DNA of 63,697 nt, filler included, from Folioceros fuciformis (Eukaryota): assembly GCA_049999805.1 (NCBI GenBank). It is 4 parts of 3 records of this genome, joined end to end, with 100 filler letters (N's around TTAATTAATTAA, not from the genome) between each part and the next. Parts side by side here need not be neighbours in the genome. Positions count along the whole stretch, not along the records: positions 35,743 to 62,395 come from JBNGIO010005475.1; 3 more parts are not named here. One strand, given 5' to 3'. Made by a program: the position numbers and the translations under genes. The stretch's first letter is position 1. Each line of letters opens with the position of its first letter. The notes under the pieces were generated by a model. The model saw nothing but the letters and a program-made list of their open reading frames with translations. It ran no database searches and was not told the origin of the DNA. This document shows, in pieces, positions 1-63,697 of this stretch.

Positions 1-3000
1 TGTGTTCTCATCTATACTAACATATTGCACTTGCACTATCCCCCTTTTAGCCACATCACGAATGTAGTGACACAACTCAATATGCTTAGTCCTCGCATGG
101 AACCTCGGATTGGCTACAAGCGATATAGCCGACATATTGTCACATAAAAGAGTAGTAGGGCCAGATTGGGGTAAGTTTATTGCATCCAAAAATTTCCTTT
201 CCCACTCTAACTCCTTGCATTTGTCTGTCAGGGCCTTATACTCAGCCTCAGTTGATGACAATGCCAAAGACATTTGCTTCTTGCATGACCAGTTCACAGC
301 ACCCCTTGCAAGGAAGAACACATGTGGTGAGAGACTCTTCCAAGAGTCAACATTGGATGCCTAGTCGGCATCAGCAAAGGCAGACAATGTGAAATCTTGT
401 CGGCCAGAGGAAGTATATTGCAGCCCCAAGATAATGGTCCCCTTCAAGTACTTGTACATACATTTCATTGCTGCCCAATGGAGCTTGCCAGGATTCTGGA
501 GAAACTGAGAGACAACACTAACATCATATTATATGTTAGGCCAAGTCTAGTTAGCTAGGAAGATTAAGCACCCAACAGCTTTTGCATAAGGAACTGCAGA
601 CATAGCTATCTGCTCAACTTCATCAAGAGGTGACTGCTCACTAGTAAGCTTCTCCCCTACTGCAGAGGGTGTTGACAAGTGGACTTGGCAGCATCCAAGC
701 TAAAATGCTTCACGATTTCCGTTATGTATTTAGTTTGGTGCAAAATAATAGTGTACCTTGTTCTCTGTTACGCAGAATCTGGATACCCAGGCAGTACTGC
801 AAAGGGCCCTGATCAGTCAACTCAAATTTTGAACGAAGAAGGGCCTTTACTTCATCGAGCTTAGAAGGGCTGTTACTGAGTAGGATGGCATCATCCACAT
901 AGAGCGCCAAGATCACAAACAAACTCTCAAAAGTAAGGTAGAAGACATTGCTATCAGCAGGTGATTGAACAAAACCATTTTTCCTTAAGAACTTCATAAT
1001 GCGTTTGTACCAGGCACGGGGACTCTGCTTTAGACCATAAAGGGTCTTCAACAACTTGCACACCTTTTTTGGCCAACGTTTATCTACAAACCCTTTAGGC
1101 TGCTCCATGTAAAGGACCTCTTCAAGCTCACCATGTAAGAAGGCTGTACACACATCCATTTGATGAAGCTTGAGGTCGAATTCAGCAGCCATGGCAAGCA
1201 AGATACACGCAGAGGGAGGCTTAACCACCGGAGAAAATGTGTCCCCATAGTCAATGCCAGGTATCTGAGAAAAACCTCTCGCAACCAACCGTGACTTATA
1301 ACTCGCAATTGTGCCATCTGCCTTCAACTTTGTTTTGAACACCCACTTACACGTGATGGGCTATCTTCCAGGAGGTAGGTCAGCCAGCTCCCAAGTATTC
1401 TTGATAAGGGAGTTGTACTCTTCATCGATAGAGATCCGCCAGTGCTTACCATCACACCCATTGATGGCTTCTATGTAAGTATTAGGATTTGGCCTTACAT
1501 CACGAACATGAAGGTCAGTTACATTTGCTGCATGTCTACGAAAATCCACGGATTGATAAGGAGGCTCAATCCAGTTGTCTCTTGACCGCTTGTATCTGAA
1601 GGAATAATGAGGAGGATCTGGTGGAGGGGGAGCATCTTCAGGGTCATTCCCCTCTGCACCCTTTGCAGCAGCATCATCCTCGAAACCATCAACCTCAACA
1701 TGGTGGGAAGGAGGAGCAAAACTCGAATCCGAAGAATGCTGTGACTGTAAATCATCATCTGGACCAGCAGCTTGCAGTACTGGATCTGGTAAGGGCCCTT
1801 GTAGAAGAGGATAAGCATCCAGCTAAGTAGTCGGAGCAGTTATCTCACCATCAAAATCAGGATAAGTGACAGCTTGCTTAGAGTCATCGAAGTCCATACC
1901 AAGGGAAAGGTCATTCGGGGAAAACGGATCTGCAGCATATAACTGGCCTATAGACGAATCGGACTGAGAAGAGGTAAGCTCTAGAAAAGTAGCACTCCGA
2001 GACAAGGTAATTCATGACGTGACAGGATCATAGAGCTTATAAGCTTTTGACTCCTCAGAATAACCTAAAAAGATGAGATGTTTAGATTTGGCATCTAACT
2101 TCTTTCTTTTGGGTTCAAGAATAAAGGCAAAAGCAAGAGACCCAAACACCTTCAAATGAAGAAGACTAGGCTTGCAACCCCAGAATGCTTTATAGGGTGT
2201 CTTGCCGGGGAGGGCAGAAGTAACAACTCGATTTAAGATGTAAGTGGCACATACTATGGCTTCTGCCCAGAACTTCTTAGAAAGAGCTGCCCATGACAAC
2301 ATCCTCCTGACCATTCCCATCAAGGTCTGATTCTTACGCTTTGCCACACCATTTTGCTGCTATGTGTAGGGAACAGAAAGTTGTCTCACTATACCAAGGG
2401 AATCAAACAGGACATCAAACTGCCGTCCAGTAAACTCACCACCATTGTTGGTTCGAAAGCATTTAACTAGCTGACCAATCTATCGTTGAACCATGGTAAT
2501 CCAGGAGGAGATGGTGTCAAACACATCGCTCTTCTACCTGATTGGAAAAGTCCACGTATACGTGGAGTAGTCATCTATAAAGGACAGGTAGTACTCTGCT
2601 CCACCCAACGATTTGATAGGTAGCTTTCCTGCTACATCTGCATGAATTAGTTCTAGCACTTGCTTAGCACGATTGGCACTTTTGTTTTTAAAAGGCAGCT
2701 CTTTCTGTTTTGACAAGATACAAGAGCTGCAGGATGCAAGATGTTTGAAGCAAGAAGGCAAGCATTCTCTGTAACATGAAGAATTAGCCATAAGGTCCAA
2801 CTTAGCACGATTGACGTGTCCTAACCTAGCGTGCCAAATATTTCCCTATTCACTAGAAGCACTAAGTAAAGCTCTAGCCTTAGTCTTGTGAATTGTAACA
2901 AGCTAGTAGAGTTCATTGACTAACACTGCCTTAGCAACATGACTATCAGGGTCAGAAAGAAGATAAACTAAACAGGTATTATTCTCAAACCTAAAACCAT

Positions 3001-3166
3001 ATTTCTGACTTTGAGAGATAGCAACAGATAGAGAGAATGGACAACAGATAGAGAGAATGGACAACAGGTTTTTACTCATGTCAAGGACAAACAGGACATC
3101 CTCTAGCAGTAGACAAGACCCATCTAATAAAGGTAATTCTACTGTACCAGAACCTCTGACCTATAT
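1..3166 (-). mobile_element. Decayed Ty1/copia retrotransposon pol region (protease end, GAG-pre-integrase, integrase, RT, RNase H)
   Basis: Minus-strand fragments occur in copia order: VRGSGTV..LEDVLFV..NLLS (~3060-3160), IHADVAG..FIDDYS (2534-2800), FWAEAI..LKVFG..KKLD (2012-2347), YKSRLVARGFSQ..QMDV.TAFL..LYGLKQSPRAW..LYVDD (722-1342), HARTKHIE (<100). Many stops and frameshifts. Confidence 0.93.
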
Positions 3167-3353
3167 TGTTAAGATAAAAGCCCCTTTATCTATAGTTAAT
3201 AAGTACACACTGTTAATTTAGGTTTAGGTTTATGAAGGGTCGCGAGTAAATAATACTCTGATAATACTTTGACTATGTATGTTGTATGTTTGTTCTTAAT
3301 ATTATTATTCATATTCTGCAAACTTGCACACAGCTTCCTCAAGCTTTCTTACA
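3167..3353 (+). repeat. 5' LTR (187 bp) of a nested copia element
   Basis: Starts TGTTAAGA and ends TCTTACA (TG...CA, imperfect inverted termini). AT-rich and immediately followed by a PBS. Confidence 0.8.
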
Positions 3354-3365
3354 TGGTATCAGAGC
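3354..3365 (+). promoter_or_regulatory. Primer-binding site complementary to tRNA-iMet
   Basis: TGGTATCAGAGC directly after the LTR-terminal CA, the canonical plant LTR-retrotransposon PBS. Confidence 0.9.
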
Positions 3366-5223
3366 TATGTTGTTAGTTTCCTATTGATATGGTCTCTAAT
3401 GTTCTATGATCTTTTCTCTAAGTGAAAGTGGCGAGACCTATAAATGGGCTAAGGCCCCTGTAGTCATCATTCTTTGATGGCCTCTGGATTCTCAACCCAA
3501 CACAGATCCCGCTACCTACACTGCAAGATCATATATGGACCAAAATTCAACTAGGAAACAACACTAATTTTTCTGGGCAAAATTGGCTAGTTTACAATCA
3601 AACCCCTAAAGATGCCGAGGCGAAATCCAAGCTAGCAATGTCGTTTAAAGAACGAGGCTTCTAACAACGCAGTGAATTACAATATGCCGACTAGGGAACA
3701 CACTGTGGTTGGCTGATTTCCTGCATCAATTCGAAGCTGTAATCTTAGCAGCAATCACCAGCGTGGTTCTTTTCCATCATCGAGGAGTTTTGATTTTACC
3801 AAATCAGCCAGTGAACTCCATCTTCCAGAATCGCGTGCGCTCTCTGGTCCGCCTGCAGGTTGTTCGGGGAATGTTTGTCTTGCTTGTGAGCTGCAGGTAT
3901 CATACTGGCTCATTCAGCAAAATCAAGGTATTGAGCGTATGAGTGATCAGGTACATACCNNNNNNNNNNNNNNNNNNNNNNNNNNNNNNNNNNNNNNNNN
4001 NNNNNNNNNNNNNNNNNNNNNNNNNNNNNNNNNNNNNNNNNNNNNNNNNNNNNNNNNNNGGTACATACCCTTGCTGAAGACGTTCAAAAATTGAGCCAGT
4101 ATCTGAAGGAAACCCTAGTTCTGGATCGCGCACCGCAGAGCCGGTGTCTGTGATCCACAATCTTTTGACATCTTGTGGAAGAAATTCGCGGTGGCAGCGG
4201 CCCGGCCAAGTTTCTTGCAGAGTTTTTTTCTGCAACAATTGGGAGCTGCTAATCGTCGTGTGTTGCGTGCCGCCGAGGCGCTTCACCTTGCCACCTAATC
4301 ACAAACAGTTGACAGGTGTTTCAGATGTTGCTGGTGGTGCATCCCTACAAGTCTCTCGCGAATCGGTGTTGCGGCCGTTCGCAACTCAAAGGAGTGAATA
4401 GACAGACTTTTTTCAGGAGCGGTTACTGACCTCGTTTCGAAAGCCGGCAGACTCCTTTCATGAACAGTGGTCTTTGCGAGAACTGCTAATCTCCCTCTTC
4501 CTCTAGGAGCCCTGCCCGCCTTTCTCAATGAGCTCTTCAACCCCTCCTTCACCACCGCAACCTCCCAACACACTTGGGGCTCAACGCCAGCGCACACCTC
4601 CACAGGGGCCACCTGCACTTCCACCTTTACCTTTCATGCAGCCTGCTTATTCCGCTGATTTTAAAGAAAAAGATCGCTTCAATGGATCAAAGTATGAAGT
4701 GTGGAGTGTTCGGATGCACTCCGCCTTGGAGGCTCGCAACGTTTGGGGTGTGGTTTCTGGAGCTACAGCCCAACCAGGCTTAATGGCAACNNNNNNNNNN
4801 NNNNNNNNNNNNNNNNNNNNNNNNNNNNNNNNNNNNNNNNNNNNNNNNNNNNNNNNNNNNNNNNNNNNNNNNNNNNNNNNNNNNNNNNNNGGCTCGGCCA
4901 AGTTTCTTGCAGATTTTTTTTTCTGCAACAATTGGGAGCTGCGAATCGTCGTGTGTTGCGTGCCGTCGAGGCGCTTCACCTTGCCACCTAATCACAAACA
5001 GTTGACAGGTGTTTCAGATGTTGCTGGTGGTGCATCTCTTCAAGTCTCTCTCGAATCGGTGTCGCGGCCGTTCGCAGCTCAAAGGAGTGAACAGAGAGAC
5101 TTTTTTTTTCAGGAGCGGTTACTGACCTCGTTTCGAAAGCCGGCAAACTCCTCTCATGAACAGTGGTCTTTGCGAGAACTGCTTATCTCCCTCTTCCTCT
5201 AGGAGCCCTGCTCGTCTTTCTCA

Positions 5224-5878
5224 ATGAGCTCTTCAACCCCTCCTTCACCACCGCAACCTCCCAACACACTTGGGGCTCAACGCCAGCGCACACCTCCACA
5301 GGGGCCACCTGCACTTCCACCTTTACCTTTCATGCAGCTTGCTTATTCCGCTGATTTTAAAGAAAAAGATCGCTTCAATGGATCAAAGTATGAAGTGTGG
5401 AGTGTTCGGATGCGCTCCGCCTTGGAGGCTCGCAACGTCTGGGGTGTGGTTTCTGGAGCTACAGCCCAACCAGGCTTAATGGCAACTAATGCAGAAAAGG
5501 AAAAGTGGGCGAACGCCAACAACGTTGCCCGTGCTTTCCTGATCAATGGTCTAGATGAAGTCCTGGTTCCAGACGTTGCTTACCTTACTAAGGCATCTGA
5601 AATCTGGGTTCAGCTCTCACAAACATATGAGGTTAAAAATATTCTGACCTTGTGTGCTGTTTGTGGAGAGTTGTTTTCTCTGAGAATGAAGGAAGGTGAG
5701 AAGGCTGCAACGTTTGTTGGCAAGTTTTGTCATCTTCGTTCTTAGCTGATTTCACTTGGCTCCACCATGAGTGAACTTGATGCTGTTGCCCAGCTCTTGA
5801 TAAGTTTGCCTGCAAGTTATCAGCCTTTCATCTCTAGTTATGGAGCTTCCCTCCGTGACGCAGGAGCGGCTATAGCTG
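5224..5878 (+). pseudogene. Copia gag (DUF4219/UBN2-type) with in-frame stop
   Basis: Gag motifs as above. TAG at 5743-5745 interrupts a frame that continues LISLG..LLISLPASYQPF. Confidence 0.8.
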
Positions 5879-5978
5879 NNNNNNNNNNNNNNNNNNNNNN
5901 NNNNNNNNNNNNNNNNNNNNNNTTAATTAATTAANNNNNNNNNNNNNNNNNNNNNNNNNNNNNNNNNNNNNNNNNNNN
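5879..5978. other. Artificial scaffold linker
   Basis: 100-nt block of Ns with central TTAATTAATTAA (stops in all six frames) at 5923-5934. Confidence 0.95.
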
Positions 5979-5990
5979 TTGCTCGATGCC

Positions 5991-6092
5991 AGGACCTAGG
6001 ACTCTAGTGGTAGTGAAGACTCTTTTTCCTTACTAGCTTGGGGGACCTAGGACTCTAGTGATAGTGAAGACTCTTTCTCCTTACTGGCTTGG
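5991..6092. repeat. Tandem duplication of a ~51-bp unit
   Basis: GGACCTAGG(G)ACTCTAGTGRTAGTGAAGACTCTTT..CCTTACT..CTTGGG occurs twice. Confidence 0.8.
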
Positions 6093-6259
6093 GCGCTGAT
6101 ATTTTAGCTACTATTGGTAGCCATTAGGGTCAGGGATAGCCCTAGTGTCTAATCAAGATTTATCTTCCTCATTACGGATGGATGGATTTTCATATTGGTT
6201 TTTTTATATTGTCTTTTTAAAATAAATGGACCTAACCTTCTTGATGCATCAAAGATGTG

Positions 6260-6365
6260 CATGAGGTTCTTGAGCATAGGAAACAACTTAGCTATGAGGT
6301 TCTTGAGCTTAGGAAAAACTTAGCCATGAGGTTCTTGAGCTTAGGAAACACCTTAGCATGAGGTT
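6260..6365. repeat. Tandem repeat, ~33-bp unit, about 3 copies
   Basis: ATGAGGTTCTTGAGCWTAGGAAACAACTTAGC repeated. Confidence 0.85.
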
Positions 6366-7399
6366 TTTTCTTCTTCTGAAGAGTTGAGGATCTTTCAAAA
6401 TAAAATTATAAGTACAGAAGGCTCGTATGTCCTATCAAGACCCTACGACGAAATAGACCGTTACGTGGACCGCATACACAAGAGGGGGTACACACGAAAG
6501 GGGACTCTAAGCCTAGCCTAGTCTCAAAGGTGAAGCCAAACCTCGAGGCCGAGCCACGGGCCTCATTGCTGCACAAGGCCTACTCACATTAAGTTTGGCC
6601 TCCATCCGTAAAAGTTAAGTGTATAGGCTTATGCCAAACCTTGGACAAAGTAACGAGGCACCTATCCAAGCACAAGGGCCCCACCATCAATCCTTCACCT
6701 TGCCATGCTCCATGCATGCCATGAGACCACTCAACTGCCCATCGTCGCAAACGCTGGTGCTCTGGCAATGGTCACCGACTTTGTTCTCGACAAGGCGTGT
6801 TGTATTGTGTATGGTATATAAATGTTGAGTACTTTATCTCAAACTTGGCTCCAACCCTTGGAATTCTTTCCTCACTCGTGCTCCTCATGCGAAAGCCTTG
6901 AAGCTTGGGGCTGTACAGCAATTTGTAAGCGCCTTGTGTTGTAACGGTGGGAGCATCTGCTATCCAGCCATTGTTATACTTGTAGAATTATGAAAGCTAG
7001 TAGGAGTGTGGACGCTATTGGGTTTGGAATGTGCATTTAAGTTCATTGTGATAGGCTTTAGTTTTTGCTATGCTTGTGCCTAAGTGTGATACATTGCAAC
7101 ACACCAAGGTGCCGGTTGGGCAATTGCAGCAAACCATCATGCACATTGAGCCCTTGTAGTAGACCATGTGCACATTGCATTGGGCCTAAATATATTTTCC
7201 CTTTTGCCCTGTGATCAGTCACCTTTCTAAGTTTTCAAGTATTTTGTTGCTACCGTGAAAGATCTCTTTCTCTCTTCTAATCTCAATTCGTTGTAATGTC
7301 TCCCTATGTTCTCTTTCTTTGTTCGATCACTATTGTTGAGCTCACGAATCATAAATTGGTAACGTCAAGAATAGCCATGTGCTAAGTTTTCATTTTTAG

Positions 7400-8100
7400 G
7401 AATTGCAAGCATTGGCTCACAACCAAAGAATGGTCAGCTTGGACCCGAATGTTGCAACCGAGGGTTGCCCCGTTCTCATCCAATACCATCCACTTGGTCT
7501 ATTTAGGAAAGAGTCTTTACTATGGACAATAAGTACTCGTACAATTCACTAGAAAATGACTACCGTTTAGTTGGCATATGTTATGACAAACAAGACAAAT
7601 GATTTCATGCATGAAGAGCAAAATAACTCCATTTTTTCAACTAAGCTTGTAAAAGGAGACCACTAGAAAGCTCCTTTGCAGAATATACAAAAAAGTGGTT
7701 AAAGTACAAGTTGCTTTACAAATTACGTCCACATGATATTCTTGGAGACCATGTGACTAAGGTTCTATGAAGAGGAAAGTTAATCCCAATTGTCAACTTC
7801 ACTGGAATGATTATGTAGTCAGTCACCAAGGACATTTGGAATCTTCAAAGTGAGCTACAAGCGAGGTCTTGGGGACTACACAATAAGGACGCAAACAATG
7901 TGCATTTATAGAAGAACCTAAATTTATAATGCGTTGTCCATTATATTGTAGGGGATTAAGGTATATCTTAGAAATTTATTCTTTACATACAAACTCCATT
8001 TCAACATAGCAAAACGCTAAAATAGGGTCATACAACTCAGGCGACACTTAATCCGTATAGCAAAACTTGAAGATGTTTTCATTCACCTTATAGCACAAAC
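7400..8100 (+). mobile_element. Highly decayed Mutator-like (MULE) transposase remnant
   Basis: Hand translation gives KDIWNL..WGLHNKDANNVHL and ILYIQTPFQ..GH, resembling the segment N-terminal to the MULE catalytic core. Similar to the copy near 59 kb. Many stops. Confidence 0.4.
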
Positions 8101-9899
8101 ATTGGATCATGAATTTGTAGTTGAAAAAAAATACATGAGGCCATGAATGATGATATAAGTGGGACCTGAAAATTGACATCGCCAAAGAGGTAAAGTCTTG
8201 AAGGCCCTATTCAAGAAAATATGCAAAATAGTTGAGAAATGGCCAAACTTAATATTTAATGTTTCTCCAAGTTTAGCCAATTTGGAGAAGAAACATGGAA
8301 AAGTGATAGTTTGTTACAACAAGGCTACTAATTTACATTGCATTAAGAAAATAGAAGCTTTGAGAGTACAAGAACTAGGTATGCATGAACCATTTATTTT
8401 TTCAAAAGACCTAAATTCAGAAGATAATAACCTAAAAAGGAAACCAACACTTTGAGAAAGTCAAGGTCCTAAGCACACTACAAGCGGTGCCCTTTATATA
8501 GAATTTTTTGCAGCATGGCATGTTCCTCACCTAAGACAATAGAAACAAACATTTGCAAACTTGGTATGTAGTAGTCAACAAGGTGGTAGCCAAGGCATGT
8601 GAGTGCCTTTTTCTTAATAGCTACTTGTTGTTTGAACTGCTAGTGAAAGAAGTAATAATACATGCAATTTTGAAAAGTATATTAACTATTGTACCCAAGA
8701 ACAATTGTTGTTGTACCATTAACTTAGCTTTGTTCACCTTAATGTATAATGTGGTGTTCCACTATTCATGTGAGATATAATCCTAAAGAATCCTCGCTAA
8801 CATTTTCCAACTAGGTTATTCAACAATTCACTATGTTTTCTTTTCATTTGCAATATACTATATTGAATTGGTGTCATAGACAAAAAAAAACCCTTGTTGC
8901 TTCAAAGTCCATAACCCGTGCCTCACATGTTTGACAGTAATGTCAAACGCAATTGGAAGCTCAGTTTCCTAAACAGTTGATGCTCCTCATAGTCACTACA
9001 ATTGTTAAATGTAAGCAACTTCAAATAACAGATGGAACAGGCCTCGTAGAAAACAATCTTATCGCACTACAGCCTAAGGATAGTGATCATGACATGATGA
9101 TGGACAACCCCATCATCTCGTACGTGGATCAGGTTTGCAAGTGTATTCATGAGAAAATGGGCTGATACTTGCAACTGCAACTAGGTCGATGAGAAAACGT
9201 GTTGAAATCTAAAAGAGAGAATTTACCCCTAATTATCAAATCCTCAAACTACCAGAGATTGAATGAAGACAACCCACTTTCTATTGCTCTTTAAGTGTCG
9301 TATACATTACCTCTTGGCCTCCTCGACCAGAGGGAGCACGGAGGCTTCGTGTTGCCGCCATAACAGGTAAGTAGTTTGATTTCTGCATTCAAATGTATGT
9401 CCCGACATGCAACACAACCTTGTATGTATAAAGACGAAGAGATAGAAGAGCTGTGTCTAGTGGGATAACATTGGAGTGCACGATGGCAAAGCGCACTTAT
9501 GGGCAAGATGGGTGGCCTCATGTCATGCATGTGCATGACATAGTGGATGGCCAGTGGTGGGGTCCACATGCTTGGAAAGCCATACCTCTTTACTCTTTTC
9601 AGAGGTGTAGCATAAGCCAGTGGGTAGAGCCGCAGTGGAACATGCACGTGGCCATAAATAGCATCTGTGTTATGTGACAGATTGTGTGATATTTTATTTT
9701 TATTTAGTTATGTAGATATATGAATCTTGTCATTTATTTTATACTTTGGACTATGTTGCATTCCAAAGAGTTTCATCCTTGGTATCTCCAAAATATAAAG
9801 AATTTCAACTCTCTTGATAGTGTTATGCATGTTCTCTTTATAATGTTATTGGCAACTTCACCTAGTGCTTCAATGGAGATATTAGGAATGCGTATTCCC

Positions 9900-10290
9900 C
9901 GTACTTAGTGGAAGACACCATGTACATTAGATCTTTGGGAAGAGGTTCACATGAAACCTTGGCAGTTGAAGGGTTTGGAGAGGAGATATGAGCATTGGCG
10001 AAGAAAATATCGAATTTCTTACCTAACGTTTAAGATACTTGTTTATCAGTTGCAGCCCTTCTTAGTATGCATATCATCAAGAAAAACAAAACCATGTGGA
10101 AAGATTGTTGCATAGGTTGGGCATATCTACCTTCACTGATTGTGGCCTCCAAGTATGAAGTTGGTAACGCCAAATTATGAAGTATATAAAGCTCATTGTT
10201 TTGATCTTAAGTGATCTTATAAAAAGTTATATTATGCATTTGTGGCCATGTCATCAAAGGCTTTTAAGGAGTGGACCTTATTGCCTGATA
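9900..10290 (+). mobile_element. Decayed PIF/Harbinger-like transposase N-terminal remnant
   Basis: Hand translation gives WRRKYRISYLTFKILVYQLQPFL (compare FRM...TF..L...L.P.L), then LHRLG and VASKYEVGN across frameshifts. Confidence 0.45.
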
Positions 10291-10312
10291 TTGTTGGTGC
10301 TATAGATTGATC

Positions 10313-10926
10313 TCTCATCAAGTTTGCAGTCAAGCCACTTGAGCATTACAGTCTTGTAGTTTATCAGTACAAGCGATATCACTTGTAGTGATAGTAGGAG
10401 TTTAGGTTTATTAGTTCTCTCATCGAGTTTGCAGTCAAGCCACNNNNNNNNNNTAGTTCTCTCATCGAGTTTGCAGTCAAGCCACTTGAGCATTACATTC
10501 GGAGTTTAGGTTTATTAGTTCTCTCATCGAGTTTGCAGTCAAGCCACTTGAGCATTACATTCGGAGTTTAGGTTTATTAGTTCTCTCATCGAGTTTGCAG
10601 TCAAGCCACTTGAGCATTACATTCGGAGTTTAGGTTTATTAGTTCTCTCATCGAGTTTGCAGTCAAGCCACTTGAGCATTACAGTCTTGTAGCCTATCAA
10701 GTTTGCAGTCAAGCCACTTGAGCATTACAGTCTTGTAGCCTATCAAGTTTGCAGTCAAGCCACTTGAGCATTACAGTCTTGTAGCCTATCAAGTTTGCAG
10801 TCAAGCCACTTGAGCATAACAGTCTTGTAGCCTATCAAGTTTGCAGTCAAGCCACTTGAGCTTTACAGTCTTGTAGCCTATCAGTACAAGCGATATCACT
10901 TGTAGTGATAGTAGGAGTTTAGGTTT
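10313..10926. repeat. Composite minisatellite with shared 30-bp core (105-, 62- and 46-bp periods)
   Basis: Core AGTTTGCAGTCAAGCCACTTGAGCATTACA at about 10321, 10426, 10468, 10530, 10592, 10654, 10700, 10746, 10792 and 10838. Confidence 0.95.
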
Positions 10927-12096
10927 CAACTAATAAATAATATATAGTTCTCCTCGCAACTTCCTTGCGTATGGCCCCTAATGGATACACACAGCGATTC
11001 CTCAAATATGCATGGTAGCCCTAATAAATGCAACAATCACGAAAACAAGCATGAATCCAAGTACAGTGCCGAGGACAACAGGTCGAAATTGCTATCATAG
11101 TTGAGTTGGATATTTTGTAACGGTCTTGAACACGAAGCAATGCTAATGCACCATATCGGCACATGTGATGGGACACTGCATAACCTCCGACTAACCACAA
11201 AGGCGTCCATATGGAGGAAAATCCTGGTTTGCTTCAAAATTCGTGTGTCACATGATCCAAAGAGCAACAATTGTTGGGCTGACCCATTATGTCACCATGC
11301 ACCCATGGTGGAAGGGGGGCATTCTCCACTTCCAAATTGAGGGCTGACCACCTAGTCTCCCTCTCTTGGTCAATCAACCTGATACTTGGAAGCCTAGCAG
11401 TTCCCACATGGATTGCTGCATATAGAACAAGTGGGACTACGGTGGTAGTGGCCCCTCCAGCAACCTATGCAGTAAAACATCATGAGATGTGGAGCTGAAG
11501 CACGATGGCGTGGAAAGGCATTCTACCTCTTAGAAATTTCAAAGTACACAAATGCATTTCCATTAACAAAAGATTGGTCCATGCTCGGTGGTGGCGTGCG
11601 GAGGTGTCAACTCGGGCAACAATACCTTGACCCTCACAACTTGGCCGTGTGCACAGGATGCAAGGAATTTGTTGGTTTTGGTATGGAGGATCCATTGTTA
11701 CGACAGAATTCCATGCGAACTAGAGGCTTCTGTTTGATGCGAGCTTCCACACAATGTGACGGGGGGGGGGGGACCACCGAACAATGGCTAAAGCACCTTA
11801 TCCTTTTGGAGAAGACATTTGCTCCTCGGCAATCAGCCATACTATTGTCCTCATCGCCATCCCGCTGAATAAAACATGGACGGCTTATTGAAGCCTAATG
11901 AGTTGGGGGGAAACCTGTTCTGTTCGAACAGCCTTATTGCATAACTGAATCCTAACTATTGGGGTTTGCTAGTAACCCATGGGTTTGGCAACGAAGCCAA
12001 TCATGTGAAAATGACAATGAGTTGAATTGACATAATCCTTCTATCACAGAACATAGAAAATCGTCATACCTTCATAGAAAATCGTCATACCTTCTA

Positions 12097-15000
12097 TCGT
12101 AGTTGATATATCCATTAGGCAACTTCTGCCTAATGGATTTTTTTTTTTAGGGTAGTCCATTAGGCAACCCTAAAATAATTTACATAATTAAGCATATTTA
12201 CAAATATAATTTTTTATAATTAGGTACGTTCTAGAATAAGTAGGTACCTACCTACTTATCTCTTTCTTGATTAGGGCGCCACATCTGAATCAAATACCCA
12301 TCTACACCTAAATAGGTAGGTAGTTCATCTATGATTCCCAACTTGGATTAGGAAGGTGCTACAATGGCACCTGTCCAGCAGACCCTTCTAAATTTTACAA
12401 AAATCAATGTTGTGGAGGCTGGGAGGAGTGGTGCAGGCTTTGTAGTGCGGGAGCTTCTCACAAAAGCCAGCATATCTTCTTTCAGTGCGACTATGCACAG
12501 GCAGTCTGGATTGTAGTTGGCAGGTAGGTGGCTCCAAAACCTTCTCCCAGAGAGAACCATTTTGGTTACAGAGCAAACTGCCCTATTCGGGCTTGATGAG
12601 CGGACAATAGAACCTCTAGTACAGATGCAGTGGTGGGGAGTGGTTTGGTCTCTGTCTCTCTTCGCCTTGTGGCAAAATTAGACAGCAATGGTCTATGGCG
12701 GTAACGACCCGGTATCAAGGAAAGCTCTACTTTGGCATATTTAGGAACACGTCCTGGTAACTACGGAGAGCATTTGCACGTCCGCCCACAACAAGCTCAA
12801 GCGAACTAAGTGGAAGACAGCCGGTTTCCTCGGGCATAATGGCTAGTGAAACCACTCCTGCCCGTGGGGAAGGTGAGTCCTCATCGGAGAGGGTTCTCTC
12901 GATGGCACGATATATCATATTTGTTCATGTCTGTAGTCTAGGATTAGGCGGTTAGACTAACGCCTTTGCATCTGCGTGGGCAAGTGCTGTATTCTGGTGT
13001 AGCCTGAGCTGCGAATAATCAGATTTTTTCTTCGCGAATAAAAAAAAATCAATGCTGAGGAGAAATAGCTGGAATTGGAGAAGAGGAGCTTGATGTTCGA
13101 AGAGGAGTTGGCAAGGACGGTCCCAAAGGCATCAGTTGTGAAGCGTCATGTAGGGAGGCCAAGAAAGACAACATCTACAACATTAGTGCCTCCAAGCACT
13201 AATGAAGAGGATGGCCTTGCCCTAGCTTCAAGAGTTGTTGGAAAGAACAAAAGGAAACACCGAGGTCCATACATTAATTGGTTTACAGATGATCTATGGC
13301 CTCCAATTGCTAAAGCCATGAAGACCCACAAGAACATCTTAGGAACTTTGAATTACTTGCAGACAACACACCGGAAAGTGGGAGGTGAAAGTCCATATAT
13401 GAAGTTATCAAGAGGTACCTTAAATGATTGGTTCACATTATTTGGTAAGTTGAAGCCTCATGCTAAGCGAGCTATTGAACGTAAGATAGGATTTGCCAGT
13501 AATCTTCACCACCTAGCCGTGTTAGAGGATTACCCAGACTTGAAAAAAGAAATTTGTGATGTCCTTCTTACCTTGAGATCCAACACAATAGGGATGCAGC
13601 TGTCTGCTCCAACAGTGCAGCCCGTCATTCGAGGTATTGTTGAGGCAAGGGCTCCAGAGCTGTTAACAACAGGAAAACATAGAGGGTTCAAGGTTAGCTT
13701 GCAATGGGTTAGGACTTTCATGAAGAAGGAACTTGGCTGATCATTTCAGATGGCGATAACTGCAGCTTCCAAGTTGCCTTTGGATTGGGAAACACAAGGC
13801 ACCAGAATGGCATCCCAGATTGCATACCTTGTGAAGGCTTATACAATTCCAACAGCGTTAGTGGTTAATTCTGACCAGACGGGCATACATTTGGTGCCTT
13901 TGAGTGGACATGCCTGGGAGAAGAAAGGAGCGAAGGACGTCAAGGTGATAGGAAAGTATGACAAAAGACAGATCATAGCAGTTGTATCATCTGTAGCGGA
14001 TGGAGGACTCTTACCCTTGCAAATTATTGTACAAGGCAAGACAACATGCTCACTTCCTTCGCTGAGTAAGGAAGCCAAAGATGCTGAGTTCCACATCACC
14101 TATTCTGAAACACATTGGTCCACCATAGCAACATGTAAGTAGTTTGTTCAGCATGTGTTAGTCCCGTATTATCACAAGCATATGGAATAGTTTCAGCTTA
14201 GCCCAAGGCAAAAAATGGTGTGGTTGATAGATTGTTGGAGCATCCATACATCTGCTGAGTTTACTACATGGATGAAGGAAGCTTACCCTTTCATTTGCTT
14301 GATATATGTTCCCCCCAACTACACTAGCAAACTCTAACCGGGCTGATGTTATCCTTCAACATCCCTTGAAACATGTCTTCAAGGAAGAATTCAACAAGTG
14401 GACAGCCTCAATTGTTATGGATCAGCTGGGAAGGGGAGAGGAAGTGGCACTAGACTTGGGTATTAAAAACCTGAAGAAGTTTGTGTGTGATTGGCTACTT
14501 AAGGCTTGGATTCACGTTAAAGCTATGGATGCTATGATTATCAAAGGATGCAGACCTGCAAGATTTTGCAGGCATTCGATGCAGATTTTCAAATTGCAGC
14601 TATGGAGATGAATGCTAAACCTCCACTATTCTCAGCTGGACATAATGATACCTTGGAAGATGATGCCGTAGAAGATGATGTTGAAGCTATGTTTGCAGAT
14701 TATGACCTAGAACTTGCTGAAGTTATGACCAGGTGCTTGGAAGACGCATCTTCTTCACTAGTCCTTCCTCTAATACGGACTGCAAGACAAAACCTCCGTC
14801 AGCAAGCACGAATTGCTGCAATGGAAAGGCATTCCAAGATAGGGCAGGAGTTGGAGAAGAAAGGAAGCACGTGTACCTTCAGAGGTGTTAGTGCTCGGCT
14901 CCTTAGTGCTGCATTTAAAGGCTTTGTTGTCCATGGACTGTGACCCATTTGCAAATCCAAGTGAACGAGCTAGTCATCAACCCAAGCTGGATTAAACATG

Positions 15001-15487
15001 TGGCCTCCAACCTGTAGATTAGTGCCTCCAAGTTGTTGTTGGAGCAGCCTAGAGACGCCGTCGGCCTGCAGGTAGGCTTGAGGTGTCCACCCGCCTGTAG
15101 GTTGCAGCTTGGAGGCAGCTGTAGCTTGGCGCTGCACCTTGTGAACTGCAGCTTACGAGCTGCAGAGCTCCACCGAGGAGGAGCTCGCTCCACCTTGCAG
15201 CTGCAGTGAGCTTGCCTCCCACCATGCCAAGCTCGTGGAGGACCGGAGCAGCCACAACATGTACACTAGTGAACGCGCCAGCAAGGAAAGCCATGCCCAC
15301 AAGCAAAGCCGTGCCCACAATGCGTTACGTGCTCGCAAGCAAACGTTATTAATCTATTTCGGCAAAGTTCTACATGAATTTCTGTAAATTTAGGTAGAGC
15401 CCCCAAAAATATGCCCCAAAAATATGTATGTTTTTCAGCCAGCGTAAAAAATAATTATTTTCCGCCGAATGGATATATCAACTACGG
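12097..15487 (+). mobile_element. Full-length pogo-like (Tc1/mariner-related) DNA transposon, 3391 bp
   Basis: 24-bp TIRs: TCGTAGTTGATATATCCATTAGGC (12097-12120) versus reverse complement of 15464-15487, CCGTAGTTGATATATCCATTCGGC (22/24 match). TA flanks both ends (12095-96, 15488-89). Internal DDE_1-type transposase. Confidence 0.9.
13075..14943 (+). pseudogene. pogo/DDE_1 transposase pseudogene
   Basis: FKVSLQWVRTFM (HTH end), VVNSDQTG, ADG.LLP, HWST, WLIDCWSIH, VPPNYTSKL*P/ADV. Stops at 13738, 14140, 14188 and 14335, plus frameshifts. Confidence 0.88.
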
Positions 15488-16302
15488 TACTTTACGACTT
15501 AAACGGCTCGGCAAACCAAATGGGTATTCTGTAGTCCACAGAATTTATTCGTCCCCGAAGACCGGGAGGCTATGCAGGGTACTGTACCATGGTCCTTCAC
15601 AAACCACAAGGCCGCGAAACCACTGGCATGGCATGGCGTCTGTGGTGCAGGACGATGTAACTCGTCTTCTTCTCCTCCTCACGACGTAAAACTCGGCATC
15701 ACTGTGTCGCTACCAGGGGCTTCAATTTTGTCCGTAGTCAGAACGGCCTCGGGAGCAGAGTCTTCACAAGCGTGATCCGGTAATAAGCAGATCTTAGGTG
15801 GCACCGTGTGTCCGATGATTGGGCTTAGCTTGTTGCATGCTTGCCACCTGCAGTGGCTGCTGACAAGGCGAGATGCCACGGTGAGGACCTCGGCACACCA
15901 AGTAACTCGACTTTGTCGGGATACAGCGGGGCCTGCAAGGTGGCAAGACAAAACTCTGCACAGGCGTGTGTAAGTTCGGCACCTCCATCGGTGCACAGTA
16001 TGTCCAGGCCCTGGAGAGAGAATTTTCAACGTCTCCACAAATCAGAAACATGTCCCCAAAATTTTGTAGAGGATGATGTGGTATTGTGGTAACGAGAGAG
16101 AAAGGTTAGCGTTGTCACAACTGAGCGAACACTGCTTCTGCATGTTACCGATCTTAGAACTCTCTTCTCTGCATTTTCTGGAACTCTCTTGTTATCGGGT
16201 TGTTTCTTATTCGTGGAGAAGGAAAATCGCGCGGCAGCAACGCGTGAGCAGGGAAACGGAGCAAAAACGGTGCTGGTATGAACAGTTGTACAAGAAGAAT
16301 TT

Positions 16303-17342
16303 TTAGAGGTCACCAGGAAGGCTGCCGTTTGCCTTACAATCCTCCTGAGGATTCCATTTCTGTGCCTGGGCATCACCGATCATACACTCACAAATTTCAA
16401 GAGCTTGGAGGGGATCCATCTCCTTCACGCTTCGAAACCTGTCGCTTACGACAAGCAGCTGGAGCTCACGATTGTGCCCAATCGGCCCACTGCTGGCTAA
16501 TTTCTTGACCACAGCACCTGTAACTTCCCTCAAATTATGCTTCAGCGCAAGCTGCACGAGGCACGTTACATTGTCCAGCTCACCTTCCTTGTAAGGTGGG
16601 CTCGGTATGCAATTGTCAAGAATGTAATTGATGCAGAAATGTTGAAGCCCTTCGATGTCATACTTTATGGCAGCCTCCAATAGCGGCTGAACGTTAACCG
16701 CAAGAAAATCCTCTCACACGTGAGCCTTGTAAGCGAAGATGATAAGTGCCTGCAGCACGTCAGACGAGATGCCCGCAATCTCCACGAAGCCGGTTTCCTT
16801 TTCCTTCATGTCGTTGAAGAGCATAGCCTTGAACACCGGAGATTTGCTTGCCAGTCGAGTGCCGCTAGAAATCATCAAAGAGAAGAAAAAAGAAAAAAGA
16901 AAAAAGGAAAAAACAAAACAACAACGATGACGACGACAGACTAGTGTACGAGAAGAGCCTGAAGGTTTCCAGCGTCACATCTACCCAGATTACTTATCAG
17001 GACAACCAGAGCATTCAACCAACCTACCAGAACGCACCGATGAGCTCCCATGGCAACACACGTTTGGTCAGTCGTCTTTAACCAAACGTCTGCTACGGAA
17101 GCGGAAAACATGTCATGTCCCGAAGCTTGGAGAAACGTGAAATTGCTCTGGACTCTTTGCAACTCGGCCTTCACTTTCTTCAGATCCGTCTTCACCTTGC
17201 TCAGCTCTTCCCTGACTGCCTTCTCAACAGACTCACGAGCCACTAGGTTATCGAGGCTCACGCTGCAGGCGATGCAAATAACCTTGGGCTCCCCATGAGG
17301 CCAGAACGTGGTCTGACACAACGCACAGTGTAGTCGGCTCAT
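16303..17342 (-). pseudogene. BTB/POZ-domain gene with N-terminal CxxC..CxxC and coiled coil, probably disabled
   Basis: ADVWL..AHRCVL|ASKSPVFKAML..EIAGISSDVLQALIIFAY..LLEAAIKYDIEGL..C is a BTB signature. In-frame TGA at 16716-16714, and no in-phase AG acceptor before ASKSP. Confidence 0.75.
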
Positions 17343-17645
17343 CGCAATAATCCTGGCTCTCCGCAACAAATGCTCTGGCTCGAGTGTTTCACGGTCGACA
17401 GATGTCTTAGGCGGGCATTGTCACCTATATTTTGGTGCTTACTCTTAGCCTTAGATGAGGTTTAAACGGTAATTCAGGAATTCCTATCCGTTGACGTAGT
17501 TCTTCCTTTCTCGCATGAAAGCCGTAATCTATTTGGCGGTGTGCAGCGGAAGCTTCAGAGAGGAGATTTCCTCATCACTGAATGCCGCTGGGAGTAAGCG
17601 GGAGGCAGAAAACTACTAGAAAGCGGCGTCTGCCAGACTGCAAAA

Positions 17646-19550
17646 ATGGGGCCTCACCTGTCGGCAACACCTGCCGTGGAGCGCATCGATTTGTCCTGTT
17701 CTGACGAGGCCACCTTGGCCGAACTTGTAAGACAGGCAAGTGCTTGTCGTAACAGGAGATTCACGGATGCTTTTTGAAGAGAAATGAGGCTGAGGTTGCT
17801 TGTTTGTGCCTGATTTGCAGGCTTGTGTGGAGGTTGGGTTTTTTTACGTAGTCAATCATGGAGTTGATCAGGAGCTGGTCTCAAAGCTTTTCGAGCAGTC
17901 ACGGGAGTTTTTTACTCTGCCGTTGGAGGACAAGATGAAGTCCCTGCACAATATCAATTACAGAGGATACACACCTTACCTGGACGAGAAGCTCAGTGCA
18001 AATCAGACTAAAGGTACTAATACTGGTTGCTTGTGGTGCATGAAGGCGAGTGAGTGTCTGTGGCACCATGTGGGAAGGACTGACGCGACAAGTGGTGGTG
18101 ATTCTTCAGGGGACTTGAAAGAGGGTTACTACATAGGGGAGCACATTCCAGAAGAGGATGTGCGGGCACGAATCCCGTTCCATGGCCCTAATGTCTGGCC
18201 ATCTTCAGGTAGAACTAGTTTGCTGTTGGGATGGGATTACCTTTGCTGCTCCAGCTTCTAACCCTTGCGGGCAGATCTGCTTCCGGAGTGGCGGCCAACG
18301 ATGGAAAGATATTATGAACAGATGTTGTAAGTTGTAGTTTCTGCAGGTTCTGGCTTGCCTGCCTTCGATGCTGTTGAGTAACCTTGTGTGATGCGCAGGA
18401 AGCTGGCAAAGCGGCTTTTGTGGCTGATAGCCCTAGCTTTACGATTGGATGCTGGCTACTTTGACAAGCCTTCTAGAGTCGACAATCCGATGTGTTTGAT
18501 CCGTTTGCTGAGGTATACTGGTGAGTGCCATCGGCATGTGTTTGCATTCCTGAAGCGTGTAAAAGGAATTTGGAATGGCTGTCAAGGTAAAGTACATACT
18601 GTTGATACGACCAGATGAAAAATCAAAACCAGACGAGGGCCTCCTTGGAGCAGGAGCTCACTCTGATTGGGGCGTGCTTACCATTCTTGCAACGGACAAG
18701 ATTCCGGGACTTCAGGTACTACGTTAGTCTCAGTCAACGACGTGGTTGCTATTACTTCTGTGTTATGAACCGGGTAACGGGGGGTTGTGCTCATAGTTAA
18801 AGTGGTTCAATGACAGATTTGCAGGGATAAAGACGCCAGACCACAAGTTTGGACAGATGTGCCGCCAATTGAAGGGTACCTGCAGCAATCAAGAACTTTT
18901 AACATAATCACCTTGGTTGGGTTTAAGCGCAGGTTGTTAAGTTTGTAATTTGGTACTGAGTTGGTAATGTCAGAGGCTTTATTGTGAACCTGGGAGATGC
19001 TTTGGAACGCTGGAGCAACAATATCTTCAGGTAACTGAGAATGACCTGTTACATTTTTGGTGGAAAGTTTGAGCTCATATGCCCTCACTGCCGTGTTTTG
19101 AACTTCTGCAGATCAACTTTACATCGAGTCGTTAATCCTGGCTTCGTTCGGTACTCTGTGAGTACTTGTTCCTATAAACTCAGAGATTCAGAAAAGCGGC
19201 TGGAGACAATTTATGGCAGATCTGTAAAACTTTCTCGTTGCTTTGGATTGTGCACCACAGGCTGCTTTCTTTGTGGACCCCAATTACAATTGCGTGGTGA
19301 AGTGTCTGCCAACTTGTCAATCAAAAGACAACCCTCCCAAGTAATTTGGCACATACCCAAAGCATGATCTGTCTGCAGCGTCACGTGCTCTTGACATGTG
19401 AATTACTTCGCCGCTTTCCCAAAGGTGTATGTCTGCCTACTGGTTCTTGGTAGCAATGTTTTTGTCGGTTTGGTGTGCAGATATCCTCCTGTTATTTCTG
19501 TGGAGTACCTTCTGCAAAAATACAAGGACACTCATGCAGGCTACACATAG
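17646..19550 (+). CDS. 2-oxoglutarate/Fe(II)-dependent dioxygenase (DIOX_N + 2OG-FeII_Oxy), multi-exon, copy 1
   Basis: IDLS..ACVEVGFFYVVNHG, DLKEGYY, NVWP, GAGAHSDWG (HxD), VNLGD.LERW, STLHRVV (His), RYS (RxS). Short introns. Stop TAG 19548-19550. Confidence 0.9.
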
Positions 19551-20369
19551 GACTGGCTGTATATCTGTGGGGTCATGTGTATATGTTTGTGTACTTTCAG
19601 AGCCGTGCGGTCTCTTGGGTGCACGCCTGTATTTGCTCTTATGTAGAGAGGATCGACAAGGACTCAACTATGCAAGTGTGTCTCTACATGTCGACCCGAT
19701 TGTATCCAACCCAACAAAAAGTGTGTTGTTTGATTGTATATTGTTTCTTGCAACTTGTTTATGTAATCTTGTCTGGGCATGTATCACAAAAGGACAAGGT
19801 AGCATCAATAAAGGTCTACTTTGCATACGAGTTAGCTTTTGCAGTAACAGTAGAACGGAACGTTGACCGGGTAATCTAGCCCTCTTTGGGTGCTCTCACA
19901 TAAGGTCCAGGTGGAACTTTGTCTGATCGTGTCTTCGTCCACTCACGGTCTCCAATTGGATGTCAGATGCTTCGAAGCTGCTAGAGCAACAGTGTCGTTG
20001 GCATATTCGGGTGGGAAAACGTGACAAGCTGCTCAGGGCCAGTTGTCTGCCACGTTCTCCTTCACAATTTTGCTCTGTGAGGATGATGCTCTGTTCTGGC
20101 CCTGACTGGAATTTGGGATTTCACTGTTTGTGGCACCGTGGACCTGGAAGCAGAGAAATAAGAAAGAGACAATTTTCGAACTTCAAAGACGAATATCCTC
20201 ATCCTTGAATCCTGTGTGCGTTCTTTTTTGTTTTTTAACGAGACTAACGAAGCTCTGACGTCACATAGAAGAGACAGGTCGATCCAAACAGCCAAGCGAA
20301 CCCAGAGCTCGGCACAATCAAGTTTTGCTAATTGTCAGTGCTTGCCGTTGTGGGTGCAAGACTGCAAGA

Positions 20370-22291
20370 ATGGGGCCCTCATTGCCAGGAACGCAGGCTG
20401 CTCTGGAAACACCTTCCGCAGCAGTGGAACGCATTGATTTGTCCAACCCAGATGAGGGGGCTTTGGCCAAGCTTGTACGACAGGTAGGAATGTAGTCGAT
20501 AGGGGACCTAAATATCTTTGTGCGTGAATTCCAGATCCGCTGTTGCTGATGAATGTACTGAAGGCATCCCACTGTTCGTGTGCTCTTCCAATCTGATCAT
20601 ACGACGGAATGTTGGCACACAGGCGTGCACAGATGCCGGCTTGTTCTACGTGGTGAACCACGGTGTGGATCCAGAGCTGATGAAAGAGCTTTTCTATCAG
20701 TCAAAGAAGTTCTTTTCCCTCCCACTGGATGAAAAGATGAACACTTTGCATGACGGAAATTTCAAAGGCTATACGCCTTACTCGGAAGAGGTGCTGGCTA
20801 ACGAAGTAATTCAAGCCAAAGGTATGTGAGTGCGAGTGTGCAGGGCAAGAACGCCTGTTGAATTCCTACAATGCTGAAACAAATTCGTGACACTTCCAGG
20901 AGACATGAAGGAAGGTTACTACATGGGGGAGGAACTCCCGCCAGATGACGTGCGGGCCAAAATTCCATTGAATACTCCCAACGTGTGGCCTTCTCCAGGT
21001 ACCGAGACGGATACTCGCCATGAGCATCGCTGCAATGATGTCGAGCATTCACCTGCCTGATCGCTGCACAATGATCCAATGGCATCTCTTGACAGATGTT
21101 CTGCCAAGGTGGCGTGAAACCATGCTGAAGTACCGGGAAGCGATGCTGTATGCCGCCCCTTCTCTTCCTGTTCCAATCAGTTTAGCTAGATGCCGCTTTA
21201 ATGCTCTTTGCCCTGCATCTGAAAGATTTGATTATGGCTGCAGGCATCTTGCCGGGCGGCTCTCTCGTCTCCTGGCCTTGTCCGTGGGCCTGGCTGCCGA
21301 ATATTTCGACAAACCAAGCAAGGCAGACCGGCCACAAGCCTTCCTGCGATTACTAAAGTACCCTGGTGAGCGCCTGTTCCACAGCTCCAAACCAGCCTGG
21401 ATTATTCCTCCCACCTTTCTCAATGCCCATCTGAAGGGGACCATTTCCTCCAGCTGAAAAATCATTCCCAGAGCAAGGCCTGATCGGAGCCGGGGCACAC
21501 ACTGACTGGGGCATGTTCACAATCCTTGCAACCGATTCCGTCCCAGGACTCCAGGTACTAGAATTGCACTACAGTTTGAACCCCGGAGATCGACTAGTGT
21601 GCTGCGCGCAGTGATATAACGTACTACATCTTCATTTGCAGATTTGCAAGCACAAGGACGCAAATCCGCAAGTGTGGATGGATGTGCCCCCAATGGAAGG
21701 GTATATAGCATCTACACTCGTACACAATTAATTCGGGGGCTGCAGTCCCTCGGACTGACGCGAAATCGCATCTGTTGTGCCATCTGACCAGGGCCTTTGT
21801 AGTGAACTTGGGAGACATTCTTGAGCGGTGGACCAACGACCTCTTCAGGTCCCCGCTGCACCGAGTTGTGAACCCCGGCTTTGAGCGATACTCAGTGCGT
21901 ATCATCTTCTCCACACCTGCCTCATTCAATGCCCAACACAGTTGGCATGGTCTTTATCCCGCGTTGGTCATGTCCAGGTAGCGTTCTTTGTCGCGGCCAA
22001 TTACAACTGCGTTGTAAAGTGTTTGCCCACGTGCTGCAACGTGGAAAAGCCTGTCAAGTACATCCATCCCCTGATAGTGTTGTACATCAATGATTCGCAC
22101 AGCTGAAGTTCCATTTGCGTGTCATTGAACATTCTCGACATCACAGGGCCAGGACGGGCATTAAAGGAGGCTTAAATCTGTTTCACTGCAGATATTCTCC
22201 AATCGTTTCCGTGGAGTATCTTCTGCGAAGATATGCACGCGCACGGGTATTTGAATCATCGGAGCCGAAGGTGGTGTCAGTTAACGCTTGA
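20370..22291 (+). CDS. 2-oxoglutarate/Fe(II)-dependent dioxygenase, tandem copy 2
   Basis: Same motifs (GLFYVVNHG, GAGAHTDWG, VNLGDILERWTNDLFRSPLHRVV, RYS) and mostly the same intron positions as copy 1. Stop TGA 22289-22291. Confidence 0.9.
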
Positions 22292-22642
22292 ATGCTCGTC
22301 ATGTAGGGAGCGATGCTGTACAGAACGAATAATCGCAGTACTGCAACTGGCATTTGCAAGATGCCAAAATGGATTGTACCCAACTACGGCAGATGTGCAG
22401 TATCTGCTACAGAGTGGAGATTTATGACTAGCGATGTAACAAGCCGACATGGATCGTACCCTACCTTCGGCAGACGTGCATACATACCTCGTACAGACTG
22501 TGAGATTGTAAATGCCATCGCAACAAGCCAAAATGGATTGTTCCCAGCTTCGCCACGCATATGTACCTTGCCACATCTGCTAATTGCCATGAGCCGTTTG
22601 CCACTGTGCAAGAAGCTATTACTTTCGTATTTTGATATAGCA

Positions 22643-25600
22643 CTAGGTGGGAAGTGTCCTCAACAAATCAACAGCAAGCTTCCATCCTGGCAGCTCTAAT
22701 CTGCCAAACCTCGATAGCACGGGGACAACTCCAGCGGCAATGATGGCTGGGTGATTGTCAACATCCATCCCAAGAGCGTGTAGAACACAAAGCGCTGCTT
22801 CCTTCCCTCGAGGAGTACCCTTCTCGAGCAGTCTTGCCAAGGGGAAGATACCCCCAGAAGAGGAAATGGCTTTAGTATAAACTGCTTCTTGGCTCTGTAA
22901 TTGATGAAGGCCAACAGCCGCAGCCTCTTGTCTCTCAGGTGAAATGCCGTCTCCAAGCTCCATGATTAATGCAGGTATTGTCTCGTGGCACATTATCTGC
23001 TGCTTGTAGTTTGCTCCGGGCCCGTCCAGTCTGCATAGGCAAGCTCCGACCCAATCTTTCAGATACAAGGGAGAAGGTGACCTGAGCAGTACGACTAAGG
23101 CCCCTGTCAAGTCCGCAGCATCGAGCAGACTCTTGACACTGTCATGTGTCACTAGTCTTGCCAACAGTCGAGAGGCTGCACGAGCAACTACCCAACCATC
23201 CTCGCTTGTGCTGAACCGTCGGTTTCTTGTGGTTTCAATGCCTTCTGAGATGTACAAGAGAAACAGGTTTATAATCAAGAAGCACGCCACCTGATGAAAT
23301 AGAGTCGACAGAATGGAACAAAAGCTAGACCTGTATGCAAGTTTACTTCCAGTGATGCCTTGAGAGCTACTTCAATCCCAGAATTTGCAATGACAACTGC
23401 ACTTTCCTCGTCCACAGCAAGGTTTTCCAACAAACTAGCTGCCTTTTCTGCTTGGGCTGCTGTTCCTGATGACAAAAATGTCACCAGAGGGGATATACCA
23501 CCAGCAGCTATTATCTTTGACCTGACATGACGCAACGCGGGTTGCAAGAGTTTTGTTAGGGAAGAAAGAGGCGTCATAACCGCCTTACCTCGCAACGGCA
23601 GTTTATGGCCTAACGGGCCAAATCAAGACCAGTGTGTAAGGACTTTGGTGAGAAATAGAGTAAGCCAGGGCCAGGACAAGGATACCTGACATCACCTTTG
23701 CGAGCTGACATTTCCTCAAGCACTTCTTCGAATTCCTCCTTCACTTCTACAGTTGCATCGTGGGAACGCACAATTTCCATTAGCCCTGGTAATGCGCCGG
23801 CATCAACCTACATGTGTTGCTGTCTCCAATCATTGTCAAAGGATACACAGCTGTTCACATGTAGGGAGAGACATTTGCGAGACGGGCTTAAACAAAATTG
23901 GTTTTCACTTTCAATTACGTGGCAGTGATCGAGGTTAGTGCAACTCTACCGTAGAGCCAGCTTCAGGGTCTCGGATACTCGATAAATGTGCCAGCGCTCC
24001 AACGACCTTCATTTCGACCAATAGCCGTTATCCTCTTGCGCTTATGAGAAGCAAGATACACTGATCGAAATACTTGAAGAGAATTTGATGTGTCACCTTT
24101 TCATTAAGCGATGTAGAGGGACTCTTGGCCTTCAGAATAGCCACCAGTGCATCAACAGCGCCATGAGCAGCAATTGACTTCCTGAGCGTTCGGCTGTACA
24201 GGATCAAAGGTCAGACCAGGTAAACTAACATTTCAGACAACACCAACGACATAAATATACAGACAAGCACAAACGCGGACCTAATGGCAAGCTTGTCCAA
24301 GGCAGCTACAGCTGCTTCTGTTGCCGATTCATCTCCACAACCCAGCAGTCTCACCAGGTGAGGAACTGCACCAGCCTTGTGAAGGGCTTCCCTGCTTTCC
24401 TCATTAATTGCAATGTCTACGATACATTCTGCCGCACGCTGGGAAACTCTGACATCCTCTAACCCAAGAATGAGGATTAGCCTTGGCAGTCCATCCCACC
24501 ATGGCATAAACGTGAACCTTCTGTCACTAGTTGAGGGCTCCTCCTTCAGTTTCCCAGATTTCTCTTTTTCTAAGACTCCAATCCGTGCCAGAAATTGCTG
24601 TCTTACAATGCCCTCTCTAGCGGATTTGGTCGCCTCATCTATATCATGGCCATCATTTCGAATCTTCAGCCCCAACAGCAGTTTTCCAGCACCAAAAACA
24701 GTTTCCTGCTCAGCAGACTCTTCCACCTTCACGCTTGTGGGCACAGAGGGTGTGACACCAAGAAGGGGCTTGAAGGATGCATATGCACTGGCTCCAATCA
24801 GAGGTACTGGTACCAAGCCTTGCTCAATGATAGCAGTTCGCCAGTCAGGCTTATGAGCAAGCTCTAAAAGCAGGTTTCGTGCTTCCTGTCTGGTGATCTT
24901 CGACGTCTCGCTTAGGTCCTTCTGCAATAAATTGGACTGCACGAAGTAAAAGAAAAAGTTAGCAGTAGCAAGTTGAAAGGAAAAGATAATGGACAATTGT
25001 ATGATGAGACCCTATTTAGACGTAACCGAGGATGACAGGTTGCAGAGCTCACAAACTTTTCAATGGCCCCGCACTTGACAAGGATGCCACGATTCTCAGC
25101 ACTCAAAGCAAGGTTGGAGAGCACTCCAGCAGCTGCTTCTCTCTCCAGCTCCCTCGCTGAGTCAAGCAGCGAAAGCAAAACCGGCACCAGATCAAGGTCG
25201 GCAACCTTGTTCCTCCACTTTGCCTCGACAGAAACATTCCACAAAACACAGAGTGCCTGCTCCCTCACCTTCACCACCACAAGGACACACAGACCGGTAG
25301 TCAGTACCAACTTTCCATTCCCACCAGCTCGCCTCCTAAACTGCAACAGGCGGGAGACCAGAGAACGTCACCTCATGGGAAACGGTTCGGCGAGTGAGTA
25401 AGCCTGCAATCTCTTCCACGGCCCCGCATTCAGCCACCAGAGACCTGAAGGCATTTACCTCTGAGACATGCCTCAAGAGTCTGGCCGCCGCCTCTGCAGT
25501 TTCACAGTTTTCCGAGGGGAGTAGGCTAACCACCAGGTTGAGACAACCTGGATACGAAACAATCTCCTCCACATTTTCAACTCCTTTCGAGGCGTGTCTC

Positions 25601-26097
25601 CGAAGTGCCTGCACAGCCTCCTCTCTGTCCTGTGGAGAATTGTCAGCTCCAAGCAAGCGAATAAACAAGCCCACATAACCAGGCTGCACACCATATCCCA
25701 GCTCCCCAGGAACCGTCTGCTGAGCAGCACGAGACCGTCCCCCAACCTCTTTCCCCAACCCGTATCCTTCGATCCCCTGCAGCTCACCACAAATATTAAA
25801 ATGGCAGCTGAGCCATAATCAGGCTCCAACATCAGCACGTTCTCCGGCATTTACCAGATGCTGTAGCAGTTCCTCAGTGCCAGCTGGCAGATCGCCAAAG
25901 GAGGAAGACTTTGTTGCTTCAACCCCACCTCCTTCCACGGCGTCGCCAGAAACCCTGAGCCTGGAAGGCAATCCTCGCCAGTTCTTCAGCCATGGGGGAG
26001 GTCCACGAATGACTGTTGCCCTTTCGCCTGGATATCTCACATTGCGCGAGCAAGCTAGAAGGGTAACACCGTGCGACATCTCACGGATTGCATCCAT
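22643..26097 (-). CDS. Armadillo-repeat protein with N-terminal transit-peptide-like segment, multi-exon
   Basis: GYVGLFIRLLGADNSPQDREEAV, EQALCVLWNVS, EAAAGVLSNLAL, GGISPLV, GGIFPLARLLEKG are ARM repeats across several exons. Resembles the At1g23180-type family from memory. Confidence 0.85.
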
Positions 26098-26522
26098 GGG
26101 GTACAAAGCTGTGACTGCTGACTATGTACACGCAACACTATATATGGTGAACTCCAGATTGCTTACTACACGGACCGAGCTTTAAAGTGTCTTTTCCGCA
26201 AAGCGACGAGAACTAGTAAGGGTTTAATTTGATCGTCGGGGCCATAGTCCCCCTGGTTGCCTGACTGATGCCCATTTTTTGGGTCTCTGGCTCCCCCCCC
26301 TGCTTTAAGGATAGGGTAGGATCCCCATTTTTTTTTTTTGGTTTTTAATTAAAGTCATCATTCATTTGCTATGGCCATTCGTATCAAGGACCAAAAGGCA
26401 CTGCTATTATGTGCTAAGTCTTATCGCTATATCTGTCCTTAAATGGACTTTCATACAATTCTTTTCTTTTCCTTAAAGACAACTACGTAGCAAGGGTGCA
26501 ACTCCGGCGTGAGCCTCACCTA

Positions 26523-27101
26523 CTACTGTCCAGCAGCGAAGGCGTCGACAGGGAAGATCTTGGTGATGCCTGCAAAGCTCTTAAAGTGGATTCTGGAACT
26601 GTCTTTCTCGTCGATGAAGATATCTCCCACAGGTGCCCAGATGAACAGCTCCTTAGCCCGCACTCCTGAGAGCTTCTTGATGCGCCTCGTCTCCAGGAAA
26701 CCAGTGATGTCCGTGGAATAGCTTACCAGCTTACCAGCTATCTTGAAGTTGTGCTCAACATTCTTCTTCTGAGAAATCCACACGTAGCCGGTGGCCTGGA
26801 CAAAGCCGATCTCCACAACCTCCTGTAGAGGCAGAAGGCCCAAAGGAAGGCCGAACTCCTTCAGCAACGAGACGGCTTTCTTGAGGCTTTCCTCGTGGCC
26901 AGTCCAGATGATGGCATTCTTCTTCAGGTCCTCCTTCTTGATGTCCTTGATGTCCACTTTGGCCTTGCCAGCCTCTGCCTTCTTAGTCGCAGCAAGGGGC
27001 TCCGCTGCAGGCTGCGGCACTACCTCCTTCGCTACCGGCTCCTTCACTGCTGCCGGCTCCTTCACTGCTGCCGGCTTCACTGCAACTGCTGCGGGCGCCA
27101 T
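26523..27101 (-). CDS. DUF538 family protein with Ala/Pro/Lys-rich N-terminal extension
   Basis: LLKEFGLPLGLLPL..TGYVW..HNFK..KLVSY..IKKLSGV.AKELFIW..FPVDAF. N-terminal AAVKEP repeats. ATG at 27101 follows a likely 5'UTR intron acceptor. Confidence 0.88.
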   Translation of the reverse strand: MAPAAVAVKPAAVKEPAAVKEPVAKEVVPQPAAEPLAATKKAEAGKAKVDIKDIKKEDLKKNAIIWTGHEESLKKAVSLLKEFGLPLGLLPLQEVVEIGFVQATGYVWISQKKNVEHNFKIAGKLVSYSTDITGFLETRRIKKLSGVRAKELFIWAPVGDIFIDEKDSSRIHFKSFAGITKIFPVDAFAAGQ

Positions 27102-28938
27102 GGGTGCTGTATTCCAATTTTCCTGGAGCAAAAACTGCATAATTTTACACGCCGCTGTCAGCAAAGTATTAGTCATCCCAACCTCTTGAAATCACCGGAG
27201 ACGAGATCGTCACGTACCTGAGAGTAAGAAATGGATCACAAATGCAGAATAGGCGATGGAACGAAGAGAAGAATGATTCAGGATTGCACTCTGTAAGGTA
27301 TGGCTGCAGGCATGAGTAGAAATAGGAGCAAGGTATGCGCAAACCTCCAAACAAGGGCATCCAGGGAAGTAGTTTTCGAGGATGACTCTAGCTTGGAAAG
27401 GCCAGCCATAGCCAAGTGTCCTGTAGGTATTAACCATGTGTGTATATGCGCTAATTTTGTTTTCCGTCCCTCGTTGTCACTCTCCTCGGGCTAACCGTCC
27501 AGACCGTCCTCAACATCGCCTTCATCGCCGTGGCAAATTCAACTCAAAACATTTCAGACTTTCGGCCAGTACATAATTGCGACTGGTATCATCTTGAAAT
27601 GTGCGGGCTGGCTGGCTGGCTGTGGACAAAGGAGTCATCGACAGAGAAGAGACAAGAAACGACGGACTGGAGCAACAAAAGAGAATCCATGTCTCCGGGC
27701 TGCATCCCTGCGCTGGTCGCAGTCCTGCACTCCTGTCATCCACCGCGAGCTCAGGTGGCCGAGACGATGTAAGCTGTGGTAGCAGCGCTCCTCATGCACT
27801 CCTGCTGGCCAGGAAATCACGCTCTCATTGGAACCAAGACGGGGAAGCATCCGCCACCTGCTGCATGTCGTCAAGCAGGGATCCACACAAAGATGCAACG
27901 ACGCGCTGACAGCTATCATCAACGACTCCAGCCAATCGTTTCCTCAGGCAAAACCAAGAAGCCATCGCCATCGCCAGCACCAGCACCAGCACCAGCCCTT
28001 CGATGCTGTGATCTTCGCGATGCGGTAGGTTGATTTTATTGTCTCAAATTTTGTTAATAAATTCTTCAGTTCTTGGTTGAAACGCTCTGGTGGAGATGGA
28101 TGCAGACTACGTCAATCATTGAGTGTAGGACAAGGCGGTGCGTTGCAGGTGGCGGGGGTTGGAGTTGTAGGCTGGGCCCGAGCGCTCGGAGGACTCCGGG
28201 ACGTGAAGTTGGGTAAGCTGAAAAAGGAAAGAAGGAAGCGGTGTCCGCGGGAGGCGGGGGAGGGAAAGGTGTGGTGCGCATACAGTGGATGGAGTGTGTT
28301 GTTGTTGACGTGCCTCGTGTGACTGGCGTAACTGGGGGACAAGCGCGAGTGCATATCAGCTCCCGTTCCTTTGTTTCCGAATCGGGGTTGGCAGTTTTGA
28401 GCCACAAGTTGGTGAAGCACGCCCTGCTTTGCCGGTGCGACTCAGCTTGACTGCGACAGAATCCCTGTACTGGGGACCTCGAGTGGAAGCTGGACATATC
28501 GAGCCCTCGGGACCCGGCCAGCAAGTGGGCCAAATTGCAGAAGCGGCCCGGACGGGGCTGGTGGGGCCCGCCATTCATGTGCTGTGAGAGCGAGAATGAG
28601 TAGAGTAGAGTTAGAGTAGCGCCTGCGTCGCCGAATCGAAGGGATGATACGCGTTGTTCCCGCAACTTCACACGGCCATGCCCATCCCCTGCCCTCCACC
28701 TCCGGCTTTATCCCGCCTTATTCAATGGCGGCCGAGTTGCTACGGCTCCGACGGGCTTGTGACGTGAGAAAAGCAAAACCAGGTTAAGCACCGCGCGTGG
28801 GTGCCTCGCCCGGCTGTTCCTGCTGCTGCTGTTGCTACGGCCTTCTCTTCTCGTCTCTTCTCTTCTCGTTTCTTCTGGTCTCTTCTTCCCGGTCCCCGCA
28901 GCGGCCTGAGTGCACGCCCTACGGTCACGCCGGCAGCG

Positions 28939-29040
28939 ATGGAGAGAGTTTCTCGCACCTGCGAGGGTAGCAGGCGGAGATCGGCAGCTGCCTCGGCCCC
29001 TGCCGCCTTAGCCTGTGATGCGCGTGAGCGACGGGTCTGA
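28939..29040 (+). promoter_or_regulatory. Candidate 33-codon upstream ORF before the DOG1-like gene
   Basis: GCGATGG start in strong context. Out of frame with the main ORF and stops 11 nt before its ATG. Lies downstream of a CT-rich UTR-like tract. Confidence 0.35.
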
Positions 29041-29051
29041 GCCTGCTGCCG

Positions 29052-29825
29052 ATGGCGCCCTTGGCGGGGACTGACGGGGAGACGTACGAGGAGTTCTATG
29101 CTAGATGGATGGACCAGCAGAAGGCGCATCTGGAGGAGCTGGAGGACGCGCTGGAGAGTGATATGCGGGAGGCGGAGGTGAGGCAGCTGGTGGCCAAGGT
29201 GTTCAGGCACTACGAGGAGTACTACGAGGTGAAGGACAGGGCCGTGCGGGGGAACGTGCTGCAGCTCATCCAGCCGTCCTGGCGGTCTCCGCTGGAGACC
29301 GCGTTTCTGTGGATCGGAGGCTGGCGGCCGACCATGGTGTTCCAGCTCGCGTATGCGCAGTCCGGGTTTCAGCTCGAGCAGGAACTGGCGGAGCTGCTGC
29401 GGGGAGTGGATACTCCTACCATGGCGTCGCTCTCGTCCCGCCAGCTCTCGCAGATCAATGCGTTGCAGATGAAAACGCAGGCAGAGGAGGAGGAGCTGAC
29501 GCAGCGGATGGCCGTGATGCAGCAGGGCCTGGCGGATCAGCCGCTTTTAGGCCTCGCCTTGGCGGGGATGAACGGAGCCGATGAGACCTCCACGCAAAAC
29601 GGGATGAGGGAGGTGTTTGATGAGAAGATGAAGGCGCTGGAGGAGCTGCTGGTTGATGCCGACAGGCTCAGACTCACCACGCTCAGAGAGATGCTCAGGA
29701 TTTTCAACGTCGTGCAAGGTGCGCAGTACCTCACGGCCGCAGCTCAGCTGCAGATTGCGCTGCGGACCTTCGGTGAGCAGGCCAGCAGGCCTCAAGGCGA
29801 CGGCGACGGCCACGGAGGACGGTGA
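29052..29825 (+). CDS. DOG1-domain protein (DOG1-like, no bZIP), single exon
   Basis: FYARWM..Q..L.EL..HYEEYY.VK..PSWRSPLE.AFLWIGGWRP..ADRLRL.TL..Q..YL.A..L are DOG1 domain signatures. High GC3. Confidence 0.9.
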   Translation: MAPLAGTDGETYEEFYARWMDQQKAHLEELEDALESDMREAEVRQLVAKVFRHYEEYYEVKDRAVRGNVLQLIQPSWRSPLETAFLWIGGWRPTMVFQLAYAQSGFQLEQELAELLRGVDTPTMASLSSRQLSQINALQMKTQAEEEELTQRMAVMQQGLADQPLLGLALAGMNGADETSTQNGMREVFDEKMKALEELLVDADRLRLTTLREMLRIFNVVQGAQYLTAAAQLQIALRTFGEQASRPQGDGDGHGGR

Positions 29826-30444
29826 TCGTCGTCAGGCAGCGCATCTCTGCTGCCAGTGCTGCTTGCTCGTATGTCCTGGATGGCCTGCAAACCCTCATCA
29901 CTCTTCATACAGCGTGCCTCTAGCCGCCGCCACACAGGCTCTTGTGTTATGGTCTGTGCAGCTCTCGCTCGCTCGTGCTCACGGTGCTGTGAGACCTACA
30001 CTGGGAGAGAGGGTCTAGCATCCTTTCACTGATTCACCGGCAGCTCTCCAGCTCGTGGTGGCTATGGTACCCAGTGTTCCACCTCGTGTTAGGGTAGAGG
30101 AGTCCGGCAAAGAGATACTAGTGTAGGTCAGACGTTCTGTTCCTTTGTAAAATTGCCCAAGGACAGGCCTTGACAGGGCAAGCAAGTGTGATTCTGTATC
30201 TACTAGCATGTGCTCTTCAATTGTGGTCAATTGAAGCTGCGCTCGGTACAGTTACCCGTTTTCCTGCCTCTGCTGTTGGTGCATGGTTTCCGTCGTCGTC
30301 TGAACGTCCGATTTCCACTTTCAGGTGGAGTAGCAAGGGTTTTTGTTTCGAACTTCATCCGATGCTCACACACAGTTGGAGTCGTATCGGTGGCGTGTGT
30401 ATGGCTGCTGCGTCATACTTGAGCGGGATCAACGCCGCTTCGAG

Positions 30445-32139
30445 ATGGCCACGCGCAGTTGCTTTCTAGCGTCAAGCACGTTCCTCGTTTGTTTCCTTCT
30501 CTACACCCACCTCAACTCCCCTCACTCATTTCGCAGGGCCGCCTGGCAGCCACAGATTTCTTCGCTATCTGAGGGGTTGTACCAGCACGTTGCCAAGGGC
30601 AGATTGAAGGTTTTTGTTGCGGATTTGCCGAGGCAACTGAATTACGGTCTTCTAGAGGAGTACTGGTTGGAGAGGGCAGGACATGGTTCCGTGAAGGAAG
30701 ACGGGGAATATTTGCCCTATCCCAGCGAGCCTCTATGGAAGCAGCACAGTGCAGAGTACTGGCTGTTGGCAGATTTGCTCACAGCACCTGGAAACAGAGG
30801 CAACTCCATAGCGGAGAGAGTCTTGGATCCTTTGGCAGCTGACGTTGTCTTCGTGCCTTTCTTTGCGACTTTGAGTGCCAAACTGCAGCTGGCAAAGTCT
30901 CGGAGCAAGTTCCGACATAAGCAGGAAAATCAGGACTATTTGCGTCAGCGGAACGTCATGGAAATCATTCACAACTCGTCTCTGTGGCAAAGGTCTGGCG
31001 GAGCAGACCACGTCTTTGTCCTCACAGGTAGATATGAACTGCAGCTTTCCATGACGCGTAGATTGAGGTTACGTAAGCTCAAGGAAATGCTAACGAGCAC
31101 TAATCTCTGATCTGTGGGCGGACGACGTCTGCCCTGTTGGACAGCATTTGGTGGGCCATCGCTATGTTAACTTCAGGAAACCACGCTTTTTCCGGACTTG
31201 TGGTATGACTTGCACTTGTGATGCATTTTCTGCAGATCCTTTGGCCATGTACCATTTGAAGAGCGAGGTCGCCCCCGCTGTTGTCCTGGTTGTGGATTTT
31301 GGAGGTTGGTACAGGGAGGATGCGAAAGCAGGAGCAGTGATCGTTGGTAGGGAGAGTTTGATCGTGCAAACGCAGGTTTCACTGTTGAAAGATGTTATTG
31401 TTCCGCATACTCATATGCTTCCCATGCTGAACATCTCTCAAGATGCGGCTCGTGATACACTCCTTTACTTCAGGGGCGCACGCCACAGACATCGCGTATG
31501 ATCCTCTCCCCAAAGCATGCAGACCTTGTTCTTTTTGTCGAGTTTTTCTTGATTCGCGCCTTAACACCTGGCAAATGGTACTAGCAGACTGGGCTGGTCC
31601 GTGATAAGCTCTGGCAGATTCTGGAAGGCGAGAGAGCAGTCATCTTGGAGGAAGGCTCTCCCGACGGGGCTGGTCTGGAAGAAGCAAAGACAGGCATGCG
31701 CAGGTCACACTTTTGCCTTCATCCAGCAGGAGATACGCCGTCGTCGTGCCGGCTTTATGATGCCATTGCCAGCTTATGCATACCAGTTATAGTCAGCGAC
31801 ACTATCGAGCTACCATTCGAGGGTATGTTGGACTACACAGAGTTTTGTGTGTTTGTGTCCGTTGGAGACGCTTTGCAGCCAAGGATGTTGTTGCAACGGC
31901 TGCTGGATATCAGCGAGCCACGGCGGAAGCAAATGCGTTCTCGTTTGTTCGAGGTGCAGCATTGTTTTGAGTACGATAATGGCCTGCCAGGGGGCAGGGG
32001 ACCTGCTGTGCAGGATGGTGCAGTGAACCACATATGGACAAAGCTTAGCTACAAGGTGCCTGCTATAAGGGAAGCTGTAACGCGTCGGGGCCGTATCCCC
32101 GAAAACGCTGTTTCCCAAGCTAGGTGTCATTGTGTGTGA
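30445..32139 (+). CDS. Exostosin/GT47 glycosyltransferase (ARAD1-like); exons 30445-31027, 31236-31495, 31588-32139
   Basis: N-terminal TM anchor, LKVFV.DLP..NYGL, QHSAEYWL, ADVVFVPFF, WQRSGG.DH, FCLHPAGDTPSSCRLYDAI..CIPVIVSD.IELPFE. GT-AG introns. Confidence 0.9.
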
Positions 32140-32658
32140 GAAAGTCCTTAGGAGGTGGCTCCTTTGGGCTCAGTTTTGCTGGAGTTTGGACACATGCCCG
32201 TTAGGCTTTCCTAAATTTCTGAGGAGTTGGGTTGTTCCATTTTCGACTAAATTATGGCTTTCATGCCTAAGATTAGGAGCAGACTGGTGTCAAGATTTGA
32301 TGGGAGGGGAAGGGCGTGGCTCTGTGGGGAAAGTATAGCGCTTATTCCGATTTGTACAACTGGTCTCCAGGATGGGACATAATAGTTTAGAGTTACAAAT
32401 CTTCTGCGAGTGTCTCACGCACTCTTTTGTAGCAGTGACGTGGATCAGGAGAGCTCTACTCTAATTGTGTTTCGGAGCAACGAAGTGCTTCGAGCTTTGC
32501 TCCGAGTTTCCTGATGTACATTCAGATCTAAACCTTTCTCCAGGTTGGACGGTAGACTACCTTACGTAGGGCAACGATGAGTTGTCGCAGGCAGGCATCA
32601 TCGCAAGCACACGGAGAAGACGGGGTACTGCTAGACATCACATCGGTTGTGGAGTAAC

Positions 32659-34410
32659 CTAGCATCCAGTAGCCTTCCTGACAGAGATGGGGCTCTTGAG
32701 GGCGACAATTCCGTCGTTACCAGCTAGCACTCTGTACTTGTCTTTCCTGGTGAAGTTGGTGCATTCGAAACTGAGGGTGGCAGCCAAGAGACGCTGAATG
32801 TAGTTGGCAACCTCATGTGCTGTCTTTCCTCCTGCGCAGGTGAGTTCTGGTGGCAGCTGGTCCAGGAACGTGACCTCGTACACTGGAGAGGGATTCATGA
32901 AGAAGTAGAAGGGGTCCATCCCCTTCCAGCCTCGAGCAGTAGTGCCGTGAAACATGCTCATTTTGTTCTCCATGGCCACAGGAACTATCATGTCCGCCAG
33001 CTCAGCAAACATTGAACTGAATCGCAGCAGGAATGGCTCTCTGCAGGTGGTTCCTTCGGGGCAGATAGCTAGGTCTCCTTCCGCCAAAAGCTTTCGTATG
33101 TTCGCTGCATCGTCCTCCCGCTTTCGAGCGAGGCTGACAGTTTTGATGGGCGAAATGATTTCCGAAAGCCGGGATATAGAGTACGTCACTGCGCTTACAG
33201 GCCTGCGGAGAGCCACGGACAGGAAGATGGGATCCAGCAGGGTTCTGTGGGAGCAGACAAATAGCACTCCCAGCGTTCCGTCCTTGACAGGAGGAGGCGG
33301 GGTTCCCTTGACTCGGATTCTGACGCCAAGTGCTGCAAATGCGTATGGGACTATGGACATGGGGAGCAGGGAACCTGCGGCTATTCGGAGGATGGCTAGC
33401 ACAAAACCGATGGGTATCCAGAGCAGAGTGAGGAGAGCGACAAGAGGAGTTGGGCGGCACACTAGTCTGCCGTCATGGAACACCATTGGCTTTGGTAGCT
33501 GGTGCTTGGAAACAGCTTCCACCCGCACATCAGCAGGTACAATGTATCCTTCCTGCATACGGGACAGTCGAAGTCAGCCTCGACGTCTACTGGACCTGCA
33601 TCGACCATTCAAACTTATCATGCAAGCTGCAGCGTACTCCGCAATCATGTCAGGAATTAACCTTGCAGAGAGACATGAATGGGAAGTCAGTCTGGCGATC
33701 CCCCAGCCCAACATCCGGCATCTTCTGGCCGAACACTCGGCGCATTGCATCCTCCTTGCTTACTCCGACCAGAACTCCCGGAGACTTGAGTAAACCTGTG
33801 GCCCGACCTGCTGGTGTCACATCAATCTCTGATCCTATCACCTCGTCAGCTCCAAGGTACTCTTTGGCAAATGTCTCCACCATGATCCTTGGGTTTGCTG
33901 TGAGCACATACCTGCGTGAACGCAAGAATTTCAATTTTGGCTGAGCTTAGCTGGGCATAGTAAAGTAGGAGATGACCATGTCTGCGTATGCGGGGGAACT
34001 ATGAAGGAGCTTAAAATGTACCGTCTCCCGAAGGCAGAAAACACTCGCCACGACTCAGGATGAATGTCGTCAGCGTAGAACTTGGGAAGCACAGCGCGAG
34101 AGACTGATTCAATTTCGGTCACCTTTAGCCCGGCAAAGGTGACGTAGACTAGAACTTGGATGCCTGCAGCCTCGGAGACAAAGTGATACAGGACCCAGGC
34201 AAGTGGAGCCGCGGTCAAGAGAGATGCAAAGCGGAGGAGTCCGCCTGCCTCGAAGGCAATGAGCATGAAGTACGGAAAGGAGCTTCTTCCCCTCAGCAAT
34301 GTTCCATCCAAATCGGACACAACTGTTTCCTTTCCTCGGAAAGTGGAACTGCATTTGTCGATGGTGGGAAACTTCTGCTCCATGATGTGTGCTTCCTGCT
34401 TCTTGGCCAT
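32659..34410 (-). CDS. GPAT6: sn-2 glycerol-3-phosphate acyltransferase, GPAT4/6/8-type; exons 34410-34022, 33911-33662, 33552-32659
   Basis: HAD motifs DLDGTLL and GDRQTD, acyltransferase motifs HRTLLDP and [31 protein letters not shown]. The symbol indicates the clade, not proven orthology. Confidence 0.93.
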
Positions 34411-35642
34411 GGTCGGATCCAAGAGGTACTTGGGCAGCTGTTACCTTGTCATGAGTGCTCAGAGCTAGTCAGGCTTCGACGAGACAGGGCCGCAGAAGGG
34501 CACCATTCAAAAAGGGCAGCTGAGGAGAAACAGAGAGAGGAAGAGACAACAGAGTTGCTGTTGCTGAATGCAGCTATGTACACGGCTGATTACAGCGAAG
34601 AGTTTGTCGCCGAGGTTGGCAAGTAAAGACGACAAGGAAATGCAGGAGGAGGAAGATAGCGACGAAACACGAGGCTACTCACGAGGCAATCACTGTACCT
34701 ACCCTGCTAAAATCCACTGGGACTTGAAACCTCTTTTGCATCTTCTCTTCTCCTGACCCATCCAAAAATGCAGGGCAGCTGTGAGGGTAACGTCCGTTAG
34801 GGTACTTACCATTGCACGGACGGGAATATCAGTGTTGGCGGGTTGTCCCTAACGATATACTGGGCCCTAGAATTAGCTTACCCGTGGGGCTCCAAAAGGT
34901 CGGATCTTCCGAGGCTGTGTGAGGGTCAGGGTCAACCCACTGCTGCTCCTATTGCTGTTTTAACGTCTTTTCTCTCGTTCACGATCACAGATGCATCTGT
35001 GTATGACATTTTACTCTGTTCGTAGTTTCACGGTATCGAGAATGCCCGTGGTGTGGTGGATTGCAGACTGTCATTGAGTCTTTGGAACTCTGGATAAAAG
35101 GTGCCTTGGTCACCAGTAGAAAGAGCTGACGGTTAACAACCGCTGCTCAAGGTCGAATGCATTGGGTCCTGCTTTCACACACACCAAAGCTTCCTTTTCA
35201 GCTCCCGGGCCCTTCGTTCTTGGACTGTAGACTAACAGCAAGGTCTTACATCATTCTAAGTAAAGAATGGTAGAGAAACGCGGGTTTGGTATTCACCAGA
35301 TGTCAACTATGTAGTTGTGTGCATCCGTCCCGATGTGCAAGAACTCCTTGTTTAAGGAGGGACAAGGAATTTAGAAACCAATAGGATTAACCAACACCAA
35401 CTTTGCAAATGTTTCCCAATTTCACAAGAGACCCAAATATGGTGATATAGTTTGAAAATGTTTGCGTAAACTAAACCAAAGCCCTAACACAATTAAGCCA
35501 AATTGAAACAAAAAGATATTGATTTTGAAAAAAAAACTTAAAACAAAACTAATAGACCAATACAATTCAACCTTAATTTGACAAATGACCCAAGAAAGAA
35601 AATGCCACTTTCCAAACGCATCCTCGAGCTCAACCAATGACC

Positions 35643-35742
35643 NNNNNNNNNNNNNNNNNNNNNNNNNNNNNNNNNNNNNNNNNNNNTTAATTAATTAANN
35701 NNNNNNNNNNNNNNNNNNNNNNNNNNNNNNNNNNNNNNNNNN
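35643..35742. other. Artificial scaffold linker
   Basis: Ns with TTAATTAATTAA at 35687-35698. Confidence 0.95.
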
Positions 35743-35847
35743 AAGGATCTTTAATGTTTGTGTTTTTTGTTTTGAAAACAACATATACAGGTGACATAAT
35801 AAACCTAAAAAATTTGCTTAAAGAGGAGTTACATAAGTTCTCGCAAC

Positions 35848-37314
35848 ATGGATCTATGTAAAAATTGTAAAGTGCCGACTGAGATGTTTGAGGATACAAT
35901 GAACGGGGATGTCGTATGTAAATCATGTGGCTTAGTAAACGAGGAACGTTTCGTTGACCCGAGGGCCGAATGGAGGAATTTCAGTGATGATGCTAACCTT
36001 TTTAAAGACGAGCGTGTGGGGGAGCCCATGCAGATGGATGAGCTCGGAAATGGTGATCACGTAACAACTTTTATGAATACCGCTGGCACAAGGGGTGCAG
36101 TCCAAAGACTTCAAAAAATAAGAATGAGGGTAGATCAAACAATCAATATTGATCCTCACAAAGCTATGAAAGAGGCAGCAAGAATTACTCAAGCACTTGC
36201 CCAAAGTTTGCAATTGCCAGGGATTGTCGAAGATTTGGCATTGAGCTTTTACAAGAAGTTAAATAAGGGCTCAAATAATGTTGCGCGTGTCGGTGCAGCT
36301 ATTTATATAGCTTGCAAGCACCACAGGATGGTTCGGAGTTTACAGGACATTAGCAAATACAGCCATGGTAAGGTTAGAAAAGAGGACATTGGACAATTGG
36401 CAAAACACTTGGAAAGAATCCTAAACACAGAGCTACAGAAAGAAGGAAGCGCCGAGCTAGCTAGGCCATCGTATGCATGTGCACAAGAAGACGCACAGTC
36501 GCAAGGCTTGGTCCTAGGGCATGTACAGGTGGCACAAGGAAATGCACAATATAGAGCACAAGTCCAAGCACAAGCGGAGGAAAAAGTACAAATGCCAGGG
36601 TTGCTCCCAGGGCATGCACAGGTGGCACAAGCAAATGTGCCAACCAAGGCACAGGTTCATGCGCAAGCACATGTACAAGCAAAGGCACAAGTCCATGTGC
36701 AAGCAAATGTACAGGCAAAGGTACATGTGCATCCGCAAGCACAAGCAAAGGCACAAGTCCTTGCGCAAGCACATGTACAAGCACAAGCGAAGGCCCTATT
36801 CTTGGCACAAGGAGGACCACAAGTGCAAGCGGCGTGCATGGTGCAGATAGGGACAAAGACAAAAGATGATCAACAACCAAAAGATGAGCAACAAGTAGAA
36901 TCAGAAGTTAAAGAATGTGTCCCGCAAATCAAAAAAAGCTTTAAGGCCGTTCAAGAGTTAACTTCTCAAGACAAAAACCCATATGAAGGGATACTAGCAT
37001 ATTGCTCATGGCAATCCAACGAGTTTAAACTAGATTATACAACTTCAAAAGCAGTTAAGGAAGCTTTGTTGTTTGCTTTATACAACCTTGACATACGCAA
37101 GAGCCACAAAGCTATTGCAGGTGCAATTTTCTATATGATATTGCAAGTGTCTGAATCAAATCTCAAGAGGCAAGATATTGCAAAGGCTATTAGTATGTCT
37201 GATAGCACAATCAAAAGTACTTACAAGTTTATGTATCCGCATGCATTCAAGATAATTCCATCGTGGTTTTTATCAAGGAAGCACTTTGATTTGAACAACT
37301 TGTCTTCTTCTTGA
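35848..37314 (+). CDS. Divergent, intronless TFIIB-like transcription initiation factor with internal low-complexity insertion
   Basis: Zn ribbon CKNC..GDVVCKSCGLV, B-reader EWRNF..RVG, cyclin repeat 1 (AAIYIACK..RSLQDI), cyclin repeat 2 ending TIKSTYK.MYPH..KIIP.W. Open 488-codon frame. Confidence 0.85.
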   Translation: MDLCKNCKVPTEMFEDTMNGDVVCKSCGLVNEERFVDPRAEWRNFSDDANLFKDERVGEPMQMDELGNGDHVTTFMNTAGTRGAVQRLQKIRMRVDQTINIDPHKAMKEAARITQALAQSLQLPGIVEDLALSFYKKLNKGSNNVARVGAAIYIACKHHRMVRSLQDISKYSHGKVRKEDIGQLAKHLERILNTELQKEGSAELARPSYACAQEDAQSQGLVLGHVQVAQGNAQYRAQVQAQAEEKVQMPGLLPGHAQVAQANVPTKAQVHAQAHVQAKAQVHVQANVQAKVHVHPQAQAKAQVLAQAHVQAQAKALFLAQGGPQVQAACMVQIGTKTKDDQQPKDEQQVESEVKECVPQIKKSFKAVQELTSQDKNPYEGILAYCSWQSNEFKLDYTTSKAVKEALLFALYNLDIRKSHKAIAGAIFYMILQVSESNLKRQDIAKAISMSDSTIKSTYKFMYPHAFKIIPSWFLSRKHFDLNNLSSS

Positions 37315-39625
37315 ATTATGTTGAATATTTATTTAAGTATTTAATTAATTCATTTATTTTGAAGAACCAAATTTAACTTTAACGTCGACAAACTTATTGT
37401 CTTCTACTTAAATTAAGCTTAACGTTCATTAGCTCTAATTCATTTTGATTTGTTGGTTAGATACATTTCGTACTATGGCTTGTTGGTAACATTTGATGGA
37501 TTTTAGAATATTTTCTATGCTAGAGGACTCTTAGCTTCCATAAAGTTTTANNNNNNNNNNNNNNNNNNNNNNNNNNNNNNNNNNNNNNNNNNNNNNNNNN
37601 NNNNNNNNNNNNNNNNNNNNNNNNNNNNNNNNNNNNNNNNNNNNNNNNNNTAGAATATTTTCTATGCTAGAGGACTCTTAGCTTCCATAAAGTTTTACTT
37701 CAATTATAATTAATATTCATTTATAAAGATTAGGTTGGTGCTAGTTGTTGTAAGTTTATGTGAACATGGCGTTAGTTTACTGAACTTGGTAATAGTTTAC
37801 CGTTTTGCTTAACTTTCTATCATGTCCATTATTACAATATAAGTTTACATAAGTTGGATCTCATACCATCACAAGGTTAATGAAATACAGAAACAAGTAG
37901 CTCTTTGGGTCTTTTCTCCATAGTTTGTTGAAATGTGCTGCCTATCATCTACTATGTCTCCAACATGTCTGTCTTGAAGTAAGTAGACAAGATCTTCTAA
38001 GGGTTTGATTCGTTGTAATTTTGCTTGCGACTGTCCTCCATCTCTCTAATGATCATTACATCTTGCCATTAGGCTACAATGATTGCAAATGAGGTTTGCC
38101 TCATCACCTCTTTTGTGTGCCAAGCTTTGATGCTTCAAACTACTCTTTGCTTTATCACTTGTTTCTTTATACCTAGCTTGCTACTGTTAATGAGTCTACC
38201 TTGGTAGACTTGTCGACTCTTCTTGTGTTCCAAGCGCTGAAGCTTCATACTACGCTTTGCTTTGTCACTCTTAGCTTTTTCTTGTACTTAGCAGATTACT
38301 ATTAATGGGTCTATCTAGTTGAACTTCGAAGCCCCAATTTCGAATCGCACTCTCTTGTACCTTAGTGTGGATTAAATGGAGAGGAGTGTGTAAATTTAGA
38401 TTGTCCATGAACTCCTTACCTCTTGATTGTGTGCAACAAATTGCAACATTCCTACTTTGAAATGTATCATAAGTGTTGGATGAGACTATGAAGAAAGGTT
38501 GTTTCTTTGTCTTGGACTATGTTGCTACGAAGCAATAAGTGTGGGCACTTTGTTTATAAGTTGGTCGCTTTATAAGTTGGTCGCTCTCCTTACTGTCAAG
38601 GGTCTGTGGTGACTTACTCGTCTTCTGACACCAGAAATGTAAATGGACTGCTCATCAACCTTGGCTGGCTTTGAAATTTGTTCTTCTAAGATTGATTTTC
38701 ACAACAAAATATCTACATGAAGTAATAAAAGATGGAAAGTCCTATCTACTTCAAAAGATTGGAGTAATAACTTGAGCTAGACCAAAGGCCAAAAAAGGGG
38801 ACTAGCTCTTCGAACATCATTCTCAAAAACTACCTACTGCTTCTAAAATGTCATGATGTGGAATAACAAAAGACCTACCTACCACATTGCTTGTTGTTGT
38901 TCTAAAAACCACATTGGCCAATGTTCTTTATAAAGCAATAGATAACCATTGTCGAAAGAAGGCCACCACCGAGGAAAGAGGGAGAACACCATTCCTATGA
39001 CTCTAACAAACCTTGGCACACTCCTTGATGAATCTTGAAAAGTCTTTGCCCATAGCCTATGAGTCTCAAGAGCAAGGGAGATGAAAGCATGCTCACCTTG
39101 TAGGAAAAATACTTATGGATTTTGGTGCTAACACAACTCTCCACCGTCTATTCAGGGGTTGATAATGACGTGCTCACAGATCAAATTCCTAGTAGGATCT
39201 ATGACAACCACATCAACAAGACAAACCTATTCCTATTCCCTTAGTAAGAGAAAGTCGACTCTAAGTGAAACCCCATTGCACAAAGAATATAAATGCTCCT
39301 TATACAGAAGGAAGAAACTCGTACTCCCTAACCATTCAAAATATGACACCATTGAGAATATAACATCATGGTTGGCAATATGGCAATTTCTAATCATGGT
39401 ATCTCATCTAACCATGGTATCTCAAACCACATCACGGATAGCCCTAATCATTGAGAACATGATATTTAAATCCCATAATGAATGGCTCTAGTGATCGAGA
39501 ATCATAATGGCAATGCGTTGCACCAAAGGCAGGGGCAACGGGCCACTGCATAATGTTATCTAGATGACAACGGGGTTCTACCGTGCTGCCAATTCATTCC
39601 AATCGAAGTCCACTTCATTCCAGCT

Positions 39626-42600
39626 TCAAGCGGACCACGTCAAGTCGAAGTCCTGGCCGACAGACAAGTCGAGGCCGGTAATGTCCGTCCGGAAGGTGGA
39701 CGGCTCGAAGGCCACTGTCACAAGACGAGACGCCGGCTTTCCGTTGATGTGCAGACGGGAGGGCGCGGATCTCAGTCCCAGGACAGTGACTGTCTGCACC
39801 GTCAACCCTGCCTTGAGCGCGTATCCTCCAGATCGCCCGACTCGAGCTGACACAGAGCCTCCAGCGCGGGGAGACAGCTGGGCCGAGTATTTGACGAAGG
39901 TCGACTTCCATCTGGCAATCCGCATCTGCACCTCCTCCTCGCTGTCCACGAAGAGCGTTCCGTGGGCGGCCTGCAAATCGCTCGTCTCCAGCGAGAAAGC
40001 CAGCAGCAGTGTGAACGGGGTTTTCCGGGCCAGGGCCGTCGTCAGTCTCACTTGTTGCAAGGGAAGAATGGAGCCTTCGTGGACATGTACGTTGATCACC
40101 TCCAACGGGGCCGGCAGTGTGTGGTAGGACCCCTTGGGGCTGCTGATGCGCGTGGAGTCGAAGAGGTTGTACCAGGTGCCGTTGGGGAAGTATGCCCTAA
40201 CTGACGTCGCTCCGTCTTCCAGGACTGGCGAGACGAGAACCGAGGGGCCGAGCAGCATCTGGCGGTTGATCTGCAGGGTCTCGGGTTCCTCGGGGAAGCG
40301 GAAGAATAGGGGCCGGGCAATGGGATGCCCGGTCATGTGGGCCTCGAAGGCCAGGGTGTAGAGGTAGGGCAGGAGCCTGTAGCGGAGACCAAGTGCGGCG
40401 TTGGCGGACCTGGTGACGGATTTCCAGAGGTACAGTTCCTGGTGAGGACTGTTGATGTCCGCGTGGTTCCGGGAGAAGGGGTAGAATGCGCCCAGTTGGA
40501 TCCATCGGTTGCATAGTTCTTCTGTGGTGCCGCCGATGAACCCGCAGATGTCTGCACCCACCATGGGGACCCCGAATAGGCCAGAGTTGAGGGTACTGAC
40601 GATGGAGTAGGCCAGGTCGTTGAAGGTGGCTCCGTTGTCCCCGGTCCAGTGGGCTGTGTATTTACCAGAGCCGAGGAAGGTGGATCTCGACAGAAGGAAG
40701 GGCCTCGTGCCTAGGGTAGATTTTAGGGCTGCTTCCGTGGCGATGGACTCGGTGAGACCATATAGGTTGTGGGCGTTATACTCCAAGATATCTTTGTAGT
40801 GTCTTGCGCTGGTGGCGATGGTCTTCACTCCCAAGTCTCGGTGTTCCCCGCCGTAATTTATCTTGTAAGGAGGCTCGTCATACAAGGTTGGGTTGGAGGA
40901 GTCACATACCAGACAGCACACAGTCTGCCGGGTAGGGTCCGGGCATGATGTATTTGTGGGAAGGGAGCATTTCCTGCCGCTGCAGAAGTTGGACGCCTCG
41001 TTCATGTCGATCCACAGGCCGTCGAAGGGTACCTGCTGGTGGAAGTCTGATATTTCCCTGGCCCAGTAGTCTGGCGTTGTGGGGTTGAGGAAATCCGGGA
41101 AGTACACTGGGCCTGGCCACACTTGAGCAAGATAGTTGTCCCCCTGATAGTCCTTGATGTATATATCGGACTCCAGCCCACGGAGGAATGTGGTGTAGTT
41201 GTAGTCGGTCTTGATGCCTGCATGAATGTGTGTAGGCAAGTTGTTAGGCATTCACACTCCTGACGAGAGTCCTTTCGATTCAGATGGCAAGGAAAGCTGG
41301 CAAGGGATACGTGTACTACCAGGATCGACAATCACAACATACTTCTGCCCGTCGGCATGTAGTCGGTTCACAAAGTTGCGTAGTTTATCCTTGGGGAAGT
41401 TGACTGAATCCGTGGTGAAGTCTCGCCAGCCGTTCATGTAATCTATGTCAGTCCACATCACTTCCAGCGGCAAATTTGCCTTCTTGTAGTTTGCAACCAC
41501 CGACTCCAATTCCTCCACGTTCCTGTAACCATACTTGCACTGATGGAAACCTGAAGAATGAAGCATGAGGGTTTCCGAAGTTTGTGAGCTTGTTTCGTTC
41601 GGTGAACATCTATTCCGGGAAAGCGACACAACACAAGGGAAAAGATTTGGGTTCTTACCGAAGGACCAGTATGGCATGGGCGCAGGCTTTCCTACAATTT
41701 CAGTGTATTGAGAAACAACTGACATTGGGAATGGGCCCGCAAAGTAGTACAGGTCCAGAACACCTCCCACAATCCGATAGGTCAGAGAGTCATTCCCATA
41801 TGTGACGTCCATGCCGTTGCTGTTTAGGAGCAGCACACCATGTGAAGAACCACCTTCTCTTACATCCAGATAGAAGGGAAAAGACCCATAGAGATCTATG
41901 TCTATAGATAAGCTGGGGATATCTGCAGCCCAGAGCGTGTAGGTTCTGCCATGCGAGAGTCGGAGTCCATCAGGACGAGTACTTTCACCCAGCCCATAAA
42001 GCGATGCACTCGTAGGAACTTGTGTTGATAGCTCCAAGTACTGATCCTTGAACACCAGACTGCCGAAAACATCTTGGGCTTCTCCTCCTGCGGCTGGAGG
42101 GGTTGTGTTGAACAATACCTCTCCAGTTGCCCGTCTGGTGATGGCAAAACCAAAGGGATCAACGGTGTAGGAGAACTCCAGGTGCCTCGAAGAAAAGCTC
42201 GTCTCTCCTGTTTTGAGCTGGAGAGGATCGGGACCCTTGTGTCGGGGAATGACATCGTCGGGTATTTCCCATCTGTCATCATTGGCGTCTGTAATGTGGA
42301 CATGCAGCCTGTCAGCAGTTTCGTACCTGCACCAACAGAACCATTTTGGATTATTGGCAGGACGCAGAATAGGAGACACAAGAAAGCCCTTTCTCTTTTG
42401 TAGCCAGTCACTCCCAGACTAGAGAGCGAAGTACCTGACGACCAGTCTCAGCAATGCAATATCATCACCGTAAGTCTTTGTCGGCTCGATCACCTTCAGG
42501 GTCGCAACAATCGTGTCTCCAACCACGGTGTCGCTGATTGATGTAAGGCGATATCCATTCCCCACATTTCCAGTAGCCAGAGAGCAGACAGCCAAAAAGC

Positions 42601-42640
42601 CAGCAAGGAGGAATGCAACACTGGCTGCAGATGGCCCCAT
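39626..42640 (-). CDS. Secreted GH31 alpha-glucosidase/alpha-xylosidase; exons 42640-42435, 42326-41659, 41550-41320, 41217-39626
   Basis: Signal peptide, LYGLGE, GFHQCKYGY, WTDIDYM, catalytic GLWIDMNE and HWTGDN, GADICGF, GAFYPFSRNH. Cys-rich insert as in plant XYL1-like enzymes. Confidence 0.95.
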
Positions 42641-44189
42641 GGTGGAGAGGCAAGGGCTCTGTCCCCTCCCTCCAACTTCGGTGCCTGAGACTCCACCCTG
42701 CTCAGCAGCCATACACCAGACTCTCCCTCAGAGTCCGCACGTACCGACCATGCATGGCAATCTCGAAATAAGATATCATCAACAACAATCAGAAGAATGG
42801 GCTCCATGATTGGATTCTTCGCCTTCACTCTAATAAGGAGAAAGAGAGCAAAAGCAGGATACAAATGCAAGCACTGCTAACCACGACTGATCCGGAGCAA
42901 GACAAAAGAGCCTGAGGCCACCGCATTCTGGTGCCTCTTCAGCATCGTATGACCCACATTGCCCAGATCGTAATAAAGCTTCGCACATGGACCTGAAGAA
43001 CAGGTACATACCTGGCGAGGGAGCGGAGGATCAATCCAGGCGCTCGGCCGGACCGGGAAGAGGTTGTGTGGGCAATCAAGTCTGCGGGACGGTGGCGCAT
43101 TTGGGAGTTATCTCCGCACCTGTGGAAGGATGATTCCCACGGGGCAGGCGGAAGACCTGACCTATGCGAGGTCCGTACCCGAGCAAAACTGTTGCTTGAC
43201 AGGAAAGCCAAGCCGGCAATCTCTCACCTGCTGCCGTGCCCGTAGCCGCGAATCAGAAACAAGGTGGACGCCAACGGCCTCGCCGCATTCTCAAGATGTG
43301 CCTAATCCACTCTCCAACAACTGACCGTCAGCCGCAATGTCTCCTCCTAGACATAGCGAGTAGTCCTGCTCAGTCGTATCGGAGCAGGATACGCTCAACT
43401 GCAGAAAAATCCAGCGTCCTGCATCCGACATTTGGCAGCTTCGGCCCTGACACCGAGAATGATTGACTGCACCAGGTCGAGTGCGGCCAAGCGCGGCTAC
43501 ACTTGGCTCTCTGTCACAGGTTTCTGACCCTTGGTGCAAAGCGTTCAGGAAGACGTGTGTGAATGGGTCTCTTCAATGATGTACAATTTCATCAGGCACA
43601 AGCTACATCCGTCGGAGGAAGAGTACAGGATCACCTCAAGGATCTCATCCTCCCATGCGAAGCGCTATTCGTACGGCTTGCGTGTAATTCCTACAAGATG
43701 AAGAGGACGTTAGTGGATGAGCCTCGATCACGCGACAAAGATTTCCAATGCACCTCAACTCTTGGGTGGAGGGCCGCTAATTGACACGAATCTTGAGAAG
43801 CTGCTTGATCAATGTGCCTGCCCGTGCATCAAACCTTAGGCAGAGAAAATGGATAACTTACATGACTCATCAACTATAGTGTTCACACCCGGTACTACAC
43901 AGCACTTTGTACGATGGCAGTTTTGCCGCAGCATTTGCCTCCAGCACAGAGGCCCCACCAAAACCTCCTTCACCGTACAAAATTACGGGAGCGAATAATC
44001 TCCACTAGTGTAGAGACCCCTTTGACTACTTGCCAAAAGGTCTTCTTATAAGAAGAAAATTTTCCTCCGGCTGGATCTGCGACACCAGGGCAGCTAGCAT
44101 GGAGCCCCAACGTCACACTCTGCACTAAACTCTCGTGCACCTAGTATTTAATACTTGTCAGAAAAGAAAATCACCACCTCCATCTTTCC

Positions 44190-44340
44190 ACACTTCCAAG
44201 TTCCAGTCCAGTTGCACTTCCAAGTTCCAGTCCAGTTGGAAAGCACAGTGGAACTGCCATGAAATGCTTCAGCATTGTGACGAATTTAGAGTCAAATGTG
44301 ACAAATTTAGAGTCAAATGTGACGAATTTAGAGTCAAATA
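44190..44340. repeat. Two short tandem repeats (24 bp x2; 21 bp x3)
   Basis: CACTTCCAAGTTCCAGTCCAGTTG twice, then TGTGACRAATTTAGAGTCAAA three times. Confidence 0.85.
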
Positions 44341-46509
44341 CTGTCATCTTCTAAAGGTGGTGCGGCCTCAATCTCATGCTGCATCTTTCTTCCTCGTTCA
44401 CACATAGGCCCAGAAACACAAGTTCAACATGACTCGTTGATCCCATTTGGTGCTTGTGAGCAAAAACATATCAGGCATTTTCAACTCCGTACTTCCTTAC
44501 TCCCAGGCTATTGTCCAGCTGAAAAGAACAGTTGCCCTGCCATGAATGTGTTCAGCACCGTAACGAATCTAAAGCCACAGGCTGTCTTCTTCTGAAGGTG
44601 GTGATGCGGGTTCAATCTCATACAGCATCGTTCTTCCTCTCGCAAACATGGCACGTAAACACAAGTTCAACATGATTAATAGATCCCATGGTCCCTCCAC
44701 ATGCTTTGGCAGCAGAACGTAAGTGTAACGAAACCATCATGGTGAGAACAATACTGTGCTTTCATAACACACGGTACGCAATAAAACAAGATAGCAGCTT
44801 ACCAGGTTACCGACATGCCTTCCAGGTGAACACCAGATTCAAGATTGGGGTCACTTTACTCCAAATGCACCACTTTCAGGCATCGTCAACTTGGGAGCCT
44901 TGGTTCTCAGTTATATACCACATTCTCTATGTTAGCCTAAGCCTGCAATCTCGGCAGCAGTGTGCAGAGAGAGACAGGTGAGTGCATTCATCACAGACCT
45001 GGGCCGGTCTGCCTTTGCTTGCTGCCTTTCTATGAGAGGATACAGTTAATAAGAGATGGCAGCAAACCTGGGGCTGTATTCGAGCTCTGGTAACGCATAT
45101 CTGGCAATCGAGACCTATCCCATCCCATCCCATCCCTCCTGATGTCCATGAATCATCCTTTTCCATTTGTCCACAAGTTGCCGTCGCTGTCCTAGCAGTC
45201 TGGGGTTGTGGACTTGAGCAAAATTCTCTCCCACGACAGCCCTTGTCGCAGTCCTGAAGGAACACAGTGTGGACCTTGCTCAACATCCAGATCACAAACA
45301 AAACTTTTTCCAACCCATCTGTACTTCCCGAAGAGAAACTTGATTCCTGCGGCATACAATTCAATATGAGAGTGATCCATTACGGTTCTGGCATATCCAT
45401 CGATCCTGTTGACAAATTCCTGTCGTGGGACGGCCGGAAATGACAGTTGCTCCACTGTTATCCGTGGCACGTCTAGGCGTTCCCGTTCGAACAAGGCTTG
45501 TTGCTGTATGACAGACGCACTGGAAGAATGCGGCTACTCCAGCTGCCAGAAGTGAAATTGGAGAAGCCAGCAGCGCCTCCTACGAGATGGAGGCTGCGGC
45601 GATTGGTTTGGGGCCGTGACCTTGCCTCCCTTCCTCTGAAGAAACCCAACAACCAGCCTAAATGCGGATGTTCCACTATCAGTATTCCTCACCTACCTCC
45701 AACCATCGTTGTAAGACTGCTGTCGGGGAGTATTACGCGCGAAATCTTTGAACTTCTTCGACAAATTGAGGCGCACAAAGAGCTTGCACTTTGCGGCTGG
45801 CTTGCGCGATTCGTTAGGGAGTCAGTTAGAGGAGGTCGAGGATTGCTGCTCTTGTGGTGGACTGCCTCTTGGCCAACCCGTCAGCGCGATGCGGTGCACC
45901 AGCTTCTCGGGATGGAAGTTTTGGAATAACCAATTGGAGCTATCCTGTGTGAGAATTGCACACTACTGTTTGACGCCAGGCAGAAGCAGTGCGAATGAGG
46001 GGAGGTGGTGGATCTGGTGGCCGCTTGGTTTTCTGGAATGTGGTTCAATTCAAACCCAGCGACTGCAGCCATCTGCAAGAATGGTGTAGATGTTTATCAT
46101 CTGTGCAGGGGGCGGTTGTGTCGACAAGAAGTCCCGGTGAGTGCTTTCGTATGGGACTAGCATCAGTGTCTTCCTGCTTTACCTCTAAGATCTTCAATGG
46201 TGTCTTGCAGCAGGAGATGCATCGTGGGTTAAGCTAAAGGATTGTGCACCATGGTGGGACAGCAATAGCCATCTTCAAAGTTCAACAAGGGAGGATGGTT
46301 GGCTGGAGAGACCACCTAAAGTTGGCGCGGGCAAATTGTCAAACTTTGGCACAGCGGATCCTATCTTGCACCTTCCAGGATCTCTGGGTGTTGTCACTAC
46401 CGGAAGGTACTCCCGTTTCAAAGAGATGGTTTTGGTTCTTCGATCTGCAAACGTTAGGGCTTCCTGGTTGTGACAGTCCTGGGCACCGCGCAGGCAGAGA
46501 CAGGGCTTT

Positions 46510-48936
46510 TTGGAAGTAAAGAGCTGGACCAAGCTTTCGGAGAAGGGACAGCTCAGTGAAGCATATCGAGCACTTGAACTTCTGGTACAACAAGGATGCG
46601 AACCTTCAACGTACATGTTCTACGTTCTTCTCAGAGGGTGCGTGAAGAACCGCAATCTGGCGGTTGGCAGGGATGTACATTTCCTTGCTCTTAGATGTGG
46701 GTATGAGTCAAACTCGTTGTTGGCTTCTCATATCATCCGCATGTATGCTTCTCATGGGAGCCTACCAGAAGCGAGTCAGGTCTTCAGCAAGTTGGCTGCA
46801 CCCAACAACTTTGCGTGGGCTTCTATCATCTTGGCCCATGCTGAACATGGCCAGCCTGAGCAGGCCATCAAATTGTATGCACGAATGCGGGAATCCACAC
46901 TGAAGCCAGACAGCTACGTGTTCGTCGCAGTTCTCAAGGCGTGTACCTGTTCATTTGATTTATGTTCTGGAAGGCAGGTCCACGCTGATATTGGCAAGAG
47001 CGATGTGGAGCCCAATTTGTTTGTTGAAAATACTCTGTTGGATATGTATGCCAAGTGCGGAAGCTTGGAGGATGCTCGCATAGTATTTGATAATATGCAG
47101 AAAAAAAGTGTAGTGACGTGGACTGCAATGATAGCAGCATATGCCCAGCATGGGCTGGGTCAGATGGCCCTTGATCTCTATTCAAGTATGGGGAAGGATG
47201 GCGTGAGTTTAGCTGACAGCGTCACCTTCGTTTGTCTGCTGAAAGCATGTGCCAGCCTTGGAGCCATACATGAAGGCAAGCAACTTCATGTCCATATTCG
47301 AGAAAAGGGATTGGAAACACATTGGGCTATTGGCAACAGCCTGGTGGACATGTATGCAAAATGCGGGAGCTTAGATGATGCCCGTGAAATTTTTGATAAC
47401 TTGCAGAGGCGAGATGTGGTATCCTGGAATACAATGATTTCAGGCTACACTCAACATGGCCTTGGTGGAGAAGCCCTTAAGCTTTACGCTGGGATGCTTA
47501 AGGAAGGCATTAGCCTGGCTGATCCGGTCACCTTCGTATGTCTACTGAGGGCATGTTCCAGCACTGGGGCCATACATGAGGGCAAACAACTCCACAGCCA
47601 AATTCAGCAACAAGGACTTGAACTAGATCTGATTGTTGGCAACAGCCTGATATACATGTTCATGAAGTGTGGCAGCTTGGAGGATGCGCTAAGCGTGTTT
47701 GAAAGGCTGCCCACAAGAGATGTAGTGACATGGACAAGTATGATAGCAGGATACACCCAGCACGGACTCGCTCAGGAGGCTCTCAGTTTTTCTGCAAGGA
47801 TGCAGCAAGAGGGTTTGACTCCAGCCAACCACGTAACTTATGTCTGCCTGCTTAAAGCATGTGCCAGTGTTGGAGCATTGCAAGAGGGCCGAGAACTGCA
47901 TTCCAAGATCCTGGAGAGAGGGCTGGAAGCAGAGGTCGTTGTTGGCAACAGCCTGGTGGACATGTATGCAAAATGTGGGAGGCTTGAGGATGCTCAAAAC
48001 GTTTTTGACAGATTGCCCATCAGGAATGTGGTAACATGGAATGCACTGTTGAATGGCTATGGGCAGCACAATGATTGTGGGATGGCTGTGCATTGTTTTG
48101 CGAAGATGCAGGAGTGTGAAGTGGAGCCAGATGCTACTACCTTCATCAGCCTTTTGGTGGCATGCAGTCACCAGGGACTGGTGAAAGAGGGTCAACAGTA
48201 TTTTGAGTCCATGATGGAAGACTTTGGCATCAAGCCCACCGTTGAACATTATGCTTGCCTGGTTGATCTCCTGGGGCGAGGTGGGCGCCTAGATGAGGCC
48301 GAGTACTTGGTGCGCAGCATGCCACTTGAAGACGATGGTGTAGTTTGGACATCTCTGTTGAGTGCGTGCAGCAACCATGGTGATGTTGCTCGAGGAAGGC
48401 GATGTTTCGACCGTATTACTGCCTTGCGCCCTCAACAGGCATCTGCTTACGCGCTTATGTGTACCATCTATGCCGATGCTGGACATTGGGGTCTTGTTGA
48501 AAGCGTGGAGAGATTGAGAAAATCGACGGGTGCTCAGAAGAAGCCAGCAAGGGCCTGGATTGAGGTGAACAGCAAGGTGCACTCGTTTGATGTGGGAGAA
48601 GACAGGGATGACACTTCCCTTCAACTAAGAAGCATAAACTTGCGAACTGAGGGTGGTTATTCGCCACACGCAGAATTGGTGCTGAAGCCTGTCTCCGACA
48701 AGGAGAAGGAAGATGAGTTGTGTGGTCATGCTGAGAAACTAGCTTTAGCATATGGTATTCTCAACACTCCACAAGGCACAAGTTTAGTGGTAACGAAAAA
48801 TCTACGCATGTGCAATGACTGCCACAGTGGAACCAAGCTTCTGTCCAGGATTGAGAAACGAGAAATTACAGTGAGGGATGCTCATCGGGTACATCATTTC
48901 AGGGATGGTTTCTGCTCTTGTGGAGATTCCATCTAG
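46510..48936 (+). CDS. PLS-class PPR protein with E1-E2 and a DYW:KP-type deaminase-like domain (organellar RNA editing factor); true start unresolved
   Basis: About 17 PPR motifs (L-S-P triplets ending P2-L2-S2), E1 and E2, then KKPARAWIEV, HAEKLA, KNLRMCNDCH, HHFRDG.CSCGDSI. Intronless across the PPR tract. Confidence 0.95.
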   Translation: MEVKSWTKLSEKGQLSEAYRALELLVQQGCEPSTYMFYVLLRGCVKNRNLAVGRDVHFLALRCGYESNSLLASHIIRMYASHGSLPEASQVFSKLAAPNNFAWASIILAHAEHGQPEQAIKLYARMRESTLKPDSYVFVAVLKACTCSFDLCSGRQVHADIGKSDVEPNLFVENTLLDMYAKCGSLEDARIVFDNMQKKSVVTWTAMIAAYAQHGLGQMALDLYSSMGKDGVSLADSVTFVCLLKACASLGAIHEGKQLHVHIREKGLETHWAIGNSLVDMYAKCGSLDDAREIFDNLQRRDVVSWNTMISGYTQHGLGGEALKLYAGMLKEGISLADPVTFVCLLRACSSTGAIHEGKQLHSQIQQQGLELDLIVGNSLIYMFMKCGSLEDALSVFERLPTRDVVTWTSMIAGYTQHGLAQEALSFSARMQQEGLTPANHVTYVCLLKACASVGALQEGRELHSKILERGLEAEVVVGNSLVDMYAKCGRLEDAQNVFDRLPIRNVVTWNALLNGYGQHNDCGMAVHCFAKMQECEVEPDATTFISLLVACSHQGLVKEGQQYFESMMEDFGIKPTVEHYACLVDLLGRGGRLDEAEYLVRSMPLEDDGVVWTSLLSACSNHGDVARGRRCFDRITALRPQQASAYALMCTIYADAGHWGLVESVERLRKSTGAQKKPARAWIEVNSKVHSFDVGEDRDDTSLQLRSINLRTEGGYSPHAELVLKPVSDKEKEDELCGHAEKLALAYGILNTPQGTSLVVTKNLRMCNDCHSGTKLLSRIEKREITVRDAHRVHHFRDGFCSCGDSI

Positions 48937-50044
48937 CTGCTGTGTTGCACTTTCTCATTACTTGGACTGAACGAATGCTGTCTACTGCGGGTCTTCCCTC
49001 AAACGTTGGAGAGCAAGCAGAGTCGGCAAGTTTCATAGCTTCTGTCATCGGAATAACCAAGGGAGTGCAGACCAGAGCAGACTTGCCAGTTCATCTGAAA
49101 GTTCCCAGCTGGGGCTACGCACCAGAAGCCAACAGATTTACCTGAGACTTGGAGTACCTGCAAATCGCAGGTATGCATCTCTCCTTACTCACACGTGTTT
49201 TTGTGCTTTGATCCATGACCTCGCAGCAATGTCCTTGGTCCGAGCAATGTCCATGCAAGAGGCAGACTAACTTATGGCGATTTGTCGGTGTCGGCTCCAG
49301 CGTGGTAGAGATGGCCCAACTGCGCAGGCAGGACTTTCTGACCAGCTCAAAGCTATCTGAACCGGTAGGACATCAATCGTCTGCATCAATGTCTCACACA
49401 CAACTGTGGAAAGTGAAACTAGAGGTCCTGCAAGAAGAGGTGTGCTCGTGCCAAGGGATGAGCAGAAACCTGGAAGCATTATCCATTCTGACTGTTGCTG
49501 GACAACGTAGGGTTGTTGAAAAAGGCACACACCCTTTGATGAGTCTCTCCAGCCAAGTATCCTCCCATGTTTACGTGCCTTCTTTACATTGAAAAATCAA
49601 CTCAAAGGTACACCTAGAATGTCATGACCCTGTCTACTTATCAACAGAAAAAAAGATTCATTGAGTAGTTCAAAGAGTAGTTGGCAATGCTCCATGGACT
49701 AAAATTCAAAGAGTGGTTGGCAATGCTCCATGGACTAGAGAAGTAGGTGCAACAGCTCTATGCGCAGTGAAGTGGATTGGTGAAGCCAACGCACCGACTG
49801 TCTTCTCCCCTTTATTTGGACGCCCCAGTTACTGGCTACCAATTAGAGGGAGCCCTCTTCTTCGGAGGGTGATAAGGCCCTCTTGCAGTTATCTTTCCAC
49901 ACGACACTAGTCTTAATTCATATCCACTTCATGACTCACGAGTTCAACTAGGCATATGATCTCGTTATTTCTGATGCGGCTCCACCTGGTAATCCGCTTG
50001 GGAAACGAATTGAGTCGCGCAAATAAATCGCAGTATGAACGTCT

Positions 50045-50204
50045 GCCACGTAGGCGTCTCTTAGAGATGCTCCATCGCATCGGGTAAAGAAGACACGTGG
50101 TGAGACAGGTGTCAAGGTGACGAGGCTTCAATGCAGGCAGGACACGTTGGGCTGGTCTTGACAGGGCACCCCATTCACCTCGACGGATGCCGAACGCTAT
50201 AAAT
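50045..50204 (+). promoter_or_regulatory. ABA-responsive promoter: three ABRE/G-box motifs plus TATA box
   Basis: GCCACGT (50045), GACACGTGG (50092) and GACACGT (50141) read ACGTG(G/T)C on the minus strand. TATAAAT at 50198. Confidence 0.75.
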
Positions 50205-50364
50205 TCCTCGGCTAGGAGCTCGTTCTCATCGTTCTCGGCATTGTCAAGCTCCCGCTTCCAACCCGAGCCCAGATTCCACGAAACTCATCTTCCCTTCTGC
50301 AAGTGCTGCTAGCGGCCGCCTTCTCCAGTTTGTTTGCAGGCCTCGTCGAATCCTTCGGAGCGCA

Positions 50365-50770
50365 ATGGCGGAACAGTTCCAGCAGACCAAGGATGCCGCT
50401 GCCCGCAAGGCGGACGAGACAGCTGCGTTCGGGCAAGAGAAGGCTGGAGAGGCTCAGTACCACGCCCAGGGCGCGGGCGAGACGGCCAGGGACAAGGCCA
50501 ACGAGGCGGGCGAGGCCGGGAAGGGCGCCTGGGAGAAGACCAAGCAGGGCACTGCCGATACTGGGGGCAATGTCCAGGCCAAGGCTGTGGAGGCCAAGGA
50601 CAAGGCCGGCAACGTCATCCAGCAGGTGTCTTGTTTGTCCTGCCCTGCCTCGCGTGTGTCGTGCTGGCTGGCTGTATGTGTGTGTGATTCGTTCTCACTT
50701 CTCGGTGCATCGCGTGTCTGCATTACAGGCCACCGACAACATAAAGAACGCCTTCTCTGGAAACAAGTGA
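50365..50770 (+). CDS. Group 3 LEA protein, ~100 aa; exons 50365-50625, 50729-50770
   Basis: Hydrophilic A/K/E/Q/G/T-rich 11-mer-like repeats (TKDAAARKADE, ARDKANE, AKDKAG). GT-AG intron gives the C-terminus ATDNIKNAFSGNK. Confidence 0.85.
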
Positions 50771-51469
50771 GTCTCCTGCAACGATTGCTACTTTGGCGGA
50801 GTGCGGTGGATGGTAGTCGGGCTCGTGCACATGTACCATTGCTTAGTAGTGTGCAGAAGTAGCGTGGTCAGTTCATGTTTTGTAAAAAGTGCATTGTCAG
50901 GAAGCGTACATGAGTTTTAGAAAGAAGAATCCTTTGGCTGATCGGTCAGGTTAGAGCATTGTACTGTTACTGTAAGGACTGTAAGGACGTCGTGGACGCT
51001 GTGGCGATGGTGAACCTCCCATTCTCTAGGCGTGGCCCTTGAAGCAGGCAACGTCCTATCTCCTATTTCGGTCTGTGCATAACCTGACTGAACGTCAGGT
51101 TTGAAAACTAAAAATAAATATACGTTTCAAGTCATATTTCTCCCTTGGATAATCCACACTGACGTATTTATACGAAATTATACTGAAGAATCTACCACTT
51201 TCGATACTGAGCCCATGAATTTGTATTTGTAGCCTCCATCGGGTCATTTTCATAGTCATTCTTACTCTTATACATTTTAATAATCATTCTTATTCTCAGG
51301 CTATACATTTTCACATTCTTACTTAGGGTATATTCAACCTTCTTCTATGCAAAGGGTATATTCAACCTTCTTCTATGCAAAATGATAGCTTCCAACCAAG
51401 CCATAGTATGACTGAATATGGAGCAGTACGACTGAATATGGAGCAGTACGTTGGAGCAGTACAGCCCCA

Positions 51470-51900
51470 CCGAATAATATAGCCCTAATACCATAGTATA
51501 CTAACACCACCTAGTATAGCCCACCTAGTATACTAACCACCACCTAGTATACTAACACCACCTAGTATAGCCCACCTAGTATACTAACACCACCTAGTAT
51601 AGCCCACCTAGTATTCTAACACCACCTAGTATAGCTAGTATACTAACACCACCTAGTATAGCCCTAACACCAACACCGAATAGTATAGCCCTAAAACTAG
51701 TATAGCCCTAACACCAACACGGAATAGTATAGCCCTAACACCAACACNNNNNNNNNNTATAGCCCTAACACCAACACGGAATAGTATAGCCCTAACACCA
51801 ACACCGAATAGTATAGCCCTAACACCAACACCGAATAGTATAGCCCTAACACCGTACAATATAGCCCTAACATCAAATAGTATAGCCCTAACATCAAACA
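51470..51900. repeat. Minisatellite: CACCTAGTATA(CTAACAC/GCC) units grading into 27-bp TATAGCCCTAACACCAACACSGAATAG units
   Basis: Direct tandem repetition visible. Contains a small N gap. Confidence 0.9.
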
Positions 51901-52044
51901 AGCCACAATAGCTAGGGCTGTACTTGCAGACAAGGGCAGTCTACAAATCAACAAAACTACCAAGGGTAGTGCCTCTAACCTTCCTACACCTCCACCCCTT
52001 GCACGCCACATGCATCCCTAAACTAGGCAATCCCTAGCACCAGA

Positions 52045-52180
52045 GGTAGCCTCAACTTTTGCAGCACACTTGGCCTCAACTTTTGCAGCACACTTGGCCT
52101 CAACTTTTGCAGCACACTTGGCCTCAACTTTTGCAGCACACTTGGCCTCAACTTTTGTAGCACACTTGGCCTCAACTTTG
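52045..52180. repeat. 24-bp tandem repeat, about 5 copies
   Basis: CTTGGCCTCAACTTTTGCAGCACA repeated. Confidence 0.92.
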
Positions 52181-52249
52181 CCTTTAGCTTTTGTGGAATA
52201 CCTTCCAATGACTCTACGAAGCCTAGGTTGTTGTGCAAAGCATGTACCG

Positions 52250-52610
52250 CATTGGCTAGGGTCGCCATGATGTTGTCTCCGTTGGTGCCTGGCTAGGATC
52301 GCTATGATGTTGTCTCCATTGGTGCCTCGCTAGAGTTGCCGTGAAGTTGTCTCCATTGGTGCCTCGCTAGGGTCGCCGTGACGTTGTCTCCGTTGGTGCC
52401 TCNNNNNNNNNNGTTGGTGCCTCGCTAGGGTCGCCGTGACGTTGTCTCCGTTGGTGCCTCGCTAGGGTTGCCGTGACAATGTCTCCGTTGGTGCCTCGCT
52501 ATGGTCGCCGTGACGTTGTTTCCGTTGGTGCCTCGTTAGGGTCGCCTCGCTGTTGTCTCCGTTGGTGCCTCGCTAGGGTTGCCGTGACGTTTTCTCCTTT
52601 AGTGCCTCCT
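52250..52610. repeat. 37-bp tandem repeat, about 9 copies
   Basis: GTTGTCTCCGTTGGTGCCTCGCTAGGGTCGCCGTGAC repeated, with a small N gap. Confidence 0.92.
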
Positions 52611-54580
52611 TCTGCTATACATCGGGCTTGTGTGCCCCGTGAGCGACCCCTCTGTGGATGCATAGGCATCTCATCCTCCTCCTCTTCAGAGGAGTACAAC
52701 TCAGAGTACGATAGTTCCTACTGTATGTTGGTCTTGTGTGCCTCGAGAGCCACCTCGCCGTGGATGCACTGGCATCTCATCCTACTCCTCTTCAAAGGAG
52801 TACAACTCGGAGGATAACAGTGCCTGACGCTTGCACACCCTCCTCGTTCGCAACTTGCTAGACCTTGAATTACGATCCATATCACCGCCGCGGTGTGCAT
52901 CATGTCATGTACCATTGCTTGGAGTACCACGAGGACCGCCTCTACAACCTCCAATGTGTCTAGCATTACTCGCCTCCAACTCCATTTGCAGAACACTCCC
53001 CCCACAACTAGGTTTAGTGCAAGCTTTCCGCTCAAGTGGTGCCTTCAAAAATAAGATAATTTGATGAGGTTGACATAGGTTGATGAATGAGAGGAAAGAG
53101 AATAAAGAGAGGTTGATGAATGAGAGGGACAGAGAATAAAGTTAACTTGACTAATCATGATTAACAGATGATAAAAATAAGGAAACTTTGTACGAAAATA
53201 AGATGTTATTGGTTCATAAGGACACAAAGGGGTGTTGTCTACCATACTCGAGGCGCTTAATCACCACGATCGCCCTTGTATCACTCACTGCGCGTGGGTC
53301 ACGTGTGTGTGCGCTTTTGGCCCAAGCCGTTCCGAGGGCAACACACATTAGCTCGTGTTGCAACCGTCTGACGACGGAGACTACAACAGATTTGGTACTA
53401 CCCGCAAACAAAACAAGATCAAACCAATGCCTCCACAGCATCAGTGAGATCACGCTGACGTTACTTCTTGATGCGGCTTTCAAATTACAGTGGTTTGACG
53501 CGATACGCAGCAGCGGGGACGTGTTTGCTGAGAATTCAGCGAGGATACGACATTCCGTATGCCGGAGATGTGCACCCTCGCGATGTACTGGTAGATCCTT
53601 GACTTCCTCCTCCTATTTGTCACGTTGTCCGTCAAACTTCTTGAGGATCCTTTTCAACGATGGTAAAATTTGAAGGCGCTATATGAGAGTTGAGGCTTGT
53701 GTGTACAATACCTGCAGCAATTGCCCGTGCATTTGTTGTGTCACTGACGGATAATGGACGCGACACTAGCTTGACTTAAGGAAGAATTCTATCTACAGGG
53801 AAGATCGAAACCAAGTCTTCACAAGGAGGCTGCAACTGATTTGACAGGGCGAGGAAAAGGATATTGTACAAGTTCTGAAGCTCTCGAAGTGGACGGGTCC
53901 CTGGGTGAAGAAGGTAAGTGGCTAGGAGTGAGCAGTATAAATTCTCAAATGAGTTATTGGATGTACGTGTGATGAACATCTTTTCCCGGCGATGAAAGAG
54001 GGTTGATATTTCAAGTTAAAGGAGGGAGAAAAATGTTGGAGCCGACATCGCTTGGACGCGCACGATGTTTGCAGTAAACTGATTTATTCTCTTCACCAAA
54101 AGCTAGACTACAAAAGTTGTGACAAGCAATTCTAGATTTGAGACGCAGAATGACAGGGGCAAAGGTACGATGCCCCTTGTGCAATACCAGTCTCTCACAA
54201 CTTGCAGATCCAGATCCACGGCAAACTGGCCATAACCATAGCCAACCCAAAACTGCACAAACTTACAAGCCCGCGAGACAGCAAACCTGCCAATTTTACA
54301 TCTGACTACTCCTACTTTACGTACAAAAGGTTACAATCTGCAACTAGTCTCAGGTGAGATGACCTCCACATCCCTGATTCTCGTGCTCCCGGATGTCCGC
54401 CCACAAATTTCCCCGCCCTTCAACAATCCACCAGACGATTTTTCATAAGATCCACGGAATGTCACCATTCTAATGGTGTGCATTGCTGAATGCAGTGCTT
54501 GGATCACGATTAGAGGGAGCCACACGAGGGTCGACGTCAACAGTTACCTTGGCCAGGCATGTACACAGCATTCATGGCCA

Positions 54581-55264
54581 CTACCCATGGTCGCCGCCGC
54601 CTCCATAGCTGCCCCCTCCGTGGTCGCCACCTCCTCCATAGCCACCGTTGCCGTGGTCGCCGCCTCCTCCATAGCCACCATGGCCGTAGCCTCCACCTCC
54701 ATAGCCGCCGTGGTCACCACCTCCTCCATAGCCACCATGGCCGTATCCGCCACCTCCATAGCCACCGTGGCCGTAGCCACCACCTCCATAACCGCCGTGG
54801 CCGTAGCCGCCACCTCCATAGCCGCCGTGGCCGTAGCCACCGCCTCCTCCATAGCCGCCATCTCCTCCATAGCCGCCGTTGCCGCCTCCTCCATATCCTC
54901 CTCCGTAGCCGCGGTCGTCACCACCACCGTAGCCTCCGTGGCCGTGGCCGCCGCCACCCCCACCGTAGCCTCCATGGCCGTGGTCGCCACCACCCCCACC
55001 GTAGCCTCCGTGGCCGTGGTCGCCACCACCCCCACCGTAGCCTCCGTGGCCATGGTCGCCACCACCCCCACCGTAGCCTCCGTGGCCGTGGCCGCCACCA
55101 CCTCCACCGTAGCCTCCCTTCCCGTGGTCGCCACCTCCTTCGTAGCCGCCATCCCGGCTCTCCGGGTCGTCAGCGAGCACTCGTGCGCCATGGACGTAAA
55201 GGGGCGCCAGCAGTGGTAGCAGCAGCAACAGGACGAGCAGCAGCACGCCCAGACTGGGCGCCAT
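54581..55264 (-). CDS. Secreted glycine-rich protein with GGYGGGG(G/D)HG(H) repeats
   Basis: Hydrophobic signal peptide MAPSLGVLLLVLLLLLPLL..HG followed by ARVLA (typical of plant GRPs), then ~190 aa of Gly/Tyr/His/Asp repeats. Alternative start at 55279. Confidence 0.88.
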   Translation of the reverse strand: MAPSLGVLLLVLLLLLPLLAPLYVHGARVLADDPESRDGGYEGGGDHGKGGYGGGGGGHGHGGYGGGGGDHGHGGYGGGGGDHGHGGYGGGGGDHGHGGYGGGGGGHGHGGYGGGDDRGYGGGYGGGGNGGYGGDGGYGGGGGYGHGGYGGGGYGHGGYGGGGYGHGGYGGGGYGHGGYGGGGDHGGYGGGGYGHGGYGGGGDHGNGGYGGGGDHGGGSYGGGGDHG

Positions 55265-57264
55265 CTTGTGACCCTTCATTGCTGGCAGCGCTGTCGACCG
55301 ATCAATGACTCCGCTGGAACGAGGACGAGAATGCGCGGGAGCTGCTTGCTGTCGCGATCGCAGGCAAATTGCGAGTAATGCACACACCAGCTGTGAGATC
55401 TCTGCCTTGTGATTTGTGTGGGCGAGCTCGGCCGTTATATGTACCGTCGTCCAAGCTACAACCGGACCTGGATATTCATTCACCAAGCTGACTTGCTGCT
55501 CCAGTGAGCTGCAGTTCGAGGTCTACAGGTTCCTGTCAACCATACCACGGCGTCGACCTCTTAACTGCCAGTCCCGGCACCGCCCAGCATCAGAGGGCCT
55601 GCTAGCTGTCGATCGACTCCATATGGCCGTGAAGACTCAGATGATGGGGTGACTACTCGGGTCACGTCCTCGTATTCAAAGGATGTTGTGATAAATGTTG
55701 CAATATCAGCCTCCAGTTGTCAGTCCTATGTTGGTTAGGCCCACTAAAACGATCACCACAAGTAGCCCTGTCCTCCTTCCTGCCTGCCTTCTGCCTTCTT
55801 GCATTGGCCTTAGTTTCCGAAATTCCTTCAGCCAGGTTCGAATGATTTGCCAGACGATTTCTGTTGAGTCGATGAGTATGGCATTCCCGCGAGAGTTTGA
55901 ACCAAGGGATGTGGACTTTCAAACCATTGGACAGGTTTGGCAACAAGAACGCAGCGAACCTCGCTATCTGAAGTCAAGTCATCGACACCGGAAAGCTCTG
56001 GGATTCGGCAGAGTAGTACAGAAAGAACACAAATCTAAATTAAAATTAAACCTGGTGTGCTTCTTTGATGCTGCAAATGTTTACATACATACTGATGACC
56101 AAAGTGGTCTCACAAACAGGGCACTCCTTGCAATGGCCATAGTAATCTGCAGTCACCCTGGGTCCTGCTGTACAGAAGCTGCAATAATAGGCGTTCCATC
56201 ACACAGTGTTGGGCATAGGCAATCTCCCACTAATCGTCCACAAGTCTACCATACTTTGCATATCCATGTGGTCAACCGGGAAGTGATACCGGCAAATACA
56301 TGTTGCTGTGCAGCACAGCATCCCTGGCCGCGGAAGTGAGTTGCAGCGCACCATCAACGCTCGCCAACGGATCCCACACGTTGGTGAGTTGGGAGAAAAG
56401 ATAATAAACTCTTGAGGTTCCCCGGCCGAAGAACGACATCAACGCCATGGCCCTTACGAGCTGACTTCACCTTTCACGCTCACAGAATCGACACCAGCCG
56501 AACGGCAATCCAAAGACTAGTGATACATCGATCGATGCAGAAGGAAACAAGTCACCTGGATCTCCAAGTTTCCACACACGCACATCGTTATCGTTCCAGC
56601 ACGATCTGTTCACTTCCTTGTCTTCCTCCCCGCTTCTGTGTAGGCTGCTTTCTAGGACCTTGCACACCCGACGCAATACAAATTTTCCTTCCCAACAACA
56701 AGAAACCCCCTAGACTTGTGGTTCCCTTGCATCTCCGGCCTCCGGATCCTCTCCCCTTGCTTCGTGGAGCCAATGGCGTGCGCCTGAGGTCAGACCTTCG
56801 GAGCTCCTGGCAAAGACGTCCGTATACTCTCGGTGTGCATAGCTATGTATCCATCATCTCGATGTGCATAACTATGTCTTTCCCCGAACGACATGCAGAT
56901 GTGGTGTTACGCAGAGAGCCTGACATTCTAGAGGTCTGGAAAGCTTGTCGTCCCCACTCATCATTACTGCAGACGACGACGCGGCCAGAAACACGCTGTT
57001 GCGTGGACAGGCCACCGACAAATGCCGAGCTGGAAAGTGAAGGCGATGGATGGAGATGTCGGCCCACACATCTTCATCATCGCGTGGACTGTTCACCTCC
57101 ATATCGAACTTTATCCATTCGTCCTTTGGGTATCCTTGCCGCATGGTGGAAAAGCAGCCTTTGAAGTGAATAATCTTCTTGGTCGCTTGTAGTATTCACA
57201 TCCAGCCCAAATCGGTTTATCCTGTCTTCCTGTGCATACCGTGGGCTGAGGGACATTTCGCAGG

Positions 57265-58497
57265 ATGTCTGGCCAGATCTTGCTGTGTGTCATAGTTGTG
57301 CTGAGTTATGGTGGGGTGAAGGTTAATACTCTTGAGGACACGCCGCTGTCGCCCACCTTCCAGAACATTCCCGGCGGGACATACGCGATCTGGCAGATTC
57401 CGGCGCAGCCTCGGGCCATCCTCTTTCTGGCGCACGGGAGGCTCCACGAGCGGGCGGAGAATTTCTGGGATGCAGTCCCCGCCTGTGCCGTCTGCTCCAG
57501 CTTGCCGGAGGAGAGGCTGGTGACCAAGGCTGCCCTGGGACGAGGCTACGCGGTCATCTCCATTCAGGCCGGCGCCGGCGGGAGCAGCGAATGGAGCCTC
57601 AGCCCGGACCCAAGGGAGAACCAGGATGTGCGCATGGTGGTCCGTTTCCTGCAGCAGTGGAGAAGAGAGCAACGGCTGCAACACCTCCCGCTCACGGTAA
57701 TGGGGGTTTCGCACGGTGGGAGCTTCGCCAGCGTGCTGGCGCTCGCCTCGGACCTGCATATCACAGGCATGCTCTTTATGGTGTCCATGGGGGAGGATTC
57801 CGCTGTGGAAGCCGCGCAGGCCGCCTCCTATCCTCCCGTTTTCTACCTCCGTGTAAGTGCATCATCGTGAGCAGAATCGGCCCGTCCAAGGCTTGCCGCA
57901 TTGCCCCTCGAGCATCACCATTGTCACGCTTTGTTGTTGTTGAATACATCTTGAACGACATGGGCTGACGAATGTGGGGACGTCCCTCCTTGGCTGCAGA
58001 TGCCCCAGGACCAAGCGAGTGACCAGGCAATTCTGCGTAACATGCAAGAGCTAGGTGCCAAGGGTATTGCAGTGGAGGCCGTTGTGTGCGACCCGCTTCC
58101 CATCAACGAGACCTTTTTCACAGAGCGGATCGTGGGACTGGAAGCCCCTGTTTCAGCGGCGGTGTACCAGGCTCTGCTCGAGCACGAGTATCTGGATTCC
58201 GATGGCTTCCTGAGGCCACCTGAGCCAGGGACTTGGGAGACAGAACCTGCGGGGAATCGGGTGGGGGGTTCGTGGGACTTCCCCGCCCTGGTTGAGTCTC
58301 TGCATTTGCTGCCGGCGCCGGTGGGCAATTCGGAGTGGCCATGGGTGGAAGAGTCGGTTGCCATGGAGCTCAGCTTGGCTTGCGCCTTTCATGCCTGCAC
58401 CAGTTTGAAGTCTACCGAGATGCTGGACTGGCTGGACGCTACGTGGAATAATGCTAGCAGTGCGTCGGCTCAGACACAATCGTGGGCCGTGCTTTGA
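57265..58497 (+). CDS. Uncharacterised plant alpha/beta-hydrolase-fold protein; exons 57265-57852, 58000-58497
   Basis: N-terminal hydrophobic segment, WQIP..PRAILFLAHG, NFWD..C..C.LPEER, GVSHGG nucleophile elbow, MPQD, C-terminal AFH. Phase-0 GT-AG intron joins the two ORFs. Confidence 0.75.
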
Positions 58498-58949
58498 TCA
58501 AATGCCCAATCCGATTCCAAACACCTGCTTGTAGGACATTAGGTTGGGAAAATTCGTTTGCATACACTGGGCCCTGCCGAACTGGGAACCCTCCCTAAAC
58601 GGGACCTTCGGCCCTGCTCCCCATGATTTACTGCATTAAAATGCCAGGCTAAATGATAATCAGGACCTTTTTAAACACATACATTCTTTTAATTAGATTT
58701 TTTCATAAATTGGATAATATGTTATTTATTAAATATATTACAAGCTGGTTATAAATAGAATTTTATTTTATTTTCCTAAAAAGTTGTTGCATGCCTCCTT
58801 AGGGAACAAGCTAGTGTGGCATGCATCACAGCTTGATTAAAGGGCAAAAGAGAGAATTGTATAAGAAATGCAAGAAACCTTGTTCCTTTAAAAAAAAACT
58901 GCCGGTGGTTGGTAGACCAGATATGACATTTAGTCGTCGTTGGGTAGCT

Positions 58950-60340
58950 AAATGGAAGTGAAGAAATGGCTTCAAATCTTTTGTGAGACGTGAAGAAGTA
59001 GGAAGGAAGTGAAAGTAGCAAGGAAGCCATTTGTCCCCTACTAAAGGTGAAGATGTAGATGACTTATCACAAAGCTGCCCAATAGGAAACCAAAATTGAT
59101 GATAATTTTCAATGACTATTGATGTATGTAGGTACAAGCTTGTGGGCATGAACCTTGGTGTGATGACTTTCTTCAACCTCATGACATTGATAATATTGCA
59201 TCAACTATCATCATAGACTTTTTACCAATACCATCAATGTCCAAACAATGAGGTAAGTGTGCAGATGTGGATAGAAGCTCATAGTAACATCATATGGTAC
59301 CATTCCAATTCATCCACTTTTACACTAAGATGTAAACAACCTTTCAAAGGTATACGATCCTTCAATTTGGAAACAATAGTGTGATCTCACTTGATGCCGT
59401 TTTTGGCACCAATGAGTATAAGTTCCACTTGTACACCTTGTCAGTCTTTGATAAACATTATAGCTTAGTCCTTGCTACTTAGGTTATTGTACACAATGGT
59501 AAATTTGAGGATAGGTAAGCATGGTATTATGCTTTTCAAAGGCATATGTAGCAACATAGTCCACTATGGTAGCTCAATGCTTTCTTTTTGGATGATGTTT
59601 CTACTGAAATAGGTGCTTGGCAAGCCACTTGGGAAGCTGCTTCACCACCAATCTTGCTATATTTCTGGCATGTTAGAAAATGTTGGCTATATCATCTCTT
59701 CCTTAATGTCTTAATGTTAGCTGATGAAGAACAAGAGTGGGTATCTTTAGTCACCTAGTTGACATCATTTATGTTTCTTGTTGTTGGCACATAGAAGATG
59801 AGGCACATAGAAGATGAGGCTAGGAAGTTGCTATAATAATTATACGAAGTATGAAAGAGAAGCTCCAGAGTTCATTCATTACTTTAAGAATCAATGGGAG
59901 GGAATACTACTTATGGGGCTTAAATATTCCAAGATCATGCCATATGTTGGCTAGGATTGCAATTCGTCAATTGAAGCTAGCTGAGCTATGAATTTAGGCA
60001 TTTGCAAGGTTATCGTATGGATTGGTTGCTCCATACACTAACGAATAATAAGCAAAGTGTATTGGCACAAGCACTTCACAAAACAACATGGCTTTCTTAG
60101 CATAATGTAAGGCAAGAGGTTATTATCGAAATTGTAATCATGGGCTCTCTATCCATACCTAAAGACTATGTCACACTTCCTACTAGCGATCAAAAACCGT
60201 CTTATGTGAAACGTCCTATAGGATCAAAGGCTAGATCTACATAGTTTATAATTCTGTAAGGGACTGAGCATGCTACAATTGTCTAGAGAAATGTGAGGCT
60301 TTTTCAGCAAACACCAAGCAAAGGTATTACGAATGAAAGG
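58950..60340 (+). mobile_element. Decayed Mutator-like (MULE/SWIM) transposase
   Basis: ISLDAVFGTNEYKFHLYTLSVFDKH (~59384), FFLDD..EI..FWHVRKCW, MDWLLHTL, SWIM-like remnant near 60270-60330. Many stops. Weak TIR-like GGCCCTG..ATTTAC at 58610 and its inverse at 62329-62352. Confidence 0.75.
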
Positions 60341-62395
60341 GCAATTGCATTCAACTCAAGACCTCCTCTGCACGCTTGTATCTTATAGTGCTTGAACAAA
60401 CACTGAACCTTGTCCTATAGAAGAGGACACGAGATGTATTAGAGGGGTGCAAGCTTTCAAAAACCCTCAAGCTATGCCACATAAATGTTCATACATAGAT
60501 TGGGAGCATACCATTCAAACACTACAGGATCTCATATGATATGCAGATCCTTCTTTGGTACAACATGCATATGCTGTAGCCAACATTTTGTTATGTTGAC
60601 TATGACAACTAGAAGCCTGATTAAGTGGAGAACAAACGATGAATTCTATTGAGCTCAACAAAATGGACAAAGGTCTCGACGAAAGTTTGAAATAGGAGAA
60701 GAGCATTATCAAGCTTGGAACCACTTGGAAAGCATCCGCAAAAGGTGAGGAAGGAGAAGATGTCCACAATCCTCATGCGATATGAGAATCAAATGTGATT
60801 GTGGTCAGGAATTAGCTTTTGTCATCATGTCTTTGAATGATTTTTGTAGGCCCCATACTTGCCCATACACTCCATAGCTTGATTCAAAAAAGCATTCTCA
60901 ATTCCATCTTCAAACTGACCCATCTGTGTTGTGTTTTTGTTGAGAACATTTCGAGCTATGTGTGAAAAAGGAAAACAAACTCACTTTTTTCTCATGAATT
61001 CTTTGAATGTTTAGTGCAAAGCCTATACCTGTTCTTAGGATGTAAGAACATGTTACAAAAATTGCTCTTGTTGTAGGCTTCAAAATGAGCTATCTCAATC
61101 TTCATATGCTTCCATATATGTCTTGCTATATGTCAGAAGACGGCAACCAACACTTTCGTTGAATGTAAGTTTCTGTCTCTATATTTACATGTATACTTTG
61201 CTTCTTGATTAAGAAGAAAGCTCATGCGCTTCAAAATGAGCTATTTCAACTATGCCTTTGGTGTTGACAGAAAACACACTTATCAAAAATCAGATTTGAA
61301 GTGTTTGCCATAGCAGGTTTGAATCTAGTCCACAAACTATGGCGACGATGTCTATGTGGGTTCAAACCCTAGAATACACAAGCATATGTGAGTTGAAAGG
61401 TATGGGTGAATGATTATGCACGTATGAGTTATGGGTGAATGACTACACAGTCTCATGCCATTCTCCATGGCATGCATATTGGTGTCACAGTGGTGGATCC
61501 CATGACTACACACATGTTTGCATTAATATCTGATGAGTTTTAGGAGTCACCCATTGCATTATAGCAAGTAGTAGAACAAGAGTTAGTGAGGCATGGTTCC
61601 ATGTTAGATGGAAGTTCACAGTTTGTTAATCACCTGTTGTGCACACTTTTCATCACACTACTTCGAATTATTCATCTCAATCATGCAAGTTATTCCTCCA
61701 TTATGACCATCCGCCTACAACCTAAGACCTACCTAATTGAGGATAATGTAGCTTGTGACATGGTGGGCAATAAAACTCCTCCATGGCTTGTTATCGAGTA
61801 GAGAATAGAGGAAGGTGCTTGGAGAGGTAGTGGGTAGAAGGGGGGAAGAAGAGCAAATTAGGAACAATTAGAGCTAAGAATGTGGGACAACCTTGTAGAT
61901 TAGGAACAATTTGGGTGGAGAATGTTGTAGCCGCGGAGAATGCAATACCTTCTTAGAGGTAACACGCGTTTGGGGCACACAAGGTACTAACTATACTACG
62001 TACATACACTAGGGCAATATGTATGGTGCATGAAGTTGGGGTAAGGACTAAGTAGTCATTGCTTTTACAATAGTGTTAGCTTGCATATCCATGACAACTA
62101 GAAGGATTAAATATAATATAAAATTATATATATTAAACTTAAAAAACCCTAAAATATGCCACACTCAAAGAGTAAAACCTACTTGAGCAAACCCTAAAAA
62201 AGGTATCCAATGCCTACGCAATTGTCTTGGACAAAACGTCCCTTACATGGGAGAAGGCCATTAAATATAGTGAGATGCATGATAAATATCCACATATTTT
62301 CTTCGAAAATCACTATATGTAGGAACCCGTAAATTATTGGTAGGTCAGGGCCACAAGCATGGAAAGGTGGGGTGCCACAAAGCATGTCTATGAGC

Positions 62396-62495
62396 NNNNN
62401 NNNNNNNNNNNNNNNNNNNNNNNNNNNNNNNNNNNNNNNTTAATTAATTAANNNNNNNNNNNNNNNNNNNNNNNNNNNNNNNNNNNNNNNNNNNN
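62396..62495. other. Artificial scaffold linker
   Basis: Ns with TTAATTAATTAA at 62440-62451. Confidence 0.95.
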
Positions 62496-63697
62496 CGCAG
62501 GTGGGCCGAAAACCTGGCAGATTTTGACCTCGGGATCAAGTATGTCACTAGGACTTCTAACGTGGTTGCAGATGCCTTGAGCAGGAGAGCCTGCACACTC
62601 ATGACCACACAATCCCAAACGGTGCAGTTAGTTCGGGATGGATTGCGTCAAGACCTAGAGTTGTGGCAGCTGTATCAAAATCTCTTAGCAGATGCAGCAA
62701 CAAGTATTCCCATAGCACTTACCCAACTCTATTCCCTCAAGGATGCCTGTGTTTACCGTAAGGGCCGGTTGGTCATCCCCTCCTAGCTCACTGCTGTCAA
62801 ACAGGCCATCCTCCATTATCTGCATGATTCCCCAATCTCGGGGCACTTGGGTATTGACAAAACCTATGCCAAGGTTTGGGAACATTTCCACTAGGAAGGC
62901 ATGCGCTCTGATTGCATAGAGTAGGTGCGCTCCTGTTAATTCTACCAACAAGCCAAACCTAGCCATCAGAAATACCCAGGTCTACTCCAACCCCTCCAAA
63001 TCCCCAGTGGCCGTTTCCGGTCAACAGCCATGGACTTCATTACACACCTATCTCGTACCCGCTCTGGTAAGGACAGCATCTGGGTGGTGACAAATAGGTT
63101 TTCCAAGGTCTGCCACTTCATTCCAGTCACCTCGACCATCACTGCCCCCAAACTGGCCACCCTTTTTGTCCGTGAAATCTTCCGATTACACGAAACACCA
63201 GAGGACATTGTGTCGGACAAGGACGCGAAATTCACCTTTGGGTTTTGGCGGAACTTCATGGACACACTAGGCCTCAAACAGAACATGTCTTTAGCCTATC
63301 ACCCAGAGACGGACGGCCAGACAGAGAAGCAGAATCAGGTGTTAGAAGACATGCTTCGTCACACACAAGAAGCAGACGAAGTGGGAGGAACTCCTTCCCT
63401 TATTGGAGTATGCATACAATTCCTTGAAGCACGCAGCCACAGGGGTTACTCCCTTCAAACTCTTGTATGGTGAGACACCCCCACCTTCAGGCTTATGGCC
63501 CAACAGTCAAGACAAGTGGTGAAGTGCTGTTGAAATCGCCGAGGACATCTGGCACGAGGCCAAGATGGCTTAGCAAAACTCCAAGCAGCACTCAAGGGAG
63601 TTACTCCTTGAAGGGACTACACAACAGTAACCTAGGACTTGGGCAGCGCAGAAAGGAGTAGGGCTGCAGAAAGATCTTTGGTAAGGGCGAATCCAGT
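62496..63697 (+). mobile_element. Decayed Ty3/gypsy pol fragment (RNase H end, integrase Zn finger and core)
   Basis: RWAE.LADFD..NVVADALSR, HDSPISGHLGIDKT, MDFIT.L..DSIWVV..FSK..HFIP, IVSD.D.KFT..FW, YHPETDGQTE. Stops present. Confidence 0.92.

Follow-up and report, generated by a model that had tools for sequence, protein, structure and literature searches.

The question raised by this locus is whether a long open reading frame in Folioceros fuciformis encodes a natural U-to-C RNA editing factor. The only enzymes so far proposed for U-to-C RNA editing are the DYW:KP proteins, and the C-terminal domain of this reading frame carries the marks of that class. Our analysis of a 63,697-nucleotide stretch of the genome assembly (hereafter the window) points to a nuclear gene of three exons from a seedless plant, in all probability a hornwort, with a predicted product of about 926 amino acids that belongs to the PLS-class DYW:KP PPR proteins and is likely to convert target U to C.

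The first-pass annotation had described, between 48535 and 48936, a KKPARAWIEV stretch in place of the PG box, an HAE motif, a short segment without SHP, an intact CxxC and a terminal DSI, and translation of the window bore out each of these readings (Table 1). The start of the domain reads QKKPARAWIEV and occupies residues 676-686. The zinc-binding and catalytic positions (H, E, Lys88, C, C and H) show no variation among the aligned KP and PG sequences of alignment A1 (61 of 61), and the last Cys of the CSC motif is likewise invariant. Positions given in the 133-residue KP scheme follow our own numbering, which takes M92, D131 and the C-terminus as fixed points after the descriptions in PMC9478123 and PMC11845758. 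When aligned to a synthetic PPR-DYW protein (9kfx), the candidate lacks 4+1 residues in the segment that leads from the box to the active site, and the missing residues lie opposite the KSHPQT of that structure. Across the six frames of the window, this domain is the only match to an HxE..CxxCH pattern. The resemblance to a DYW domain exceeds what chance would produce by a wide margin: sequence comparison to solved DYW domains gave E values from 6.9e-51 to 2.6e-31. An AlphaFold2 model of the domain reached a pLDDT of 86.5. The best solved matches of this model in Foldseek were DYW domains (9kfx with a TMq of 0.83, then 7o4e/7o4f and 7w86), and the range over these structures ran from E 8e-18 to 3.5e-9 with TMq values of 0.59-0.83.

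The published definition of DYW:KP comprises a length of 132 or 133 residues, replacement of Ser by Ala or Cys after the His with retention of CxxC, an xHP that is mostly absent and a diverse last triplet, together with a conserved Lys88 and a Met92 where PG domains have Val95 (PMC11845758, PMC9478123). KP also replaces the Pro-Gly of the PG box (PMC11845758, PMC11332814). Each testable DYW:KP feature is present in this domain, and the PPR gene that carries it is intact. The same traits recur among its relatives. Within the best 40 of 61 relatives, the HxE motif is HAE in 39 and HVE in one, xHP is absent in 38 and none ends in DYW. The closest relatives are 61-69% identical over E1-E2-DYW, and named relatives from a lycophyte (56%) and from ferns (44-51%) show lower identity. 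The C-terminal tripeptide had initially been regarded as atypical. This view did not hold, because a variable last triplet belongs to the DYW:KP definition itself (PMC11845758); among 61 collected HAE/HCE domains the 40 commonest endings listed all differ, and DSI also terminates P0032.

Subclass HMMs and phylogenies, which had been proposed as the means of checking the class assignment, both grouped the domain with KP and not with canonical DYW:PG. The KP model scored 216.1 bits and the PG model 161.5 bits, a lead of 54.6 bits for KP. In a 5-fold cross-validation, 60 of 60 KP-labelled sequences scored higher on the KP model and 100 of 101 PG-labelled sequences scored higher on the PG model, the labels for both HMMs and trees having been set from HxE and tail rather than taken from published reference sets. 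A tree built on 109 rows placed the query in an all-HAE group of 45 rows (SH-aLRT 93) nested in a KP-like clade of 65 rows (support 95), and a PG clade of 41 rows stood separate from it. A second tree was built with the diagnostic columns removed (the box, the xHP segment, the middle column of HxE and the tail). Here the query again fell in an all-HAE clade, this time of 22 rows with a support of 97, which held all 10 DRH and all four GRP rows; inside this DRH/GRP clade it paired with P0002, whose tail is VDH. Membership in the DYW:KP class is thus backed by the features of the domain, by the subclass HMMs and by tree placement.

Several other leads from these comparisons were set aside. The 109-row tree contained a possible third hornwort subgroup of 11 rows that included the query (support 85), and this reading was dropped as not robust because the group dissolved once the trait columns were removed. 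An AU test that forced the query together with all 45 HSE rows rejected that arrangement (p 0.00055). A control that grouped the 35 canonical HSE/..W rows alone was likewise rejected (p 1.5e-8), and the AU tests were therefore considered uninformative, as the group definitions cut across real clades. P0183 stood at the top of the representative search (E 4e-62) and was rejected as a close relative, its high score being due to two tandem PG-type domains.

The architecture of the protein is that of a PLS-class PPR-DYW protein. Pfam detected PPR (E 1.8e-86), E_motif (E 3.8e-10, residues 623-685) and DYW_deaminase (E 2.9e-36, covering 92 of 93 profile positions), and the PPR families on the array ranged from E 1e-40 to 1e-86. 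Motifs of 31, 35, 36 and 32 residues tile residues 3-609 of the translated protein (P0001) with neither gap nor overlap, and residues 3-808 tile exactly as (P1-L1-S1)n-P2-L2-S2-E1-E2-DYW. The array opens with an S-like motif of 31 residues and an L1-S1 pair, continues with four P1-L1-S1 triplets and closes with P2-L2-S2.

The long open reading frame has no ATG before residue 36, and the gene model reaches further upstream. A contig from run X3 (record 10) covers 46210-46404 and then continues directly at 46492, both sides of the joint matching with 0 mismatches, which equals the removal of 46407-46493; this joined form was judged among the joints listed, the X3 and X4 runs are only guessed to be RNA, and the same form may also stand in a DNA run. 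Conversely, a contig from a DNA run (X1, record 2) is continuous over 46081-46757 and includes the intron. A spliced transcript is suggested because the X3 contig lacks this 87-nucleotide GT..AG segment while the DNA-run contig keeps it, and the PPR gene is probably transcribed and spliced. Retention of the intron would bring an in-frame TGA at 46471 into the message. The joint extends the coding sequence through exon 2, which is open throughout, to a likely ATG at 45995, the first ATG past an in-frame stop, giving a predicted protein of 926 residues. The end of exon 1 and intron 1 were placed tentatively, from the splice donor, from the 70 letters of the X3 record that remain unplaced beyond 46210, where its match ends, and from depth: the X3 depth of 2.94 in the bin 46044-46217 equals 6.56 x 78/174, which fits the putative exon. 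In this spliced model the protein has about 118 residues ahead of its first PPR motif, as an N-terminal extension. Hundreds of paralogous contigs stack on the conserved motifs of the PPR gene. The gene is adjoined by an exon of a GH31 alpha-glucosidase; a search with this exon, against longer proteins only, returned mainly animal tandem enzymes, and its plant matches reached only 47-57% identity.

Table 1 Features of the candidate DYW:KP PPR gene, in positions of the window
Feature	Position	Strand	Basis or detail
Putative exon 1, with likely start ATG at 45995	45995..46136	+	Frame analysis, GTGAGT donor, X3 contig depth
Putative intron 1 (74 nt, GTGAGT..CAG)	46137..46210	+	Splice consensus and X3 depth; inferred
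Exon 2, part of N-terminal extension before PPR array	46211..46406	+	X3 contig, open frame
Intron 2 (87 nt, GT..AG)	46407..46493	+	X3 contig joint
Candidate DYW:KP PPR gene, stop-to-stop ORF	46474..48936	+	820 codons
Coding segment after intron 2, to stop	46494..48936	+	ORF, translation, Pfam
ORF portion from TTG	46510..48936	+	808 aa by translation
18 PPR motifs	46516..48336	+	Tiling and Pfam
E1 motif	48337-48438	+	Tiling, Pfam E_motif
E2 motif	48439-48537	+	Tiling, Pfam E_motif
DYW:KP domain	48538..48933	+	132 aa from KKPARAW; 133 aa from Q676, whose codon begins at 48535
Lys-Pro pair K678-P679, in Pro-Gly position of PG box	48541..48546	+	Translation
HAE: zinc-binding His740, Ala741, catalytic Glu742	48727..48735	+	Translation, alignment
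Lys763 (Lys88 in 133-aa KP numbering)	48796..48798	+	Invariant column K120, alignment A1
M767 (Met92)	48808-48810	+	Read from sequence
CNDCH, residues 768-772: CxxC zinc ligands and His	48811..48825	+	Translation, alignment
CSCGDSI: CSC motif (48913-48921), Asp131, variable tail Ser-Ile	48913..48933	+	Translation
C-terminal DSI (protein ends GDSI)	48925-48933	+	Translation
Stop codon of PPR ORF	48934-48936	+	Translation

If the protein acts as other members of its class are thought to, its N-terminal extension would carry it into the plastid or mitochondrion. There, the 18 PPR motifs together with E1 and E2 would bind one nucleotide each in the RNA upstream of the target, with S2 opposite position -4. 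Applied to residue five and the final residue of each P and S motif, the PPR code predicts a recognition string of 5'-R n A n n Y G n U U n U A n Y U-3' at positions -21 to -6, the motifs P1-2 and S2 bearing an A/D combination that lies outside the simple code. The DYW:KP domain would then use a deaminase-like zinc site (His740, Glu742, Cys768 and Cys771) and Lys763 to turn the target uridine into cytidine, the lysine attacking C4 of the uridine and the resulting Schiff-base intermediate yielding cytidine. The chemistry of these proteins had been presented as unresolved, which no longer holds in full, a Schiff-base and crosslink model built on Lys88 of designer KP proteins having been published; the model is shown only for designer consensus proteins (PMC11332814, PMC11845758), and the candidate would share this chemistry by analogy. 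Similarly, the U-to-C activity that we ascribe to the candidate is what membership in the class would predict.

Competing explanations question either the class, the integrity or the direction of this enzyme. A canonical DYW:PG cytidine deaminase that a few chance substitutions have made to resemble KP has a negligible probability: overall, the domain still shares 36-48% of its residues with PG domains, but the margin between the two HMMs, the well-supported all-HAE placement in the tree lacking the diagnostic columns and the absence of the PG box, HSE, xHP and DYW all speak against it. Decay is another proposal, in which the gene would be a decaying or catalytically idle paralogue that at most binds RNA without editing. 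Hornwort PPR families are very large, exceeding 1400 PPR proteins (PMC10030945), and paralogous contigs pile up by the hundreds on the conserved motifs; the late first ATG of the long reading frame would also suit a degenerating copy. A copy with about 93-95% identity over 46497-49168 exists in a related organism (organism B), and among the 40 of 173 differences chosen by the comparison tool, 19 of 39 changed codons are nonsynonymous and 20 are synonymous, with the reservation that some of the contigs of organism B may be paralogues. Of those 40 listed differences, however, 22 fall at third codon positions, and the indels of organism B listed from X4 contigs all lie past the stop codon. The 820-codon frame is open, all zinc ligands are retained along with the Glu and Lys88, the spliced contig restores an in-frame ATG upstream and the modelled domain folds confidently as a DYW domain. 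A decaying or idle gene is consequently very unlikely, and an intact DYW:KP editing factor remains the preferred reading.

As to direction, the candidate could be a DYW:KP member that performs C-to-U editing, or editing in both directions, in vivo rather than U-to-C alone. Both reactions are performed by the designer protein KP6, whose balance is flipped by single substitutions: E64G and L113V push it towards C-to-U, and position 133 was also found to influence its direction (PMC11845758). In our numbering the candidate has G64 and V113, which favour C-to-U in KP6, and neither His nor Phe at position 133; its E47, A116 and V119 are residues that shifted KP6 towards U-to-C. HAE versus HSE gives no discrimination between the two reactions (PMC9478123), and Lys88, which C-to-U DYW:PG domains conserve as well, is not specific to KP (PMC11845758). 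Since the candidate mixes residues of both tendencies, the direction of editing cannot be read from its sequence. Against a C-to-U role, G64 and V113 are KP consensus residues and hence carried class-wide (PMC11845758), the PPR code reportedly pairs KP proteins with U-to-C sites (PMC9478123), and DYW:KP is described as confined to clades with U-to-C editing (PMC13386178, PMC9478123). We therefore regard C-to-U or dual editing as unlikely and favour conversion of U to C. A related proposal holds that members of the hornwort-type KP clade with tails other than DRH or GRP, such as the DSI candidate and its closest relative with VDH, form a functionally distinct set that releases the edited RNA or edits both ways; in such a set the tail and its neighbours might tune the reaction, although we give this proposal only a slim chance.

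Taken as an editing factor of the U-to-C type, the candidate is an ordinary member of the described DYW:KP class. PPR-DYW:KP genes have been catalogued genome-wide since 2020, with hundreds of genes reported (PMC9478123, PMC11845758), and the candidate adds nothing beyond those hundreds. It is of use as a single gene annotated in detail, with a spliced model, maps of its motifs and key residues, and a recognition string predicted from the PPR code. As late as February 2025 the activity of natural KP members was still described as unknown (PMC11845758), and our literature search, judged mostly from titles and the beginnings of abstracts, found no assayed natural DYW:KP protein. An intact, expressed natural KP gene is for this reason a possible test object. 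Such a gene would also offer sequence for base-editor design.

Comparison with known systems places the candidate closest to the hornwort KP proteins, of which DRH and GRP are the two variants (PMC9478123). It shares with them the PLS array, E1-E2, the 133-residue domain, the KP box, HAE, the absence of xHP, M92 and Lys88, and it differs in its tail, which is DSI rather than DRH or GRP. The GRP variant is without the conserved Asp and has Glu for the partner Lys (PMC9478123). The candidate retains Asp131 and Lys101, as do non-GRP KP members, and is therefore not GRP-like, while the trees do not agree on where it stands with respect to DRH and GRP. Designer proteins KP2, KP3 and KP6 share the domain class and the key residues with the candidate. 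They are consensus domains on three PLS triplets aimed at Arabidopsis rpoA, whereas the candidate occurs naturally and has 18 PPR motifs. Among KP proteins, demonstrated U-to-C activity and the Lys88 crosslink model are known only for such designer proteins (PMC9478123, PMC11332814, PMC11845758); these remain crosslinked to RNA in bacteria, while natural editing in a fern leaves none behind (PMC11332814). The canonical DYW:PG factors OTP86 (7o4e/7o4f) and DYW1 (7w86) and the synthetic PPR-DYW with RNA (9kfx) have the fold of the candidate and share its zinc ligands, Glu, active-site Lys and PLS-E1-E2 architecture. None of the five canonical PG traits (PG box, HSE, xHP, a domain of about 136 residues and the DYW tail) occurs in the candidate, in which PG is replaced by KP, HSE by HAE and V95 by M92, and the domain is 3-5 residues shorter because xHP is missing.

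The first-pass annotation read 48535-48936 as a DYW:KP-type domain, the PPR-DYW subclass with putative U-to-C editing, rather than the canonical C-to-U subclass DYW:PG. The class definition was taken from PMC11845758, PMC9478123, PMC11332814, PMC13386178, PMC12733224 and PMC10030945. DYW:KP carries KP where DYW:PG carries PG, replaces the serine after the zinc-binding histidine with alanine or cysteine, and has a diverse last triplet (PMC11845758). The domain is 132/133 aa long and most members lack the xHP conserved in PG (PMC11845758, PMC9478123), while Met92 stands against Val95 in PG and the tail Asp is conserved outside the GRP variant (PMC9478123). Analysis of the C-terminal domain (the query) of P0001, the 808-aa translation from TTG 46510, confirmed the annotated motifs: QKKPARAWIEV in place of the PG box, HAE as first Zn-site motif (48727-48735), an intact CxxC in CNDCH (48811-48825), and CSC followed by a C-terminal GDSI rather than DYW. 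The shortened segment was likewise recovered, with gaps of 4 and 1 residues opposite the canonical KSHPQT of 9kfx, a solved synthetic PPR-DYW protein with RNA (E 6.9e-51). No second HxE..CxxCH match was found in any frame of the window. Numbering from Q676 as position 1 gives H65-A66-E67, K88, M92, C93..C96, D131 and I133, which fits the published anchors K88, M92, D131 and a last residue of 133. Across 61 aligned KP and PG sequences the columns without variation are H, E, one Ala, the residue matching Lys88, C, C and H, then one Asp, one His and the final Cys. E2 and the domain were modelled together with AlphaFold2 (mean pLDDT 86.5; lowest values, 65-74, in the shortened segment), and a Foldseek search with the model returned 9kfx first (TMq 0.83, rmsd 2.4), then OTP86 (7o4e/7o4f) and DYW1 (7w86).

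A word-indexed search with residues 620-808 of P0001 retrieved 61 proteins, with identities up to 69%. The best 40 carry HAE (39) or HVE (1), lack xHP in 38 cases and never end in DYW, whereas the other 21 carry HSE (20) or HGE (1), with xHP in 19 and a W-ending in 18. Named relatives include Diphasiastrum (56%; THP, HVE, DYY) and, among ferns, Ceratopteris and Adiantum (44-49%); tracheophyte KP domains are reported to cluster separately from hornwort ones (PMC11845758/PMC9478123). At E<=1e-3 an exhaustive profile-free search with the 132-aa domain matched 2451 representatives, of which 1620 reached <=1e-10 and 46 reached <=1e-30. The motif census covered 206 proteins (205 search matches plus P0001), 200 of them with a full domain after four partial and two motif-less entries were dropped, and counted HSE 136, HAE 48, HCE 13, HGE 2 and HVE 1; xHP is missing from 46 of the 48 HAE domains. 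The 40 commonest tails listed for the 61 HAE/HCE domains all differ from one another, and include the two named hornwort variants (PMC9478123) DRH (10) and GRP (4), and DSI (2). The DSI tail, described at first as atypical, proved unexceptional: tails in this class are diverse, and the database protein P0032 shares it with the query. Separately, database proteins P0183 (463 aa), P0186 and P0189, matched in the exhaustive search, have two DYW active-site motifs per chain; P0183 has a PG-type domain in near-perfect tandem duplication, and P0189 combines an HCE motif close to the N-terminus with a C-terminal HSE motif.

Assignment to KP or PG was weighed with subclass HMMs and trees. HMMs trained on 60 domains labelled KP and 101 labelled PG scored the query at 216.1 against the KP model and 161.5 against the PG model. 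Five-fold cross-validation placed 60/60 KP and 100/101 PG domains on the right side, a result that is partly circular because the labels were set by motif rule; the query's own score is not. IQ-TREE quick searches used 109 rows (all 64 non-HSE and 45 random of 130 distinct HSE domains) over short alignments of 114-144 columns, with many forks left without resolution. With all columns, the query fell within an all-HAE clade of 45 (SH-aLRT 93) nested in a larger KP-like clade with 65 rows (95); 41 PG rows grouped on the opposite side (93), and the ferns formed a separate clade of 10 (98). After removal of the box, the xHP segment, the HxE middle column and the tail, the query was sister to database protein P0002 (81) inside an all-HAE clade (22 rows, 97), together with 10/10 DRH and 4/4 GRP rows. 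The query stays on the KP-like side with and without the diagnostic columns. Motifs, relatives, HMMs and trees agree that the class call was right: the gene is intact and probably expressed, and it ends in a textbook DYW:KP domain.

Pfam analysis of P0001 detected four PPR families (E 1e-40 to 1e-86), an E motif at residues 623-685 (E 3.8e-10) and DYW_deaminase at 716-807 (92/93 profile positions, E 2.9e-36). Residues 3-808 were tiled by eye and script without gap or overlap as a 31-aa S-like motif, L1-S1, four P1-L1-S1 triplets, P2-L2-S2, E1, E2 and a 132-aa terminal domain; 48535-48936 starts at Q676 and takes in exactly the 133-aa domain and its stop codon. The stop-to-stop frame spans 46474..48936 (+, 820 codons), and its first ATG comes no earlier than residue 36 and would sit within a PPR motif. 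PLS-class PPR genes are usually regarded as intronless. A 465-letter contig of X3, a run of the window organism (A; 49 million letters) only guessed to be RNA, joins 46210-46404 directly to 46492-46691 with 0 mismatches, equivalent to loss of intron 2, while 70 of its letters have no placement among the matches listed. The contig in record 2 of X1, a DNA run of the same organism, is unbroken across 46081-46757, through this 87-nt segment. We infer a further intron (intron 1), of 74 nt, where the X3 match ends directly after CAG; X3 depth in the bin 46044-46217 is 2.94, equal to 6.56 x 78/174. With both introns out, one of them putative, the frame is open back to ATG 45995, preceded by an in-frame stop, giving 926 codons and ~118 residues before the first PPR motif. 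The gene is probably transcribed and spliced, on a joint taken from among those listed and a run whose RNA nature is a guess; with 180 further joints outside the listing, the joined form may also occur in DNA runs. These introns (one short, probably a second) lie in the 5' part, upstream of the repeat array.

A copy in a related organism (B) is ~93-95% identical over 46497-49168. The listed indels in contigs of its run X4 all fall 3' of the stop codon; in X5, a run of the same sample guessed to be DNA, the coding region has three gaps of 1 nt and one of 3 nt, at low depth. The 40 listed of 173 differences fall 9, 9 and 22 at codon positions 1, 2 and 3, with 20/39 changed codons synonymous, a weak hint of purifying selection from a partial sample in which organism B contigs may include paralogues. 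Contig depth across 45000-50200 reaches thousands over conserved PPR/DYW motif bins in 4/4 runs (7128 in X3 and 15719 in X5 at 47958-48131), and this pile-up therefore indicates very large families of close paralogues in both organisms.

The window clearly derives from a plant nuclear genome. A hornwort host is probable, given the clade that the query shares with DRH and GRP proteins, which are published as hornwort variants (PMC9478123). Seven of ten neighbouring frames scanned gave domain matches (RVT_2, Arm, DUF538, DOG1, GT47, acyltransferase, TFIIB), and the 12 N runs, either assembly gaps or masked stretches, all lie outside the PPR gene.

Features of the window by position
Feature	Position	Strand	Remarks
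Ty1/copia-type reverse transcriptase fragment	722-1360	-	RVT_2, E 8.5e-59
DUF538 gene	26523-27191	-	ordinary plant gene
DOG1/TGA-type domain gene	29028-29825	+	ordinary plant gene
GT47 exostosin-like gene	30334-31110	+	ordinary plant gene
Acyltransferase (GPAT-like) gene	32659-33573	-	ordinary plant gene
TFIIB-like frame (zinc ribbon + TFIIB repeat)	35809-37314	+	split by long low-complexity Q/A/V/H-rich stretch
GH31 alpha-glucosidase/xylosidase-like gene, two long exons	39626-42418	-	top plant identities just 47-57%
Putative intron 1, 74 nt	46137-46210	+	inferred: GTGAGT donor at 46137, CAG end, X3 depth
Intron 2, GT..AG, 87 nt	46407-46493	+	missing from X3 contig; TGA in frame if retained
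Short tandem repeats	51653-52011	-	open frames of heptapeptide-like units; interrupted by N run 51748-51757
Highly repetitive stretch	54449-55522	both	several open frames; one (-) frame a Gly/Tyr/His-rich protein, GGYGGGG-type repeats, signal-like N-terminus
Runs of N with positions given	3960-4059, 4791-4890, 5879-5978, 10444-10453, 35643-35742, 37551-37650, 51748-51757, 52403-52412, 62396-62495

In the PPR code, Asn as fifth residue specifies a pyrimidine and Ser/Thr a purine, Asp as last residue U/G and Asn C/A (PMC12733224), and the edited base lies four nt to the 3' side of the one that S2 aligns with (PMC12733224, PMC9478123). Recognition was predicted from the P and S motifs, with L motifs left open.

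Bases predicted by the PPR code, relative to the edited base
Position	Fifth/last residue	Predicted base
-21	T/S	purine
-19	S/N	A
-18	A/D	unclear
-16	N/S	pyrimidine, likely C
-15	T/D	G
-13	N/D	U
-12	N/D	U
-10	N/D	U
-9	T/N	A
-7	N/N	pyrimidine
-6	N/D	U
-4	A/D	unclear

In February 2025 natural KP proteins were still described as having unknown activity (PMC11845758), and HAE versus HSE does not tell editing directions apart (PMC9478123). Lys88 is required for U-to-C editing in designer proteins, yet it is conserved in PG too, and the designer KP6 edits in both directions (PMC11845758). On the numbering from Q676, the protein carries E47, A116 and V119, residues that shifted KP6 towards U-to-C, alongside G64 and V113, which shifted it towards C-to-U; all five are consensus residues by description (PMC11845758). 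Since residues of both directions are present, the direction is not readable from sequence. U-to-C activity, as first proposed, is a reasonable expectation from the domain class and quite probably correct. The U at position 0 would then be the substrate of the KP domain, presumably by the Schiff-base chemistry that has been proposed for the lysine of designer proteins.
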